Shown: in pieces, positions 1-38,310 of the stretch
Numbering within the stretch: the first letter of the stretch is position 1
Layout of the letters: every line of letters begins with the position of its first letter
From: a phage
Sequence record: PX946180.1
Reading direction: 5' to 3' (one strand)
Length of the DNA stretch: 38,310 nt
The notes under the pieces: model-generated
Told to the model about the DNA's origin: nothing
Databases searched by the model: none
Seen by the model: only the letters and a program-made list of their open reading frames with translations
Position numbers and translations under genes: made by a program

Positions 1-857
1 GGGCATATTCGCAAGCAGGAGATTCCAGAGGTTCGACTCAAATCCTGATTAGTGATTGCCACACCGGCGATAACACTAAGATTGATATTTACGTGTACAA
101 CGAAATCGGAAGCCTGTCTGAGATACTGATATCCAACCCTATGGTGCGAAGAACCACGCAACCAGATGGTGCCGTAATAGCCCTTCAGGGGACTCGCGTA
201 AGCTGTAATGGTGGCAGCATTGTTAAGTCTGGCGACAGACTAACAGTACCGTGCTTCTCTCTGTTTAATACAGATAGTGCAGCTGTGCGTGGGGTTACAG
301 TTGGTAATGTGGGGCAATTCCTGAGTCAGTCAGGGGCTAACAACTCCCTTGTTGCTAACTGTACTGTGAACTGTAGCATTGTAGGAATAGGAGGGGAAGG
401 CACTACCTATGTAGGTAATAAATTCATTCATGGTGGTGCAGGCACAACAGATGTTGCAATTGATGCCTCGACATCTATTAACTATATTCTTTCCAATACC
501 TTCTCTGGTTTCTATCGTAATATATCTTGGAACTCACAAGCCATGAGTATTGTAGGTAATGTGAGTACAGGAACAACTGATGTATCATTGCGTATGTTTG
601 GGGATGGTATTCAGTTGCTAACCCATTCAGGTAATAAATGGGATGCGGCGAGTAACCCCGCCATCGTTGCTACAGTTAAACGTGAAGGATCCACTACCGC
701 TAAAGCTACCGCTTATGCTAGCGCAGCCCCTACTACCCTAACGTGGTCTATTGGTGACAGGGTAATCAATAATACCCCCGCTGTAGGTAGCCCGAAAGGT
801 TGGGTGTGCATCGCTTCCGGAACTCCTGGAACGTGGGTTAGCGAAGGTAATTTGTAA
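1..857 (+). CDS. tail fiber/tailspike, 3' part (continuation of the ORF starting at 36692 across the contig overlap); beta-helix depolymerase-like C-terminal region
   Basis: Same reading frame as 36692..38310 once the 127-bp terminal overlap is collapsed; Gly/Asn/Thr/Ser-rich repeats typical of right-handed beta-helix tailspikes; stop codon ends at 857. Confidence 0.85.
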   Translation, partial: AYSQAGDSRGSTQILISDCHTGDNTKIDIYVYNEIGSLSEILISNPMVRRTTQPDGAVIALQGTRVSCNGGSIVKSGDRLTVPCFSLFNTDSAAVRGVTVGNVGQFLSQSGANNSLVANCTVNCSIVGIGGEGTTYVGNKFIHGGAGTTDVAIDASTSINYILSNTFSGFYRNISWNSQAMSIVGNVSTGTTDVSLRMFGDGIQLLTHSGNKWDAASNPAIVATVKREGSTTAKATAYASAAPTTLTWSIGDRVINNTPAVGSPKGWVCIASGTPGTWVSEGNL

Positions 858-953
858 AATAAGGCTCCTTTGGAGGTAGAGGCTAACTACACGCTGACCA
901 ACGCATGGTAACAACTTTGGGTCACGGACGACCCGCTTTAAACTGGAGGTTTT

Positions 954-1148
954 ATGATTGAGTTAGACTTCAAGAATGAGGTCCTTAAAGCCTCTCCTAT
1001 CGTCGGGACCGCTGCGGCTGATGGTGCCAGTCGGTTCTTCTTCGGACTTACACTGAACGAATGGTTCTACGTTGCAGCTATCGCGTACACCGTTGTCCAG
1101 ATTGGTGTGTTAGTCTACAAAACGATTAAAGGAGGTGGTAAAACATGA
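954..1148 (+). CDS. class II holin (T7 gp17.5-like)
   Basis: 64 aa, one hydrophobic segment, recalled similarity to T7 gp17.5 (IVGT..FFGL.LNEWFYVAAIAYTVVQIG); lies between tail fiber and small terminase as in T7. Confidence 0.85.
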   Translation: MIELDFKNEVLKASPIVGTAAADGASRFFFGLTLNEWFYVAAIAYTVVQIGVLVYKTIKGGGKT

Positions 1149-1408
1149 CGCAGATGGACTTAGAGAAGTTCCTCTTAATGCTAGATACTGAACGTGCTCG
1201 ACTCATGCTGCAAGACCTGCGGGATGACTCTAAGCGTTCACCTCAGCTTTACAACGCCATTGAGAAGCTACTGGCTCGTCACAACTTCGTGCTAAGCAAG
1301 GTGTCTGTTGACGAGAAGACGCTAGCTGATATGGAGGCCCTGAACGCAGAGTACGATAAGGTGCTCTCCGCTACGGAAGATAATGACACTGGATATGGAG
1401 TGCAGTAA
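1145..1408 (+). CDS. terminase small subunit (T7 gp18-like)
   Basis: 87 aa; RSPQLYNAIEKLL motif matches recalled T7 gp18; ATG overlaps holin stop; AGGAGG RBS upstream. Confidence 0.85.
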   Translation: MTQMDLEKFLLMLDTERARLMLQDLRDDSKRSPQLYNAIEKLLARHNFVLSKVSVDEKTLADMEALNAEYDKVLSATEDNDTGYGVQ

Positions 1409-1422
1409 ATCTCTTAAGTGTT

Positions 1423-1460
1423 AGACTCAAGGTCATCGTCAGGTGGCCTTTATGATTAAC
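1423..1460 (+). promoter_or_regulatory. R1.1-like RNase III processing element (R18.5 position)
   Basis: Motif AGACTCAAGGTCAT..GTGGCCTTTATGATTA, one of four copies (also 6468, 9884, 17126); GTGGCCTTTATGATT core matches my recollection of the T7 R1.1 site. Confidence 0.5.
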
Positions 1461-1509
1461 ACTACGCGAGGTGCGATCTCGTGAAATCTGAGAAACAAGG
1501 AGGGCAACT

Positions 1510-1947
1510 ATGCTCAAACTTTTACGACAGGCCGTCCCTTGGCTGGTGGCAGGACTCCTGTTCTGCTCAGGTTACTGGGTGGCAGACAATAAGTGGGAGG
1601 CAAAGGTAAACGATGAATACATCACGAAACTTAAGGCACGAGAGAATCAACGGGCTGCTGTCCAAGGTGAAATCGACAAAGTGTCAGCAGAGTGGCAAGA
1701 CAAGATGTCCGCGCTGGAAGGCTCTACTGATAGGATTATTGCTGACCTTCAGTCTGACAATAAGCGGCTGCGCATCCGAGTCAACACCTCAGGTCTCACC
1801 GAGTCGGATATCAGTCGATGCTTCCCTAATGGTAGAGTCGAACTACACCCAGAAACTTCTAAAAGTCTTATCCGAATAACTCAGGAGGCAGACCTTAAGG
1901 AGAAGGCTCTTCAGGACACAATAAGGAGGCTTCAAGGTGTTAAGTGA
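1510..1947 (+). CDS. i-spanin Rz (T7 gp18.5-like)
   Basis: 145 aa; N-terminal TM segment followed by a charged coiled-coil region; position after small terminase. Confidence 0.8.
   Translation: MLKLLRQAVPWLVAGLLFCSGYWVADNKWEAKVNDEYITKLKARENQRAAVQGEIDKVSAEWQDKMSALEGSTDRIIADLQSDNKRLRIRVNTSGLTESDISRCFPNGRVELHPETSKSLIRITQEADLKEKALQDTIRRLQGVK
1613..1879 (+). CDS. o-spanin Rz1 embedded in the +1 frame of Rz (true start uncertain, probably internal)
   Basis: Embedded ORF with lipobox-like LTISGC followed by Pro/Ser-rich tail, typical of Rz1 lipoproteins; the first ~35 residues of the tracked ORF are probably not translated. Confidence 0.55.
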   Translation: MNTSRNLRHERINGLLSKVKSTKCQQSGKTRCPRWKALLIGLLLTFSLTISGCASESTPQVSPSRISVDASLMVESNYTQKLLKVLSE

Positions 1948-2374
1948 TTACTACAAAGTGGACCAGGCGAGTCCATCCGGTCTGGTCTCCGTTAGGACTG
2001 GAAAGCCTGTGGGGACGTTAAGTCGGATGGGATATTGGATAGTACAGACACGAAGTCTAGGCAGTAAGCGGGCACATCGCGTGATATGGGAACTAACCAA
2101 TGGTCCTATACCACATGGTATGCAAATAGACCACATCGACAGGAATCCCAGCAATAATACCTTAAGTAACTTACGGCTCGTTACTGCCGCTGAGAACACT
2201 TGGAATACTGGTAGCCATTATGACTCTAAGACAGGAGTGAAGTGCGTTACCCGTCACCAGAATGGTTATAGGATTCAGGTTAAACGCGGTAATGTCTATA
2301 TGCGAACAACACGTCCTACTTTAGAGGAGGCTATCTCTGTCCGGGACCTAATGCTGGAGGGACTCTATGTCTAA
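1937..2374 (+). CDS. HNH homing endonuclease (HNH_3 motif plus AP2-like DNA-binding region)
   Basis: 145 aa; motif [37 protein letters not shown]; overlaps Rz stop and large terminase start; T7 has no gene here. Confidence 0.85.
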
Positions 2375-4133
2375 GAAAACACCTGTTGAAAGACAGGCAG
2401 AAATGACCCAAAGGATGAGGGACGATTTCGTGTTCTTCATCTTCGTTCTCTGGAAAGCTCTTAGCCTTCCGGTTCCAACCCGCTGCCAGATAGATATGTG
2501 TAAGAAGCTGGCTGCTGGGGATAATCGCCGCTTCATCCTTCAGGCGTTCCGTGGTATTGGCAAGTCGTTTCTGACCTGTGGTTTCGTGGTCTGGAAACTA
2601 TGGAACAACCCAGACTTGAAGTTCATGATTGTGTCGGCCTCAAAGGAACGAGCCGATGCGAACTCCATCTTCATCAAGAGAATCATCGACCTCATGCCTC
2701 AGCTTCAGGAACTCAAACCTAAGCAGGGACAGCGAGATGCGGTTATCAGCTTCGACGTTGGGCCAGCCAAGCCAGACCACTCACCTTCTGTTAAGTCCGT
2801 TGGTATCACTGGTCAGTTGACTGGTAGTCGTGCTGACATACTGATTGCAGATGACGTGGAGGTTCCTAATAACTCTGCGACTCAGGCTGCACGAGACCGT
2901 CTGTCAGAGCTTGTGAAAGAGTTCGACGCTATCCTGAAGCCGGGAGGTACAATCATCTATCTGGGTACGCCTCAGAACGAGATGACCCTGTATCGTGAGC
3001 TGGAGGGTCGCGGCTATACGACGACTATCTGGCCTGCACGTTACCCTCGAGATAAGAAGGACTGGCAGTCTTACGGCGACCGTCTGGCTCCTATGCTTCA
3101 GGCAGAGCTGGAAGAGGACCCTGAATCCTTCTACTGGCGTCCGACCGATGAGGTACGATTCGATGATACGGACCTGAAGGAACGTGAGCTGTCCTATGGT
3201 AAGGCTGGCTTCGCGCTACAGTTCATGCTTAACCCGAACCTGAGTGATGCTGAGAAGTACCCTCTGAAGCTCCGTGACCTTATCGTAGCCGACTTGGACC
3301 CAGCGTCCAGCCCAATGGTCTACCAATGGTTGCCAAACCCTCAGAACAAGCGTGAGGACGTTCCTAACGTTGGACTCATGGGTGACTCATACCACACGTA
3401 TCAGACTGTAGGTTCTGCCTTCAGTTCGTACACCCAGAAGATTCTGGTCATTGACCCTAGTGGTCGTGGTAAGGATGAAACTGGTTATGCGGTACTGTAT
3501 CAGCTAAACGGCTACATCTTCGCTATGGAAGTTGGTGGTATGCGTGGTGGTTATGAAGACTCTACGCTGGAAGCCTTGGCTAAGATTGGTCGTAAGTGGA
3601 AGGTCAACGAATACGTCATTGAGGGTAACTTCGGTGATGGTATGTACCTTGAGCTATTCAAGCCTGTAGCGGCACGTATCCATCCTGCTGCTGTAACTGA
3701 AGTGAAGAGTAAGGGTCAGAAAGAACTCCGCATCTGTGACGTTCTGGAGCCTATCATGGGGTCTCACCGACTTATCGTTAACGCTTCTGCTATCGTCCAA
3801 GACTACCAGACAGCCTCTGATAAGGACGGCGTTCGTAACCCTATCTACTCTCTCTTCTACCAGATGACACGTATCTCTCGTGAACGTGGAGCCTTGGCAC
3901 ATGATGACCGACTTGATGCTCTGGCTATAGGTGTACAGTTCTTCGTTGAGTCTATGGCTAAGGATGCCAACAAAGGCGAACGTGAAGTCACTGAGGAGTG
4001 GCTGGAGGAACAGATGGAGAACCCACGGAAAGGCTTCGAGTCCATCCACACTGAGTTCTGGGACAATGGTGTCCGGGTAACTCACGATACGGGCGATGAG
4101 CTTGGGCTAGGGTCATACGTTACGTTCCACTAG
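2367..4133 (+). CDS. terminase large subunit (T7 gp19-like)
   Basis: 588 aa, collinear with recalled T7 gp19 (586 aa); Walker A-like GIGKS and nuclease region present. Confidence 0.95.
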
Positions 4134-4227
4134 CTGAATGAATAACTATAGGTGAAAGCTGCATGAATACGCAGTTAGTAACCTATAGTTACTACCAGTC
4201 TAACCTACTGTTTTACAAGGAGTTTGG

Positions 4228-4250
4228 ACTTAACTATCACTATAGGGAAG
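4228..4250 (+). promoter_or_regulatory. phage RNAP promoter (phiOR-like), +1 G at 4245
   Basis: TTAACTATCACTATAGGGAAG matches the window consensus; sits between terminase and the genome-end region as T7 phiOR does. Confidence 0.7.
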
Positions 4251-4430
4251 ACCCCCGGTTACTTATAGTATTACTGTAGTGAATATACATATGCAGACTT
4301 TATGCAAGACCTTAGGAGGCAGACTCCGAGTTCTTACCTAAGGCTTGCACCGATGGAAGGAGGGTGATATTAATCATAATCCCTCCAATACAGATAGTCA
4401 CCGACCATAGATACAGGAGGTATGTAGCAT

Positions 4431-4589
4431 ATGGCAAAGACCAAAGCTGTACTCAAAGCTCTGGCGACCAATCGAGCTACATACAGGTTTCTTGCTGCTG
4501 TTCTACTTGCTTCTGGCGTTACTGCTGGAAGTCAGTGGGTCGGGTGGGTCGAGACTCTCGTATGTTCTCTGGTGTCTCAGTGTAATTAA
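4431..4589 (+). CDS. small hypothetical membrane protein (gene 19.5 position)
   Basis: 52-aa ORF with AGGAGG 10 nt upstream and a hydrophobic core; below the 60-aa tracker threshold; preferred over the overlapping tracker ORF 4364..4585. Confidence 0.4.
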   Translation: MAKTKAVLKALATNRATYRFLAAVLLASGVTAGSQWVGWVETLVCSLVSQCN

Positions 4590-4865
4590 TGCAATCATGG
4601 TAACGATTCATGAAAGGAGGTAATATGATTGGTTATGGCGAAGGATGAAGAGCTAAGGTCAGTACGTGGATAAAGACTCACTCTACTGACCTTAGCTACT
4701 GTAGTCAAGGACTTTAGGTAACACCCTTCAGGCTCTCACTTCTGGTCTACCTACTGATTGGTTCACTGGTCGTCATCCGATGGCATTAGACCTACGGTCC
4801 TTGACCTACAGTAGCTGGCTCCTAAGGAGGGACGATGAGTTTTGGACCAAAAGTTTGAGACCACA

Positions 4866-5090
4866 TCTCACAGTTCAAGAACCTCAAGTCTCCCCATAGG
4901 CCCTCTTTCAGTCCAGACCAAAGGCCCTACCCCTAGACCTTCGGTCTAAACTTCAGGTCATTGACTCAAGGTCTACCCTAAGTCATGACGATAGGTCAGG
5001 GCTATGGCTGGTGGTCAGGACGATAGGTAGGGACTATGGGTCTTCTTTGAGTCTCTATCTGTATCAGACCTTGAGTCACTACCTACAGTC
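4866..5090 (+). repeat. candidate terminal-repeat (DTR) region of the linear genome, collapsed to one copy in this assembly; right boundary approximate
   Basis: Starts with TCTCACAG as the T7 left end does, followed by T7-like elements CCCCATAGG, ACCTTCGGT, CCCTAAG and GTCTCTATCTGTATCAG; comparison is from memory of the T7 terminal repeat. Confidence 0.35.
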
Positions 5091-5165
5091 TAACTACCTA
5101 CAGTATAACTACCTACAGTCATCAACCATCGGTAATGCCGCTACCTACAGTCAGAGACCTACAGT
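5077..5165 (+). repeat. short tandem repeat array (A)CTACCTACAGT(C), five copies
   Basis: Direct copies at about 5077, 5091, 5105, 5140 and 5155; analogous to the CCTAAAG-type repeat arrays just inside T7 genome ends. Confidence 0.7.
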
Positions 5166-5269
5166 TAATAGACACAAAGGATATAGACTTAAGGTCTAAG
5201 ACATGTTAGTCAAAGACTATAGCCTCTTACACCATGGGGTCGACGATAGCTTAATCGATATTATTTCAA

Positions 5270-5450
5270 ATTACCTATTGACTATAGGTCTAGACTATGG
5301 CTTAATAGCTTCCGTCAACACGACACGGCAACAACCGGATAGTGAAGACGCCGGGTCATCCCGGTTAAGTAGACAGCCTGATAAGTCGTACGAACAACAG
5401 GCAGATGACAGAAAGTAGTTGACAAGCAGTGACGATACGATGTAAGCTGT
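5270..5450 (+). promoter_or_regulatory. early host-RNAP promoter region (candidate sigma70 promoters, A1-A3 equivalents)
   Basis: TTGACT at 5278-5283 with possible -10 CTTAAT after 17 nt; TTGACA at 5419-5424 followed by TACGATGTA.CCACAT resembling T7 A3; region 5350-5400 resembles recalled T7 sequence CCGGATAAGTAGACAGCCTGATAAGTCG; exact -10 elements are ambiguous. Confidence 0.45.
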
Positions 5451-5636
5451 ACCACATCGAAACAACGGTGAAGACCAACACTGAAACGGTCTACCTGAAG
5501 TCTTCTGACTGAAGGGAATGCTCTTTAACAATCTGGATAACTCTTAATGTGCGCCGATAGCGACTAACTACAGGGTCTTTGAGTCTACACCTGAAGGCCC
5601 TGACTGATAGTCACTAACAACTGAGAGGATATAACT

Positions 5637-6143
5637 ATGGAACGTAACGCTAACGCATACTATGACCTGCTGGCTGCAACCGTTAAAGCATTTAACGAAC
5701 GTATTCGGTCCGACGAAATAGCTGAAGGTGATGACTACCACGATGCGCTGCATGAAGTCGTAGACGGTCAGGTTCCGCTCTATTACCACGAGATTTTTAC
5801 GGTGATGGCTGCTGATGGCATAGACCACGAGTTCGAAGACTCTGGGCTGATGCCTGAGACCAAGGACGTAACGCGCATACTGCAAGCTCGCATCTATGAG
5901 GCACTGTATAACGACGTGTCTAATAGCTCGGATGTGGTCTGGTTTGAGGCTGAAGAGAGCGACGAAGGGGATAAGTATTGGGTAGTTGACGCTAAAACGG
6001 GACTATTCGTTGAGCAAGCTGTACCTCTTGAGGTCGCTATTGCATCTGCCAAAGACCTCTATGCGGTAGGTCATCACATGAAAGTCGAAGACATTAACGA
6101 TAACGTAGTGTTCGACCCTGCGGCTGAAGAGGACTGCGAGTGA
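5637..6143 (+). CDS. ocr: Ocr-like anti-restriction DNA mimic (gene 0.3) with extra ~65-aa C-terminal extension
   Basis: 168 aa; VPLYYHEIFTVMAADGIDHEFEDSGLMPETKDVTRILQARIYE closely matches recalled T7 Ocr core; first gene after the early promoter region. Confidence 0.85.
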   Translation: MERNANAYYDLLAATVKAFNERIRSDEIAEGDDYHDALHEVVDGQVPLYYHEIFTVMAADGIDHEFEDSGLMPETKDVTRILQARIYEALYNDVSNSSDVVWFEAEESDEGDKYWVVDAKTGLFVEQAVPLEVAIASAKDLYAVGHHMKVEDINDNVVFDPAAEEDCE

Positions 6144-6301
6144 TGGTAACTTATGGTCTCTGCCAGCATCACGTCACCAACGCCCGGCTTATGGTCAAGA
6201 CCGGGCAATTAAACCACGATGCGACTATGCGTCACCTGAAAGTGGTCTACGAGGGCCGCAAGTGCATACACGACAGTGAGGACAAGCCAAATGATAACTG
6301 A
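6143..6301 (+). CDS. hypothetical early protein (52 aa)
   Basis: ATG overlaps the Ocr stop (TGATGG); uninterrupted 52-codon ORF; no recognised homolog. Confidence 0.4.
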   Translation: MVTYGLCQHHVTNARLMVKTGQLNHDATMRHLKVVYEGRKCIHDSEDKPNDN

Positions 6302-6464
6302 AGGTTCAATCATAGAGTATCGTTGTGAACAAGGTTATAACCTGAAAGGTAAGGTGTCTCAGGTCTATACTTCAGTAACAGGTAAGCGCTGCGTGGAGCT
6401 GACAAGTGGTGTGCGGATAGGTCTACATGAATGTAGGCTGCTGAATAAGCCAAGAACTGAGTGA
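6291..6464 (+). CDS. hypothetical early protein (57 aa; tracker ORF 6276..6464 trimmed to internal ATG)
   Basis: ORF in tracker list; GAGG about 10 nt upstream of ATG 6291; overlaps previous ORF. Confidence 0.4.
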   Translation: MITEGSIIEYRCEQGYNLKGKVSQVYTSVTGKRCVELTSGVRIGLHECRLLNKPRTE

Positions 6465-6467
6465 TAG

Positions 6468-6506
6468 ACGAGAGGTCATCGACTGATAGGTGGCCTCAAA
6501 GATTAC
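6468..6506 (+). promoter_or_regulatory. R1.1-like RNase III element (R0.5 position)
   Basis: GAGGTCATCGACTGATAGGTGGCCTCAAAGATTA, a diverged copy of the motif at 1423/9884/17126. Confidence 0.4.
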
Positions 6507-6530
6507 CACTTACATTGATAGGAGTTAACT

Positions 6531-6698
6531 ATGAAATTTACAGTCATCGCGCTTTACGTCACCATCATTCTGTCTTGGCTGACTGCGGTCATAGCCGATG
6601 GGAATGCACTACGCCTTGGTTGGCTGGCAGTTGATATCATATTCTCTCCGGCAGGGGTAGTGAGGGGCATCTTGATGTGGTTTGGATTGGCGGGATAA
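6531..6698 (+). CDS. small hydrophobic early protein (55 aa)
   Basis: GGAG RBS 7 nt upstream; sequence MKFTVIALYVTIILSWLTAVIA.. is predicted membrane-spanning. Confidence 0.5.
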   Translation: MKFTVIALYVTIILSWLTAVIADGNALRLGWLAVDIIFSPAGVVRGILMWFGLAG

Positions 6699-6701
6699 AC
6701 T

Positions 6702-6899
6702 ATGAGTCTTGCACTATTGATAGCCATAGGCTATGGACTTATCGCCTACGTGCTGGTGAGAGACATCAACAAAGCGCGTAAAGTCTACAACTTCAATTAT
6801 GTACGCCTGGGCCGCTGGACTGTGCGTCAACCTAACGGGCGTTTCATGCGCAACCTCGCGAACGTCTGGGATATAGCAACTCTTGGGAGCAAACTGTAA
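6702..6899 (+). CDS. small hydrophobic early protein (65 aa)
   Basis: Tracker ORF; N-terminal TM segment MSLALLIAIGYGLIAYVLV; tightly packed with neighbours. Confidence 0.5.
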   Translation: MSLALLIAIGYGLIAYVLVRDINKARKVYNFNYVRLGRWTVRQPNGRFMRNLANVWDIATLGSKL

Positions 6900-7159
6900 T
6901 GAAAACCGTATACACACACAAACCATCAAGCCGCAGCCGCATGGAACAAGCGCAGCGTGATATGTTCTTACAACGCCGCATGAGAGCTGAGGGCCATAAG
7001 TCCGAACTGATGTGTCTGGCGTATGGTGGACGACCAATCACTGACGATGGTAAACTTCTGGTCTCAGGCTGGAAGGCGATAGACCAACGGTCAACCATCA
7101 AGCACACGACCGAAGGAGACTTCAGCCATCTACACGCTAACCCTCTGATATGCAAGTAA
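6899..7159 (+). CDS. hypothetical early protein (86 aa)
   Basis: Tracker ORF; start overlaps previous stop; occupies the position where T7 has gene 0.7 but shows no kinase similarity. Confidence 0.5.
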   Translation: MKTVYTHKPSSRSRMEQAQRDMFLQRRMRAEGHKSELMCLAYGGRPITDDGKLLVSGWKAIDQRSTIKHTTEGDFSHLHANPLICK

Positions 7160-7164
7160 TTATG

Positions 7165-7187
7165 ACTTAACTATCACTATAGGACTC
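7165..7187 (+). promoter_or_regulatory. phage RNAP promoter directly upstream of the RNAP gene, +1 G at 7182
   Basis: TTAACTATCACTATAGGACTC; followed by GACTCAAGGTC motif. Confidence 0.65.
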
Positions 7188-7256
7188 AAGGTCTAAGACT
7201 CAAAGTGAAAGACCAAAGAGACTTTAAGTGAAAGACTAATAACAAGGACTTTAAGT

Positions 7257-9104
7257 ATGAGCGTCATCTCTATTGACAAACACGACTTCTCTGATGTGTC
7301 GAACGCCATTGAGCCGTTTAACCTGCTGGCTGACCACTACGGGCAAGACCTCGCAGTAAAGCAGCTTCAGCTTGAGCATGAGGCATACACTGAAGGCGAG
7401 CGACGTTTCATCAAGAACCTTGAGCGCCAGACTGAGCGCGGGGAACTGGCAGACAATCAGGTCGCCAAGCCTTTGATGCAGACTCTGGTCCCGACCATCG
7501 CTAAGGCTTTCCGTGAGTGGCATGAAGGCCCGGACGGTAAGTCCTCGACCTCTCGTCCAAGCGTAGCGTTCACCATGCTGAGCACTGACGAGAAGGCTGT
7601 CAAAGACCGCTCTCTGCTCATCTCTGCGGAGTCTGCTGCGGTCATCATACTGAAGGTCATTCTCAGCAAGCTGGTCAAGCCTGAAGGCATCCCGATAACT
7701 CCTATGGCGTCCGCGATAGGTCGAACACTGGAAGATGAAATCCGCTTTGGTCGCATCCGTGATCAGGAGAAGGAGCACTTCAAGAAGGCGATAGCTGAGA
7801 ACCTGAACAAGCGCGCAGGGGTATCCTACAAGAAAGCCTACATGCAAGCGGTTGAGACCTCCATGTTGGAGCAAGGCCAACTGGAAGATGCCTGGGGAAC
7901 TTGGAGTCCGACCGAGGCGGTCCATGTTGGCATCAAGATGCTTGAGATTGTCATCCAGTCTACTCAACTGGTAGAGCTTAAGCGTTATGGTGCTGGCAAT
8001 GCAGCGGCGGACGTTGAGATGGTCCACCTGTCAGACTTCTGGGTCAAGAAGATGGCTCAGCGTGGCTTCTCTCTTGCGGGAATCGCTCCAGTCTACCAGC
8101 CATGCGTAGTTCCGCCTAAGCCGTGGACCGGGGTGGTGGGTGGTGGGTACTGGGCTAAAGGCCGAAGACCACTACCACTGATTCGCTTAGGGTCTAAGTC
8201 TGCGGTGGCACGTTACGAAGATGTATACATGCCTGAAGTCTACGACGCTGTGAATATCATTCAGAATACACCTTGGAAAGTGAACAAGAAGGTTCTGAAC
8301 GTGGTGAACATGGTCGAGAAGCTGAACAACACGCCTATTGATGACATCCCTCAGATGGAACCGCTGAAGCCTGAGGACTATGCGGGTGAGACTGAAGAAG
8401 AACTTAAGGCATGGAAGAAAGCTGCTGCCGGTATCTATCGCCGCGAGAAGGCCCGACAGTCACGAAGATTGTCACTGAGCTTTATCGTTAACCAAGCGAA
8501 CAAGTTCTCTCAGTTCAAGGCTATCTGGTTCCCGTATAACATGGATTGGCGAGGTCGTGTCTACGCTGTCCCGATGTTCAACCCTCAGGGTAACGACATG
8601 CAAAAGGGACTCCTGACTCTGGCAGTCGGTAAGCCTATTGGTGCTGATGGTTTCAAATGGCTGAAGGTACGCAAGAAGGATACCACTCGTCTGAACCTGA
8701 TGTTCTTAGGGTCATTCAACCTTCAGCCTACAGTCAACAAAGGCGCGAAGAAAGAGCTTGACAAACACAAGCAGGAGTCAGGTATTAGCCCGAACTTCGT
8801 CCACTCACAAGATGGCAGTCACCTCCGCAAGACTGTAGTCCACACGCACCGCAAGTATGGCGTGATGTCGTTCGCAGTGATCCACGATAGCTTCGGGACC
8901 ATCCCGGCTGACGCTGAGTATCTGTTCCGTGGTGTCCGTGAGACGATGGTCGAGACCTACCGCGACAACGATGTGCTGCTTGACTTCTATGAGCAGTTTG
9001 AATACCAGCTTCATGAGAGCCAGCGCGACAAGCTGCCAGAGCTTCCGAAGAAAGGTGAACTGAATATCGAAGACATCCTGTCTTCAGACTTTGCATTCGC
9101 TTAA
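7257..9104 (+). CDS. T7-like single-subunit RNA polymerase with ~268-codon internal in-frame deletion (catalytic motifs A and B missing; probably non-functional)
   Basis: 615 aa versus 883 aa for T7 RNAP; N-terminal ~464 aa and C-terminal ~151 aa are collinear with T7 (promoter-binding domain, specificity loop, HKQESG..FVHSQDGSHLRK, IHDSFGT, terminal FAFA); junction GFKWLK/VRKKDTTRLNLMFLG at about 8664-8669; no DGSCSG or TLAYGS motif anywhere in the ORF. Confidence 0.85.
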   Translation: MSVISIDKHDFSDVSNAIEPFNLLADHYGQDLAVKQLQLEHEAYTEGERRFIKNLERQTERGELADNQVAKPLMQTLVPTIAKAFREWHEGPDGKSSTSRPSVAFTMLSTDEKAVKDRSLLISAESAAVIILKVILSKLVKPEGIPITPMASAIGRTLEDEIRFGRIRDQEKEHFKKAIAENLNKRAGVSYKKAYMQAVETSMLEQGQLEDAWGTWSPTEAVHVGIKMLEIVIQSTQLVELKRYGAGNAAADVEMVHLSDFWVKKMAQRGFSLAGIAPVYQPCVVPPKPWTGVVGGGYWAKGRRPLPLIRLGSKSAVARYEDVYMPEVYDAVNIIQNTPWKVNKKVLNVVNMVEKLNNTPIDDIPQMEPLKPEDYAGETEEELKAWKKAAAGIYRREKARQSRRLSLSFIVNQANKFSQFKAIWFPYNMDWRGRVYAVPMFNPQGNDMQKGLLTLAVGKPIGADGFKWLKVRKKDTTRLNLMFLGSFNLQPTVNKGAKKELDKHKQESGISPNFVHSQDGSHLRKTVVHTHRKYGVMSFAVIHDSFGTIPADAEYLFRGVRETMVETYRDNDVLLDFYEQFEYQLHESQRDKLPELPKKGELNIEDILSSDFAFA

Positions 9105-9116
9105 CAGGAGAGAGTT

Positions 9117-9317
9117 ATGAAATTTGTACACAAGAAGACCGGCGTTAATGGTGGGACTCAAATAGTGACCGTAACAGAGCACAATGGTAAGGGTCTGGTG
9201 AAGACCACGGTCATCCCTACAGAGCTGTCAAAGCGTCTTAACGTAACATTCAAGTGGCTGGTTAATCTGGTTAAGCAGACACACGAGCAAGCTCTTAAAG
9301 AGGAGGCTACCAAATGA
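9117..9317 (+). CDS. hypothetical early protein (66 aa)
   Basis: Tracker ORF with GGAGAGAG RBS; no recognised homolog; T7 has no gene between gene 1 and 1.1. Confidence 0.5.
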   Translation: MKFVHKKTGVNGGTQIVTVTEHNGKGLVKTTVIPTELSKRLNVTFKWLVNLVKQTHEQALKEEATK

Positions 9318-9395
9318 CAGGCCTACAGTTGCTGGCCTTGTGGCTGGGAGCACTCGCAGTATTCACTTTAATCCAACGCAGAAGAGGTTAACCCT

Positions 9396-9866
9396 ATGTT
9401 CGGTAAGTCAAAACTTGAAGCACAAATCGTAGAGTTGAGCATGAAGGTGGCATACTTGGAGCGAGCCGTAAAGGTCCGGGATAAGGACAACGAGAGACTG
9501 AAGGCTAAACTTGCTGAATCAGAGCGTAAGCGCCTAACGCCACCAGCGGCTGTAACTGTCAAGCGTATGGTCGGCATCAAGTTCAAGGAACTGTTCGACG
9601 GTAAGTATCAGCCCACTGAGTTCAAGATAGGTCTTGGAAAGTGTGGAAAGGTGGTTCACTACTTCGAGGTGACTAAGCGTGACTACCTGACGATTACCAT
9701 CCACCAGTACCACACAGACGGGTCATCTAAGGACTTTGAGTATCGACTTAGCGACATCGACGGTCGTATACAGTACGACTACGAGCCGATGCAGGTCTAC
9801 GGTGAGGAGGCAGAGCAGGAACGTATAGTCCAAGCCTTCCGCAACAGACCACGATTCGTACCCTAA
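9396..9866 (+). CDS. hypothetical early protein (156 aa), N-terminal coiled-coil
   Basis: Tracker ORF; GAGG RBS; charged heptad-like N-terminus (KLEAQIVELSMKVAYLERAVKVRDKDNERLKAKLAESERK); no recognised homolog. Confidence 0.6.
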   Translation: MFGKSKLEAQIVELSMKVAYLERAVKVRDKDNERLKAKLAESERKRLTPPAAVTVKRMVGIKFKELFDGKYQPTEFKIGLGKCGKVVHYFEVTKRDYLTITIHQYHTDGSSKDFEYRLSDIDGRIQYDYEPMQVYGEEAEQERIVQAFRNRPRFVP

Positions 9867-9884
9867 ACTATCACTATAGGATTA
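9862..9884 (+). promoter_or_regulatory. phage RNAP promoter (phi1.1-like), +1 G at 9879
   Basis: CCTAAACTATCACTATAGGATTA. Confidence 0.75.
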
Positions 9885-9928
9885 GACTCAAGGTCATGAC
9901 TAAAAGTCGTGGCCTTCATGATTAACCC
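9884..9928 (+). promoter_or_regulatory. R1.1-like RNase III processing element
   Basis: AGACTCAAGGTCATGACTAAAAGTCGTGGCCTTCATGATTAACCC; same position (between gene 1 and 1.1) and same core as recalled T7 R1.1. Confidence 0.55.
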
Positions 9929-9957
9929 TAAATAAACACTACTGGAGATTTAACCAC

Positions 9958-10137
9958 ATGTATCAGAACACTATCAACTTCGAGCGCATCCGTGAACGTC
10001 AACAGACTGAAGGCTACATCCCGAAGGGCCGCAAGCTGAACAAGACTAAGCGAGGCGGTGGTGTCAAGGGTGCTTTCCGCAACGCTGAAGGCAAAGACTC
10101 GCTGGTAAACCAAGAGAAGTATTTCGTAGGAGCATAA
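9958..10137 (+). CDS. gp1.1-like small basic protein (59 aa)
   Basis: GRKLNKTKR motif as in recalled T7 gp1.1; GGAG RBS; immediately precedes gp1.2 homolog. Confidence 0.65.
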   Translation: MYQNTINFERIRERQQTEGYIPKGRKLNKTKRGGGVKGAFRNAEGKDSLVNQEKYFVGA

Positions 10138-10141
10138 GGCT

Positions 10142-10405
10142 ATGGGCCGACTTTATAGTGGCAACATCAACGCTTTCAAAGCAGCGCGTAACAGACTTTA
10201 TCAGTTAGACTTCTTCGTGATACAGCAGGACTGGTACGACGCGCATTTTCGGAAAGAGTGTATGAGACTTCAAGTCGAGGACCGAGCTGGTGACATCTTC
10301 GCTCTTAAGACCTTCGCACACTACGACGAAGACGTACTGTACAACACTGCAACCGACTTCCTTAACGGTCTCGCTGACCAACTAGACACATGGAGCAAAT
10401 CATAA
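10142..10405 (+). CDS. gp1.2-like inhibitor of host dGTPase
   Basis: 87 aa; MGRLYSGN..AFKAA.N.L.QLD...DWYDA..RK.C.RL..EDR.G matches recalled T7 gp1.2. Confidence 0.85.
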   Translation: MGRLYSGNINAFKAARNRLYQLDFFVIQQDWYDAHFRKECMRLQVEDRAGDIFALKTFAHYDEDVLYNTATDFLNGLADQLDTWSKS

Positions 10406-11472
10406 TGACAACGACTATCAAAACTAACCCACACCGAGCTGTAGATTACTCTGAGTCTGGCGTTAAGAAAGCGCTGGAAGCTGCTGGGTCGCTGGAAGCT
10501 GAAGTGAAGTACGATGGTGTCCGGTTTAATCTTCCGGTCTTCCCTACTGGTGAGACTCAATGGTTGAGCCGTGAGTCCAAAGAGCTTCCAGCGCTTCAGC
10601 ATCTGAAGTCAGAACGTGGGAGTCCTACCGAATTAACAAACCGTGGAGACTGGCGATGGTTCCTTAAACAGGCTGGCTACGAAGGTACGGGCCTGATGAT
10701 TGACGGCGAGGTCATGGTTCCTGCAACCGACTTCAACACTTCCTCAGGTCTAATCCGTACCATGTGGTCAGACACTAAGAACTACGCTTGGAATGGCAAC
10801 CCCGATGCTGACATCGACACCAAGAAGAAGCATAAGGTCCCTTTCCATCTGGCAACCGACCACATCCGCGTGGTTGTCTACGGGGTCATCGACCTTAACG
10901 TCATCCTCGACCCGAAAGCCGAAGGTCCCATCCATAGCGTCACACGCCTGAAGGCCGAAGCTATCGTCCCTCTCCTCCAGAAATACTTCCCGGAAATCGA
11001 CTGGGTTCTGTCTGAGTCACACACGGTCTATGACCTTGAGTCGCTCAACTCCCTGTACGAAGAGAAGCGTCTGGAAGGACACGAGGGTCTGGTAGTCAAG
11101 GACCCACTTGGTAAATATAAGCGTGGCAAGAAGTCAGGCATGTGGAAAATGAAGCCTGAGGAGACCATCGACGGGACCGTGTGTGGACTCGTGTGGGGGA
11201 CTCCGGGTAAGGCTAACGAAGGCAAGGTAATTGGCTTCGAGGTTCTGCTTGAGGATGGCATGGTGGTTAACGCCTGTGGTCTGACTGAAGAGCAGAAGGA
11301 TGAGTTTACGGAAGCCTGTAACACTGATACATATATTCTCGGTGGAATCAATCCATACGAAGGCTGGCAGTGCGAAGTTCTCTTCATGGAGCGGTTCCCT
11401 GATGGCTCCCTTCGCCACCCTAGCTTCAAGTGCTGGCGTGGAACGGAAGACAATCCAACCGTTAAGAGCTAA
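10390..11472 (+). CDS. ATP-dependent DNA ligase (T7 gp1.3-like); true start may be the ATG at 10405
   Basis: Adenylation motif EVKYDGVR, IKTNP, KPEE.IDG.V.GLVWGT.G.ANEGKVIGFEVLLE and C-terminal DGSLRHPSF..RGTEDNP all match recalled T7 ligase. Confidence 0.95.
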   Translation: MEQIIMTTTIKTNPHRAVDYSESGVKKALEAAGSLEAEVKYDGVRFNLPVFPTGETQWLSRESKELPALQHLKSERGSPTELTNRGDWRWFLKQAGYEGTGLMIDGEVMVPATDFNTSSGLIRTMWSDTKNYAWNGNPDADIDTKKKHKVPFHLATDHIRVVVYGVIDLNVILDPKAEGPIHSVTRLKAEAIVPLLQKYFPEIDWVLSESHTVYDLESLNSLYEEKRLEGHEGLVVKDPLGKYKRGKKSGMWKMKPEETIDGTVCGLVWGTPGKANEGKVIGFEVLLEDGMVVNACGLTEEQKDEFTEACNTDTYILGGINPYEGWQCEVLFMERFPDGSLRHPSFKCWRGTEDNPTVKS

Positions 11473-11483
11473 CTAAACGTCAA

Positions 11484-11520
11484 CCCAGTGGTCTTCGGAC
11501 TGCTGGGTTTCTTTGCTTTG
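11484..11520 (+). terminator. rho-independent terminator, T7 TE equivalent
   Basis: 10-bp stem CCCAGTGGTC/GACTGCTGGG (two G-U pairs) with TTCG tetraloop followed by TTTCTTTGCTTTG; located just after the ligase gene as T7 TE is. Confidence 0.8.
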
Positions 11521-11554
11521 TGCTAGCAAGCTATCGTCTGGGCCACCAGCATGA

Positions 11555-11577
11555 CCTAAGCTATCACTATAGGACAA
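11555..11577 (+). promoter_or_regulatory. phage RNAP promoter, +1 G at 11572
   Basis: CCTAAGCTATCACTATAGGACAA. Confidence 0.75.
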
Positions 11578-11605
11578 CCCTAACTTCGACCTAAGGAGGC
11601 CGACC

Positions 11606-11860
11606 ATGTTTAAGAACTTAATGTTCAATCGTTATACCAGTACATTCCACCTGTCTCACAACCCGTTCGCTTGCATTAAGCGTAACGAGAAGCTGGGCTA
11701 CTTCGGGAAGGCCGTTAAGCTGTCACCTACAGTCTTCGCTCTCATTACTCCGGGCAAAGCTGAAGAGGCTCGCCAGAAGCGTGAGACCAACGTACCTGTG
11801 GTCTACACCAAGTGGCCTCGCGTTCGTCTGTTCGTTGAGTTCGTGAAGGAGGTGTTCTGA
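11606..11860 (+). CDS. gp1.6-like protein
   Basis: 84 aa; C-terminal WPRVRLFVEFVKEVF resembles recalled T7 gp1.6 end FPFVRLLLKRIKEVF. Confidence 0.7.
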   Translation: MFKNLMFNRYTSTFHLSHNPFACIKRNEKLGYFGKAVKLSPTVFALITPGKAEEARQKRETNVPVVYTKWPRVRLFVEFVKEVF

Positions 11861-12432
11861 TGACTCCTTATGATAATATGATCATCAAGCTAATCGATAT
11901 GAACGACGGTAAGCCAGACCATTTATATAACTGTTCCTTCGAGTGTGCTGGAGTTCCTTGTAACATCTGCCCCGCTAAGGATGATGACGATATGACCTTA
12001 GGTGAAATCCGAGCGATGGACCCACGTAAGCCCCATCTGAATAAACCAGAGGTAACTCCCCCAGATGAACAGCCTTCCACTGAGTCACACAGCTGCGAAA
12101 GTATGTGCAACTGTGAGCGGGACTATGATACAAGCGATGGACATGCCTTGGATTGTACTATCCACAACGCCACTGCCCCAGTAAATACAATCGAAGGTGT
12201 CACTAAGCCTTCCCATTACATGCTGTTCGACGACATTGAGGCCATCGAAGTGATTGCCCGTTCAATGACTCGTGAACAGTTCAAAGGGTACTGCTTCGGT
12301 AACGTCCTGAAGTATCGACTCCGGGCTGGTAAGAAGTCCGAGCTGGCTACTATGGAGAAGGACCTGAACAAAGCAGCCTTCTATCAGGAGCTGTTCGACC
12401 TACATAAAGGTAAGTGCTATGCTGCCGAGTGA
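11860..12432 (+). CDS. gp1.7-like nucleotide kinase
   Basis: 190 aa; Cys-rich N-terminus and C-terminal FKGYCFGNVLKYRLRAGKK motif as in recalled T7 gp1.7. Confidence 0.75.
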   Translation: MTPYDNMIIKLIDMNDGKPDHLYNCSFECAGVPCNICPAKDDDDMTLGEIRAMDPRKPHLNKPEVTPPDEQPSTESHSCESMCNCERDYDTSDGHALDCTIHNATAPVNTIEGVTKPSHYMLFDDIEAIEVIARSMTREQFKGYCFGNVLKYRLRAGKKSELATMEKDLNKAAFYQELFDLHKGKCYAAE

Positions 12433-12510
12433 GTGGTGCCGGGAGATGTATGAGAAGACCCTCAACCCGGACTACATTACGTTATACAACCAATGGAAGG
12501 AGCGCGGTTT

Positions 12511-12669
12511 ATGACTGAGGTTGAGAAGAAGTACATCGTGGAGCTTGAGGGTCGCGTTCAGTCCTTCGAGGTTCCGGTGTACGCAAAATCTCTTGAAGAG
12601 GCTACCCTGAAGTCCCAAGAGTATGAGGACGCTGGGTTTGTGGTCGGACGGATTCGTCCTGAGACCTAA
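12511..12669 (+). CDS. gp2-like inhibitor of host RNA polymerase
   Basis: 52 aa; [15 protein letters not shown]...[10 protein letters not shown] matches recalled T7 gp2 (HSFEVPIYAETLDEA...AGFEVTRVRP). Confidence 0.8.
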
Positions 12670-12687
12670 ACTATCACTGTAGGACAG
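12665..12687 (+). promoter_or_regulatory. phage RNAP promoter variant (phi2.5-like), +1 G at 12682
   Basis: CTAAACTATCACTGTAGGACAG, one substitution in the TATA core. Confidence 0.6.
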
Positions 12688-12726
12688 ACGTCCAGTTCGT
12701 AACTTTAAATTAGGAGATTTACACCG

Positions 12727-13425
12727 ATGGCTAAAGAGCAACTGAAGACTTTCACCACTCCGGTAGCTGGTATCGTTGAGCCTTACGCATGGCTGAACAA
12801 AGCAGACACCAAGTTCAACGAGCGTGGTGAACATAAGGTTAACCTGACTTTCAGTCTGGATGACCCGAAGGTCCGTAAGATGATTGATGTCTTACAGAAG
12901 ATTCACGACGATGCGTATGCGAAAGCACTCGCAGACCACGAGAAGAACCCACCTCAGGTTAAGCGTGGCAAGAAGCCTATTGAACCACGAGAAGGCGACA
13001 TGCCGTGGATTGAGAATGGTGACGGTACTGTTACCCTTAAGTTTAAATGCTTTGCGTCTTACCTGAAAGACGGCAAGTCCGAGCCTATCGTATTACGGTT
13101 CTACGACACAGATGCTAAACTCATCCGTGACGTCCCGAATATTGGCGCTGGGTCTAAGCTGAAGGTCAAGTTTAAAGTCCTGCCGTTCAAGTGGAACGCT
13201 GCGACTGGTGCAAGCGTTAAGCTCCAGCTTGAGTCCTGCCTTCTGGTAGAACTGAAGGAGTGGAAAGGTGATGGTACTGGTGGCGATGGTGGCTGGGGTG
13301 ATGATGAAGACCTTGGTACTGGCTACAAAGCGTCAACCGATGGTGACTTCAATGGCGATAGTGGCTTCGGTGAAGATGCCGAGGGTGGTGATGACTCTGA
13401 GTCCGGTGGCGATTACGACTTCTAA
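12727..13425 (+). CDS. single-stranded DNA-binding protein (T7 gp2.5-like)
   Basis: 232 aa; GDMPW..NGDGT.T.KFKC.AS, GSKLKVK, ASVKLQLES motifs and acidic C-terminus ending in F, as in recalled T7 gp2.5. Confidence 0.95.
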   Translation: MAKEQLKTFTTPVAGIVEPYAWLNKADTKFNERGEHKVNLTFSLDDPKVRKMIDVLQKIHDDAYAKALADHEKNPPQVKRGKKPIEPREGDMPWIENGDGTVTLKFKCFASYLKDGKSEPIVLRFYDTDAKLIRDVPNIGAGSKLKVKFKVLPFKWNAATGASVKLQLESCLLVELKEWKGDGTGGDGGWGDDEDLGTGYKASTDGDFNGDSGFGEDAEGGDDSESGGDYDF

Positions 13426-13427
13426 TC

Positions 13428-13880
13428 GTGGCTGCATGGACACAAAAACGGGGGCACTCTGTGGGTGCCTACCGCTCTGGACTTGAGGCCAAGAACCAGC
13501 AGTGGCTGGAGCAGAATGGCGTCAAAGCGGAGTACGAAAGCCATTATATCAACTATGTGATTCCGGCTTCCGACCACAAGTACACACCAGACTTCATCCT
13601 TCCGAACGGAATCATCGTCGAGACCAAAGGTATCTTCGACAGTGAGGACCGTAAGAAGCACCTTCTGGTACGAGAACAGCACCCAGAGTTAGACATCCGG
13701 TTCGTGTTCTCAAGTTCCCGCTCCAAGCTATACAAAGGGTCTCCGACCACGTATGGCGCATGGTGCGAAAAGAACGGATTTAAGTTTGCCGACAAGTTCA
13801 TCCCGGTTGAGTGGCTGCGAGAGGCGACTGTACGTCTGCCTTCAGGCATACTCATTCCAAAGAAGAAAGGAGTTAAGTAA
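13428..13880 (+). CDS. endonuclease I, Holliday junction resolvase (T7 gp3-like)
   Basis: 150 aa; YVIPAS.H.YTPDF.LPNGI.VETKG...DRKKHLL.REQHPELDIR.VFSSSR.KLYKGSPT.YG matches recalled T7 gp3. Confidence 0.95.
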   Translation: MAAWTQKRGHSVGAYRSGLEAKNQQWLEQNGVKAEYESHYINYVIPASDHKYTPDFILPNGIIVETKGIFDSEDRKKHLLVREQHPELDIRFVFSSSRSKLYKGSPTTYGAWCEKNGFKFADKFIPVEWLREATVRLPSGILIPKKKGVK

Positions 13881-14371
13881 TGAGCAAGAAGTTTAAACTG
13901 TCAGTAAATACGTGTGGCTGGCCTCGTGGGACCATCGTTACCAAGTGTGAGAAGGATCCCAGCCCATATCCGCACATGACCCTAGTTGAGTGCCACACTC
14001 CAGGCACCTACAAAAACGGGTCTAACGGCCACAATACTCAGCCTGATGGTATGTGGGGAGCATGGGTCTATGATCATGAACTTGAGGAAATAAAGCAGGA
14101 AGAGAAACTCACTGGTGTACAGACCACTCAGGTCCTGCCAGCCTCAAGCGTCCCTCCTGTCACCGTTAAACGCGAAGTCCTGACCATCGACAAGATTGGT
14201 GTAGGACAAACGTTCATCGTCCATGGTAAACCTGAGGAAGTTTACGTGAAGATTAGCAACTCACACGTCTTCAACCATAAGCGTCTCCAGATGCACACCA
14301 CGGATGCACAGCGCTTCACCCAGCACCTGAATCTGGTGGTAGTAGAATTGGTGGTGTACAATGGTAAGTAA
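13880..14371 (+). CDS. hypothetical protein (163 aa) inserted between endonuclease I and lysozyme
   Basis: Tracker ORF; start overlaps gp3 stop; no T7 counterpart at this position and no recognised domain. Confidence 0.6.
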   Translation: MSKKFKLSVNTCGWPRGTIVTKCEKDPSPYPHMTLVECHTPGTYKNGSNGHNTQPDGMWGAWVYDHELEEIKQEEKLTGVQTTQVLPASSVPPVTVKREVLTIDKIGVGQTFIVHGKPEEVYVKISNSHVFNHKRLQMHTTDAQRFTQHLNLVVVELVVYNGK

Positions 14372-14819
14372 GGTACAGTTCAACCCACGGTCCCGGACTG
14401 ACGCTATCTTCGTTCACTGTTCGGCTACCAAGCCAGAGATGGACATCGGGGTAGAGACCATCCGTATGTGGCACAAGCAGCAAGGCTGGCTGGACGTAGG
14501 CTACCACTTTATCATCAAGCGCGATGGTACTGTTGAAGAGGGTCGCCCTGTCAACGTAGTAGGGTCACACGTTAAGGACTGGAACTCACGGTCTGTAGGC
14601 GTCTGCCTTGTAGGTGGAATTGATGCTAAGGGTAAGTTTGAAGCTAACTTCACTCCGGCCCAGATGGACTCCCTGCGCAACAAGCTGGCTGACCTGAAGG
14701 TCCTGTATCCTCAGGCAGAAATCAAAGCACACCATGACGTAGCACCGAAGGCGTGTCCAAGTTTTGACTTGCAACGCTGGCTATCTACCAACGAACTGAG
14801 GACTTCCGACCATGGATAA
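14361..14819 (+). CDS. lysozyme / N-acetylmuramoyl-L-alanine amidase (T7 gp3.5-like)
   Basis: 152 aa; TDAIFVHCSATKP, WLDVGYHFIIKRDGTVE.GR, GVCLVGGID.KGKF.ANFTPAQM and HH.VAPKACPSFDL match recalled T7 lysozyme. Confidence 0.95.
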   Translation: MVSKVQFNPRSRTDAIFVHCSATKPEMDIGVETIRMWHKQQGWLDVGYHFIIKRDGTVEEGRPVNVVGSHVKDWNSRSVGVCLVGGIDAKGKFEANFTPAQMDSLRNKLADLKVLYPQAEIKAHHDVAPKACPSFDLQRWLSTNELRTSDHG

Positions 14820-14904
14820 AATAGACTTTATGCTTATCGTTCTGTTATCAGGAGCAATCACCTTCGTAGGATGGTGGTTCTTCCCTGAACACTTTGAAAT
14901 CTAA
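14812..14904 (+). CDS. small hydrophobic peptide (30 aa)
   Basis: ATG overlaps lysozyme stop, GAGGA 10 nt upstream; sequence MDKIDFMLIVLLSGAITFVGWWFF; below tracker threshold. Confidence 0.35.
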   Translation: MDKIDFMLIVLLSGAITFVGWWFFPEHFEI

Positions 14905-14918
14905 AGGAGAACAACTTA

Positions 14919-15134
14919 ATGATTAAACTCATCGAATTTCTTGGTCGTCTGGTGGTGCGTGGCTATCGTCGGGCTGCGGCTATGGAACGAAAGGTAGCAG
15001 CGAAGACTGCTGACGGTGCGGCTGATGCTGCTGCTCTGGCTGACAAACTGACCATCGCGTCACTGGAAGCTGGCATGAAGGCACGTCAAGCTGACACCAA
15101 AGCTGACCAGTTGGCTCAGTTCTTCAAAGACTAA
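14919..15134 (+). CDS. small conserved hypothetical protein (71 aa)
   Basis: Tracker ORF with AAGGAG RBS; N- and C-terminal motifs (LIEFLGRLVVRGY...QLAQFFKD) resemble a small T7 middle-gene product I recall only imperfectly. Confidence 0.55.
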   Translation: MIKLIEFLGRLVVRGYRRAAAMERKVAAKTADGAADAAALADKLTIASLEAGMKARQADTKADQLAQFFKD

Positions 15135-15152
15135 ACTATCACCTTAGGGATG
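15130..15152 (+). promoter_or_regulatory. degenerate phage RNAP promoter (phi4-like), +1 G at 15147
   Basis: CTAAACTATCACCTTAGGGATG, two mismatches to consensus in the -5 to -1 region. Confidence 0.45.
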
Positions 15153-15199
15153 GGACCATGAGTCCTGTCCCTTTGTTCGCATTTGTGATTAAGGAGTGA

Positions 15200-16903
<1,704 letters not shown>

Positions 16904-16956
16904 CTGGGAGTCATTCGACGAGTGGCAAGAACTCAACGATTCAGACAGGAGAAATA

Positions 16957-17121
16957 ATGTTAAGAAAACTTAAAGCTAGCTACCATCGGTTCATGTACAA
17001 ATGGTGGAGCGATGAAGCAACCTGCCTGTCCAACATTCTGGGAGACCAAAGGTTCGACTCTAAGGCATGGAAGAAAGCTAACCGTAAGTTTATGTACCAC
17101 TTCTTGCGTACAGACTTCTAG
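16957..17121 (+). CDS. small hypothetical protein (54 aa; tracker ORF 16882..17121 trimmed)
   Basis: AGGAGA RBS 6 nt upstream of ATG 16957; lies between gene 4 and gene 5. Confidence 0.45.
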   Translation: MLRKLKASYHRFMYKWWSDEATCLSNILGDQRFDSKAWKKANRKFMYHFLRTDF

Positions 17122-17125
17122 GTCT

Positions 17126-17168
17126 AGACTCAAGGTCATTCACAGCGAGTGGCCTTTATGATTAGACT
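17126..17168 (+). promoter_or_regulatory. R1.1-like RNase III processing element upstream of DNA polymerase
   Basis: AGACTCAAGGTCATTCACAGCGAGTGGCCTTTATGATTAGAC. Confidence 0.5.
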
Positions 17169-17184
17169 AAACGGAGGATTAACC

Positions 17185-19356
17185 ATGTTTGACCTTAAGA
17201 GTATCTGGGGTTCTGACATCGAGACCAACGGTCTCCTTGATACAGTCTCCCAGTTCCACTGTGGGGTCCTGATTAACGCCGAGTCGAATGAGACCCTTAA
17301 GTATGGGGTAGCTCCGATGGTCGGTATCGTCGGTGGCTTCAAAGAGTATGTTCAGAAGGTGGAAGAGATTGCCGCATCACCTGATGGTATGCTCGTCTTC
17401 CATAACGGTATCAACTATGACGTCCCGGCTATTGACAAGCTGAAACGTCTGTACTTTGGGAAACGATTTAACTTCCCGAAACACAAGATGATTGATACCT
17501 TGGTGCTGGGACGCTTGATGTATCCAAACATTAAGTTCTCGGACATGGGTGCTGTGAAAGCTGGTCGTCTGCCACCTCAGATGATGGGACGACAGTCTCT
17601 TGAGGCTTGGGGCTATCGTCTCGGTGAGATGAAAGGTGAATACAAACACGATTACGTTGCCAAATGCAAGGCTGAAGGTATCGAATATAAGGCTGGGGAC
17701 GAATGGTTGTTCCCGTCTCAGGAGATGCTGGACTATAACGTTCAAGACGTTGTGGTCACACTGGCGTTGTTCAAGAAGTTCCTGACTGACAAGTATTACT
17801 TCCAGTCTGAACAGTTCGCTTTCGACCAGATTTATGCGTTGCGTCTGGAACATGATGCTGCGTGGACCTGTGCGAAGATGGAACGTAACGGCTATCCGAT
17901 GAACATCGAGATGGTCGAAGGCTTATATCGTGAACTCACCGTCAAACGTGCAGAGCTGCTGGACAAGCTGCGTTCGACTTTCGGTAGCTGGTATGCACCG
18001 AAGGGTGGCAAGGAGTTCTTCAGGCATCCACGGACAGGCAAGGACCTTCCGAAGTATCCACGAGTCGTGTATCCTAAGGTCGGGTCAGTATTCAAGAAGC
18101 CGAAGAACAAAGCTCAACGCTTAGGTCTGGAGCCTTGCGAGTTCGACTCACGAGACACGATGGAGGGAGCACCATTCACGCCAATCACTTACGTTGAGTT
18201 TAATCCGGGAAGCGGAGACCACTTAGCGAAAGTCTTGATGGAGCGTGGTTGGGAGCCTGTGGACTTCACTGACACAGGGAAACCTGTAGTCGATGACGAG
18301 ACGTTAGAACACGTTAAGTTGCCAGACGCAGAGGCTCAGGCTTGCGTAGAGCTGGTCCGTGAGTATCTGGTAGTCCAGAAGCGCATCGGTCAGGCGGCTG
18401 AAGGTAAGAACGCATGGTTGAAACTTGTAGGTCCAGACGGACGTATGCACGGTTCAATCAACCCATGTGGTGCAGTAACCGGACGTGCGACTCATAGTAC
18501 ACCAAACATGGCTCAGGTCCCGGCTAACGGTGCCCCATATGGTGAGACTTGCCGTGGTGCTTTCGGTGCAGCGTGGAACAAGAAGGACGGTAAGTCAGAC
18601 CCTTGGATTCAAGTGGGTGTTGATGCCTCAGGTCTTGAGCTTCGTTGTCTGGGGAACCGAGCGGCTCCGTTTGATGGTGGTGCCTATGCGAAGACTGTGG
18701 TCGAAGGTGACATCCACTGGGCCAACGCAGTAAACGCTGGGTTAGCACCTAACGTCCCACGCGATAAGTCGAGCCACGACCATGATGCTTTCCGTAACAA
18801 CGCTAAGACGTTCATCTATGCGTTCCTGTATGGTGCAGGGGCCGCTAAGATTGGACTGATAGTAGGCGGTGGGAAGAAGGAAGGTTCAGCTCTCATGAAG
18901 AAATTCATTGAGGGCACACCAGCCATCAAGGACCTGCGAGATGCTGTGCAGAACACGCTCATCTCCGAGTCAAAATGGGTAGACGGTGAGAACATCGTGA
19001 AGTGGAAACGTCGCTGGCTAAAAGGTCTGGATGGTAGACGTATTCACATCCGGTCGCCACACTCAGCACTTAACGCATTACTTCAAGGCGATGGTGCGGT
19101 TGTCTGTAAGCACTGGATTGTCGAGACTGAACGTATGCTTGAAGAGGCAGGGTATGTTCACGGCTGGGAGGGAGACTTCGCGTACATGGCATGGGTTCAC
19201 GATGAGTTACAGATTGCTTGTCGTACTCAAGAAATAGCAGAACGTACAGTAGAAATTGCTCAACTTGCTATGCGTAAGGTGGGTGAGTTCTATAACTTTA
19301 AATGTGTCCTTGATACCGAAGGTAAGATTGGACCAACGTGGAAGGAGTGTCACTAA
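17185..19356 (+). CDS. DNA polymerase (T7 gp5-like, family A with 3'-5' exonuclease)
   Basis: 723 aa from ATG 17185 with GGAGG RBS (tracker start 17149 is probably upstream of the true start); collinear with recalled T7 gp5 across exo and pol motifs. Confidence 0.97.
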   Translation: MFDLKSIWGSDIETNGLLDTVSQFHCGVLINAESNETLKYGVAPMVGIVGGFKEYVQKVEEIAASPDGMLVFHNGINYDVPAIDKLKRLYFGKRFNFPKHKMIDTLVLGRLMYPNIKFSDMGAVKAGRLPPQMMGRQSLEAWGYRLGEMKGEYKHDYVAKCKAEGIEYKAGDEWLFPSQEMLDYNVQDVVVTLALFKKFLTDKYYFQSEQFAFDQIYALRLEHDAAWTCAKMERNGYPMNIEMVEGLYRELTVKRAELLDKLRSTFGSWYAPKGGKEFFRHPRTGKDLPKYPRVVYPKVGSVFKKPKNKAQRLGLEPCEFDSRDTMEGAPFTPITYVEFNPGSGDHLAKVLMERGWEPVDFTDTGKPVVDDETLEHVKLPDAEAQACVELVREYLVVQKRIGQAAEGKNAWLKLVGPDGRMHGSINPCGAVTGRATHSTPNMAQVPANGAPYGETCRGAFGAAWNKKDGKSDPWIQVGVDASGLELRCLGNRAAPFDGGAYAKTVVEGDIHWANAVNAGLAPNVPRDKSSHDHDAFRNNAKTFIYAFLYGAGAAKIGLIVGGGKKEGSALMKKFIEGTPAIKDLRDAVQNTLISESKWVDGENIVKWKRRWLKGLDGRRIHIRSPHSALNALLQGDGAVVCKHWIVETERMLEEAGYVHGWEGDFAYMAWVHDELQIACRTQEIAERTVEIAQLAMRKVGEFYNFKCVLDTEGKIGPTWKECH

Positions 19357-19520
19357 TGGCTAAAACTTATAGTGAGCAGGAGGTCAAAGACTTGATGCGG
19401 TCAGCTTGGTGGTGTGGACACGAGGAGTCTCGTTATAGTCCAAACCTCAGTGGTTCATGCAGTCGAGACATCCGTGAAATTCTTAAAGACCATAACGAAG
19501 AAGACGAAGGAGAAATCTAA
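19356..19520 (+). CDS. small hypothetical protein (54 aa)
   Basis: ATG overlaps DNAP stop (TAATG); trimmed from tracker ORF 19338..19520. Confidence 0.4.
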   Translation: MAKTYSEQEVKDLMRSAWWCGHEESRYSPNLSGSCSRDIREILKDHNEEDEGEI

Positions 19521-19792
19521 TGGCTATTACTAAACGCTTGACCTGTAAGTTTGACATGAAGATCGTCTTTACGTCTGAGGACGTTGAGTCATACGCTCTT
19601 GAGCTGGTGGAGCTGACCAAGTGTTATGTCTCCGGTGAGAAAATGGATGGTATGGCCCGTAAGCTGGTAGAGACTGCTGTAGAGCATGGGGTCGAAGCTG
19701 CCATTGAGCTGCACCTGAAGTCTGTTCTGGCGTCAAAACTGAAAGACGAGATGCAAGAGGTCTACAACATCAGCACGAGGTTCAAGCAATGA
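19520..19792 (+). CDS. gp5.5-like protein (assigned by position)
   Basis: 90 aa tracker ORF immediately upstream of the gp5.7 homolog; similarity to T7 gp5.5 not confirmed. Confidence 0.5.
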   Translation: MAITKRLTCKFDMKIVFTSEDVESYALELVELTKCYVSGEKMDGMARKLVETAVEHGVEAAIELHLKSVLASKLKDEMQEVYNISTRFKQ

Positions 19793-19998
19793 GTGAATAC
19801 TTACGGGTCCTAGCGGCCCTTAAGTCCTGCCCGAAGACCTTCCAGTCCAACTATGTGCGCAACAACGCTGCACTGGTGGCTGAGGCTGCGAGTCGTGGAC
19901 ATCTGAGCTGCCTGTCTATGGACGGGCGTAACAACGGTGCGTGGGAGATTACCGCTGCTGGCACCAAGTTCCTGAACCAACACGGAGGCTGTCTATGA
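19789..19998 (+). CDS. gp5.7-like protein
   Basis: 69 aa; LKSCPKTFQSNYVRNNA.LVAEAASRGH.SCL...GRN.GAWEITA.GT.FL...GGC nearly identical to recalled T7 gp5.7. Confidence 0.9.
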   Translation: MSEYLRVLAALKSCPKTFQSNYVRNNAALVAEAASRGHLSCLSMDGRNNGAWEITAAGTKFLNQHGGCL

Positions 19999-20231
19999 GT
20001 GAACTGGATTTACTGAAGAAGTTTGACGAGCTTATGTCACTCCTTAATGGTGAAGAGAACTCAATGGCTGAAGAGTTCCGCGAGGCTTTAGCAGCTAAGT
20101 TAGACCGTGCCGCTGATGATCGACTCTGGCGGGAGTGCTTGGAGTCTGGCGGGGTTGACAACTGGTCTTGGTTCTCTGAGTCACTGTCTGAAGGTGGATA
20201 CTACAAGGAGGACGACGATGACTTCGAATAA
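19995..20231 (+). CDS. acidic hypothetical protein (78 aa) at the gene 5.9 position
   Basis: ATG overlaps gp5.7 stop; strongly acidic, ends EDDDDFE; no sequence match to recalled T7 gp5.9. Confidence 0.5.
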   Translation: MSELDLLKKFDELMSLLNGEENSMAEEFREALAAKLDRAADDRLWRECLESGGVDNWSWFSESLSEGGYYKEDDDDFE

Positions 20232-21087
20232 GAAGATAGCTCTGGTTCTGGATGGTGACTACTTAGTGTTTTCGTCTATGGCTGCCGCAGAGGACGAGAC
20301 AGACTGGGGTGATGACATCTGGACCCTTATCTGCGACCATGAGAAGGCTCGTCGTATCCTTGAGAACACCATCGCTGAAATCGTTAAGAAGCGTAAGGCG
20401 TGGAAAGACGCTAAGATTGTGATGTGCTTTACTGACGATAACAACTGGCGTAAGGATGTTCTACCTACCTATAAGGCCAACCGTAAAGGTTCCCGCAAGC
20501 CTGTAGGTTACAAGAAGTTCGTAGCAGAAGTAATGGCTGACCCACGGTTCAACAGCTTCCTTCGTCCTACGCTTGAGGGTGATGACTGTATGGGTATCAT
20601 CGGGACCAGACCTCAGATTGTCGGATGTGACCATGCTGTTCTGGTGTCCTGCGACAAGGACTTCAAGACCATCCCAAACTGTGAGTTCTTCTGGTTAACC
20701 ACTGGTGAAATCCTGAGTCATACGACTGCCGAGGCAGACTACTGGCACATGGAGCAGACCATCAAGGGTGACACTACAGATGGCTACGGTGGTATTCCGG
20801 GGATGGGTGAGGACACCACTCGTGCGTTCCTTGACGAGCCGTACTACTTCGTGCAGGAGAGCCGTGAGCTTAAGACTGGTAAGAACAAAGGCCAGATTAA
20901 GACCGAATGGAAGAAGTACCCGAAGCGTGAAGACATGACGCTGTGGGACTGCATGGTTACACTGGCTGCTAAGGCTGGCATGACCGAGGATGAACTCCTG
21001 GTCCAAGCTCAGGTCGCCCGTATTTGTCGAGCCTCCGACTACGACCCTAAGTCCAAGGAGGTCATCCTGTGGACACCATCCATGTAG
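20218..21087 (+). CDS. 5'-3' exonuclease (T7 gp6-like)
   Basis: 289 aa from ATG 20218 (tracker ORF 20107 starts upstream in frame); WRK...YKANRK, PVGY, LEGDD.MG, SCDKDFKTIPNC, QTIKGD.TDGY, GKNKGQ and TLWDC match recalled T7 gp6. Confidence 0.95.
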   Translation: MTSNKKIALVLDGDYLVFSSMAAAEDETDWGDDIWTLICDHEKARRILENTIAEIVKKRKAWKDAKIVMCFTDDNNWRKDVLPTYKANRKGSRKPVGYKKFVAEVMADPRFNSFLRPTLEGDDCMGIIGTRPQIVGCDHAVLVSCDKDFKTIPNCEFFWLTTGEILSHTTAEADYWHMEQTIKGDTTDGYGGIPGMGEDTTRAFLDEPYYFVQESRELKTGKNKGQIKTEWKKYPKREDMTLWDCMVTLAAKAGMTEDELLVQAQVARICRASDYDPKSKEVILWTPSM

Positions 21088-21213
21088 TCTACTGGGCAGG
21101 ACTTCTGGCCCTTTACTGTATGTACGAGTGGTTCGGGTCGAACAACCGTCCTAAACACTGAGTCTAACCGATAGTCATATCCTATCAATCCAACAGTCAT
21201 CCATAGGTGAAAC

Positions 21214-21236
21214 ACTAAACTATCACTATAGGGACT
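21214..21236 (+). promoter_or_regulatory. phage RNAP promoter (phi6.5-like), +1 G at 21231
   Basis: CACTAAACTATCACTATAGGGACTT. Confidence 0.8.
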
Positions 21237-21297
21237 TTAGGACCTAAGATATGACTATAAGATAGACTTTAGTCTTAACTTAAAGAGGAGATTCAAG

Positions 21298-21570
21298 ATG
21301 GCGATTAATGCTATTGAAAACGTTGTTAAGCAGTTACAGGAAGAAAGACTTGATGTCCCTAACATCTCCCAGTCTGCCATCCAGTTCCTGCACGTATTGT
21401 TCAACGCAAGCTACGCTGAGAAGATGGGAGCTATTAGTCTCCTCAAGCAGCAAGGCTACAGCGATGCGTTCATTGCCGGGTTCATCAAGGGTCTCCAGTA
21501 TTGTTCTGACACTCTCGACTCTGCGATTGCTATGCGTCGTGAGCTGAAAGATACCGTTCAGTTCGATTAA
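21298..21570 (+). CDS. hypothetical protein (gene 6.5 position)
   Basis: 90 aa tracker ORF with AGAGGAGA RBS; first gene after the promoter at 21214. Confidence 0.6.
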   Translation: MAINAIENVVKQLQEERLDVPNISQSAIQFLHVLFNASYAEKMGAISLLKQQGYSDAFIAGFIKGLQYCSDTLDSAIAMRRELKDTVQFD

Positions 21571-21584
21571 CTGTAGGAGGGACT

Positions 21585-21809
21585 ATGTGTTTCAGTCCAA
21601 AGATTAGCACTCCGAAGCCTTCGGTCCAAGCACCTGAACCAGCACCTCTGAGTGAGGAAGTTGCGTCAGTTGACATCGGGGCTGAATCGGATGTGGACAC
21701 CAATGAGACCAAGGGTATCAAAGACCTTAAGGTTAAGAAGGAGTCTGCACCAAAAGATAAATCGTCAGTGAGCCGCGCTATGCGAGCCTCTGGCGTAAAC
21801 ATGGGGTAA
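21585..21809 (+). CDS. gp6.7-like virion protein
   Basis: 74 aa; N-terminal MCFSPKI.TPK and EPAPL..EV.SV match recalled T7 gp6.7. Confidence 0.85.
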   Translation: MCFSPKISTPKPSVQAPEPAPLSEEVASVDIGAESDVDTNETKGIKDLKVKKESAPKDKSSVSRAMRASGVNMG

Positions 21810-21813
21810 GACA

Positions 21814-22218
21814 ATGCTACCATATCTCAACTCACGCGAAGGTCGCCACATGTGTGCCTGTCGCCTCTGGGAAGACGGGCAGTCTAACTTCAAGTCATTC
21901 GAGGACTTCAAGGCTCATACTTACCGTATGGCTGACGAGTTCGATGGTGAAGAGTACACAATCTACGATGTCGCAGGTCAACCAGTAGCGTATCTCTACA
22001 TGCTGGCTACAGCATCTTGGCACCGACCGACTCCCGGTCTTGACCTTTCAATCGTCGCTATTCGTCGTGACTCGCAGTCCTCCCGCAAGGTTCTTGAGAC
22101 TGTCAGGCATATCATAGACGAAGAGTGCAAGCGTTGGGGTCTTGGCTGGTATTCTCGTGTCAAGCATGTTTCCGGGTCGGTAGACATCGTAACAACTAAG
22201 GAGATTAATCGTGGGTAA
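21814..22218 (+). CDS. gp7-like protein (assigned by position and size)
   Basis: 134 aa tracker ORF between the gp6.7 and gp7.3 homologs. Confidence 0.6.
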   Translation: MLPYLNSREGRHMCACRLWEDGQSNFKSFEDFKAHTYRMADEFDGEEYTIYDVAGQPVAYLYMLATASWHRPTPGLDLSIVAIRRDSQSSRKVLETVRHIIDEECKRWGLGWYSRVKHVSGSVDIVTTKEINRG

Positions 22219-22459
22219 ATCAATCAGTAAGGCTTTCAAGAAAGTGGTGAAAAGTACGTTAGGGACAGTGGGTCTTGGCTCTGACGATGCGCCTAAGGTT
22301 GTTGAGGCTCAGACCCCAGCAGCACCAGTGGAGGTACCGAACGATAAAGTGGAAGATGTGGATACCGAAGCAACCGCATCTGACGAGAAGAAAGTGAAGC
22401 GTTCCGGTAAGCGTAGCCTTCAGGTCTCTCGTACCTCTGGTGGCGGTATTTCTATTTAA
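22211..22459 (+). CDS. gp7.3-like tail/virion protein (GTG start)
   Basis: 82 aa; MGK.. start and C-terminal GKRSLQVSRTSGGGISI match recalled T7 gp7.3 (..SLSVARSSGGGINI); AAGGAG RBS 8 nt upstream. Confidence 0.8.
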   Translation: MGKSISKAFKKVVKSTLGTVGLGSDDAPKVVEAQTPAAPVEVPNDKVEDVDTEATASDEKKVKRSGKRSLQVSRTSGGGISI

Positions 22460-22470
22460 GGAGGTGACGA

Positions 22471-24039
22471 ATGGCTGAACGTGAAGGGTTCGCTGCTGAA
22501 GGAGCCAAAGCGGTCTATGACCGACTGAAGAACGGTAGACAGCCATATGAGACACGCGCTCAGAACTGTGCTGCTGTCACTATCCCGTCACTGTTTCCTA
22601 AGGAGTCCGATAACTCGTCTACTGAGTATACAACTCCGTGGCAAGCTGTAGGTGCTCGCTGCTTGAACAACTTGGCTGCAAAGCTGATGTTGGCGTTATT
22701 CCCTCAGTCACCGTGGATGCGACTAACAGTCTCCGAATATGAGGCCAAGACCTTGAGTCAAGACTCAGAGGCTGCTGCTCGTGTTGACGAAGGGCTGGCT
22801 ATGGTCGAGCGTGTATTGATGGCCTACATGGAGACCAACAGTTTTCGTGTGCCATTGTTCGAAGCTCTGAAGCAGCTTATCGTCTCCGGTAACTGTCTGC
22901 TCTACATTCCAGAGCCTGAACAGGGAACCTACAGTCCTATGCGAATGTACCGCTTAGTGTCTTACGTTGTTCAACGTGATGCTTTCGGTAATATCTTGCA
23001 GATTGTGACTCTCGACAAGGTAGCGTTCAGTGCTCTACCGGAAGACGTGAAGTCACAACTCAACGCAGACGACTATGAGCCTGACACCGAGCTGGAAGTG
23101 TATACGCACATCTATCGTCAGGACGACGAGTATCTACGCTATGAGGAAGTTGAAGGCATTGAGGTAGCAGGGACCGAGGGTTCCTACCCACTTACTGCAT
23201 GTCCATACATCCCGGTACGAATGGTTAGACTTGACGGTGAAGACTATGGTCGTTCTTATTGCGAGGAGTATCTGGGAGACCTGAACTCGCTGGAGACGAT
23301 TACAGAAGCTATCACCAAAATGGCTAAGGTAGCCTCCAAGGTGGTTGGCCTCGTTAACCCGAACGGTATCACGCAACCTCGTCGTCTGAACAAGGCGGCT
23401 ACAGGTGAGTTCGTGGCTGGTCGCGTTGAGGACATCAACTTCCTGCAACTGACGAAGGGTCAGGACTTTACGATTGCTAAGTCGGTAGCTGACGCTATCG
23501 AGCAACGTTTAGGCTGGGCCTTCCTTCTTAATAGTGCTGTTCAGCGTAATGCCGAGCGGGTCACTGCTGAAGAGATTCGTTATGTTGCTGGCGAACTGGA
23601 GGCGACCTTAGGTGGCGTGTACTCAGTACAATCACAAGAGCTTCAGTTACCTATAGTCCGTGTGCTGATGAACCAGCTTCAGTCTGCTGGCATGATTCCT
23701 GACCTCCCGAAAGAAGCGGTAGAGCCTACGGTCTCCACTGGTCTGGAAGCGTTAGGTCGTGGTCAAGACTTAGAGAAGCTGACTCAGGCAGTCAACATGA
23801 TGACCGGGCTACAGCCTCTGCAACAGGACCCAGACATTAACTTGCCGACCCTGAAGCTGCGACTGCTGAATGCCTTAGGCATTGACACCGCTGGTCTGCT
23901 GCTGACTCAGGACGAGAAGTTACAACGTATGGCTGAACAATCAGCTCAAGGAGCTGTGGTCAACGGTGCGTCTGCTGCTGGTTCTACTATGGGTGCTGCT
24001 GTAGGTCAGGGAGCTGGTGAGGACATGGCTCAAGCCTAA
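22471..24039 (+). CDS. portal (head-tail connector) protein (T7 gp8-like)
   Basis: 522 aa; size and position after gp7.3 as in T7 (536 aa); AGGAGG RBS. Confidence 0.9.
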   Translation: MAEREGFAAEGAKAVYDRLKNGRQPYETRAQNCAAVTIPSLFPKESDNSSTEYTTPWQAVGARCLNNLAAKLMLALFPQSPWMRLTVSEYEAKTLSQDSEAAARVDEGLAMVERVLMAYMETNSFRVPLFEALKQLIVSGNCLLYIPEPEQGTYSPMRMYRLVSYVVQRDAFGNILQIVTLDKVAFSALPEDVKSQLNADDYEPDTELEVYTHIYRQDDEYLRYEEVEGIEVAGTEGSYPLTACPYIPVRMVRLDGEDYGRSYCEEYLGDLNSLETITEAITKMAKVASKVVGLVNPNGITQPRRLNKAATGEFVAGRVEDINFLQLTKGQDFTIAKSVADAIEQRLGWAFLLNSAVQRNAERVTAEEIRYVAGELEATLGGVYSVQSQELQLPIVRVLMNQLQSAGMIPDLPKEAVEPTVSTGLEALGRGQDLEKLTQAVNMMTGLQPLQQDPDINLPTLKLRLLNALGIDTAGLLLTQDEKLQRMAEQSAQGAVVNGASAAGSTMGAAVGQGAGEDMAQA

Positions 24040-24057
24040 ACTATCACTATAGGAACA
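24035..24057 (+). promoter_or_regulatory. phage RNAP promoter (phi9-like), +1 G at 24052; transcript starts with a 9-bp stem
   Basis: CCTAAACTATCACTATAGGAACAACG; inverted repeat GGAACAACG (24052-24060) / CGTTGTTCC (24091-24099). Confidence 0.8.
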
Positions 24058-24128
24058 ACGTCTGGTCTACAATTTGTAGGTTTCTAGTCCCGTTGTTCCT
24101 ACCATTTCAATCAAAGGAGAATGACTCA

Positions 24129-25013
24129 ATGTCTCAATCAGTTTATGCCGAGTTCGGCGTTAGCTCTAATGCAATCACTGGTTCCGTTGAGGACCTGAAC
24201 GAACACCAGAAGTCTATGCTTGAACAGGACGTAGCTGTTCGTGATGGCGATGACGCTATTACCTTCAAGCAACTGGAAGCCGAGAACGAAGAGGCGACCG
24301 AAGAAGACGAGAACGTCGAAGAGACTGAAGGTGAAGACGACCACGAGTCCGATGACGAAGAGTCAGAGACCGATGGTGAGCAGCCTGAGTTCATCGAACT
24401 TGGTGATGCACCGAAAGAGCTGACCGAAAGTGTCGCCGCTCTTGATGAAAACGAAGCCGCATTCGACGACATGGTGTCTTCTGCTGTAGAAGCTGGCAAG
24501 GTCACTGCTGATGAAATTACCGCTATCAAGGCCGAATACGCCAAGGACGGTAAGCTGTCTGACGCATCCTACGCTAAGTTGCAGGAAGCAGGTTACACCA
24601 AGCGTTTCGTAGATTCGTTTGTCCGTGGTCAGGAAGCTCTGGCTGAACAGTACGCTGCTGGTGTGGTTCGCTATGCTGGTGGTGCTGAACAGTTTAATCG
24701 CATCCTGTCACACCTTGAGTCTAACGACCCGTCAACTCGTGAAGCACTGGAAGCTGCTATCGTTCGTAAGGACATTGCTACTACCAAAGCTCTGCTGAAT
24801 CTGGCTGGCAAGACTCTGGGTAAAGCTGTAGGCGTCAAACCTCAGCGTACCATCACCACTCAGGCTAAACCTGTGGTCGCACCTAAGGCTCCTCAGACCG
24901 AAGCATTCAGCTCCAAGGCTGACATGATTAAGGCTATGAGTGACCCGCGATACCTGCGTGACGCTAAGTACACGATGGAAGTTCGCGCTAAGGTAGCCGC
25001 CTCAAGCCTGTAG
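24129..25013 (+). CDS. capsid assembly scaffolding protein (T7 gp9-like)
   Basis: 294 aa from ATG 24129 (AAGGAG 9 nt upstream; tracker ORF starts at an upstream TTG); highly acidic middle; SYAKL.E.GYTK.F.DS..RGQEAL.EQY and KAMSDPRY match recalled T7 gp9. Confidence 0.92.
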   Translation: MSQSVYAEFGVSSNAITGSVEDLNEHQKSMLEQDVAVRDGDDAITFKQLEAENEEATEEDENVEETEGEDDHESDDEESETDGEQPEFIELGDAPKELTESVAALDENEAAFDDMVSSAVEAGKVTADEITAIKAEYAKDGKLSDASYAKLQEAGYTKRFVDSFVRGQEALAEQYAAGVVRYAGGAEQFNRILSHLESNDPSTREALEAAIVRKDIATTKALLNLAGKTLGKAVGVKPQRTITTQAKPVVAPKAPQTEAFSSKADMIKAMSDPRYLRDAKYTMEVRAKVAASSL

Positions 25014-25014
25014 G

Positions 25015-25037
25015 ACTAAACTATCACTATAGGGAGA
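25015..25037 (+). promoter_or_regulatory. phage RNAP late promoter (phi10-like), +1 G at 25032; 5' stem-loop in the leader
   Basis: GACTAAACTATCACTATAGGGAGACCA, best match to the T7 class III TATAGGGAGA start; leader GGGAGACC...GGTTTCCC can form an 8-bp stem as in the T7 phi10 transcript. Confidence 0.85.
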
Positions 25038-25139
25038 CCAAGAGAAAGACTCAAGGTTTCCCTATTACTTCAGTCCATACGGATTGGGCATACAGTAAGT
25101 AATAAACTTTATCTTTCAATTGTATAGGAGAATTATCAT

Positions 25140-25839
25140 ATGGCAAACGTTCCGGGTCAGAAAATTGGTACAGACCAAGGTAAAGGCAAATCCAGTTCCG
25201 ACGCTAATGGCTCTCCTGTGTAACCTCCCGGCTGCATCCAACGAGAACATTGCCGGTCTGGGCACTGCGTCAGTACTTGAAGTTGGTACTAAAGCCGACC
25301 TGAACACTCCGGCTAAGCTGGGTGAAGCAATCATCGGTCAACTGACCATTGCTCGTGCGAAGCTGACCTCCAACTACGTTCCTGCTGGCGACCGTTACTT
25401 CTACACCACGCCGGACAACTACTCTGCAATCCTCGCGGCTCTGATGCCGAACGCTGCCAACTATGCTGCGCTGATTGACCCAGAGACTGGTAACATCCGT
25501 AACGTGATGGGCTTCGTTGTTGTTGAAGTCCCGCATCTGGTGCAGGGTGGTGCTGGTGAGACCCGTGGTGACGATGGCATCACTATCGCTTCCGGCCAGA
25601 AACACGCATTCCCGGCGACTGCTGCTGACGATGTTAAAGTTGCTATGGACAACGTTGTGGGTCTGTTCTCTCACCGTTCTGCTGTGGGTACTGTGAAGCT
25701 GCGTGACTTGGCGCTGGAACGTGACCGTGACGTCGATGCTCAGGGCGACCTGATTGTTGGTAAGTACGCTATGGGTCACGGCGGCCTGCGTCCAGAAGCG
25801 GCAGGCGCACTGGTTTTCACAGCGGCGCTGGGGGGTTAA
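25140..25839 (+). pseudogene. major capsid protein gene (gene 10A), disrupted: first 16 codons and last ~205 codons present, ~120 central codons missing, junction out of frame
   Basis: ATG 25140 with RBS encodes MANVPGQKIGTDQGKG (matches the recalled T7 gp10 N-terminus) then stops at 25221-25223 after 27 codons; the +1 frame from about 25213 encodes LCNLPAASNENIAGLGTAS... to the stop at 25839, collinear with T7 gp10A residues ~145-345; only ~810 nt separate the phi10 start site from the capsid stop. Confidence 0.8.
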
Positions 25840-26102
25840 CGACCTTTAAGGCCCTCTCTACAGAGGGTCCTACCTTAGAGATGTACAGTTCTACGGTGGG
25901 GACCAGCCTGAAGGTTGACTTCCCTGAGCTTTCAGATGTGACCGATTGGTCGCTGCTTGAGGTGACTACGCCTGATGGTGTTAGCTACTCCCGTAGAACC
26001 AACAGTCTCTACTTCAAGGCCACCTCTGGCGTGGAAGGTCTAGTGATTGTTGAGTATGACGGTTCGCCTGTGCGTTCCTTCAACGTATCTTTCACAAACT
26101 AA
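25812..26102 (+). CDS. minor capsid 10B C-terminal extension reached by -1 programmed frameshift at GGTTTTC
   Basis: Slippery heptamer G GTT TTC at 25812-25818, five codons before the 10A stop, the same site as in T7; the -1 frame is open from there to the stop at 26102 (tracker ORF 25881..26102 is its 3' part); extension is rich in beta-strand-like residues. Confidence 0.65.
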   Translation, partial: GFHSGAGGLTTFKALSTEGPTLEMYSSTVGTSLKVDFPELSDVTDWSLLEVTTPDGVSYSRRTNSLYFKATSGVEGLVIVEYDGSPVRSFNVSFTN

Positions 26103-26105
26103 TTG

Positions 26106-26148
26106 AAACCCCTTGGGTGCCTTCGGGTGCTTGAGGGGTTTTTTTTGC
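26106..26148 (+). terminator. rho-independent terminator, T7 Tphi equivalent
   Basis: AACCCCTTGGGTGCCTTCGGGTGCTTGAGGGGTTTTTTTT: GC-rich hairpin followed by a run of eight T; directly after the capsid gene as T7 Tphi is. Confidence 0.85.
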
Positions 26149-26161
26149 TTAAGGAGGTCCT

Positions 26162-26728
26162 ATGGCTCAATACATTCCACTGAATGCTAACGATGACTTA
26201 GATGCCATCAACGATATGTTAGCTGCTATCGGTGAACCAGCAGTCCTGCAGCTTGACGAAGGTAACGCTGACGTCTCGAACGCACAACGTATCCTGCATC
26301 GTGTCAATCGTCAGGTCCAAGCTAAAGGCTGGAACTTTAACATCAACGAAGCTGCTGTACTGACACCTGATGTCCAAGACAATAGGATTCGATTCCTGCC
26401 GTCATACCTTCGTGTAATGACTGCCGGGGCCACCAGCTACTACAGCAACATGGGTGGATACCTGTACGACCTATCCACTCAGTCAACCACTTTCACCGAC
26501 CCTATAACGGTAGAGCTTGTTGAGATGAAACCGTTCTCTGAGATGCCTGTGGTATTCAGGGACTACATCGTTACCAAGGCCAGCCGTGAGTTCAACGCTA
26601 AGTTCTTCGGTAGCCCAGAGTCTGAACTGTACCTTCGTGAGCAGGAAGCAGAACTCTATCAGCAGGTCATGGAATACGAGATGGACACTGGTCGCTACAA
26701 CATGATGTCCGACATCGGGAGGGACTAA
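26162..26728 (+). CDS. tail tubular protein A (T7 gp11-like)
   Basis: 188 aa; IGEP, NA.RIL..NRQ.Q..GW.FNI.E, TKASR.FN..FFG.PE and EYEMD.G.YNM match recalled T7 gp11. Confidence 0.92.
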   Translation: MAQYIPLNANDDLDAINDMLAAIGEPAVLQLDEGNADVSNAQRILHRVNRQVQAKGWNFNINEAAVLTPDVQDNRIRFLPSYLRVMTAGATSYYSNMGGYLYDLSTQSTTFTDPITVELVEMKPFSEMPVVFRDYIVTKASREFNAKFFGSPESELYLREQEAELYQQVMEYEMDTGRYNMMSDIGRD

Positions 26729-26955
26729 TGGCAGCGCATAATCTGAAGATTCACCGCCAGCACTTTGGTCCGGTACAACTAGGCCTAAAGACAGCAGAAC
26801 TGAGACTTAACGACCGGGACTTTAAGGTTGGCGACTGGCTTATCCTGAATGAGTGGGACAACGGGTATACTGGGCAACAGGTAGCACGTAAGGTTGTCCA
26901 CATTGCTGACGTTGGTGACATCGCTGAGGGATACGTCCTAATGAGTATGATTTAA
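26728..26955 (+). CDS. small ASCH/DUF3850-like protein inserted between tail tubular genes
   Basis: 75 aa; pattern H..HFGPV..G.KTAELRLNDRDFKVGDWLILNEWD..YTG resembles the DUF3850/ASCH small PUA-like fold as I recall it; T7 gp11 and gp12 are adjacent with no gene between. Confidence 0.55.
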   Translation: MAAHNLKIHRQHFGPVQLGLKTAELRLNDRDFKVGDWLILNEWDNGYTGQQVARKVVHIADVGDIAEGYVLMSMI

Positions 26956-26964
26956 GGAGGGCCT

Positions 26965-29322
26965 ATGCCACTAATTACTCAATCAATCAAGAACCTTAAA
27001 GGTGGTATTAGCCAGCAGCCAGACATACTGAGGTTCTCAGACCAAGGCGAGGCGCAAGTTAACTGCTGGTCATCCGAAAGTGATGGACTCCAGAAGCGTC
27101 CACCTACAGTCTTCAAGCGACGTCTTAGCATCGACGTTGGGAGCAACCCTAAGTTCCACCTGATTAACCGTGATGAGCAGGAGCAGTATTACATCGTGTT
27201 CAACGGGTCCAACATTCAGGTAGTTGACTTGAGTGGTAATCAATACTCAGTTTCAGGTGCGGTAGATTACGTTGAGTCGTCCAACCCGCGAGATGACATC
27301 CGTGTCGTTACCGTTGCAGACTATACGTTCGTAGTTAACCGTAAGGTTGTAGTCAAAGGTGGAAGCGAGAAGTCACACTCTGGCTATAACCGCAAAGCAC
27401 GAGCTTTAATTAACCTGCGTGGTGGACAGTATGGTAGAACCCTTAAGGTGGGAATCAACGGAGGCGTTAAGGTCTCGCATAAGTTACCAGCAGGTAATGA
27501 TGCCGAGAATGACCCACCTAAGGTGGACGCTCAAGCCATTGGTGCAGCTCTGAGAGACCTTCTTGTTGCTGCCTATCCTACCTTCACGTTTGACCTTGGG
27601 TCTGGCTTCCTGCTAATCACAGCTCCTTCAGGGACCGACATTAACTCAGTGGAGACGGAGGATGGCTACGCTAACCAGCTAATAAGCCCAGTCCTAGACA
27701 CTGTGCAGACAATCTCTAAACTACCTCTTGCCGCTCCTAATGGATATATCATTAAGATTCAAGGTGAGACCAACAGTAGCGCCGATGAATACTACGTGAT
27801 GTATGACTCCAACACTAAGACGTGGAAGGAGACAGTGGAGCCGGGAGTTGTCACTGGGTTCGATGTCACCACAATGCCACATGCTCTTGTCAGACAGTCT
27901 GATGGCTCCTTTGAGTTCAAGACTCTGGATTGGTCCAAGCGTGGCTCTGGCAACGATGACACAAACCCTATGCCTAGCTTCGTGGATGCTGCGATTAATG
28001 ATGTGTTCTTCTACAGGAACAGACTTGGGTTCTTGTCAGGTGAGAACGTAATCATGAGCCGTTCAGCCAGCTACTTTGCGTTCTTCCCTAAGAGTGTGGC
28101 TACACTGAGCGATGATGACCCTATTGATGTAGCTGTAAGTCACCCTCGAATCTCAATCCTTAAGTATGCCGTTCCGTTTAGCGAGCAGCTACTACTTTGG
28201 TCGGATGAGGTGCAGTTCGTGATGACAAGCTCTGGGGTACTTACCTCGAGGTCTATCCAGCTTGATGTAGGCTCAGAGTTTGCCTTAGGCGACAATGCCA
28301 GACCGTTCGCTGTAGGACGCTCAGTCTTCTTCTCAGCGCCTCGTGGGTCATTCACCAGCATTAAGCGATACTTCGCTGTAGCTGATGTGTCTGATGTGAA
28401 GGATGCCGATGATACAACTGGTCACGTACTGTCCTACATCCCTAACGGGGTGTTTGATATTCAAGGTACAGGGACTGAGAACTACATCTGCGTCAACTCT
28501 ACAGGTGCATACAACCGAATCTACATCTACAAGTTCTTGTTTAAGGACGGCGTACAGCTTCAAGCCTCTTGGTCGCACTGGGAGTTCCCTAAAGCTGATA
28601 AGATTCTGGCGTCTGCGTCGATTGGCTCTACCATGTTCATTGTTCGTCAGCACCAAGGCGGCGTGGACCTTGAGCACCTTAAGTTCATCAAGGAGGCAAC
28701 TGACTTTCCATTAGAGCCGTATAGACTCCACGTTGACTCCAAGGTGTCTATGGTAATACCAATTGGCTCATACAACGCTGACACCTATAAGACTACGGTT
28801 GACATTGGCGCTGCTTATGGTGGCAACGCTCCGTCTCCCGGTCGGTACTATCTTATTGACAGTCAGGGTGCTTATGTGGACCTTGGGGACTTGACCAGTA
28901 GCTCTACTGTGGTTATCCTCAACGGCGATTGGTCAGGACGTACAGTGTTCATCGGACGGTCCTATCTGATGTCCTACAAGTTCTCACGGTTCCTGATTAA
29001 GATTGAAGATGATAGTGGCACTCAGTCTGAAGACACGGGTCGTCTACAGCTTCGTCGGGCTTGGGTCAACTACAAAGACACTGGCGCTCTGAGACTAATT
29101 GTCAGAAACGGTGAGCGGGAGTTCGTGAATACCTTCAACGGGTACACCCTTGGGCAGCAAACCATCGGGACTACAAACATCGGTGACGGGCAGTATCGCT
29201 TCGCTATGAATGGTAACGCATTAACCACGAGTCTAACCTTAGAGTCTGACTATCCTACCCCAGTGTCAATCGTTGGGTGTGGCTGGGAGGCGTCATACGC
29301 TAAGAAAGCTCGTTCCGTCTAA
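26965..29322 (+). CDS. tail tubular protein B (T7 gp12-like)
   Basis: 785 aa; N-terminus LITQSIKNLKGGISQQPDILR and internal motifs (DPIDVAVS, ILKYAVPFSE, GRLQLRRAWVNY, IVGCGWE) match recalled T7 gp12. Confidence 0.95.
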   Translation: MPLITQSIKNLKGGISQQPDILRFSDQGEAQVNCWSSESDGLQKRPPTVFKRRLSIDVGSNPKFHLINRDEQEQYYIVFNGSNIQVVDLSGNQYSVSGAVDYVESSNPRDDIRVVTVADYTFVVNRKVVVKGGSEKSHSGYNRKARALINLRGGQYGRTLKVGINGGVKVSHKLPAGNDAENDPPKVDAQAIGAALRDLLVAAYPTFTFDLGSGFLLITAPSGTDINSVETEDGYANQLISPVLDTVQTISKLPLAAPNGYIIKIQGETNSSADEYYVMYDSNTKTWKETVEPGVVTGFDVTTMPHALVRQSDGSFEFKTLDWSKRGSGNDDTNPMPSFVDAAINDVFFYRNRLGFLSGENVIMSRSASYFAFFPKSVATLSDDDPIDVAVSHPRISILKYAVPFSEQLLLWSDEVQFVMTSSGVLTSRSIQLDVGSEFALGDNARPFAVGRSVFFSAPRGSFTSIKRYFAVADVSDVKDADDTTGHVLSYIPNGVFDIQGTGTENYICVNSTGAYNRIYIYKFLFKDGVQLQASWSHWEFPKADKILASASIGSTMFIVRQHQGGVDLEHLKFIKEATDFPLEPYRLHVDSKVSMVIPIGSYNADTYKTTVDIGAAYGGNAPSPGRYYLIDSQGAYVDLGDLTSSSTVVILNGDWSGRTVFIGRSYLMSYKFSRFLIKIEDDSGTQSEDTGRLQLRRAWVNYKDTGALRLIVRNGEREFVNTFNGYTLGQQTIGTTNIGDGQYRFAMNGNALTTSLTLESDYPTPVSIVGCGWEASYAKKARSV

Positions 29323-29346
29323 CTTATTGAATGGCCTATAGATTTA

Positions 29347-29369
29347 CCTTAACTATCACTATAGGGACT
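29347..29369 (+). promoter_or_regulatory. phage RNAP promoter (phi13-like), +1 G at 29364
   Basis: CCTTAACTATCACTATAGGGACTA. Confidence 0.8.
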
Positions 29370-29398
29370 ATAGGCCCTTAAGGTTATAAGGAGACTTT

Positions 29399-29869
29399 AT
29401 GTATATTCGTAAGGCTACAGAACCAGATGTCCACTACTTTCTGTGGCATCTTTCAGCAGATGATGTTAATGAGTGCAAAGCAAACTATGGGTCAACCGTG
29501 GGTCTATCTGAAAGATTGCTTAAGCATTTATCTTCGTCATCTGTGGTTTTAACGAACAGTGTAGGTGAAGTGTTTGCCTATGGCGGGAACCAAGGGGACA
29601 ACGTATGGTTCTTGACTTCAGGTCTTGTCTACAAGCTGAGACCTAAAGAGAAGCGAGAGTTCATAAAGCGTATCTCTGAGTACAGGGACTTAATGTTAGA
29701 CCAATACGGGACCATCTGGAACTACGTGTGGTCAGGCAATAAGTCTCACATTAAATTCTTGAAGTTGCTTGGAGCTAAATTCCATGATGAGTGGACTGTA
29801 AGCCCAGTAACTGGTGAGCGTTTTCAACTATTCACTATCTCTAAGGAGGACGTATGTGCGAGCCAGTAA
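29399..29869 (+). CDS. internal virion protein gp13-like (assigned by position and size)
   Basis: 156 aa tracker ORF with AAGGAGA RBS, first gene after the promoter at 29347. Confidence 0.7.
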   Translation: MYIRKATEPDVHYFLWHLSADDVNECKANYGSTVGLSERLLKHLSSSSVVLTNSVGEVFAYGGNQGDNVWFLTSGLVYKLRPKEKREFIKRISEYRDLMLDQYGTIWNYVWSGNKSHIKFLKLLGAKFHDEWTVSPVTGERFQLFTISKEDVCASQ

Positions 29870-30441
29870 GTATCGGCATGGGTATTATGGCTGTAGCTGG
29901 TGCCACTATGTCCGCATCACAACAGGCCAAGGCTGAAGGTGCAGCAATTGACGCTCAGAACCGACAGGCTCAGGAAATGGTTAAGCAGATGAACTACTCT
30001 GACGCCAACCTGAGGATGCAGGAGCGAGACCTGAAGGAGCAGCAGATGGCTGAACTGACAGAGACCACGCTCAACGGTATCCGCAATCAGGGTATGGTCC
30101 GAGCTGCGGTGGCTGAGTCCGGTCTGGAAGGTAACTCTATGGACAGGATTGAACGTCAGGTCACAGGAGATACAGTCAAGGAGCGAGCAGGGATTACCGA
30201 AAGTTACAACCGAGACTATGCGGCTATCTTCGGGAACCGTATCGCCAACATTGAGAACACCAAGTCTGCTATCCGTGGTCAAGGCAGAATCATAAAGACC
30301 AGCCCACTGGCCCATGCACTTAATGTTGCTACCGCCGGGATGCAAGGTTACGCCGCTGGTAAGTCAATCTCTGGAGCGTCCAGCTCTGGCGGTGCTGCAC
30401 CAATTAGTGCTGCTAAAGGTACACCTACAGGTCATAGCTAA
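29854..30441 (+). CDS. internal virion protein B (T7 gp14-like)
   Basis: 195 aa versus 196 aa in T7; N-terminal hydrophobic segment; start overlaps gp13. Confidence 0.75.
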   Translation: MCEPVSIGMGIMAVAGATMSASQQAKAEGAAIDAQNRQAQEMVKQMNYSDANLRMQERDLKEQQMAELTETTLNGIRNQGMVRAAVAESGLEGNSMDRIERQVTGDTVKERAGITESYNRDYAAIFGNRIANIENTKSAIRGQGRIIKTSPLAHALNVATAGMQGYAAGKSISGASSSGGAAPISAAKGTPTGHS

Positions 30442-30452
30442 GAGGAGGACTA

Positions 30453-32735
30453 ATGGCTAGTAATATTGAATCAGCTCTGGCTAATCGGACAATGGGTCGT
30501 GGCAGAGCGCCGGGTAAAACTATAGCCGTCAACTATCAAGCAGCGAACGTTCAGGCGCCCACTGGTGACTCTGGTCTGGCGCGTGCGTTAACTAACTTCG
30601 TTGAGTCTGGGACTGGATTGTACAAGCAGTTCAAAGACGAGGAGAAGACCAGAGCTGACGAGCGGTCTAACGAGATTATCCGTAAGCTAACTCCTCAGCA
30701 GAGACGAGAGGCTATCCAGAACGGCACATTGCTGTATCAGGATGACCCTTACGCTATGGAAGCACTTCGAGTCAAGACTGGTCGTAATGCTGCCTTTGCT
30801 GTAGACGACGAGATTAACGTTAAGATTCAGAACGGTGAGTTCCGTACACGTCAGGAAATGGAAGAATATCGCCACCAGCGACTTCAGGATGCCGCTAAGT
30901 CCTATGCTGAAGAGGCGGGTATTAACCCTACCGACGAGTTCTTCCAGCGTGGATTCAACGATAACATCACTGACCGAAACATCGCTATCTACGGGTCCTT
31001 CAATAAATATTTCAGCAAGCAGTCTGAAGAGACAGCAATGTTGAACACTCGTATTGAGATGAACTCATTCCTGAACGATGGCGACCTGATGCGTTCACCT
31101 GAGTCTGGCAAGACCTTCATGGCCTACCTTCGTGATGGACTAACTACTGCTGCTATCCCCTCGGACCAGCGAGCGCGGGAGGTCATTACCCAGACGGTAC
31201 GTGACGCAATCCAGAAGTCAGGCGGCTCAAACTTCCTACAGCAAGTACGAGGCGAGCGAATCACCCTTAACGGCGTGGATGCTACAGTAGAAGAGATTGT
31301 AGGACCCGATGTCTTCAACGCTGCTATTGTTGAGGCACAAGGAACTGAGTACAAGCTGGTGGCTAAGTATCAGGAAGACTTAGCGTTAGGCGTTCAGTCT
31401 GCGATTCTTCAGGATGACCCAACCATCGGTCTGGCCCAGATTCAAAAACTCAAGGAGCAGAACAACCAGCTTCAACCCGGTGAAGAACTCACTCCTCAGC
31501 GCCAGATGCTTATTAACGCCGAAGCCACACTACTGGAAGCGGTAAAGCGTAAGTCTGCTGAACAGGCAAAGGAGAACACGAAGTTAATTCAGACCCAGAA
31601 CAAGCAACTGGTCATTGATCAAGTTTATCAGCGACGTCTTGCTGGGGACAACGTGTCCACCAACTATGAGGACCTTCCGGTCTCTGAAGCCACAGGAGAG
31701 TTCAAGCGTTCAGACATGAACAACTATGCGTCTGCTAAGCTACAGCAGATTGACCAGATGGACATCCCTGAGGCTGCTAAGGACGCACAGAAGGTTGCAT
31801 TATTAAGAGCTGACACTAACAACGGTCCGTTCCGTAATGCCTTCCAAACTCTTACTCAGGACGCTGCTGGTGAGTGGCAAGCTGCCGTCATCCGTGGACA
31901 GTACGACCCAGACAAGATGAAACGCTTCGAGTCTCTTCGTCGTGCCTACACTCAGGACCCTTCAAGTTTCGCTGCTCTGTATCCTGACCAAGCTCAGTTG
32001 TTCTCTACGTTCGACCAGATGGACAAGATGGGCCTTGACCCTCAGACGATGATTGAAGCTGATAAGCAAGCTGCAAGTCAAAGCCGTGAGATGCGCATGG
32101 AGTCAGACAAGGCGTGGCAGGAGCTGAAGAACGACTCCAAGAACACCCAGTTGTCTCGCCTCCCAACGTCTCTGGACTCAAGTGCTCGTAAGGTCTGGGA
32201 CTCATGGTACTATCGTACAGGTAACGCTGACGCTGCAACTCAGCAGACTCAACGTTGGCTGAATGAGAACACCGTAACGTTCCAGTCTGAAGGTTCTGAC
32301 GGTAAGTCAATCGGCATGGTGTCGAAGCACCAGCTTATGGTCGGGGATAACCCAGAGTCGTGGCAGGTGGGTCGAGACATTATCGACACAGCTCGTCAGC
32401 AGCTCATTAAGGCCAACCCTTGGGTAGTGAACTCTCAGTTGTCCGTTGTTGAACAGAACGGCTCTATCTTCCTCCAAGACGCTACAGGTACTATTCGTAT
32501 TCGCTACGATAAGGAACTTGTAGGTAAACTCTACCGCGAACAACAGCAAAAGGCACAAGACGCCGCATATGCTCAGGCAGAACGTGACGCTAACAAGCGA
32601 GCGCGTATCGTCGGAACTAAAGCTGCTGGTGACAAACGTCGAGCTGACCGAGAGGCCAACATCGAGAAGAGCGGTGGGATGTACAATGACGTCTCACTGG
32701 AGGGTATCGCAAACGTACTAATCGGTAAGGAGTAA
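30453..32735 (+). CDS. internal virion protein C (T7 gp15-like), ejectosome core
   Basis: 760 aa versus 747 aa in T7; position between gp14 and gp16. Confidence 0.8.
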   Translation: MASNIESALANRTMGRGRAPGKTIAVNYQAANVQAPTGDSGLARALTNFVESGTGLYKQFKDEEKTRADERSNEIIRKLTPQQRREAIQNGTLLYQDDPYAMEALRVKTGRNAAFAVDDEINVKIQNGEFRTRQEMEEYRHQRLQDAAKSYAEEAGINPTDEFFQRGFNDNITDRNIAIYGSFNKYFSKQSEETAMLNTRIEMNSFLNDGDLMRSPESGKTFMAYLRDGLTTAAIPSDQRAREVITQTVRDAIQKSGGSNFLQQVRGERITLNGVDATVEEIVGPDVFNAAIVEAQGTEYKLVAKYQEDLALGVQSAILQDDPTIGLAQIQKLKEQNNQLQPGEELTPQRQMLINAEATLLEAVKRKSAEQAKENTKLIQTQNKQLVIDQVYQRRLAGDNVSTNYEDLPVSEATGEFKRSDMNNYASAKLQQIDQMDIPEAAKDAQKVALLRADTNNGPFRNAFQTLTQDAAGEWQAAVIRGQYDPDKMKRFESLRRAYTQDPSSFAALYPDQAQLFSTFDQMDKMGLDPQTMIEADKQAASQSREMRMESDKAWQELKNDSKNTQLSRLPTSLDSSARKVWDSWYYRTGNADAATQQTQRWLNENTVTFQSEGSDGKSIGMVSKHQLMVGDNPESWQVGRDIIDTARQQLIKANPWVVNSQLSVVEQNGSIFLQDATGTIRIRYDKELVGKLYREQQQKAQDAAYAQAERDANKRARIVGTKAAGDKRRADREANIEKSGGMYNDVSLEGIANVLIGKE

Positions 32736-32739
32736 CATA

Positions 32740-35700
32740 ATGGCGACTCGTGGTATTCGCAATAACAATCCGGGGAACATCCGGGTAAGTAAGGACCAAT
32801 GGGAAGGAATGACTGGAGATGATGGCGCATTCGTCACCTTCGATAGTCCAGAGTCTGGCGTCCGAGCTTTAGGTAAAAACCTGCTGTCCTACGGTCGCCA
32901 AGGATATGACTCCATCGAGAAGATTATCAACCGATGGGCACCTCCTAACGAGAACGACACTCAGGCTTATATTGACTCAGTGGTGGCTGCGACTGGTATT
33001 CCAGCTACCCAGAGTCTAGACCTCTCTGACCCGGACACCCTGTCTTCTCTGGCACAAGCTATCAGCTTCCATGAGACAGGCTCCCGGTACGACCCTGAAG
33101 TCTATCAGCAGGGAGTCGCAAGAGCACTCAACGGTATCAGCCCAAAGACTCCACCAGTAAGCGCTAACGTATTTGACGCCCTCACGGAAGGACTCAAGGC
33201 TAAACCTAAAGTAGCTCTGGGCGAGAACCTTCCGACCGCTGCTGGTCTAAACATTGAGGGTCAAGCACCTGAAGCTCCCAACGAATCGTTCGGTGAGATG
33301 TTCTATAAAGCTACTGGGGAGACCATGCAGGAACGAGAGGACCGCTCTACGTGGTTCGGTTTCGGTGCGGCTACAGAAGCTGAAGTGAAGAACTCTATGG
33401 TCGGCGTGGCTATCCGCGCTGGTCAGACCGAGGACTCACTTGATGTCATTGGCGATGTGTTCAACCCGACCCGCTGGAACAACCATAAGTGGTCTCGTGA
33501 GGAGCTGGACCAGATTCGTAACTCTGGGGTTCTGCCTCAGTATTATGGGGTAATTACTGGTGGCTCCCCTCAGAACCTGACCGAGCTTATTAACTTGGCG
33601 CTTGAGAACCAGAAGTTGGACCAAGAGAAGGCCAAGGCCGGGACTGGCGCTCAGTTAGCCGCTGGTGTGATTGGTGCTGGTGTAGACCCGCTGACCTACG
33701 TTCCTATCGCTGGACAGGTTGGCAAAGGTGGTAAGCTGGTCAACAAGATGTTCACCGTGGCTGCTCAATCTGGAGCACTTGCTGGTGTATCAGAGATGGC
33801 CCGCACCTCAGTGGCTGGTGGTGATGCTCATGTGGCTGAGGCTATCCTTGGTGGTGCTCTCTTCGGTGGTGGCATGACGGCTATCGCTGATGGACTAGGC
33901 AGAGCCTTAGGTCGTAACACTAACGAGTTCGCTGGCCCAGCTACACGTCTGGAAGCTCGTGAGACAGCCCGTAACGTTGATGGTCAGGACCTGTCTCGTC
34001 TCCCTATTCAGGAAGGTGAGCAGACCTTTAGTCATCAAGGCGTTAAGTTCGCTGACGTTCCGAATGAGCCAGGCAGTGTACGACTTGAAGATGGTTCAAT
34101 CCTGATTGGTGAGAACCCTCTGAACCCTAAGACACGTCAAGTCTTTGACGAAGTGATTGAGCCGGAACGTGCAGCTGCTGGTGTGAACCTTGGTGGGCTA
34201 ACTGAGATTGGCCTGAAGCTGCTTCGGTCAGAGAACCCTGAGATTCGTGGAGTCGCTGCCGACTTAGTGCGCTCACCGACTGGTATGCAGTCAGGGGCCT
34301 CAGGTAAAATCGGGACCACTGCGTCAGACGTATTCGAAAGACTTCGTGCTGTGGACCATCGGTTCTACAACGACATCGATGATGCGGTTACTGAGGCACT
34401 AAAGGACCCGTACTTCCAGACAGCATTCTGGAGAGACTCTGGCGCATTCCGTCAGGACATCTACCAGCGTGTGTCTATGGCTATCGAAGATGGTAGTGGG
34501 AACCTGAAGGCTGAACTGACTCCGGGAGAACTGAAAGTCTATGACCTGCTGAAGAACCAGTTCGACGCCAAGCGTGAGATGATGGAGAACCCGGCTATGT
34601 TTGGTCGCCCAGACGCTCAGTCTATCTTTCCGGGTAGCCGCTTCAAGGGAACCTACGTCCCTCATGTGTATAGCAAACAGATGAAGGATTTGTACATCAA
34701 GGAGCTTGGTAGTCCAGAGGCGTTGCAGGAGGCCATCAAAAAGTCATGGTTGACCAGCTATGCGTCTCGACCTGAAGTCAAGAAACGCGTGGACGAGGCA
34801 CTCTTAGAGGCTGACCCTACGTTGACTCCAGAGGGACTTTCTGCTGCGGTCGATAAGTACGCCAACGATAAGGCTTACGGTATCTCTCACACCGAGCAGT
34901 TCGAACGTTCATCCGTAATGGAAGAGAACATCAACGGTCTGGTTGGTCTGGAGAACAACAGCTTCCTTGAGGCTCGTAACCTGTTCGATAGCGATATGTC
35001 AATCGTCCTGCCTAACGGTCAGACCTTCAGTGTCAACAACCTGCGTGAGTGGGACATGGACAAGATTGTCCCGGCCTACAACCGTCGAGTTAATGGCGAT
35101 ATTGCTATCATGGCTGGTACAGGCAAAACCACGAAGGACATGAAGGACTTGGTTGAGACCATGATGAACAAGGCTGGGGATGACGGTAAATTGAAAGGTG
35201 AGGTATCTACCTTACGTGACACCTTGAAGATTCTCACTGGTCGTGCTCGACGTGATGGTGCTGATGATGCAGCCTTCGCTACAGTGATGCGCACAATGAC
35301 AGACCTATCGTTCTTCGCTAAGAATGCCTATATGGGTGTTCAGAACTTAACGGAGATTGGTGGTATGCTGGCTCGTGGCAACGTTCGCGCCCTGCTGCAT
35401 GGAGTCCCGATGTTCCGTGACCTAGCCTTCCGTAACAAGAAGGTAGGGGCTTCAGAGATTAAGGACCTGCACAATGTTATCTTCGGTAAGGAACTGGATG
35501 ACTCAATCCGTCCGTCTAAACAGGATGTCATTGACCGTCTGCGGTCTTACAGTGACCTTGGTCGTGGTACAGCTACAGCTCTGGGGACTGCCAAGTATTA
35601 CACTGGTGAACTTGCAGTACGCTCTCCGTTCACTAAAGTCCTCAATGGTACGACCAACTACCTGTTAGATGCTGGACGTCAAGGCTTCCTGTCTGACATC

Positions 35701-36627
35701 GTTGAGCATAGCCTGACTGGTAGTAAGCGTAAGTTCGATGACCGCTGGCTGAAGACCGCTGGTATATCTGACGAGCAGTGGAATGGCATTAAGTCCCTAA
35801 TCCGTGAGTCAGTGACTCGTGGTCCAGACGGGAAGTACACCATCAAGGATAAGAAGGCGTTCAGTCAGGACCCAAGAGCTATGGACCTGTGGCGTATGGG
35901 TGACACCATCGCTGACGAAACGTTACTCCGTCCTCATAAGCTGTCCAACATGGACGCCAAGGCTTATGGTCCTCTCGCTAAGACTGTCCTTCAGTTTAAG
36001 AACTTCGTCATCAAGTCCATCAATGGGAGAACCATGCGAACCTTCTATAACGCCACGAAGAACAACCGAGCGATGGATGCTGCTCTGTCCACTGTGATGT
36101 CTATGGGACTTGCCGGTATCTACTACATGGCTCAGGCGCACGTCAAGGCTTACGCTATGCAGGATGGTCGAGACCGTGATTACCTCAAGCAAGCTCTGGA
36201 CCCGACGATGATTGGCTATGCGGCTCTGTCCCGTAGTTCACATCTGGGTGGTCCACTTGGGGTAGCTAACATTCTGGGTGGCATCGCTGGGTATGAGGAC
36301 ACTAAGATGCTCCGTTCGTCTATCCTACCCCGTTCGCCTACAGAGAAGCCTGAGCGTGCCATCGCGTATGGTGCAGCTACAAGTGACCCTGTGATGAATG
36401 TTGTTGGTAACTTCTTGGAGCAGGTCCCAGCTTTCGGATATGCTGCTAACGTAGGCGCTTCGGCTTACAACTTGGCTGGCTACCTCAAGGCTGATACTCG
36501 TGTCAACGAGCGTGACTACATGACCGGGATGTATAATACGTTCCGTGAACTGGTTCCGAACGACCCCATTACCCAGAAGCTGTTGCTTGGAACGTTTGAA
36601 GAGCAAGGCATCCACATCAAGGACTAA
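32740..36627 (+). CDS. internal virion protein D (T7 gp16-like) with non-T7 N-terminal domain
   Basis: 1295 aa; from about residue 200 onward collinear with recalled T7 gp16 (RLEARETARN, VRSPTGMQSGASGK, KAYGISH, RRVNGDIAIM, LRPHK, ALSRSS); the first ~130 aa carry GIRNNNPGNIR instead of the T7 transglycosylase TESRF region. Confidence 0.9.
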   Translation: MATRGIRNNNPGNIRVSKDQWEGMTGDDGAFVTFDSPESGVRALGKNLLSYGRQGYDSIEKIINRWAPPNENDTQAYIDSVVAATGIPATQSLDLSDPDTLSSLAQAISFHETGSRYDPEVYQQGVARALNGISPKTPPVSANVFDALTEGLKAKPKVALGENLPTAAGLNIEGQAPEAPNESFGEMFYKATGETMQEREDRSTWFGFGAATEAEVKNSMVGVAIRAGQTEDSLDVIGDVFNPTRWNNHKWSREELDQIRNSGVLPQYYGVITGGSPQNLTELINLALENQKLDQEKAKAGTGAQLAAGVIGAGVDPLTYVPIAGQVGKGGKLVNKMFTVAAQSGALAGVSEMARTSVAGGDAHVAEAILGGALFGGGMTAIADGLGRALGRNTNEFAGPATRLEARETARNVDGQDLSRLPIQEGEQTFSHQGVKFADVPNEPGSVRLEDGSILIGENPLNPKTRQVFDEVIEPERAAAGVNLGGLTEIGLKLLRSENPEIRGVAADLVRSPTGMQSGASGKIGTTASDVFERLRAVDHRFYNDIDDAVTEALKDPYFQTAFWRDSGAFRQDIYQRVSMAIEDGSGNLKAELTPGELKVYDLLKNQFDAKREMMENPAMFGRPDAQSIFPGSRFKGTYVPHVYSKQMKDLYIKELGSPEALQEAIKKSWLTSYASRPEVKKRVDEALLEADPTLTPEGLSAAVDKYANDKAYGISHTEQFERSSVMEENINGLVGLENNSFLEARNLFDSDMSIVLPNGQTFSVNNLREWDMDKIVPAYNRRVNGDIAIMAGTGKTTKDMKDLVETMMNKAGDDGKLKGEVSTLRDTLKILTGRARRDGADDAAFATVMRTMTDLSFFAKNAYMGVQNLTEIGGMLARGNVRALLHGVPMFRDLAFRNKKVGASEIKDLHNVIFGKELDDSIRPSKQDVIDRLRSYSDLGRGTATALGTAKYYTGELAVRSPFTKVLNGTTNYLLDAGRQGFLSDIVEHSLTGSKRKFDDRWLKTAGISDEQWNGIKSLIRESVTRGPDGKYTIKDKKAFSQDPRAMDLWRMGDTIADETLLRPHKLSNMDAKAYGPLAKTVLQFKNFVIKSINGRTMRTFYNATKNNRAMDAALSTVMSMGLAGIYYMAQAHVKAYAMQDGRDRDYLKQALDPTMIGYAALSRSSHLGGPLGVANILGGIAGYEDTKMLRSSILPRSPTEKPERAIAYGAATSDPVMNVVGNFLEQVPAFGYAANVGASAYNLAGYLKADTRVNERDYMTGMYNTFRELVPNDPITQKLLLGTFEEQGIHIKD

Positions 36628-36645
36628 ACTATCACTATAGGAAAC
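36623..36645 (+). promoter_or_regulatory. phage RNAP promoter (phi17-like), +1 G at 36640; imperfect 5' stem follows
   Basis: GACTAAACTATCACTATAGGAAACGG; inverted repeat AAACGGGAG / CTCCGTTT within the first 35 nt of the transcript. Confidence 0.8.
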
Positions 36646-36691
36646 GGGAGGCGCTACCATAGGTCTCCGTTTAAATCACAAAGGAGGCATA

Positions 36692-38310
36692 ATGTCCACG
36701 ATTACACAATTCCCTTCAGGAAACACTCAGTACAGGATTGAGTTCGACTACCTAGCCAGAACGTTTATTGTTGTTACGCTGGTGAATAGCTCTAACCCTA
36801 CCCTGAACCGTGTACTGGAAGTTGGTCGAGATTACCGATTCCTTAATCCAACGATGCTTGAGATGTTGGTTGACCAATCAGGTTTCGACATCGTTCGTAT
36901 TCACCGTCAGACTGGAACTGACTTAGTGGTAGACTTCAGGAATGGCTCAGTGTTGACAGCTAGTGACCTGACCAATGCAGAGCTTCAGGCTATCCATATT
37001 GCAGAAGAAGGTCGAGACCAAACTGTTGACTTAGCGAAGGAATATGCCGATGCTGCTGGTAACTCTGCTGGCAACGCTAAGGACAGCGAGGACGAAGCAC
37101 GCCGAATCGCTGAGAGTATCAAGGCAGCTGGTCTAACTGGCTATATTACCCGTAGATCCTTCGAGAAAGGCTTCAACGTTACAACATGGAACGAGGTCCT
37201 GCTATGGGAGGATGATGGTGAATATTACCGCTGGGATGGTACGCTCCCAAAGAACGTTCCTGCTGGCTCAACTCCTGAATCATCTGGTGGAATTGGATTA
37301 GGAGCGTGGGTTAGTGTTGGTGATGCATCGCTGAGATCTCAGATAGCCTCCGTAACCGGATTTAATCTTGTAGGTCAGGTGCCAGATGTAACTACATTAC
37401 GCAATACAGAACCGACAACAGACAGCAAGAGAATCCTCCTTCGCGAATACACAGCAGGCACAGGATATGGTGGCGGTCAGTTACGAGCAATCCTTGACGG
37501 AAGCTCTTACGTTGACAACGGCGTTACTGTGTTTAAAACAACTGGTGGTGCTGCATGGGTCCGCGTTAACGCAGATATCATTACATCCTTCATGGCGGGT
37601 GCTGTGCCTGATGCAGGTACTACTGATAACACGGCTGCTATTAATCGCTTCCTCGCCGCAGGTAAGAAATTGGTTATGAGGGATGGTATCTTTGGTCATT
37701 CTGGTCAAATTTCTTTGCAAACAGGTATATCTCTTGATTTATCTGGAGCGACAATAAAACCATCATCGACTCTACTCACCGCTGCTTGGGTGGGGAGCAA
37801 CTTGTTTGATGTAAAAATAACCGGCGGCGTGTTTGAAGGAACTGGCTTGGACAATACAGCTGGCAACGGCCATCTTTTGCTGCTTTCTAATTGCCAAGGG
37901 TGCTACGTAGATGGCACTACATTTACGAAATCTCCGCAGGATGGATTGCGATTTGTATCTTGTACACGATGTATTGCGAGTAACGCTATTTCGTACAACA
38001 ACCTTTCTGTAGGTATTCAAGACCGCGATGGGGATTACAACACTATCATTGGGTGTAAATGTAACGGTAATGGTAATACAGGAACGGTTGCTGGAGTTGG
38101 TGGTCGAGGTATTCTCACATGGCGTAGCTTTGGCACAAAAGTTATCGCCTGTGACGCGTTCAATAACACAGAGTATGGCATTCGGGCATATTCGCAAGCA
38201 GGAGATTCCAGAGGTTCGACTCAAATCCTGATTAGTGATTGCCACACCGGCGATAACACTAAGATTGATATTTACGTGTACAACGAAATCGGAAGCCTGT
38301 CTGAGATACT
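36692..38310 (+). CDS. tail fiber/tailspike, 5' part (T7 gp17-like N-terminal adaptor plus start of beta-helix domain); continues at 1..857
   Basis: ATG 36692 with AAGGAGG RBS; N-terminal ~150 aa resemble the recalled T7 gp17 tail-attachment domain (FDYLAR.F.VVTL, DYRF, LV.DF..GS.L.A.DL, HIAEE.RD); frame stays open to the window end and continues at position 1; total about 782 aa. Confidence 0.9.
   Translation, partial: MSTITQFPSGNTQYRIEFDYLARTFIVVTLVNSSNPTLNRVLEVGRDYRFLNPTMLEMLVDQSGFDIVRIHRQTGTDLVVDFRNGSVLTASDLTNAELQAIHIAEEGRDQTVDLAKEYADAAGNSAGNAKDSEDEARRIAESIKAAGLTGYITRRSFEKGFNVTTWNEVLLWEDDGEYYRWDGTLPKNVPAGSTPESSGGIGLGAWVSVGDASLRSQIASVTGFNLVGQVPDVTTLRNTEPTTDSKRILLREYTAGTGYGGGQLRAILDGSSYVDNGVTVFKTTGGAAWVRVNADIITSFMAGAVPDAGTTDNTAAINRFLAAGKKLVMRDGIFGHSGQISLQTGISLDLSGATIKPSSTLLTAAWVGSNLFDVKITGGVFEGTGLDNTAGNGHLLLLSNCQGCYVDGTTFTKSPQDGLRFVSCTRCIASNAISYNNLSVGIQDRDGDYNTIIGCKCNGNGNTGTVAGVGGRGILTWRSFGTKVIACDAFNNTEYGIRAYSQAGDSRGSTQILISDCHTGDNTKIDIYVYNEIGSLSEI
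38184..38310 (+). repeat. assembly overlap: exact copy of positions 1-127 (circular contig artifact)
   Basis: Direct comparison: 38184-38310 is identical to 1-127 and lies inside the tail fiber coding sequence. Confidence 0.9.

Follow-up and report, generated by a model that had tools for sequence, protein, structure and literature searches.

The closest described counterpart of the gene examined here is gene 5.9 of phages T7 and T3, the product of which (gp5.9; PDB 8B1R and 9GMB; phrog_9014) is encoded between genes 5.7 and 6. The T7 protein consists of 52 amino acid residues (pI 4.08, net charge −8) and is distinguished by its binding to the RecB arm, which blocks the DNA binding of RecBCD. 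Each chain contributes a single long helix to a parallel coiled coil, and an N-terminal β-sheet, the strand of which reads LVTIPR, braces the dimer; small size, acidity, helicity, and dimerization are the properties associated with DNA mimicry in the paper describing it (PMC9836394). MukBEF is its second target (PMC7617805). Inhibition of RecBCD also serves as a read-out for the defense systems retron Ec48, P2 OLD, and Sir2-HerA type III. The T7 type of gp5.9 is very narrow, with 12 clusters at 90% identity, T3 included. Also to be considered are λ Gam and mimics of the Ocr/ArdA type, which are small, acidic, helical, and dimeric phage proteins occupying the DNA site of host enzymes, and gp28 of Klebsiella phage KpV763 (phrog_6234; pI 4.05), which is encoded in a Studiervirinae genome directly upstream of the exonuclease gene and is annotated as "host RecBCD nuclease inhibitor."

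The window analyzed here is the whole of a 38,310-nt stretch of phage DNA (sequence record PX946180.1), which is a complete, circularly permuted genome of a K1F-like phage (Kayfunavirus, Studiervirinae). A nucleotide search with the region 19300-20500 matched 248 phage records, the majority of them Kayfunavirus. Every gene identified in the window is located on the plus strand, and a search of the window against Rfam gave no match. Exact direct repeats of 127 nt are present at the ends (1-127 is identical to 38184-38310); since the window starts in the tail-fiber/holin/Rz/terminase region, and not at the early end, these look like the overlap of a circular contig and not a T7-type terminal repeat. 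An ORF resembling HNH-type homing endonucleases (1937-2374, +; 145 aa) lies directly 5′ of, and overlaps, the gene for the large subunit of the terminase (2367-4133). The RNA polymerase ORF (7257-9104, +) specifies only 615 aa. Relatives align with it in two pieces spanning 2682 nt, which points to an in-frame deletion of 834 nt (278 codons) from the middle of the gene, with the junction near ...GFKWLKV and RKKDTTRLN...; the genome could be defective, or the sequence mis-assembled or edited. The second most acidic product in the window (pI 4.14, net charge −29) is specified by a 168-aa ORF in the early region (5637-6143, +), which lies at the gene 0.3 position and is a candidate for an Ocr-like DNA mimic.

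The local gene order begins with the DNA polymerase gene (17149-19356, +) and continues with an ORF of 54 aa (19356-19520, +), gene 5.5 (19520-19792, +), gene 5.7 (19789..19998, +; 69 aa), the acidic gene of interest (19995..20231 including the stop codon, +; 78 aa), and gene 6 (20218..21087, +; 289 aa). The upstream neighbor matches phrog_1334 (E 7.3e-39) and is annotated as gp5.7 in relatives; the downstream neighbor is the 5′-3′ exonuclease (phrog_107, E 2.9e-80; PF02739). The position between the two is referred to below as the 5.9 slot. The 54-aa ORF begins at the stop codon of the DNA polymerase gene and its product is acidic (pI 4.69; phrog_20928); because it is missing in phages ZH4 and ASO2B, we regard it as a further variable accessory gene beside the 5.5-5.9 block. 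The window contains 11 copies of a 23-nt phage promoter (consensus ..TAAACTATCACTATAGGGA), all on the plus strand, at positions 4226, 7163, 9860, 11553, 12663, 15128, 21212, 24033, 25013, 29345, and 36621. The scan of the window found none between 15128 and 21212, which argues that genes 4 to 6, including the ORF in the 5.9 slot, are transcribed as one unit with the replication genes. A second copy of the slot gene, or a T7-type gp5.9, was searched for elsewhere in the window and is absent.

The slot gene starts with ATG and possesses a Shine-Dalgarno sequence, GGAGG (19984-19988, +), 6 nt 5′ of that codon and within the end of gene 5.7. Its start codon overlaps the TGA of gene 5.7 as ATGA (4 nt), through which it is translationally coupled to gene 5.7, and its stop codon falls within gene 6 (which begins with the ATG at 20218), the two genes sharing 14 nt; the overlap between T7 genes 5.9 and 6 is likewise 14 nt. 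The first-pass annotation, which had located this gene at the gene 5.9 position with overlaps on both sides, was correct in this respect. Comparison with two relatives, phages ZH4 and CLB_P1, gives pN/pS values of 0.17-0.18, from which we conclude that this is a real, conserved gene. The reading that it is not a gene is ruled out by these values together with the presence of a Shine-Dalgarno site and the extent of the protein family described below. An antisense ORF at 19949..20161 was set aside because all of the genes identified in the window are on the plus strand. The computed pI of the product is 4.06 and its net charge −15 (23 Asp and Glu versus 8 Lys and Arg), which makes it the most acidic product when all plus-strand ORFs of the window with 45 aa or more are compared; these values, and a C-terminus reading EDDDDFE, agree with the earlier description of a strongly acidic protein.

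The 78-residue protein matches Pfam family PF25708 (Phage_T7_Gp5_9) with 43.4 bits (E 3.2e-11; residues 21-74, profile positions 3-46), the curated gathering cutoff being 24.5 bits. Among the PHROGs it matches phrog_6163, a group with unknown function, at E 3.8e-23 and, more weakly, phrog_6234 (over residues 47-69) and phrog_4790, both of which are labeled "host RecBCD nuclease inhibitor"; NCBIfam holds no family for it. A homolog search produced 25 close relatives, with public proteins 92-97% identical, and a profile search returned 800 relatives. When searched exhaustively, the family profile collected 3128 clusters at 50% identity (E<=1e-3). The protein is therefore an ordinary member of a catalogued, understudied family, the label of which may be wrong. 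The first-pass annotation had suggested an analogous or novel inhibitor. Novelty fails for the sequence, given PF25708, phrog_6163, and the nearly identical public proteins, and partly survives for the biology, with regard to a functional label derived from synteny and a marginal profile match, a fold without a solved counterpart, and the target; an analog rather than an ortholog of T7 gp5.9 is possible.

Alignment of the family reveals three parts, namely an N module, a core, and an acidic tail. The N module (residues 1-30, LLKKFDELMSLLNGEENSMAEEFRE; 19995..20084, +) runs from helix 1 through a conserved LN-E-N loop into the first part of helix 2. Its consensus is FDxLMSHLNxEENxMAxEFR, in which L13 and N18 are each conserved at 97% and E20 at 94%. 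The core, or GVDNW unit (residues 40-70, ADDRLWRECLESGGVDNWSWFSESLSEGGYY; 20112..20204, +), takes in the last part of the long helix, followed by the G-V-D-N-W turn and a short helix, with the consensus DDxLWRxCLExGGVDNWxWxxESLxxGGYY. Residues V54, D55, N56, and W57 are invariant in 72 sequences, and D42, L49, E50, and G53 are conserved in at least 90% of them. The 78-aa protein carries the pattern by which members are recognized, LW..CLE..GVDNW..(F/Y)..(S/A)L (helix, turn, helix). Conserved hydrophobic residues occur along helices 1 and 2 (L6, L7, F10, L13, M14, L17, M24, A25, F28, L32, L36, A39, L44, W45, C48, and L49) and around the turn and last helix (V54, W57, F60, and L64); the remaining positions are variable, polar, or acidic. 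A hydrophobic stripe and turn set against a variable or acidic remainder is the pattern expected of a charge-displaying scaffold. Acidity characterizes the whole family, with a median pI of 4.12 and 96% of 204 small members below 4.6.

The form found here will be called type A. A shorter form of 51-57 aa, type B, has the same core and tail and is typified by KpV763 gp28; here the 30-residue helical module (LMSHLNxEENxMAxEF) is replaced by a strand-helix element, xxVTI(P/T)KxEYxxL. The relationship of the type A core to type B is clear (hhalign 99.6%), and an independent type B model gives the 78-aa protein a score of 64.4 bits. Tandem pairs of GVDNW units are found in 50 of the 150 top representatives at a spacing of 26-71 residues, mostly 31-40, and AlphaFold2 models a minimal tandem of 62 aa as four helices (pLDDT 91.9, pTM 0.73). 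The frequency of the tandems and the folding of the minimal one in AlphaFold2 suggest that the working unit is a pair. Some larger proteins, among them gp26 of Burkholderia phage DC1 (431 aa), carry the core at their end. Since the partner domains of longer GVDNW proteins, including this one, gave no Pfam match beyond PF25708, the fusions provide no functional clue.

The N module also occurs apart from the core. It stands alone in a 42-aa ORF of phage ECBP5 and is found (FWSLMSHLNSEDNDMAHEF) at residues 92-113 of an acidic 149-aa protein (pI 4.4; phrog_4382) which fills the 5.9 slot of Salmonella phage PRF-SP2 (L005 844-1293) and Enterobacter phage KKP_3263 (L006 945-1394). This 149-aa protein has the N module without the GVDNW core, which argues that the two halves of the 78-aa protein are separable modules. 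Short ORFs specifying the N module alone in ECBP5 (42571-42654) and most of type A in Cronobacter phage GW1 (26552-26701) lie under features labeled "putative tail spike protein," which are probably mis-annotations.

The monomer was modeled using AlphaFold2 with an alignment of 72 sequences. The resulting model (pLDDT 84.5) possesses helices at residues 3-16, 23-52, and 57-66, and a disordered tail; the GVDNW motif lies in the turn that leads into the third helix. Each of the three predicted helices carries a hydrophobic stripe of conserved residues. In its small size, pI of about 4, and predicted helical structure, the protein resembles DNA mimics. Foldseek comparison of the model with the PDB revealed no match (best E 4.5), and against BFVD it retrieved only members of the same family.

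The acidic tail (KEDDDDFE; 20205..20228, +) is predicted to be disordered, with pLDDT below 50 for residues 75-78. The DNA which encodes it also carries the ribosome-binding site (GGAGG, 20207-20211) and the ATG (20218) of gene 6, so that the last codons of the slot gene, GAG GAC GAC GAT GAC TTC GAA, double as the ribosome-binding site and first codons of the exonuclease gene. The overlap thus accounts in part for the EDDDDFE ending. In phage PRF-SP2, the unrelated 149-aa slot protein has ..LDDGF as its last residues, where its gene covers the equivalent start region of gene 6 (GACGATG). Tail acidity is nevertheless a family-wide property, with Asp or Glu at 82-92% at positions 72-76 of the 72 sequences, and the C-termini of relatives read ...EDDE, ...DEDE, and similar. 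An aromatic residue is present within the last three positions in only 22% of the small family members.

Among T7-like phages, the 5.9 slot behaves as a cassette, the content of which varies. It contains a T7-type gp5.9 in T7 and T3; a type B protein in KpV763; a type A protein in the window and in phages ZH4, CLB_P1, PDP351P4, EPr2, yong1, Pectobacterium PP74, and Klebsiella P510; the 149-aa protein in PRF-SP2, KKP_3263, and many Salmonella and Enterobacter Kayfunaviruses; and a basic protein of 72 aa in Mt1B1_P3. In ASO2B it is empty. The allele found here, at 87-97% nucleotide identity, is restricted to six records representing five phages, compared with the 248 records sharing the same flanks. 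Because the slot can be empty or hold a basic protein, position alone indicates only that this is an accessory gene. The annotations of genes 5.5 and 5.7 in T7-like phages name H-NS as the target, on which basis the neighborhood of the slot can be considered one of host takeover.

The family extends well beyond these phages. In Klebsiella Przondoviruses, the GVDNW gene lies directly 5′ of a T7-like gene 6 exonuclease, and in a distant 44-kb podovirus contig (L018) it is situated between the DNA polymerase and an exonuclease which is 34% identical. The homolog in phage ST32 lies at the end of a DNA-metabolism block (exonuclease, ligase, and dUTPase). Outside the T7-like phages, GVDNW proteins are found in Chaseviridae, Ounavirinae, Pakpunavirus, SPO1-like, Enterococcus, Rhodococcus, and cyanophage (Synechococcus) genomes, and the family is common in Bacillus and Enterococcus phages; among the loci examined, no consistent gene neighbor was found outside the T7-like group. 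A T7-like exonuclease adjoins the GVDNW gene in 4 of 80 sampled viral loci.

The type A protein and T7 gp5.9 share their slot, the extent of their overlap with gene 6, their small size, a pI close to 4, a Pfam label and, presumably, their timing of expression. They differ in length and, as far as AlphaFold2 predicts, in architecture, the three helices, GVDNW turn, and disordered tail of the former contrasting with the N-terminal strand and single long helix of the latter. The first-pass annotation had remarked that the two do not obviously align, and BLASTP yields no alignment at E<=100. Neither phmmer nor the 72-sequence family profile (E<=10) retrieved the gp5.9 chains 8b1r_P and 9gmb_I from the PDB, where a control query with T7 gp5.9 retrieves gp5.9 chains at 1.7e-30. 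Alignment of the type A family to the T7 gp5.9 family by hhalign gives a probability of 1%. Direct homology was accordingly rejected, the BLASTP, phmmer, profile, and hhalign comparisons all being negative. T7 gp5.9 also matches phrog_9014 and none of phrog_6163, phrog_6234, or phrog_4790.

The common Pfam label can be traced further. T7 gp5.9 (L001 960-1118) reaches 27.8 bits against PF25708, a little over the cutoff, whereas GVDNW proteins reach 60-70 bits, for example 63.9 for the type B protein KpV763 gp28 and 66.3 for that of P0100. Judged by these scores, PF25708 is essentially a type B/GVDNW model, and T7 gp5.9 is a marginal member of the family that bears its own name. On an independent type B model built from 47 sequences, T7 gp5.9 scores 4.5 bits, a value reached by 13 of 1000 shuffled sequences and by 115 of 1000 when its first 16 residues are held fixed and the rest shuffled; this shows that no signal for the model resides in the C-terminal two thirds of the T7 protein. 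Consistent with this, hhalign of type B with T7 gp5.9 gives probabilities of 17-38% over 16-17 N-terminal columns only, where an N-terminal strand, (D)TVTIPR, is weakly common to both. The 78-aa protein has no strand of the VTIPR type, its N-terminus being predicted as helical (residues 3-16). As far as sequence comparison goes, the link is thus a chain in which T7 gp5.9 weakly resembles type B at the N-terminus, type B resembles type A in the core, and type A and T7 gp5.9 have no region in common.

What does the protein do? We tentatively favor an explanation which we consider somewhat short of an even proposition. The 78-aa gene is a class II accessory gene of a K1F-like phage, belonging to the DNA-metabolism period, with a small, very acidic, and (by a confident prediction) all-helical product made up of the N-terminal helical module, one GVDNW unit, and the disordered acidic tail. 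We infer that pairing through the GVDNW unit would give a compact, highly negative dimer (about −30), which may act as a stoichiometric decoy on the nucleic-acid-binding surface of a host DNA-processing enzyme, thereby protecting linear phage DNA and intermediates of replication and recombination. The mechanism, proposed by analogy, is that of λ Gam, Ocr, and ArdA. RecBCD would be the likeliest target for a T7-like phage of enterobacteria, making the protein a functional analog, and not an ortholog, of T7 gp5.9. The broader claim, that the protein is a decoy for some host DNA-binding protein, we regard as somewhat probable; for RecBCD in particular, the leading candidate, our expectation is distinctly weaker.

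Several observations favor the decoy. The gene occupies the slot of T7/T3 gp5.9 with an identical overlap in a genome otherwise lacking a T7-type gp5.9, GVDNW genes adjoin a T7-like exonuclease in Klebsiella Przondoviruses and the L018 contig, and the gene is co-transcribed with those for replication. The pI and charge are near those of T7 gp5.9, acidity is maintained across the family, the conservation is scaffold-like, and GVDNW units occur in tandem. The protein also passes the PF25708 cutoff and matches PHROGs with a RecBCD inhibitor label. However, the literature on gp5.9 homologs, PF25708, the GVDNW motif, and Kayfunavirus with RecBCD yielded no published experiments on GVDNW-type proteins, and the "RecBCD inhibitor" labels on such proteins in GenBank appear to be transferred annotation. 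A role as a nuclease inhibitor, as first suggested, is a reasonable guess from synteny and charge. Against RecBCD are the undetectable homology to T7 gp5.9, the different predicted fold, the acceptance of unrelated genes by the slot, and the rarity of an adjacent T7-like exonuclease among the sampled loci. Bacillus and Enterococcus hosts use AddAB/RexAB rather than RecBCD. Since the family is also found in phages of these hosts, and in those of Rhodococcus and Synechococcus, it cannot as a whole be RecBCD-specific.

The protein might instead be an acidic decoy or DNA mimic directed at a different host target, such as a MukBEF-like SMC complex, a restriction or DNA-sensing defense, or a nucleoid protein, with RecBCD left unaffected. 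We consider this rather unlikely for the 78-aa protein. In its favor, the slot behaves as an accessory locus into which at least five different contents have been swapped, its neighborhood includes two genes annotated as acting on H-NS, the family is present in very different genomic contexts and in phages whose hosts lack RecBCD, and T7 gp5.9 itself also acts on MukBEF (PMC7617805) and triggers other defense systems. Nothing, however, points to a particular alternative target, the one slot occupant that has been tested, T7 gp5.9, inhibits RecBCD, and the coupling to the phage exonuclease fits a role in the metabolism of DNA ends.

A role inside the phage is improbable. It would have the acidic tail, with its near-terminal Phe, dock on the DNA polymerase, the helicase, or the gene 6 exonuclease, as the acidic tails of T7 gp2.5 and gp4 bind gp5 in the T7 replisome. 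In its favor, the C-terminus reads EDDDDFE, the gene is flanked by those for the polymerase and the exonuclease, with translational coupling to the latter, and the ST32 homolog lies at the end of the block of exonuclease, ligase, and dUTPase genes. Yet the Phe is not conserved in the family and is itself imposed by the overlap with gene 6, and close relatives with the same polymerase and exonuclease lack the gene, which places it outside the core machinery. That the protein is a highly diverged but true ortholog of T7 gp5.9, with the same origin, coiled-coil DNA-mimic architecture, and RecB-arm binding mode, seems very improbable. The Pfam curators did place both proteins in PF25708, position, overlap, and pI agree, and the type B relatives carry the (D)TVTIPR motif of the T7 family at their N-termini. 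What decides against this is that T7 gp5.9 falls far below type B proteins on the PF25708 model, is matched by shuffled sequences on the independent one, and aligns with type B over its first residues only, and that type A lacks the N-terminal strand and has a predicted topology unlike that of T7 gp5.9.

For the genome itself, the outcome is a routine annotation, namely an acidic protein of the PF25708/GVDNW family which is encoded in the 5.9 slot and the function of which is putative. For the family, it means that a very common group of phage proteins inherits the name of a T7 gp5.9 RecBCD inhibitor when the protein which was tested is marginal in its own Pfam family; in our comparisons, its similarity to the short form extends over no more than the first 16-17 residues, and none is detectable to the form described here. 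We consider it not far from an even proposition that GVDNW proteins constitute an independent, structurally new, and widespread class of host-interference proteins (more than 3000 clusters at 50% identity; single, tandem, or fused; in phages of Gram-negative, Gram-positive, and cyanobacterial hosts), unrelated to T7 gp5.9 in origin, fold, and possibly target. The "RecBCD inhibitor" label would then have arisen from synteny and a seven-residue N-terminal motif, and GVDNW proteins would be the older occupants of the polymerase-exonuclease slot in the Autographiviridae, with the coiled-coil gp5.9 of T7 and T3 as a later replacement. The polymorphism of the 5.9 slot in Kayfunavirus offers a set of close phages differing at this position, which is suited to testing such proposals. 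The identity of the GVDNW target or targets, be it RecBCD, another enzyme, or several, would change the reading of thousands of phage genes.

Follow-up and report, generated by a model that had tools for sequence, protein, structure and literature searches.

In Kayfunavirus, the K1F-like branch of the T7 family, the capsid gene (gene 10) lies in a cassette whose parts are shared from one phage to the next. In K1F, EcoDS1, LM33_P1 and PhiNW-B1, as in the genome analysed here, gene 10 has the same promoter for the phage RNA polymerase (RNAP), the same leader hairpin, ribosomal binding site (RBS) and first 22 codons, and the same last 210 codons, slippery heptamer, 10B extension and terminator, with flanks at 94-99% nucleotide identity. 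The heptamer, G GTT TTC, reportedly has its T7 precedent in work by Condron et al. in 1991 on the −1 frameshifting between 10A and 10B. Where our genome departs from this layout is inside the gene, in that 350 bp present in 128 of the 128 relatives spanning the position are missing.

Losses of DNA and of autonomy have both been described among such phages. T7 deletions form between short direct repeats, which is a classic observation; Studier and colleagues are said to have found short direct repeats at spontaneous deletions of the T7 early region, and Pierce, Kong and Masker reportedly described in 1991 further T7 deletions between short direct repeats. Derivatives of T7 that lack an essential gene can be maintained by supplying its product in trans: low-copy T7Select display vectors are grown on hosts that provide gp10A, and phages deleted for gene 1, the RNAP gene, on hosts that express the polymerase. 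Outside T7, defective interfering or cheater genomes, such as the f1 miniphage and the defective interfering particles of RNA viruses, lack diffusible "public good" functions and depend on a helper. Cheaters of MS2 are a further example of defective viral genomes (PMC7442481).

Here we analyse a stretch of DNA of 38,310 nucleotides (sequence record PX946180.1), called the window below, in which gene 10 and the RNAP gene each carry one internal deletion. An earlier, sequence-only reading had noticed that the capsid gene was disrupted and that part of the RNAP gene was gone. We compared both genes with those of relatives, located the two junctions and weighed what might have produced them. The reading that we prefer, to which we give a little better than an even chance, is that the window represents real, recently arisen defective genomes whose propagation relied on complementation, either from a helper phage or, with lower probability, from a complementing host.

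Results

The contig and its lineage

When positions 24000-27000 and 1-12000 are compared with GenBank phages by megablast, the window falls in Kayfunavirus (K1F-like Studiervirinae, T7 family), about 94-96% identical to its GenBank relatives. Its backbone, about 5% from every GenBank record, is that of a wild lineage that had not been described before. The contig has identical ends:

1 to 127 and 38184 to 38310, no strand: end overlap, identical over 127 nt

An identity of exactly 127 nt marks the contig as one that a de Bruijn assembler (SPAdes-type, k=127) has circularised, and the unique genome amounts to 38,183 bp. The contig closes on itself and is permuted, with position 1 inside the tail-spike gene, and the window holds no N. 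The physical terminal repeat of the phage lies collapsed at some point in the stretch from the terminase gene to the early region.

In a tblastn comparison with 35 proteins of one relative, the window proved to be a near-complete coliphage genome in which the conserved genes other than those for RNAP and capsid are all full length and in a single frame, including terminase, primase-helicase, DNA polymerase, exonuclease, portal, scaffold, gp11, gp12 and gp13-15. Because all of these other genes are full length and unbroken, the window is a high-quality sequence bearing two specific lesions.

The remaining differences from relatives are of a familiar kind. Four segments (9396-9866, 11860-12432, 19520-19792 and 19941-20231) are absent or divergent in the nearest relatives. 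Their products are a gp1.05-like protein, a nucleotide-kinase homologue of 190 aa extended at its N-terminus, an H-NS inhibitor resembling gp5.5 and a RecBCD inhibitor resembling gp5.9. An ORF for an HNH endonuclease (1937-2374) overlaps the start of the terminase large-subunit gene and is 66% identical to its counterpart in the nearest relative, against 98% for the terminase; the relative 101118UKE1 has a different ORF in this position. All window-specific segments are thus T7-family accessory genes (gp1.05-like, nucleotide kinase, gp5.5, gp5.9-like and HNH endonuclease), and the variable segments are ordinary accessory-gene mosaicism. The tail-spike gene, 36692-38310 joined to 128-857, encodes an intact protein of 782 aa across the circular join, with a T7 tail-fibre N domain, a TSP1/Gp66 N domain and a right-handed beta-helix. 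Since it matches the closest relatives in its first ~223 residues only, the part for receptor binding or depolymerase activity has been swapped as a module. A conserved ORF of 75 aa (26728-26955) separates the tail-tube genes 11 and 12; it is named "RNA-binding protein" or "activating signal cointegrator" in relatives and lies at a place where T7 has no gene.

A 350-bp deletion inside an intact gene 10 cassette

The cassette contains the following features:

25020 to 25037, + strand: phage-RNAP promoter of gene 10 (phi10 equivalent), ACTATCACTATAGGGAGA, found by pattern search and aligning to the annotated promoter of EcoDS1
25033 to 25061, + strand: 5' stem-loop at the start of the gene 10 transcript, hairpin GGAGACC...GGUUUCC
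25126 to 25131, + strand: RBS AGGAGA, 8 nt before the ATG, read from the sequence and identical in relatives
25140 to 25223, + strand: truncated gene 10 frame, with 22 native codons (25140-25205), 5 out-of-frame codons and TAA
25205 to 25206, + strand: deletion junction (25205 / 25206), 350 bp missing, no microhomology
25207 to 25839, + strand: 3' remnant of gene 10 with residues 140-349 and the stop codon, in another frame than the start (Pfam, tblastn)
25812 to 25818, + strand: slippery heptamer G GTT TTC for 10A/10B −1 frameshifting, by sequence and in the correct phase
25818 to 26102, + strand: −1 frame 10B extension of 94 open codons, matching PHROG 7473
26105 to 26150, + strand: intrinsic terminator after gene 10 (Tphi equivalent), a 17-pair stem at 26105-26142 followed by a T-run

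Seven sites on the + strand share ACTATCACTATAGG, where 0.04 would be expected by chance; the search pattern was the gene 10 site itself, so that the sole perfect match at gene 10 is true by construction. The hairpin is present in both the MFE and the centroid structure, and the leader as a whole has z = −1.98. At the 3' end, EcoDS1 annotates the equivalent of the 10B extension as a "region of similarity to gp10B". With promoter, hairpin, RBS, heptamer, 10B frame and terminator all in place, the lesion lies within an otherwise intact cassette, as the sequence-only reading had it.

From the RBS-preceded ATG at 25140 the frame runs for 27 codons, MANVPGQKIGTDQGKGKSSSDANGSPV, to a TAA at 25221-25223; both the sequence and the ORF reading bear out this start and this end. 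Relatives have 349 codons here, and from this ATG the window holds no continuous ORF of ~340-350 codons. The rest of the protein is read in the +1 frame, ...MALLCNLPAASNENIAGLGTAS... / ...MALLCNLPAASNENIAGLG..., as far as a TAA at 25837-25839. Alignment with two relatives leaves one gap of 350 columns, which whole-genome BLAST reproduces. The best local proxy for the parent is PhiNW-B1, whose flanks are identical at 66 of 66 and 297 of 300 positions (100% and 99%) and which carries exactly 350 extra bases at the junction, CTGGCG...CTGGCTGA; four other relatives show the same gap of 350 bp. The deletion removes codons 23-139 plus 2 nt, so that codon 22 is followed directly by the third base of codon 139. 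Its length is not a multiple of three, as had been claimed, and codons 140-349 are out of frame downstream.

These boundaries refine the earlier ones. A fusion of a native start to a displaced C-terminal part stands, although its native part is 22 codons long, rather than the 16 first proposed: by tblastn, residues 1-22 are 100% identical to many Kayfunavirus capsids, and the shorter figure had been obtained against T7, whose sequence departs sooner. The second frame does run to 25839, but homology resumes at 25206/25207 (residue 140) and not at about 25213. Likewise a block is missing, though in place of T7 residues ~18-140 it comprises the Kayfunavirus codons given above, as alignment to PhiNW-B1 establishes. 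The 3' remnant is 94% identical to residues 140-349 of a relative and begins at the native internal codon for Met140 (25207), whose ATG overlaps the end of the short ORF; no Shine-Dalgarno sequence is seen at a functional distance from it. Translation from the strong native start would thus give a peptide of 27 residues and then stop, and re-initiation at the Met140 codon, at most a trace, would give a C-terminal fragment of 210 residues. The lesion is a null allele of a well-known gene and brings with it no new mechanism or gene family.

What the capsid protein loses

The remnant matches Pfam PF21703 (Gp10A-like, HK97 fold) at E = 2.8e-65, over positions 81-279 of the 279 in the profile only. 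The intact protein can be aligned over its whole length with two solved structures, T7 gp10A and the nearly identical capsid 9vvq. An AlphaFold (AF2) model of the intact proxy has a mean pLDDT of 64.7, with low confidence in the N-terminal 67 residues, as expected for a monomer, and contains a helix at 22-33, a long strand at 91-105 and a long spine helix at 116-144. Going by this model, the deletion would remove the N-arm helix, the whole extended-loop region, strand 91-105 and 24 of the 29 residues of the spine helix. Residues invariant across 47 homologues number 55 of 117 in the deleted block and 75 of 230 in the rest of the protein, which makes the block the most conserved part of the capsid. 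Of the best 120 homologue clusters in a database of 5.8 billion proteins, 118 are 337-354 aa long, and the two short ones come from tiny contigs of 2.6 kb and 0.9 kb. With neither N-arm helix nor extended-loop region and with little of the spine helix, the 210-residue fragment that starts at Met140 should, judging from the fold, be unable to build an HK97-type shell.

The RNA polymerase gene

The second lesion lies 16.5 kb from the first:

7257 to 9104, + strand: phage RNAP gene with an in-frame deletion of 834 bp, junction at 8668-8670, located by BLAST and anchored extraction

Its ORF encodes 615 aa against 893 aa in relatives, 834 bp or 278 codons being missing in frame, and the claim of an RNAP deletion is thereby confirmed. 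The junction, set by BLAST coordinates and anchored extraction since MAFFT misplaced the gap, reads CTG AAG GTA / CGC AAG. Residues 472-749 are lost, corresponding to T7 463-739 in an alignment to T7 RNAP structures and including the segment AFDGSCSGIQH; tblastn with intact relative proteins finds no copy of them elsewhere in the window. The lost part covers the equivalents of T7 Asp537, Lys631 and Tyr639 (palm and fingers, catalytic), with His811 and Asp812 kept. Because these catalytic positions are gone, the enzyme is predicted to be dead, and all phage promoters, that of gene 10 included, would be silent. With the capsid gene knocked out and the catalytic core of the polymerase removed, the genome as written cannot grow on its own.

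Specificity and age of the lesions

All 128 GenBank records that span a 241-nt query across the capsid junction match it in two pieces over 590-591 bp, with the 350 bp present, and a Logan contig also carries them. Since no spanning record lacks the segment, the capsid lesion is specific to the window and not a trait of the lineage. Neither junction occurs in any relative among ~200 GenBank phages. The capsid junction had no match in IMG/VR, JGI metagenomes, GTDB genomes, RefSeq E. coli genomes or PLSDB plasmids, and the RNAP junction was absent from GenBank relatives, IMG/VR and JGI metagenomes; in IMG/VR, a 41-mer of the window away from the junctions had no match either. Look-ups of exact protein sequences also came back empty, and the window as a whole is absent from the collections searched.

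Several simple accounts fall away. A short capsid peculiar to the lineage is rejected by the 128 of 128 relatives and the Logan contig with the 350 bp, together with the 118 of 120 full-length clusters. The missing segments have not moved to another place in the window, where tblastn finds neither capsid residues 23-139 nor RNAP residues 472-749; a full capsid gene elsewhere, which the sequence-only reading had named among its possible refutations, did not turn up in the window. Nor does the 207-aa homologue P0029 represent an independent recurrence, because its junction is a different one and its contig has ~3x coverage.

That contig, NODE_1804 of ENA ERZ1755817 (2,634 bp, ~3x, a metagenome contig of a related phage), joins an unrelated tip of ~55 nt to the capsid at about residue 127, and a 207-aa "capsid" is called on it from the same internal Met as in the window. 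This junction is probably a chimeric contig tip.

The age of the lesions can be judged from the remnants. In a comparison with three relatives the capsid remnant has a pN/pS of 0.10 and the C-terminal remnant of the RNAP one of 0.04-0.05, both within the 0.02-0.12 of intact genes. An old pseudogene is thereby rejected. As neither remnant has relaxed constraint, both deletions postdate essentially all divergence of the lineage and are either recent events or artefacts.

Anatomy of the two junctions

The junctions differ in kind, and no repeat longer than 11 nt lies near either. At the capsid junction the two ends meet bluntly and share no microhomology; the longest word common to both breakpoints has 5 nt, for which a simulation of random breakpoints gives P = 0.70. 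The RNAP breakpoints, on the other hand, fall at the 3' ends of an imperfect direct repeat that is in phase and has an exact core of 11 nt, CTGATGGTTTC. The left copy reads CTGATGGTTTC-AAA-TGGCTGAAGGTA and the right copy, which lies inside the deleted DNA and is reconstructed from relatives, CTGATGGTTTC-CCTGTC-TGGCAGGAATAC, so that two DGF.W motifs are encoded. The left copy survives entire in the window, where it runs into the sequence that lies beyond the right one; the join, as placed from the reconstructed right copy, is 15-18 nt downstream of the exact core. Among random pairs of breakpoints in the RNAP gene, 0.017% have within 40 nt a shared word in register that is 11 nt or longer (P = 1.7e-4), and the observed breakpoints therefore appear to be non-random.

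The RNAP lesion resembles the short-repeat deletions of T7 in its in-phase imperfect repeat with an 11-nt core and in that machinery for annealing and exonuclease trimming is phage-encoded. It departs from them in two respects, since in T7 non-essential early genes are hit and the crossover lies inside the exact repeat, whereas in the window essential genes are hit and the RNAP join lies 15-18 nt past the core; the capsid deletion has no repeat at all. We suggest that the two copies of the RNAP repeat annealed, that the flaps were trimmed and the heteroduplex replicated, and that one of the daughters had the arrangement of the window. T7 gp2.5 has a role in recombination (PMC2553585), and T7 gp6 is an exonuclease/flap endonuclease (PMC4124056). 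By tblastn, the genes for gp2.5 and the gp6 exonuclease are intact in the window, and an origin of the RNAP deletion by repeat annealing would be compatible with these roles and with the short-repeat deletions of T7. The blunt 350-bp excision in the capsid gene may instead have come from illegitimate recombination.

The left edge of the capsid deletion is the first base of the only stretch over which the capsid genes of Kayfunavirus and T7 can be aligned by megablast. An intact Kayfunavirus genome aligns to T7 in this way in terminase, RNAP and capsid only. The coincidence may reflect no more than the start of capsid conservation at codon 23, or be due to chance.

Discussion

Any account of the window has to start from what it contains, namely two lesions of defined extent, unique among the sequences searched and recent or artificial, in a genome that is otherwise intact. 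We infer that deletion-bearing molecules existed, that both lesions sat on one molecule, and that such molecules were propagated with help. A contig of a k=127 de Bruijn graph requires that the 127-mers across each junction existed in the reads, and this, with no assembler-relevant repeat at either junction and an N count of 0, argues for real molecules. The deletions would have arisen in a phage population in which complementation was available, and the genome would be transcribed, replicated and packaged only if another source, either an intact relative infecting the same cell or a complementing host, provided RNAP and capsid protein in trans. Several points weigh against real defective genomes. 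A doubly defective lytic population is hard to maintain, at 3% shorter than wild type and with no obvious replicative advantage; the blunt capsid junction would fit a random artificial cut equally well; and neither junction occurs in the other public sequence searched.

Some of these points also feed the strongest rival, that the deletions were introduced by library preparation, assembly or later handling and that the real phage has intact genes 1 and 10. We think this unlikely, and still a possibility to be reckoned with. The routes would be chimeras from whole-genome amplification (WGA) or PCR, a scaffold stripped of its gaps, a wrong path in a tangled graph at very high coverage, or editing of the record, whether deliberate or accidental. 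No plaques can come from a lytic phage that has neither RNAP nor capsid, and apart from the deletions the contig is perfect and complete, as it would be if the true genome were intact; the remnants have not decayed; the capsid junction is blunt; and both junctions are unique in all collections searched. In addition, the capsid block starts where nucleotide similarity to T7 starts and is the most conserved part of the gene, which hints at a similarity-based process. The obvious process of that kind, subtraction of reads against T7-derived sequence (gene 1 of BL21(DE3), gene 10 fragments of pET vectors), is rejected, because the deleted blocks are 50-84% identical to T7, no higher than the retained parts (equal or higher, up to 0.88), and the terminase block is intact. 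Against an artefact of assembly, a k=127 graph makes a join only where reads run across it, repeats of 127 nt or even of 21 nt are absent there, and the window has no gap characters. Random cutting would not place the RNAP breakpoints against an 11-nt in-phase repeat (P about 2e-4), and a polymerase jumping with a 15-nt mismatched 3' tail explains them poorly.

Within the preferred reading of real defective genomes, the propagation might have been natural. A helper-dependent "cheater" genome could have shed RNAP and capsid and come to dominate, or two singly defective genomes could have complemented each other; we regard either as doubtful. In the manner of known defective interfering genomes, the window lacks diffusible functions and would depend on a helper, given that its capsid frame is broken and its RNAP lacks AFDGSCSGIQH. 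What replication and packaging need in cis may have been kept, in that the contig closes on itself and the other genes and seven promoter-like sites are present. The window differs from the known examples in being only 3% shorter than wild type. We found no defective interfering, cheater or double-knockout genome of the T7 family in the searchable literature; if either of these two natural readings were true, the window would represent an entity like a defective interfering particle in a dsDNA podovirus.

A deliberate origin is less probable again, and we consider it quite improbable. The phage would have been made replication-incompetent (biocontained) by knocking out genes 1 and 10 and supplying both proteins from plasmids in the host. 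These two are the classic trans-complementable genes of T7, routinely supplied in trans to its derivatives, and they are the very targets hit in the window; a clean contig with both lesions fits a pure stock on a complementing host; and the in-frame loss of the RNAP catalytic core spares downstream genes, and the early frameshift in the capsid gene guarantees a null. Trans-complemented T7 derivatives differ, however, in having a T7 backbone, whereas that of the window is an undescribed wild Kayfunavirus lineage, ~5% from every GenBank record, with no vector or cloning site. No scar, marker, reporter or other foreign sequence was found, all window-specific segments being T7-family accessory genes, and the capsid junction falls within a codon and has no designed feature. 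As a design it would be poor, since partial internal deletions leave long homology to the complementing copy and would revert readily, and the literature searched holds no matching construct.

That the capsid is still functional, through recoding that joins the pieces or a shell built by the 210-residue fragment alone or by another gene, is scarcely credible: some coupled re-initiation is conceivable at the ATG at 25207, which overlaps the end of the short ORF, but a repaired frame would still lack 117 residues (55 of them invariant across the 47 homologues) with the N-arm helix and 24 of 29 spine-helix residues, all but two of the 120 closest homologue clusters have a length of 337-354 aa, the window has no second capsid-like sequence and, near 25190-25223, no slippery motif and no Shine-Dalgarno sequence, and with the RNAP dead, gene 10 would go untranscribed anyway. 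Rescue by recoding is rejected in particular, with no plausible +1 slippery context near 25205-25223 and the 117 residues missing even after repair.

Whichever account holds, the locus offers neither a new capsid architecture nor a new expression mechanism. If the deletions are artefacts, the record needs repair before it is annotated or used as a reference, and a census of gene lengths against relatives, combined with the anatomy of the junctions, quickly flags defective records of this kind. If instead they are real, as we prefer to think, a T7-like population would have contained abundant non-autonomous genomes. This would affect the quality of phage-therapy stocks, in which particle counts would exceed the infectious titre and a deposited "complete genome" would be non-viable, and it would bear on the little-studied social evolution of lytic dsDNA phages.

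Follow-up and report, generated by a model that had tools for sequence, protein, structure and literature searches.

Organization of the gene 10 locus

The window, by which we mean the whole 38,310-nucleotide stretch of phage DNA analysed here (PX946180.1), comes from a Kayfunavirus, a K1F-like relative of T7, and its capsid region is 93–97% identical to that of many isolates. Alignment showed that positions 25020–25205 are homologous to the relatives' copies at the start of gene 10, and we corrected the gene 10 start codon to the ATG listed in Table 1. Relative to every relative examined, gene 10 of the window has lost approximately 350 bp out of frame, removing about 117 codons of the capsid body; the left BLAST block ends at 25205 and the right one begins at 25207, such that 351 bases of the relative are reduced to one. 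Because this deletion is out of frame, translation of gene 10 ends after 27 codons. Capsid genes of intact relatives match the Pfam Gp10A-like family (PF21703, E = 2.5e-104), and the shift site lies in such a T7 Gp10A-like major capsid gene (HK97 fold), the copy in the window being interrupted by the deletion. Neither 10A nor 10B can be made from the window, and therefore the frameshift mechanism considered below is inoperative here, the upstream deletion blocking ribosomes in the 10A frame. The window genome carries deletions in two essential genes, gene 10 and the RNA polymerase gene; these may mark a defective genome or be assembly artefacts. A search for a record of the deleted RNA polymerase product found none, and in IMG/VR the 33-mer spanning the gene 10 deletion junction was absent, as was a control 32-mer.

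Downstream of the deletion, the zero frame reads CTG GTT TTC ACA GCG GCG CTG GGG GGT TAA across the heptamer G GTT TTC, which is identical to the shift site of T7. From the heptamer onward the −1 frame runs on beyond the 10A stop and closes just before a Tphi-type terminator. An earlier note on this DNA had described a T7-type slippery sequence at the equivalent position of a Gp10A-like gene, a −1 frame open for about 96 codons, and a shift signal that survived in a damaged capsid gene. All three descriptions hold, the peptide it quoted is correct, and both the site and the extension are intact despite the deletion. Its placement of the heptamer five codons before the 10A stop needs amending, as six sense codons intervene. 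The extension is indeed longer than that of T7, as the note had also proposed, although its comparison mixed two measures; like for like, the lengths are 96 versus 58 codons in the −1 frame, or a net addition of 88 versus 53 residues. We consider it very likely that this locus is the 3′ end of a K1F-like (Kayfunavirus) gene 10 with a T7-type programmed −1 ribosomal frameshift. The 10A/10B junction of T7 itself was reportedly described as a −1 programmed ribosomal frameshift by Condron, Atkins and Gesteland in 1991, and is reviewed in PMC5009743.

Table 1. Coordinates of gene 10 features in the window
Feature	Position	Strand	Details
Gene 10 5′ remnant (major capsid)	25140..25223	+	ATG 25140, 27 codons, premature TAA 25221–25223
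Internal gene 10 deletion junction	25205..25207	+	BLAST of the window against related loci L001–L004 and MZ234021
Gene 10 3′ two-thirds, 10A frame	25207..25839	+	Ends ...GHGGLRPEAAGALVFTAALGG*; 93–97% identity with the capsid genes of relatives
Slippery heptamer G GTT TTC (Val-Phe in zero frame)	25812..25818	+	Sequence read; same heptamer in T7
−1 ORF, predicted 10B-specific C-terminus	25812..26102	+	96 sense codons and TAA 26100–26102
Extension linker (about residues 3–20)	25818..25871	+	Predicted disordered; pLDDT < 50 at residues 1–20
10A stop TAA	25837..25839	+	Sequence read
Two-tier RNA hairpin (predicted)	25844..25880	+	Outer stem 25844–25851/25873–25880, inner stem 25852–25857/25862–25867, loop CUAC
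Predicted Ig-like beta-sandwich, extension residues 21–96	25872..26099	+	Seven strands; unnamed family, phrog_7473
Tphi-type intrinsic terminator	26105..26150	+	3 nt after the 10B stop; 17-pair stem and T-run (terminator scan)

The −1 frame is conserved as a probable C-terminal extension of the capsid protein

Homologous extensions were found in 455 phage records, with the domain conserved down to approximately 40% identity over five genera. No lineage has a closed −1 frame, while the +1 frame shuts within a few codons, and in 76/76 loci from these five genera the −1 frame is unbroken back to the heptamer. In two comparisons, substitutions were skewed to third codon positions of the −1 frame (15/15/44 and 19/11/36). 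In keeping with the frameshift reading, 154/154 members of the family are ORF calls of 64–87 aa on T7-like contigs of about 40 kb. In intact relatives the predicted 10B is 437 aa and 10A is 349 aa, a net gain of 88 residues. After the slip, 10B is predicted to read ...GALVF-HSGAGGLTTFK...SFNVSFTN, with a predicted junction peptide of ...GALVFHSGAGGLTTFK and a predicted junction tryptic peptide of YAMGHGGLRPEAAGALVFHSGAGGLTTFK. In GenBank, the Peacock 'minor capsid protein' and the CR8 10B are joined −1 frameshift CDSs, Pisces also carries a 10B annotation, and Klebsiella Przondoviruses have 'minor capsid protein' calls; the frameshift-added extension is an ordinary feature, already known and annotated in relatives. 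A note in the CR8 record, which marks 'tttt' as the shift site, mentions mass-spectrometry matches; the note names no extension-specific peptides, and the CR8 genome paper has nothing on 10B. Translation of the extension in the long-tail lineage is predicted from GenBank annotation and sequence, and the anatomy and conservation of the locus point to a domain attached C-terminally to a virion structural protein via a programmed frameshift.

The same DNA could instead be a separate small gene, with its own start codon or translated by termination-reinitiation at the 10A stop, that encodes a free Ig-like capsid decoration of 64–87 aa. Many GenBank records and gene callers list it in this way, as a 'hypothetical protein' or 'putative minor capsid protein'. 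Phages of the PE3-1/LS2 lineage have an ATG, with AAGGG upstream, that overlaps the 10A stop (TAATG), an ACG-to-ATG change unique to the window creates an ATG at 25881, and free Ig-like decoration proteins do exist in T7-like phages, e.g. P2_50 of Peru-2 (PMC13320782). However, the called starts scatter over at least six alignment columns with no conserved start codon, and most relatives have ACG or AAC at the ATG positions. A frame kept open all the way to the heptamer is needless for an independent gene, and the residues between heptamer and called start belong to a linker of conserved length. We therefore regard a separate gene as improbable and retain the frameshifted 10B tail as our reading. 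Hundreds of T7-like genomes split the extension off as a 'hypothetical protein', and recognising it as a frameshifted 10B tail corrects their annotation.

Conservation of the slippery heptamer

We found GTTTTC in the 10A frame in 76/76 related loci from at least five genera of the Studiervirinae, and the genera in which it accompanies a homologous −1 extension are Kayfunavirus, Caroctavirus, Przondovirus, Ningirsuvirus and Pektosvirus. Among 62 unique sequences GTTTTC is invariant, while the first base of the heptamer is G in 59, C in two and A in one. The Val codon of the shift site is GTT in 62/62 unique sequences, compared with 42% GTT usage over the rest of these genes, in which Phe is almost universally encoded by TTC. 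The site and its relation to the frame are thus kept in relatives beyond amino-acid constraint. The window contains two copies of GGTTTTC against 3.8 expected. This copy count alone is not above chance; the significance of the heptamer comes from its position, frame and conservation. Counting against the frameshift reading, the variable first base means that the heptamer does not preserve tandem re-pairing for the P-site tRNA; the slip may involve just one tRNA, on U UUC.

A conserved run of T's could also act at the level of the transcript, with the phage RNA polymerase slipping on it to give some mRNAs with a one-base deletion. We consider this very improbable, although the invariant core does hold four T's, the same letters that the CR8 record marks. 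A four-base run is shorter than the homopolymer tracts known for productive transcriptional slippage, which counts against it, and the G and C that flank the run, relevant to codon re-pairing, are conserved as well. That transcriptional slippage can also generate such products is established (PMC5009743), but the literature treats the identical T7 site as ribosomal (PMC5009743, PMC1635266).

That the −1 frame is open by chance or as a relic and gives no product, its heptamer kept for the Leu-Val-Phe of 10A, accords with the lack of heptamer enrichment, the near-universal use of TTC and the dead capsid gene of the window, but is already effectively refuted by comparative data, namely a homologous domain over five genera with third-position-biased substitutions and an invariant GTT, together with a confident fold prediction.

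The extension is predicted to be an Ig-like domain of an unnamed family

It had been suggested from the letters alone that the extension forms an Ig-like surface domain, and the structure prediction bears this out. AlphaFold2 modelled residues 21–96 as a confident seven-strand beta-sandwich following a disordered linker of about 20 residues, which is the least conserved stretch of the protein alignment. The top structural matches were Ig-like domains, among them the lambda gpV C-terminal domain, filamin, invasin and Hoc-like proteins, and we conclude with high confidence that the model describes an Ig-like beta-sandwich on a flexible linker. By sequence, the extension matches phrog_7473, a PHROG family of unknown function, over profile positions 2–82 of 82 (E = 3.1e-36). 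It belongs to none of the recognised Ig-like sequence families (Big_2, I-set, FN3): the sole Pfam match at E ≤ 1 was a spurious one to a peptidase, hhalign against the Big_2 domain of T3 gave a probability of 0.2%, and a sequence search of PDB chains gave chance-level matches only. Weak multi-repeat profile matches were to proteins with Big_2, Big_1 or BACON domains. In the literature, including that on Przondovirus and Klebsiella phages, we found no published account of the fold of this domain.

The best structural match, the C-terminal domain of lambda gpV (PDB 2L04), is, like the T4 Hoc-like and N4 capsid decorations, a non-essential, surface-exposed Ig-like module on a phage structural protein. 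It differs from the extension in sequence (13–15% identity), in its host protein, which forms the tail tube, and in being encoded in frame, without a frameshift. Ig-like domains added by frameshifting to phage structural proteins have been described (Fraser et al. 2006, cited by PMC13320782).

A conserved RNA hairpin lies beyond the classical stimulator spacing

A search for a downstream stimulatory structure, which the earlier note had called for, returned a mixed answer. No stimulatory structure was found at the classical spacing of 5–9 nt from the shift site, which counts against the frameshift reading; a conserved hairpin is predicted 20–25 nt away, outside that spacing. In the window it begins 4 nt 3′ of the 10A stop and 25 nt 3′ of the heptamer, with a local fold of −16.8 kcal/mol. 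Every lineage has a hairpin in the corresponding position, and it covaries; 29 Przondovirus sequences keep the equivalent hairpin with two compensatory pairs. Over the 119 nt that follow the site, folding is only modestly better than in shuffles (z = −2.3), and the large irregular minimum-free-energy structure starting 9 nt downstream, which derives from a single sequence and has this z against shuffles, was rejected as a conserved element. We also set aside ribosome queuing behind a stall at the 10A stop; the heptamer lies just 5–8 codons from the stop, which would be less than disome spacing.

The terminator is 100% identical to that of K1F, and the Tphi of T7 and of T3 lies in the corresponding place. 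Its stem holds CCCC at 26110–26113; in T7 the CCCC of the terminator affects gene 10 frameshifting (PMC5009743). A permissive-threshold search of Rfam found no described element, the sole match being NsiR1 (E = 0.46, below the gathering score), which overlies the terminator and was dismissed as chance.

One could go further and propose that the hairpin is a non-canonical element that sets the 10A:10B ratio, e.g. together with the terminator CCCC, and that the extension is an uncharacterised Ig-like family serving as an exchangeable display cassette in at least five Studiervirinae genera. We put this forward tentatively, as a proposal that is rather unlikely to hold in full. If true, its reading of the hairpin could help account for a long-range effect on the T7 gene 10 frameshift that has long gone unexplained. 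The conserved hairpin also provides a way to test what tunes gene 10 frameshifting of the T7 type.

Proposed route to 10B in intact relatives

The present analysis itself establishes how the locus is laid out, that site and frame are conserved, that the −1 frame is under coding constraint, which fold is predicted and where the cassette begins and ends (see below). On the programmed frameshift reading, most ribosomes on the gene 10 mRNA of an intact relative would read Leu-Val-Phe-Thr-Ala-Ala-Leu-Gly-Gly-stop and yield the major capsid protein 10A. A minority would move back by one base at G GUU UUC, with tRNA-Phe re-pairing from UUC to UUU, and would yield 10B, in which the last six residues of 10A give way to 94 new ones. 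Of these, about 20 are predicted to make up a flexible linker and the next 75 or so an Ig-like beta-sandwich. 10B would co-assemble with 10A, so that a fraction of capsid subunits would show the Ig-like domain outside the head, where its most likely role would be that of an accessory adhesin with weak binding to carbohydrates or mucus, a role that other Ig-like domains of phages have been proposed to play. From work on T7, K1F and T3 we infer that the slip is ribosomal, as well as its efficiency, the incorporation of 10B into the capsid and the adhesin role. In T7, 10B accounts for ~10% of gene 10 translations (PMC1635266). The K1F g10b arises from a −1 frameshift and its fusion to GFP gives viable fluorescent phage (PMC6277420); it serves as a display scaffold (PMC13370021). 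Carbohydrate or mucin binding has been reported or proposed for T3 10B and others (PMC13320782). The engineering of capsid display in K1F-like and Klebsiella phages could draw on this natural Ig-like display module and its linker.

Alternative tails at one shift site

Like the window, T7 has G GUU UUC, named G_GU(U UUC) (PMC5009743), near the stop of a homologous Gp10A-like gene and a −1 stop just before a CCCC-containing Tphi. Its heptamer is separated from the 10A stop by three sense codons as opposed to six, and its extension, which has no Pfam match, is not Ig-like, in contrast to the T3 10B, a frameshift-derived Ig-like domain (PMC5009743). The T3 domain is of similar size to that of the window (net +86 aa) and is likewise followed by Tphi, but it is a Pfam Big_2 domain (E = 4.7e-10) reached from a different shift site, C CCA AAG. 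K1F is of the same genus as the window and shares the heptamer and ~90% identical flanks along with the terminator, yet its tail is short and T7-like (50 codons in the −1 frame, net +44), and the Ig-like module of the window is unrelated to it. CR8 (HG818824), Peacock (MK903279), Pisces (MK903277) and Klebsiella Przondoviruses have the same heptamer and a homologous extension with 47–97% identity, and differ from the window not in kind but in that gene 10 of the window is broken.

Judged by these sequence comparisons, the extension behaves as a cassette between the shift site and Tphi that is swapped with the short K1F/T7-type tail. The short K1F-type module was found in 72 records and the Ig-like module in 455. 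Two alternative modules at one shift site constitute a natural experiment on the role of capsid Ig-like domains in adsorption or mucus adherence, and among relatives an identical gp11 is adjoined by either module.

The shift site and its reading frames

At the end of the major capsid gene the window reads CTG GTT TTC ACA GCG GCG CTG GGG GGT TAA in the capsid frame. Reading of the sequence bore out the heptamer, the 96-codon −1 frame and the peptide reported in the earlier note, whose sole slip on coordinates was to count five codons from heptamer to 10A stop, where we count six sense codons. Within 24600–26500, a candidate late promoter-like sequence of T7 class (…ACTATCACTATAGGGAGACC) was picked out by eye. 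Directly before the stop, a six-G run at 25830–25836 creates another heptamer-like sequence that reads G GGG GGT in the 10A frame, and a slip there would enter the same −1 frame as the main heptamer; it is present only in the window and PQ464628, other relatives having TCA GCG GGT.

Features of gene 10 and of the second damaged gene in the window
Feature	Position	Strand	Details
Phage RNA polymerase ORF	7257–9104		615 aa vs 893 aa in MZ234021
Gene 10 start	ATG 25140	+	preceded by a ribosome-binding site
Gene 10 deletion junction	left block ends 25205, right block starts 25207		351 relative bases replaced by one
Slippery heptamer GGTTTTC	25812–25818	+	sequence read
−1 frame	GGT 25812 to TAA 26100–26102	+	96 sense codons open; sequence read
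10A stop	25837–25839	+	sequence read
Hairpin	25844–25880		outer stem 25844–25851/25873–25880; inner stem 25852–25857/25862–25867
Intrinsic terminator	starts 26105	+	17-pair stem and T-run
Gene 11	starts 26162	

Conservation of the site and of the −1 frame

The heptamer alone is not above chance (2 copies in the window vs 3.8 expected), and the evidential weight lies in its context. The comparison drew on GenBank phages and IMG/VR and took in 76 related loci, with 62 unique sequences among them, spanning Kayfunavirus, Caroctavirus (CR8), Przondovirus (Klebsiella phages), Ningirsuvirus (Dickeya W2B), Pektosvirus and one unassigned lineage. GTTTTC lies in the same frame, 5–8 codons upstream of the capsid stop, in 76/76 loci. 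Among the unique sequences the first heptamer base is G 59 times, C twice and A once, and this variation suggests that P-site tRNA re-pairing is not essential. The Val codon at the shift site is GTT in 62/62, whereas GTT accounts for only 42% of Val codons in the rest of these genes. The homologous extension is in the −1 frame in all lineages, with the +1 frame meeting a stop after only a few codons. By −1-frame codon position, the variable columns of the extension number 15/15/44 among close Kayfunaviruses and, where the Przondovirus version is folded, 19/11/36. As a reference, the end of 10A scored in its own frame gives 1/0/24 in the Kayfunavirus clade (1/0/23 in another count) and 5/2/33 in the Przondovirus clade. 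Together, the conserved site and frame, the invariance of GTT and the third-position bias indicate, at the level of sequence comparison, that the extension is protein-coding, under purifying selection and entered from the capsid frame.

In gene-caller output and in many GenBank records the extension is set apart as a 64–87-aa ‘hypothetical protein’. We rejected its reading as an independent gene, as the called starts occupy six or more alignment columns, with no conserved start codon. The window’s ATG at 25881, which opens a 73-aa ORF over the Ig-like domain (25881–26102), is a private ACG-to-ATG (Thr-to-Met) change where relatives have ACG. In the PE3-1/LS2 sub-lineage (the PE3-1-like IMG/VR locus L014; proteins P0001–P0005), a TAATG stop-start overlap has AAGGG just upstream of the ATG, and termination-reinitiation could supplement frameshifting there, though not generally. 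Among 5.8 billion proteins searched, 154/154 family members are small ORFs on ~40-kb T7-like contigs, so that this slot is the only place where the domain is found. One Przondovirus-type extension ORF (P0039) is deposited as a partial Flammeovirga agarivorans protein on a 562-bp contig, likely a phage contaminant in a bacterial assembly. In Escherichia phage ZG49 (L015/NC_047777) homology of the extension stops at residue ~55, beyond which the sequence is unrelated and hydrophobic, so that this record probably holds a frameshifting indel inside the Ig-like domain.

A conserved hairpin beyond the 10A stop

The earlier note had called for a search for a downstream stimulatory structure. No structure at the classical spacing of 5–9 nt after the heptamer is conserved across lineages, but a stable hairpin is present in every lineage 2–17 nt past the 10A stop, 20–35 nt past the heptamer, with a lineage-specific sequence. 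The 119 nt 3′ of the site form a fold only modestly better than that of shuffled sequences (z = −2.3). In Przondoviruses (29 unique sequences; L018–L020 and 29 IMG/VR loci) the equivalent 18-pair two-tier hairpin, directly past the 10A stop at +27 to +69 from the heptamer, is almost never broken; compensatory change has occurred at two adjacent pairs (G-C/A-U and U-A/C-G), alongside wobble-preserving changes. The segment encoding it has no third-position bias (6/4/5) and codes for a disordered linker. The maintained pairing, absent bias and disordered product point to selection at the RNA level, and the hairpin may modulate frameshifting from a distance or act in mRNA stability or processing.

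Predicted fold of the extension

The extension has no family in Pfam and a PDB sequence search returned no relative; its sole family match is phrog_7473, of unknown function. AlphaFold2, given a 40-sequence alignment, returned a model with mean pLDDT 79.8, in which disorder is predicted for residues 1–20 (pLDDT below 50) and a seven-strand all-beta domain for residues 21–96 (pLDDT about 90). The top Foldseek match in the PDB was the Ig-like domain at the C-terminus of gpV, the lambda tail tube protein (2L04), followed by domains of the filamin, titin, LigA and Rib kinds and by the capsid decoration protein of N4. The earlier guess of an Ig-like surface domain is thus supported, as a prediction. 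When 1.84 billion representatives were searched exhaustively by profile, the matches were the phage ORFs, plus only weak multi-repeat ones in large proteins with Big_2, Big_1/invasin or BACON repeats. We found no published description of the fold of this family.

Exchange of the 10B tail

K1F differs in carrying a short T7-like tail of 50 −1-frame codons, a net gain of 44 aa that agrees with the ‘44 triplets’ reported for its extension (PMC6277420). The window and K1F are ~90% identical up to GGTTTTCA and then unrelated throughout the extension, until 100% identity resumes at the last AAC TAA and runs through the entire terminator. The K1F-type tail occurs in 72 phage records, including P762, which is among the window’s closest relatives elsewhere in the genome. 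The Ig-like module occurs in 455 records, about 137 at ≥60% identity (Kayfunavirus-like) and about 318 below 60%, mostly Klebsiella Przondoviruses. An identical gp11 protein adjoins either tail type. These flanking identities and the shared gp11 thus indicate that the 10B tail is a cassette delimited by the shift site and Tphi, the terminator after gene 10, as expected of promiscuous phage Ig-like domains. K1F-type tails at 94–98% identity also appear in MT350292 (Enterococcus phage EFA-1) and in Acinetobacter-, Providencia- and Hafnia-named records, probably reflecting mislabelled hosts or contaminant phages.

Relation to known systems and proposed mechanism

The T7 heptamer is identical to that of the window. 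For T7 gene 10, G_GU is given as X_XX, and frameshifting shows an unexplained long-range dependence on a terminator CCCC >200 nt downstream (Atkins et al. review, PMC5009743); 10B makes up about 10% of gene 10 translations (PMC1635266). K1F g10b is an accepted −1 frameshift product and has served to display GFP and adhesins (PMC6277420; PMC13370021). The T3 extension, unlike that of T7, is a frameshift-derived Ig-like domain (PMC5009743). T3 shifts at C CCA AAG, unlike the window, and its extension belongs to Pfam Big_2 (E = 4.7e-10), with no profile similarity to the window’s domain (hhalign probability 0.2%); the T7 and K1F tails match no family. The window locus therefore combines a T7-type site with a T3-like outcome through a third, unnamed Ig-like family.

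Homologous extensions are annotated in GenBank as frameshifted 10B in Peacock and CR8, and as ‘minor capsid protein’ in Pisces and several Klebsiella phage records; the mass-spectrometry note in the CR8 record is non-specific, and the CR8 paper adds no detail on 10B. The earlier observation is confirmed and its interpretation supported, but the feature is an ordinary one that relatives' records already annotate. What goes slightly beyond the existing record is limited to the Ig-like family without a name, the exchange of the cassette and the hairpin with its covarying pairs.

Beyond what was observed here (the anatomy and conservation of the locus, the constraint on its coding, the predicted fold and the limits of the cassette), we propose from T7, K1F and T3 that a minority of ribosomes would slip −1 on G GUU UUC, the Phe-tRNA shifting from UUC to UUU, and continue on CAC AGC GGC… to give …GALVF-HSGAGGL…. 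The product (437 aa vs 349 aa for 10A in intact relatives) would co-assemble with 10A and present the Ig-like domain at the capsid surface on a linker of about 20 residues, where it would probably, by analogy, adhere weakly and multivalently to carbohydrates or mucus (PMC13320782).

Deletions and genome layout

The region is 93–97% identical to many Kayfunavirus isolates (K1F-like, subfamily Studiervirinae), and each relative’s match is split in two, with ~350 bp of capsid gene body missing from the window. The heptamer and −1 frame are intact, and the earlier claim that the signal survives in a damaged gene is correct. The deletion is out of frame, and translation from the gene 10 start therefore halts after 27 codons, at TAA 25221–25223. 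The two-thirds of the gene that remain (25207–25839) are unreachable in the 10A frame, and the shift signal therefore cannot work in the window genome. Beyond GCT, the junction has no obvious direct repeat or microhomology; its 33-mer is absent from IMG/VR, as is a control 32-mer, so that the absence shows only that this collection lacks the source genome. A second clean deletion removes 834 bp (278 codons, in frame) from the RNA polymerase gene, with its junction at ~8669 (window 8640–8700), and no public assembly holds a record of the exact shortened product. Mapped whole on MZ234021, the window is a near-complete, circularly permuted genome. Whether real or artefact, two essential genes are damaged in an otherwise intact sequence.

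Between gp11 and gp12 lies a 75-aa DUF3850/ASCH-like gene (26728–26955), shared with most relatives and missing, among loci L079–L082, from L082. The distal tail-fibre part of the window has no match to the closest relatives. The window starts and ends within the tail-fibre gene (1–870 and 37336–38310), permuted relative to standard T7-like maps, and an ORF of >500 codons runs through the end-to-start join.

Follow-up and report, generated by a model that had tools for sequence, protein, structure and literature searches.

The window analysed here, a stretch of phage DNA of 38,310 nucleotides taken at its full length, carries a small gene between the genes for its two tail tubular proteins. 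The features that define the locus are the following.

26105..26150, + strand: T-phi-like intrinsic terminator, a 17-bp stem with a T run, upstream of gp11
26162..26728, + strand: gp11, tail tubular protein A / adaptor (Pfam Tube, E 3.6e-46; PHROG 446)
26717..26730, + strand: Shine-Dalgarno (SD) sequence GGGAGGG and TAATG stop/start overlap, the upstream copy of an imperfect direct repeat, GGAGGGaCTaATG
26728..26955, + strand: DUF3850 ORF, a gene of the '11.05' type, 75 aa, 8.5 kDa, pI 6.4, a stand-alone domain
26956..26967, + strand: SD sequence GGAGGG and gp12 ATG, the downstream copy of the direct repeat, GGAGGGcCT-ATG
26965..29322, + strand: gp12, tail tubular protein B / nozzle (Pfam Phage_nozzle, 1093 bits, E 0; PHROG 457)
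29345..29367, + strand: first downstream phage-RNAP promoter-like 23-mer (phi13 equivalent), repeat family D1, 11 copies

In the ORF listing of the window, 26728..26955 (+) is a single ORF with an ATG start codon, whose A is shared with the gp11 stop codon (TAATG, 26726-26730) and whose SD sequence (26717-26723) lies inside the 3' end of gp11. The stop codon TAA (26953-26955) is followed directly by GGAGGG-CCT-ATG of gp12 (GGAGGG, 26956-26961), leaving a gap of 9 nt between the two genes. The initial annotation had placed a 75-aa ORF exactly between the tail tubular A and B genes, and the coordinates and the flanking Pfam Tube and Phage_nozzle matches confirm this position. It had also called genes 11 and 12 neighbours in T7, correctly: nothing but a 23-nt spacer lies between them in the T7 annotation, and the DUF3850 gene is an extra relative to T7. 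The ORF is a real gene, far beyond chance, as it scores 70.4 bits against Pfam DUF3850 (PF12961; E 1.5e-19) vs a gathering cut-off of 22.9, recurs in near-identical form in about 155 phage records (155 by tblastn with a copy at least 80% identical) and has dN/dS values of 0.07-0.17.

The window phage is a K1F-like member of the genus Kayfunavirus (Autographiviridae, Studiervirinae): identity of the region to sequenced members reaches 96.6%, and the DUF3850 protein is 100% identical to the copy in Kayfunavirus PDP351P4. The gene itself is already known. It has been called in more than 100 relatives, under public labels that vary from hypothetical protein and DUF3850 protein to RNA-binding protein and activating signal cointegrator, and the record of CR44b names the locus gene 11.05. 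Synteny speaks for the gene as well: far from being absent or disrupted in all relatives, it is kept intact in most of them.

The sequence of the window is circularly permuted, starting inside the tail-fibre gene 17 (93..857), with the terminase at 2367..4133, ocr at 5637..6143 and the true genome ends near 4.9-5.1 kb of the window. An exact 127-nt repeat at the window ends (1-127 and 38184-38310) is not the phage terminal repeat and resembles a k-mer overlap left by an assembler. Two essential genes carry disruptive deletions. The major capsid gene 10 (25142-25839) is broken: 350 nt that are present in JSS1, EcoDS1 and phiHAO1-1 are missing, a length not divisible by 3, with the junction at 25205/25206. 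The frame opened by the ATG at 25142 is closed by a stop some 27 codons on, and the remainder lies in another frame. This deletion is shared by 0 of the best 12 of 220 matching phage records, and the broken gene is either an assembly artefact or the mark of a defective genome. The phage RNA polymerase gene 1 (7257-9104) is about 835 nt shorter than in EcoDS1, JSS1 and phiHAO1-1, a length that is likewise not divisible by 3; the junction is at 8668/8670, and the ORF has 615 aa vs about 893 aa expected. Two further ORFs vary among relatives: an HNH homing-endonuclease ORF (1937-2374; PHROG 99, E 4.8e-40), located between the spanin and terminase large-subunit genes, is common to only some of them, and a 73-aa ORF (25881-26102; PHROG 7473), located between the capsid gene and the T-phi-like terminator, is found in only about half of ten genomes compared.

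The transcription signals around the DUF3850 gene are sparse. A 23-nt promoter-like sequence with the consensus CTAAACTATCACTATAGGGA occurs in 11 copies in the window (at 4226, 7163, 9860, 11553, 12663, 15128, 21212, 24033, 25013, 29345 and 36621), placed as are the annotated promoters of EcoDS1 and CR44b. The copies at 25013 and 29345 precede genes 10 and 13, respectively, and no other copy falls between them; neither a convincing sigma-70 site nor a terminator is seen in or next to 26728-26955. The strong terminator-like hairpin ahead of gp11 covers 26105-26142, and equivalents of this terminator and of phi13 are annotated at the same place in EcoDS1 and T7. In T7, it is read-through of T-phi that allows genes 11 and 12 to be expressed. 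With a T-phi-like terminator upstream and no promoter before 29345, the DUF3850 gene would by analogy be a late gene made via terminator read-through at a modest, gp11/gp12-like level, and capsid-like expression is unlikely. This layout, with which those of EcoDS1 and T7 agree, speaks against the high late expression first proposed for the gene. Nor does the gene behave as the moron that it was suggested to be: it carries neither a promoter nor a terminator, its start overlaps the stop codon of gp11, only 9 nt separate it from gp12, and its translation would be coupled within the operon.

The product consists of a single, minimal DUF3850 domain and belongs to the ASCH/PUA-like superfamily, whose fold the initial annotation had proposed and which profile searches, a sequence match to a crystal structure and the predicted structure all bear out. 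Residues 3-73 align with positions 1-76 of the 77 in PF12961, and the Pfam ASCH profile (PF04266) also matches, at 26.2 bits (E 1.4e-5) vs a threshold of 21.2. An NCBIfam search of the protein gave no match. In PHROG the ORF falls into family 986, 'RNA-binding protein', a label that there and in RefSeq reflects homology only. Among proteins of known structure, Enterococcus faecalis PDB 3IUW is matched by phmmer at 1e-10 with the single sequence and at 2.4e-23 with a profile. AlphaFold2, run on 24 homologues, gives a model with a mean pLDDT of 84, which drops to a mean of 64 across residues 21-30, exactly at the conserved motif, and Foldseek superimposes the model on 3IUW with TM 0.86-0.89, rmsd 1.3-1.5 Å and probability 1.00. 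The next matches are the ASCH proteins YqfB and PH0355, followed by YTH domains of the PUA-like superfamily; a BFVD search returned many phage DUF3850/ASCH proteins.

A putative polar pocket is densely conserved. Seventeen positions (H4, K7, F13, G19, K21, E24, R26, N28, D29, R30, G35, D36, L40, E42, G49, V70 and S73, with L6 also counted with the set) are conserved family-wide, that is, in at least 90% of 92 distant homologues (also measured on 45), and the window protein keeps all 17. They include an intact pocket motif, G19-x-K21-x-x-E24-x-R26, N28-D29-R30 and E42, along with H4, K7, D36, G49 and S73. The first segment, G19-L-K21-T-A-E24-L-R26 in the window protein, conforms to GxKxxExR, reportedly the signature motif of ASCH domains. 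Stand-alone DUF3850 proteins are mildly acidic, with a median pI of 6.0 (6.4 in the window protein), which disfavours generic coating of a polyanion or RNA; a base or nucleotide pocket fits better.

The gene evolves under purifying selection. Its dN/dS is 0.11 among 15 close genomes and, against three diverged genomes, takes the values of 0.07-0.17 given above, comparable to those of gp12 (0.06-0.14). Homologues occupy the gp11-gp12 slot in diverged T7-like phages, with amino acid identities of 61% in Pectobacterium phage LET1, 69% in a Logan contig and 43% in CR44b, and in all three the 1-nt overlap with gp11 is present. The divergence of these copies tracks that of gp12 (70-75%) and gp13 (64-67%) and, being of the same order, suggests that the gene is an old resident that has descended together with its neighbours, not a recent capture. 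The CR44b gene 11.05 (L104, 22053-22277) and the LET1 copy (L005, 4001-4219) are intact ORFs that have lost the otherwise invariant N-D-R, and the CR44b copy additionally lacks K7 and E24; this loss suggests that constraint may have been relaxed, or function changed, in some lineages.

Synonymous diversity in the cassette is low. Among 14 close genomes pS is 0.111, whereas the 75-codon windows of gp11 and gp12, 166 in number, never fall below 0.146 (median 0.231). An embedded RNA element does not account for this: the fold of 26690-26975 has no extra stability over shuffled sequences (z +0.52), and a search of the whole window against Rfam matched no family. The cassette may have spread recently by recombination.

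Presence of the gene is polymorphic. In the type species K1F, gp11 and gp12 overlap directly as TAATG with no gene between them, and K1F-type empty junctions are also found in pO2, ZG49, ST1749, phiHAO2-2, Esher2 and R1; among the 60 records that most resemble the K1F junction, 26 have this empty form. In carriers, the 237-nt cassette is bracketed by the imperfect direct repeat, which consists of the two ribosome binding sites with their start codons, and excising the stretch between both ATGs yields the K1F junction exactly. Every carrier keeps the upstream SD sequence and TAATG, and so do the K1F-type empty sites, in which they serve gp12. The empty site of the Cronobacter phage Dev2 is different: the gp11 TAA is followed by T and then by AGGAGGTGAT-ATG. 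In Dev2 (L093, 590-630), gp12 has its own SD sequence and the Gly-Arg codons at the gp11 end are GGT CGA, elsewhere GGG AGG; the synonymous change, seen in this one genome, removes the SD-like sequence and is consistent with an SD role for the following gene elsewhere. By published coordinates, the Citrobacter phages SH3, SH4 and SH5 have a Dev2-like empty site (PMC4925675).

Both gp12 5' haplotypes occur with and without the cassette, which rules out a single ancient indel without later recombination. Given the two types of empty junction and the presence of both haplotypes in both classes, sequence comparison indicates that the gene was lost or gained independently at least twice and that recombination took part; it has probably been lost more than once. 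Since K1F, ZG49, Dev2 and SH3 do without it, at two different empty-site junctions, the gene is dispensable; the gp11/gp12 flanks of non-carriers are about 94-96% identical in DNA to those of carriers. An endonuclease VII/HNH gene lies between the DUF3850 gene and gp12 in Hafnia phage yong1 (L004, 1940-2380) and in Enterobacter phage B1, where it is ORF41 (PMC12785254), and these inserts mark the gp11/gp12 junction as an insertion hot spot. In a comparison of 5 carrier and 5 non-carrier genomes, DUF3850 was the only family with a 5/0 distribution, no family was 0/5, and no co-varying partner gene was found. A tie to K1-capsule specificity is ruled out, as endosialidase phages occur in both classes.

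The virion data bear on where the protein acts. Mass-spectrometry flags in the CR44b record cover gp7.3, 8, 9, 10A, 11, 12, 14, 15, 16, 17 and 17.01, thus including an 82-aa protein, gp7.3, while 11.05 is unflagged. The 75-aa ORF40 of phage B1 is not among the proteins found in excised bands (PMC12785254). Both negatives are to be read with the size of the protein in mind, as 8.5 kDa is easily missed in either analysis, the CR44b copy being moreover only 43% identical and motif-degenerate and the B1 study relying on band excision. Virion proteomics of SH3 and SH4 is uninformative, both phages being without the gene. Nor is the gene universal among phages that build the same tail, being absent from T7, K1F, ZG49, ST1749, phiHAO2-2, pO2, R1, Esher2 and Dev2. 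The proposal that the product is delivered with the virion thus finds no backing in the CR44b flags or in relatives whose nearly identical flanks enclose no such gene.

Homologues elsewhere reside in replication/recombination ('nin'-type) modules and not in structural ones. Among 47 non-redundant neighbours of DUF3850 genes on other viral contigs, the families that could be recognised are NinG, RusA, HNH, primases and an SNF2 helicase, and also a Dam methylase, NUDIX, DUF1064 and Ead/Ea22. In fusions to a ParB CTPase domain, which adjoin parA, DUF3850 takes the slot usually held by the DNA-binding HTH of ParB (bioRxiv 10.1101/2025.10.10.680097), and these fusions are enriched in prophages (bioRxiv 10.1101/2025.10.10.680097 / PNAS 2025). 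A pocket of PUA/ASCH domains typically accommodates a base, flipped or free (PMC12191111; bioRxiv 10.64898/2026.01.15.699771), and within this range ASCH, EVE and YTH domains are the modified-base sensors of type IV restriction enzymes (PMC12191111), a pocket of the PUA/ASCH clan binds the m6-dAMP that triggers PUA-Cal-HAD defence (bioRxiv 10.64898/2026.01.15.699771), and an ASCH/PUA domain is also a scaffold of a 5hmC glycosylase (bioRxiv 10.64898/2026.02.25.707755). In the last preprint, ZmASCH is cited as an ssRNA-specific RNase (bioRxiv 10.64898/2026.02.25.707755).

The reading that we favour, with a probability of roughly 60%, is that the gene encodes a cytoplasmic, late-made accessory protein that binds a base, a nucleotide or a nucleic acid and does not enter the virion. 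The gene's only transcript would be the gp11-gp12 message that results from read-through of the T-phi-like terminator, and its translation would be coupled to gp11 through TAATG and the GGGAGGG SD sequence. The protein would stay in the infected cell, where its conserved polar and aromatic pocket would bind a base, nucleotide or short nucleic acid, possibly modified, and might also process the bound ligand. The benefit may be conditional on circumstances and not needed for plaque formation, which would explain loss on at least two occasions.

More specific roles are all improbable, each in its own degree. A counter-defence sponge or decoy, in which the small PUA-like protein would soak up or degrade an alarm signal that is a modified mononucleotide, or would mask a modified base, is unlikely, even though the defence systems just cited supply both a signal and sensors: m6-dAMP, for example, could arise from digestion of Dam-methylated host DNA by T7-type nucleases, and its removal would blunt PUA/ASCH/EVE sensor systems. 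A small, slightly acidic protein that is dispensable and patchily distributed and has a dense, polar, conserved pocket also bears the usual signature of anti-defence. Against this, PADLOC-DB gives only a marginal match (PDC-M07B, E 0.0074, 14 bits over 34 residues), the gene sits behind a terminator and would be expressed late, whereas T7-like phages typically make their anti-defence proteins early, and the 5 vs 5 comparison revealed no carrier-specific partner gene or host pattern. There is only a slim chance that the stand-alone DUF3850 protein is a counter-defence factor that captures or hydrolyses a modified nucleotide or base signal and so silences host systems that sense this ligand with PUA/ASCH domains; if it were, the repeated loss and the possible recent spread among Kayfunaviruses would reflect the distribution of such systems among hosts.

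An amidohydrolase of the YqfB/EOLA1 type, which would deacylate N4-acetylcytidine or a related nucleoside in late nucleotide salvage, is a doubtful candidate. YqfB is the second-best structural match (9KYF, probability 0.98, TM 0.62), its pI is similarly acidic, and the many invariant polar residues of the DUF3850 protein suggest catalysis. The catalytic residues of YqfB are Lys21, Thr24, Arg26 and Glu74 (PMC9599836), two of which, K21 and R26, align by hhalign with K21 and R26 of the window protein. However, the sequence match is marginal (E 0.08-0.11), the nucleophile Thr24 is replaced by Glu, and the 75 residues hold no counterpart of the C-terminal half that bears Glu74; on these grounds the protein is not taken to be a YqfB-type enzyme.

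Similarly hard to credit is an RNA-binding regulator of the gp11-gp12 mRNA or of another late transcript, which might set, e.g., the gp11:gp12 ratio. RNA binding is the traditional prediction for ASCH domains, in line with the PHROG 986 label and with ZmASCH as cited in the preprint above, and the gene is directly upstream of gp12, whose initiation is coupled or independent depending on the gene. Yet the protein is acidic, the local RNA carries neither a structure signal nor an Rfam match, homologues elsewhere are not beside structural genes, and phages without the gene assemble the same tail.

A virion- or tail-associated role, as a chaperone of gp11/gp12 assembly or, in the idea of the initial annotation, as an ejected factor, is very improbable: location inside the tail operon and translational coupling to gp11 recommend it, but 11.05 was unflagged where gp7.3 was seen, the protein was not found in the B1 bands, phages of the K1F and Dev2 types build nearly identical gp11 and gp12 without it, and the fold is one that binds nucleic acids or bases, in a family found elsewhere in replication modules. 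Functionless selfish cargo at an insertion hot spot, carried, e.g., by homing-endonuclease traffic, is just as remote, since the endonuclease genes of yong1 and B1, the presence/absence polymorphism and the motif decay in CR44b and LET1 are set against strong purifying selection, retention of all the conserved residues in the great majority of copies and a gene that usually stands alone, without any endonuclease.

The finding is correct and ordinary, in that the gene is already named in public genomes and its Pfam family has a crystal structure. A literature search (DUF3850, ASCH in phages, Kayfunavirus RNA-binding protein, ASCH anti-defence) found no functional study of the gene and no experiment on any DUF3850 protein. 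Dozens of near-isogenic phages that differ by exactly the 237-nt cassette constitute a clean natural experiment on DUF3850, and a comparison of carriers with non-carriers in host range and ligand binding could give the domain its first function.

Among known systems, the ParB-CTPase-DUF3850 fusions contain the same Pfam domain, one enriched in phages, but they bind CTP via the ParB fold, whereas the window DUF3850 stands alone, with no ParA or ParB nearby. E. coli YqfB (PDB 1TE7/9KYF), an ASCH N4-acetylcytidine amidohydrolase, is likewise a small PUA-like beta-barrel protein of acidic pI and shares the N-terminal GxKxxxxR segment with its aligned Lys and Arg; it differs in the nucleophile and in having a helical C-terminal half. 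PDB 3IUW, the E. faecalis V583 'activating signal cointegrator' NP_814290 solved by structural genomics, belongs to the same Pfam family and fold, is 34-37% identical and shares the K-T-x-E-x-R-x-N-D-R motif with the window protein, but it is a bacterial or prophage protein from outside any tail operon. Gene 11.05 of the Citrobacter phage CR44b holds the same slot at only 43% identity and without the N-D-R motif, whereas the window copy is of the common, intact type. The closest counterparts are the identically placed ORFs of other Kayfunaviruses, EcoDS1 AS9_0040, LM33_P1 gp38, JSS1 AOZ65208, phiHAO1-1 gp39 and those of PE3-1, ST31 and vB_EcoP_F, which have in common with the window gene the slot between genes 11 and 12, the TAATG overlap and a length of 74-75 aa, at identities mostly of 95-100%.

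Follow-up and report, generated by a model that had tools for sequence, protein, structure and literature searches.

Kayfunavirus comprises the K1F-like members of the T7 family. In T7 itself, gp17 continues beyond its N terminus as a coiled-coil shaft with a non-enzymatic tip, and in four solved structures (9vvr, 9lna, 8x8m, and 9m4d) an N-terminal anchor of the T7 type, matching that of the protein studied here, is carried on a long chain designated tail spike or capsule depolymerase. In Kayfunavirus, receptor binding is left to one protein, gp17, and its distal part is swapped among phages, as is the case here; modular exchange of distal domains has been described across phage genera, Kayfunavirus included (Pas et al. 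2023, PMC10408124). We analyzed gene 17 of a phage genome deposited as sequence record PX946180.1; the whole stretch of 38,310 nucleotides, given as one strand from 5′ to 3′, is referred to below as the window. We consider it likely that gene 17 of this Kayfunavirus encodes the phage's only receptor-binding protein, a modular tailspike with an exchanged β-helix whose substrate is most likely O-antigen.

The gene spans the ends of the window. Positions 1 to 127 are repeated exactly as the last 127 bases (38184-38310), and the record is therefore a circularized assembly with 38,183 bp of unique sequence that was opened within a gene. This terminal overlap explains why 36692..38183 and 1..857, the two segments that the original prediction had proposed to join, read as an uninterrupted open reading frame, and translation of the join confirmed a single continuous frame of 2349 nt and 782 aa. 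The first segment encodes aa 1-497 and ends on the first base of codon 498, and the second runs from the rest of that codon to aa 782, with the stop codon at 855-857; both lie on the plus strand, as do all features described below. The assigned start agrees residue for residue from Met1 with PDB 9vvr and with K1F gp17, and a strong Shine-Dalgarno sequence, AAGGAGG, could be read at 36681..36687, with 4 nt between it and the ATG. The gp16 stop codon is immediately followed by a promoter-like site for a phage RNA polymerase (AACTATCACTATAGGAAAC, 36627..36645), one of ten such sites on the plus strand, where 0.01 would be expected by chance. This site is the analogue of the T7 promoter phi17 and would putatively drive gene 17. 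Upstream is the gene for gp16, a 1295-aa internal virion protein (32740-36627), and downstream, at 954-4133, are genes for a holin, the small terminase (terS), Rz/Rz1, an HNH endonuclease, and the large terminase (terL). Gene 17 thus occupies the gp17 slot, after gp16 and before the lysis and terminase genes, in synteny with phage Pkp-1, and over 17 kb the backbone shares 94-96% nucleotide identity with Kayfunavirus genomes such as Pkp-1, TH16, CLB_P1, and PE3-1. An exact-sequence look-up of the joined 782-aa protein in a protein collection returned no identical entry.

Three Pfam families matched the protein above threshold, namely Phage_T7_tail, Tail_spike_N, and Beta_helix. The first (PF03906) covers aa 10-115 with an E value of 1.8e-15 and 57.4 bits against a cut-off of 25.2, and solved T7 gp17 chains (7boz, 8dsp, and 8e4g) match aa 6-125 with E values of 5e-16 to 2e-17. 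These matches, far above chance, bear out the proposed likeness of the N terminus to T7 gp17 and place the tail-attachment domain at aa 1 to ~125 (36692..37066), a region with 90-92% identity to gp17 of K1F and CLB_P1. In comparisons with solved structures, aa 1-226 closely matched 9vvr, an 843-aa "Tail spike protein" (E 2e-135). The stretch matching 9vvr includes a charged, Ala-rich linker at aa ~126-154 (37067..37153), which is probably helical. It is followed by a Tail_spike_N domain of the TSP1/gp66 type at aa 155-211 (37154..37324; PF18668, E 3.8e-21), and the CBA120 tailspikes TSP1, TSP3, and TSP4 match aa 150-238.

At aa ~216-296 (37337..37579) there is a conserved neck domain, to which CBA120 TSP2 chains (5w6p and 6w4q) are related through a match to aa 218-344. 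Precomputed hits to PF27114 (Phage_tail_beta) were present in relatives that cover the neck and absent where relatives start at aa ~296, a distribution suggesting that the neck belongs to this family. For the distal part we used the AlphaFold monomer of a relative, P0001, which shares 96% identity with the protein across aa 216-782 and whose numbering is shifted throughout by 81 residues. In this model the pLDDT of the neck is below 50, which may mean that folding of the neck requires the trimer. The following region, equivalent to aa ~297-710, is predicted with pLDDT above 90 as a right-handed parallel β-helix of ~14-15 coils. It is encoded by 37580..38183 (aa ~297-497, with an N-terminal cap and a Cys ladder) and by 1..638 (aa 498 to ~710, holding D505 and D526, with E494 encoded just upstream of the segment). 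The C-terminal part, aa ~711-782 (639..854), forms a small separate β domain of ~65 aa that is modeled as strands with pLDDT of 80-95; its motif GWVC..G.PGTW is conserved, with W765, C767, G771, P773, G774, T775, and W776 almost invariant.

Several lines of evidence converge on this distal fold. Beta_helix (PF13229) matches aa 396-542 with an E value of 6.7e-11 and 42.5 bits against a cut-off of 25.9, and a Foldseek search of the PDB with the P0001 model ranked CBA120 TSP1-4 and Det7 first (E 1e-13 to 1e-7), with Sf6 and HK620 also among the matches. Pectate lyases or tailspikes were what the original prediction expected of a structure search, and the named matches among the predicted viral structures of BFVD were likewise nearly all tail spike or tail fiber proteins. 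The predicted three-dimensional structure and its fold matches thus agree on a right-handed parallel β-helix, as had been proposed from the letters. Both compositional arguments for it were also upheld: aa 151-782 contain 13.3% G, 10.6% T, 9.3% S, and 6.8% N, and the regular spacing of cysteines is real, since C401/404, C424/427, C455/457, C487, and C517 lie 23-32 residues apart on equivalent turns of the model, a spacing equal to the coil length read from its strand pattern. A fibrous distal part of the T7 type, which would have spoken against the proposal, was rejected because the T7 gp17 match ends at aa 125 and the distal part models as a β-helix. The proposed fusion of adaptor and β-helix therefore stands in both of its parts, but the protein is not a two-part one, as Tail_spike_N and the neck lie between anchor and helix and the C-terminal domain follows the helix. 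Read from the N terminus, it consists of the T7-type anchor, the linker, Tail_spike_N, the neck, the right-handed β-helix, and the small C-terminal domain. Relative to the first reading, the analysis added the two intermediate domains, a cassette-like horizontal origin, and a lean toward O-antigen.

We next considered the candidate active site. E494, D505, D526, R445, R472, R498, and W477 do not vary even in relatives as distant as 29-34% identity, the three carboxylates in 16 relatives down to 29% identity; only the cap could be aligned to known enzymes. A sub-alignment of the central coils was used for conservation only. When the PDB was searched with profiles built from the full and from a helix-only alignment, nothing but the N-terminal cap motif could be aligned to solved enzymes, and consequently no catalytic residue can be transferred and neither a hydrolase nor a lyase can be assigned. 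Groove geometry and residue exposure were read from the strand periodicity of the model, a monomer of a relative, according to which E494, D526, R498, and the column W477/Y500/Y530 would share one exposed face. Invariant carboxylates on successive coils beside a conserved aromatic column are the usual signature of active tailspikes.

From these features and from homologous systems we propose the following mode of action. The protein would form homotrimers, as do T7 gp17 and the tailspikes of P22, Sf6, HK620, and CBA120, and by homology six trimers would be attached by their anchors where gp11 meets gp12 in the tail; the 18 chains of PDB entry 9vvr are consistent with six trimers. The β-helix would bind a host surface polysaccharide in a groove lined by the W477/Y500/Y530 column and by R445/R472/R498, and would cleave it endolytically; the candidate catalytic carboxylates are E494, D505, and D526. 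Such cleavage would allow the virion to advance through the polysaccharide to the outer membrane.

Among 50,697 phage records, none covers at least 80% of the 782-aa protein, and this combination of anchor and helix is therefore undeposited in that set. None of the relatives found has a measured activity or a known specificity, and the best helix matches among phage records (52%, 45%, and 42%) are to uncharacterised proteins. The closest named relatives are tailspikes in genomes of Escherichia coli (79%) and Enterobacter hormaechei (71-74%), some of which have a P22 Head_binding domain. At the DNA level, and as a point against our preferred reading, the helix was not found in 5426 complete E. 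coli genomes, and only the neck was matched, at ~76% identity, in 5 of them; a scan of species-representative genomes yielded no close relative, and IMG/VR held one locus at 73% identity. Across the helix family (42-79% identity), the module follows P22 Head_binding, Tail_spike_N alone, a T7 anchor, or other N termini, and its carriers include E. coli and Enterobacter genomes, one Gamaleyavirus, one Kuttervirus, and a phage in which the protein is annotated as a lateral tail fiber. We found no papers on KKP 3715, the JulesPiccard lateral tail fiber, or PDB 9vvr. The supplement of Pas et al. 2023 lists protein USL85812.1 of phage fGh-Ecl02 with an O8 subtype (PMC10408124); the fGh-Ecl02 protein that matches here is a different one, USL85809.1.

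The boundaries of the exchanged segment were located by blastn. An identity of 95% to Kayfunavirus Pkp-1 ends at gene nt 645 (aa 215, window 37336), and identity to the Pkp-1 backbone resumes, at 90%, 14 nt after the stop codon (window 871). The intervening sequence matches tailspike genes on two siphovirus-like contigs. On a 23-kb contig that also carries a tape-measure gene, NinX, and Dam, nucleotide identity is 94.3% from gene nt 524 (window 37215), and on a 30-kb contig that also carries a tape-measure gene, DNA polymerase A, and an Enc34-type single-stranded DNA-binding protein, it is 93.9% from gene nt 666 (window 37357); in both cases identity extends 11 nt beyond the stop codon. The GC content at third codon positions (GC3) shifts as well, from 53-56% in gp12, gp15, gp16, and terL to 38% in this segment. 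Taken together, the breakpoints and the GC3 shift show that aa ~216 to the stop codon (37337..38183 and 1..868, ending 11 nt past the stop) is a horizontally exchanged receptor-binding cassette set in Kayfunavirus flanks of 90-95% identity. A second, inner joint at aa ~296-303 is indicated because some relatives share the helix alone.

An apparent exchange of this kind could in principle arise during assembly, if a Kayfunavirus and a siphovirus sharing Tail_spike_N and neck sequence had been mis-joined. The assembly is of a short-read type with a 127-bp k-mer overlap, and its 5′ junction falls in a stretch common to both parents at ~94-95% identity (gene nt 524-645). That stretch, however, is only ~120 nt long and not identical, and at the 3′ junction the sequence in common with the siphoviral contigs amounts to only ~11 nt; a k=127 mis-join at the two ends would need more. 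Moreover, the contig closes upon itself inside the cassette, and other Kayfunavirus-type proteins of 784 aa (P0021-P0023, on contigs of ~40 kb) have a related helix joined to the same anchor and neck. On these grounds a chimeric assembly, which we regard as exceedingly unlikely, was rejected. A further rival reading concerns the substrate of the tailspike. Klebsiella phage spikes usually target capsule, and the closest backbone relatives here include the Klebsiella phages Pkp-1 and phi1_146013. The same architecture might act on a capsular polysaccharide (K-antigen) or another exopolysaccharide, perhaps as a lyase on polymers containing uronic acid, and we regard this as possible, if on the whole unlikely. 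K1F, the type phage of the genus, targets a capsule, the three invariant arginines R445, R472, and R498 could bind acidic sugars, and the report on phage B1 interprets the same architecture as capsule-degrading (PMC12785254). Fold similarity at 10-17% identity, however, cannot tell substrates apart, and the closest named relatives are E. coli and Enterobacter tailspikes, a class tied mainly to O-antigen by Pas et al. 2023 (PMC10408124). We lean toward O-antigen because of these relatives, part of which have the P22 Head_binding domain, and because such genera and Kayfunavirus itself were found to be rich in O-antigen-specific receptor-binding proteins in that study (PMC10408124). The substrate is thus most likely the lipopolysaccharide O-antigen of E. 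coli or of a bacterium from the Enterobacter cloacae complex, and probably sets the host range.

The catalytic role of the helix can be questioned in a similar manner. Its core geometry, by fold comparison of the predicted model, is closest to the epimerase/lyase module of AlgE4, and the catalytic residues are not alignable to any characterized enzyme. The helix might therefore be an adhesin that binds a glycan without cleaving it, or might modify its target without depolymerizing it, for instance by epimerization. This seems quite improbable, as E494, D505, and D526 are family-invariant on successive coils beside the conserved aromatic column, in all phage-borne relatives found the module forms the distal end of a tail protein, and this distal tail context is mostly enzymatic among the solved fold matches. 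Sequence homology to the A-module of AlgE-type mannuronan C5-epimerases/lyases was sought through the catalytic coils and not found. It is also improbable, though somewhat less so, that the helix recognizes a glycan new as a phage receptor or processes its target by unusual chemistry; on this reading, the nucleotide identity of 94% that links a virulent T7-like podovirus to siphovirus-like contigs would also be the record of a host-range cassette having passed very recently between types of virion. This last reading derives from a helix family without a characterized member, and from the observations that no solved structure aligns past the cap and that no phage record of known specificity is more than 52% identical. 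We therefore retain the reading of an O-antigen-directed depolymerizing tailspike as the best explanation.

The protein adds an uncharacterised β-helix subtype to the catalogue of Enterobacteriaceae tailspikes. Its architecture and mode of exchange are already published, and no concept is changed, since modular T7-like tailspikes and the exchange of distal domains between genera are well documented. The boundaries of the cassette (aa ~215, aa ~296-303, and the stop codon) should be useful for phage typing and for the engineering of spikes by module swapping.

Compared with the known systems, gene 17 resembles that of T7 and that of Kayfunavirus phages in its position and its proximal part. The N-terminal ~120 residues of T7 gp17 are homologous, and the genome position and promoter arrangement are shared; the T7 match ends at aa 125, and the distal part here is a β-helix, not a shaft and tip. 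Kayfunavirus gp17 (K1F, LM33_P1, PE3-1; PDB 9vvr) has the same gene position in a backbone of 94-96% nucleotide identity, and aa 1 to ~228 of the protein here, covering the anchor and Tail_spike_N, are 90-92% identical to gp17 of K1F, LM33_P1, and PE3-1. K1F gp17 carries a sialidase distally, whereas the only distal Pfam match here is Beta_helix. An endosialidase of the K1F type was rejected, as similarity to K1F gp17 is confined to aa 1-230 and Pfam gave neither a sialidase nor a chaperone match at E values up to 1.

The distal part has its counterparts elsewhere. P22-like prophage tailspikes of E. coli and Enterobacter (the P0004 cluster, P0011, and P0006-P0010) have the same neck, helix, and C-terminal domain, with 64-79% identity over the full 567 aa, but their N termini are P22 Head_binding or Tail_spike_N alone, which attach to other virion types. 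The tailspikes TSP1-TSP4 of CBA120 (Kuttervirus), described as O-antigen-specific enzymes (PMC10408124), gave the best Foldseek matches, and in sequence Tail_spike_N resembles that of TSP1, TSP3, and TSP4 and the neck that of TSP2. Identity in the helix is only 15-19%, and their catalytic sites are not alignable to the protein here; furthermore, they are part of a branched four-spike complex on a myovirus, unlike the single spike here. Finally, ORF47 of the Enterobacter cloacae phage B1, a T7-like Kayfunavirus, has the same order of T7 tail-fiber anchor, Tail_spike_N, and pectate-lyase-type β-helix (PMC12785254). Phage B1 is a different phage, of 40,163 bp, and its helix was reported as Pectate_lyase_3 (PMC12785254).

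The receptor-binding cassette of gene 17 (window 37337-38183 joined to 1-857) has a GC content of 46.3% and a GC3 of 38%, compared to 50.1% GC for the genome and a GC3 of 53-56% in the adjoining structural genes, a composition consistent with recent import. Counterparts of the tailspike module were detected at 94% nucleotide identity on L001 (5526-7631) and L002 (10001-12085), unrelated siphovirus-like contigs that have this module in common. The gene content of L001 includes NinX and Dam, and that of L002 a DNA polymerase A of its own; their tailspikes differ in the N-terminal adaptor.

The neck domain, which lies between the Tail_spike_N domain and the beta-helix (aa 216-296, window 37337-37579), is among the best-conserved stretches in tailspikes with differing helices. 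In the AlphaFold monomer, modeled with a 96%-identical proxy, its pLDDT was nevertheless <50, a value suggesting that the neck fold exists only within the intertwined trimer. Gene 17 also contains an antisense ORF of 157 aa (window 37772-38245, minus strand), probably a chance ORF.

The 127-bp ends of the contig (window 1-127 and 38184-38310) are identical and have the appearance of a k-mer overlap left by the assembler. The assembly has been circularised, with its break point inside gene 17, and the contig ends do not mark the true T7-type terminal repeats.

Between Rz/Rz1 and the large terminase gene, and overlapping both, we found an HNH endonuclease ORF of 145 aa (1937-2374, plus strand; PHROG 99, E 5e-40). 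No gene is annotated at the equivalent position in the close relative Pkp-1, and the ORF is probably a mobile homing-type insertion.

Ten matches to AACTATCACTATAGG, with 0.01 expected by chance, are located on the plus strand of the window (4232, 7169, 9866, 11559, 12669, 21218, 24039, 25019, 29351, and 36627), and by sequence they resemble phage RNA polymerase promoters. The last of these sites, at 36627, precedes gene 17, as phi17 does in T7. Separating it from the gene 17 ribosome-binding site is an imperfect inverted repeat at 36643-36671 (arms AAACGGGAG...CTCCGTTT), a possible RNA hairpin or processing site.
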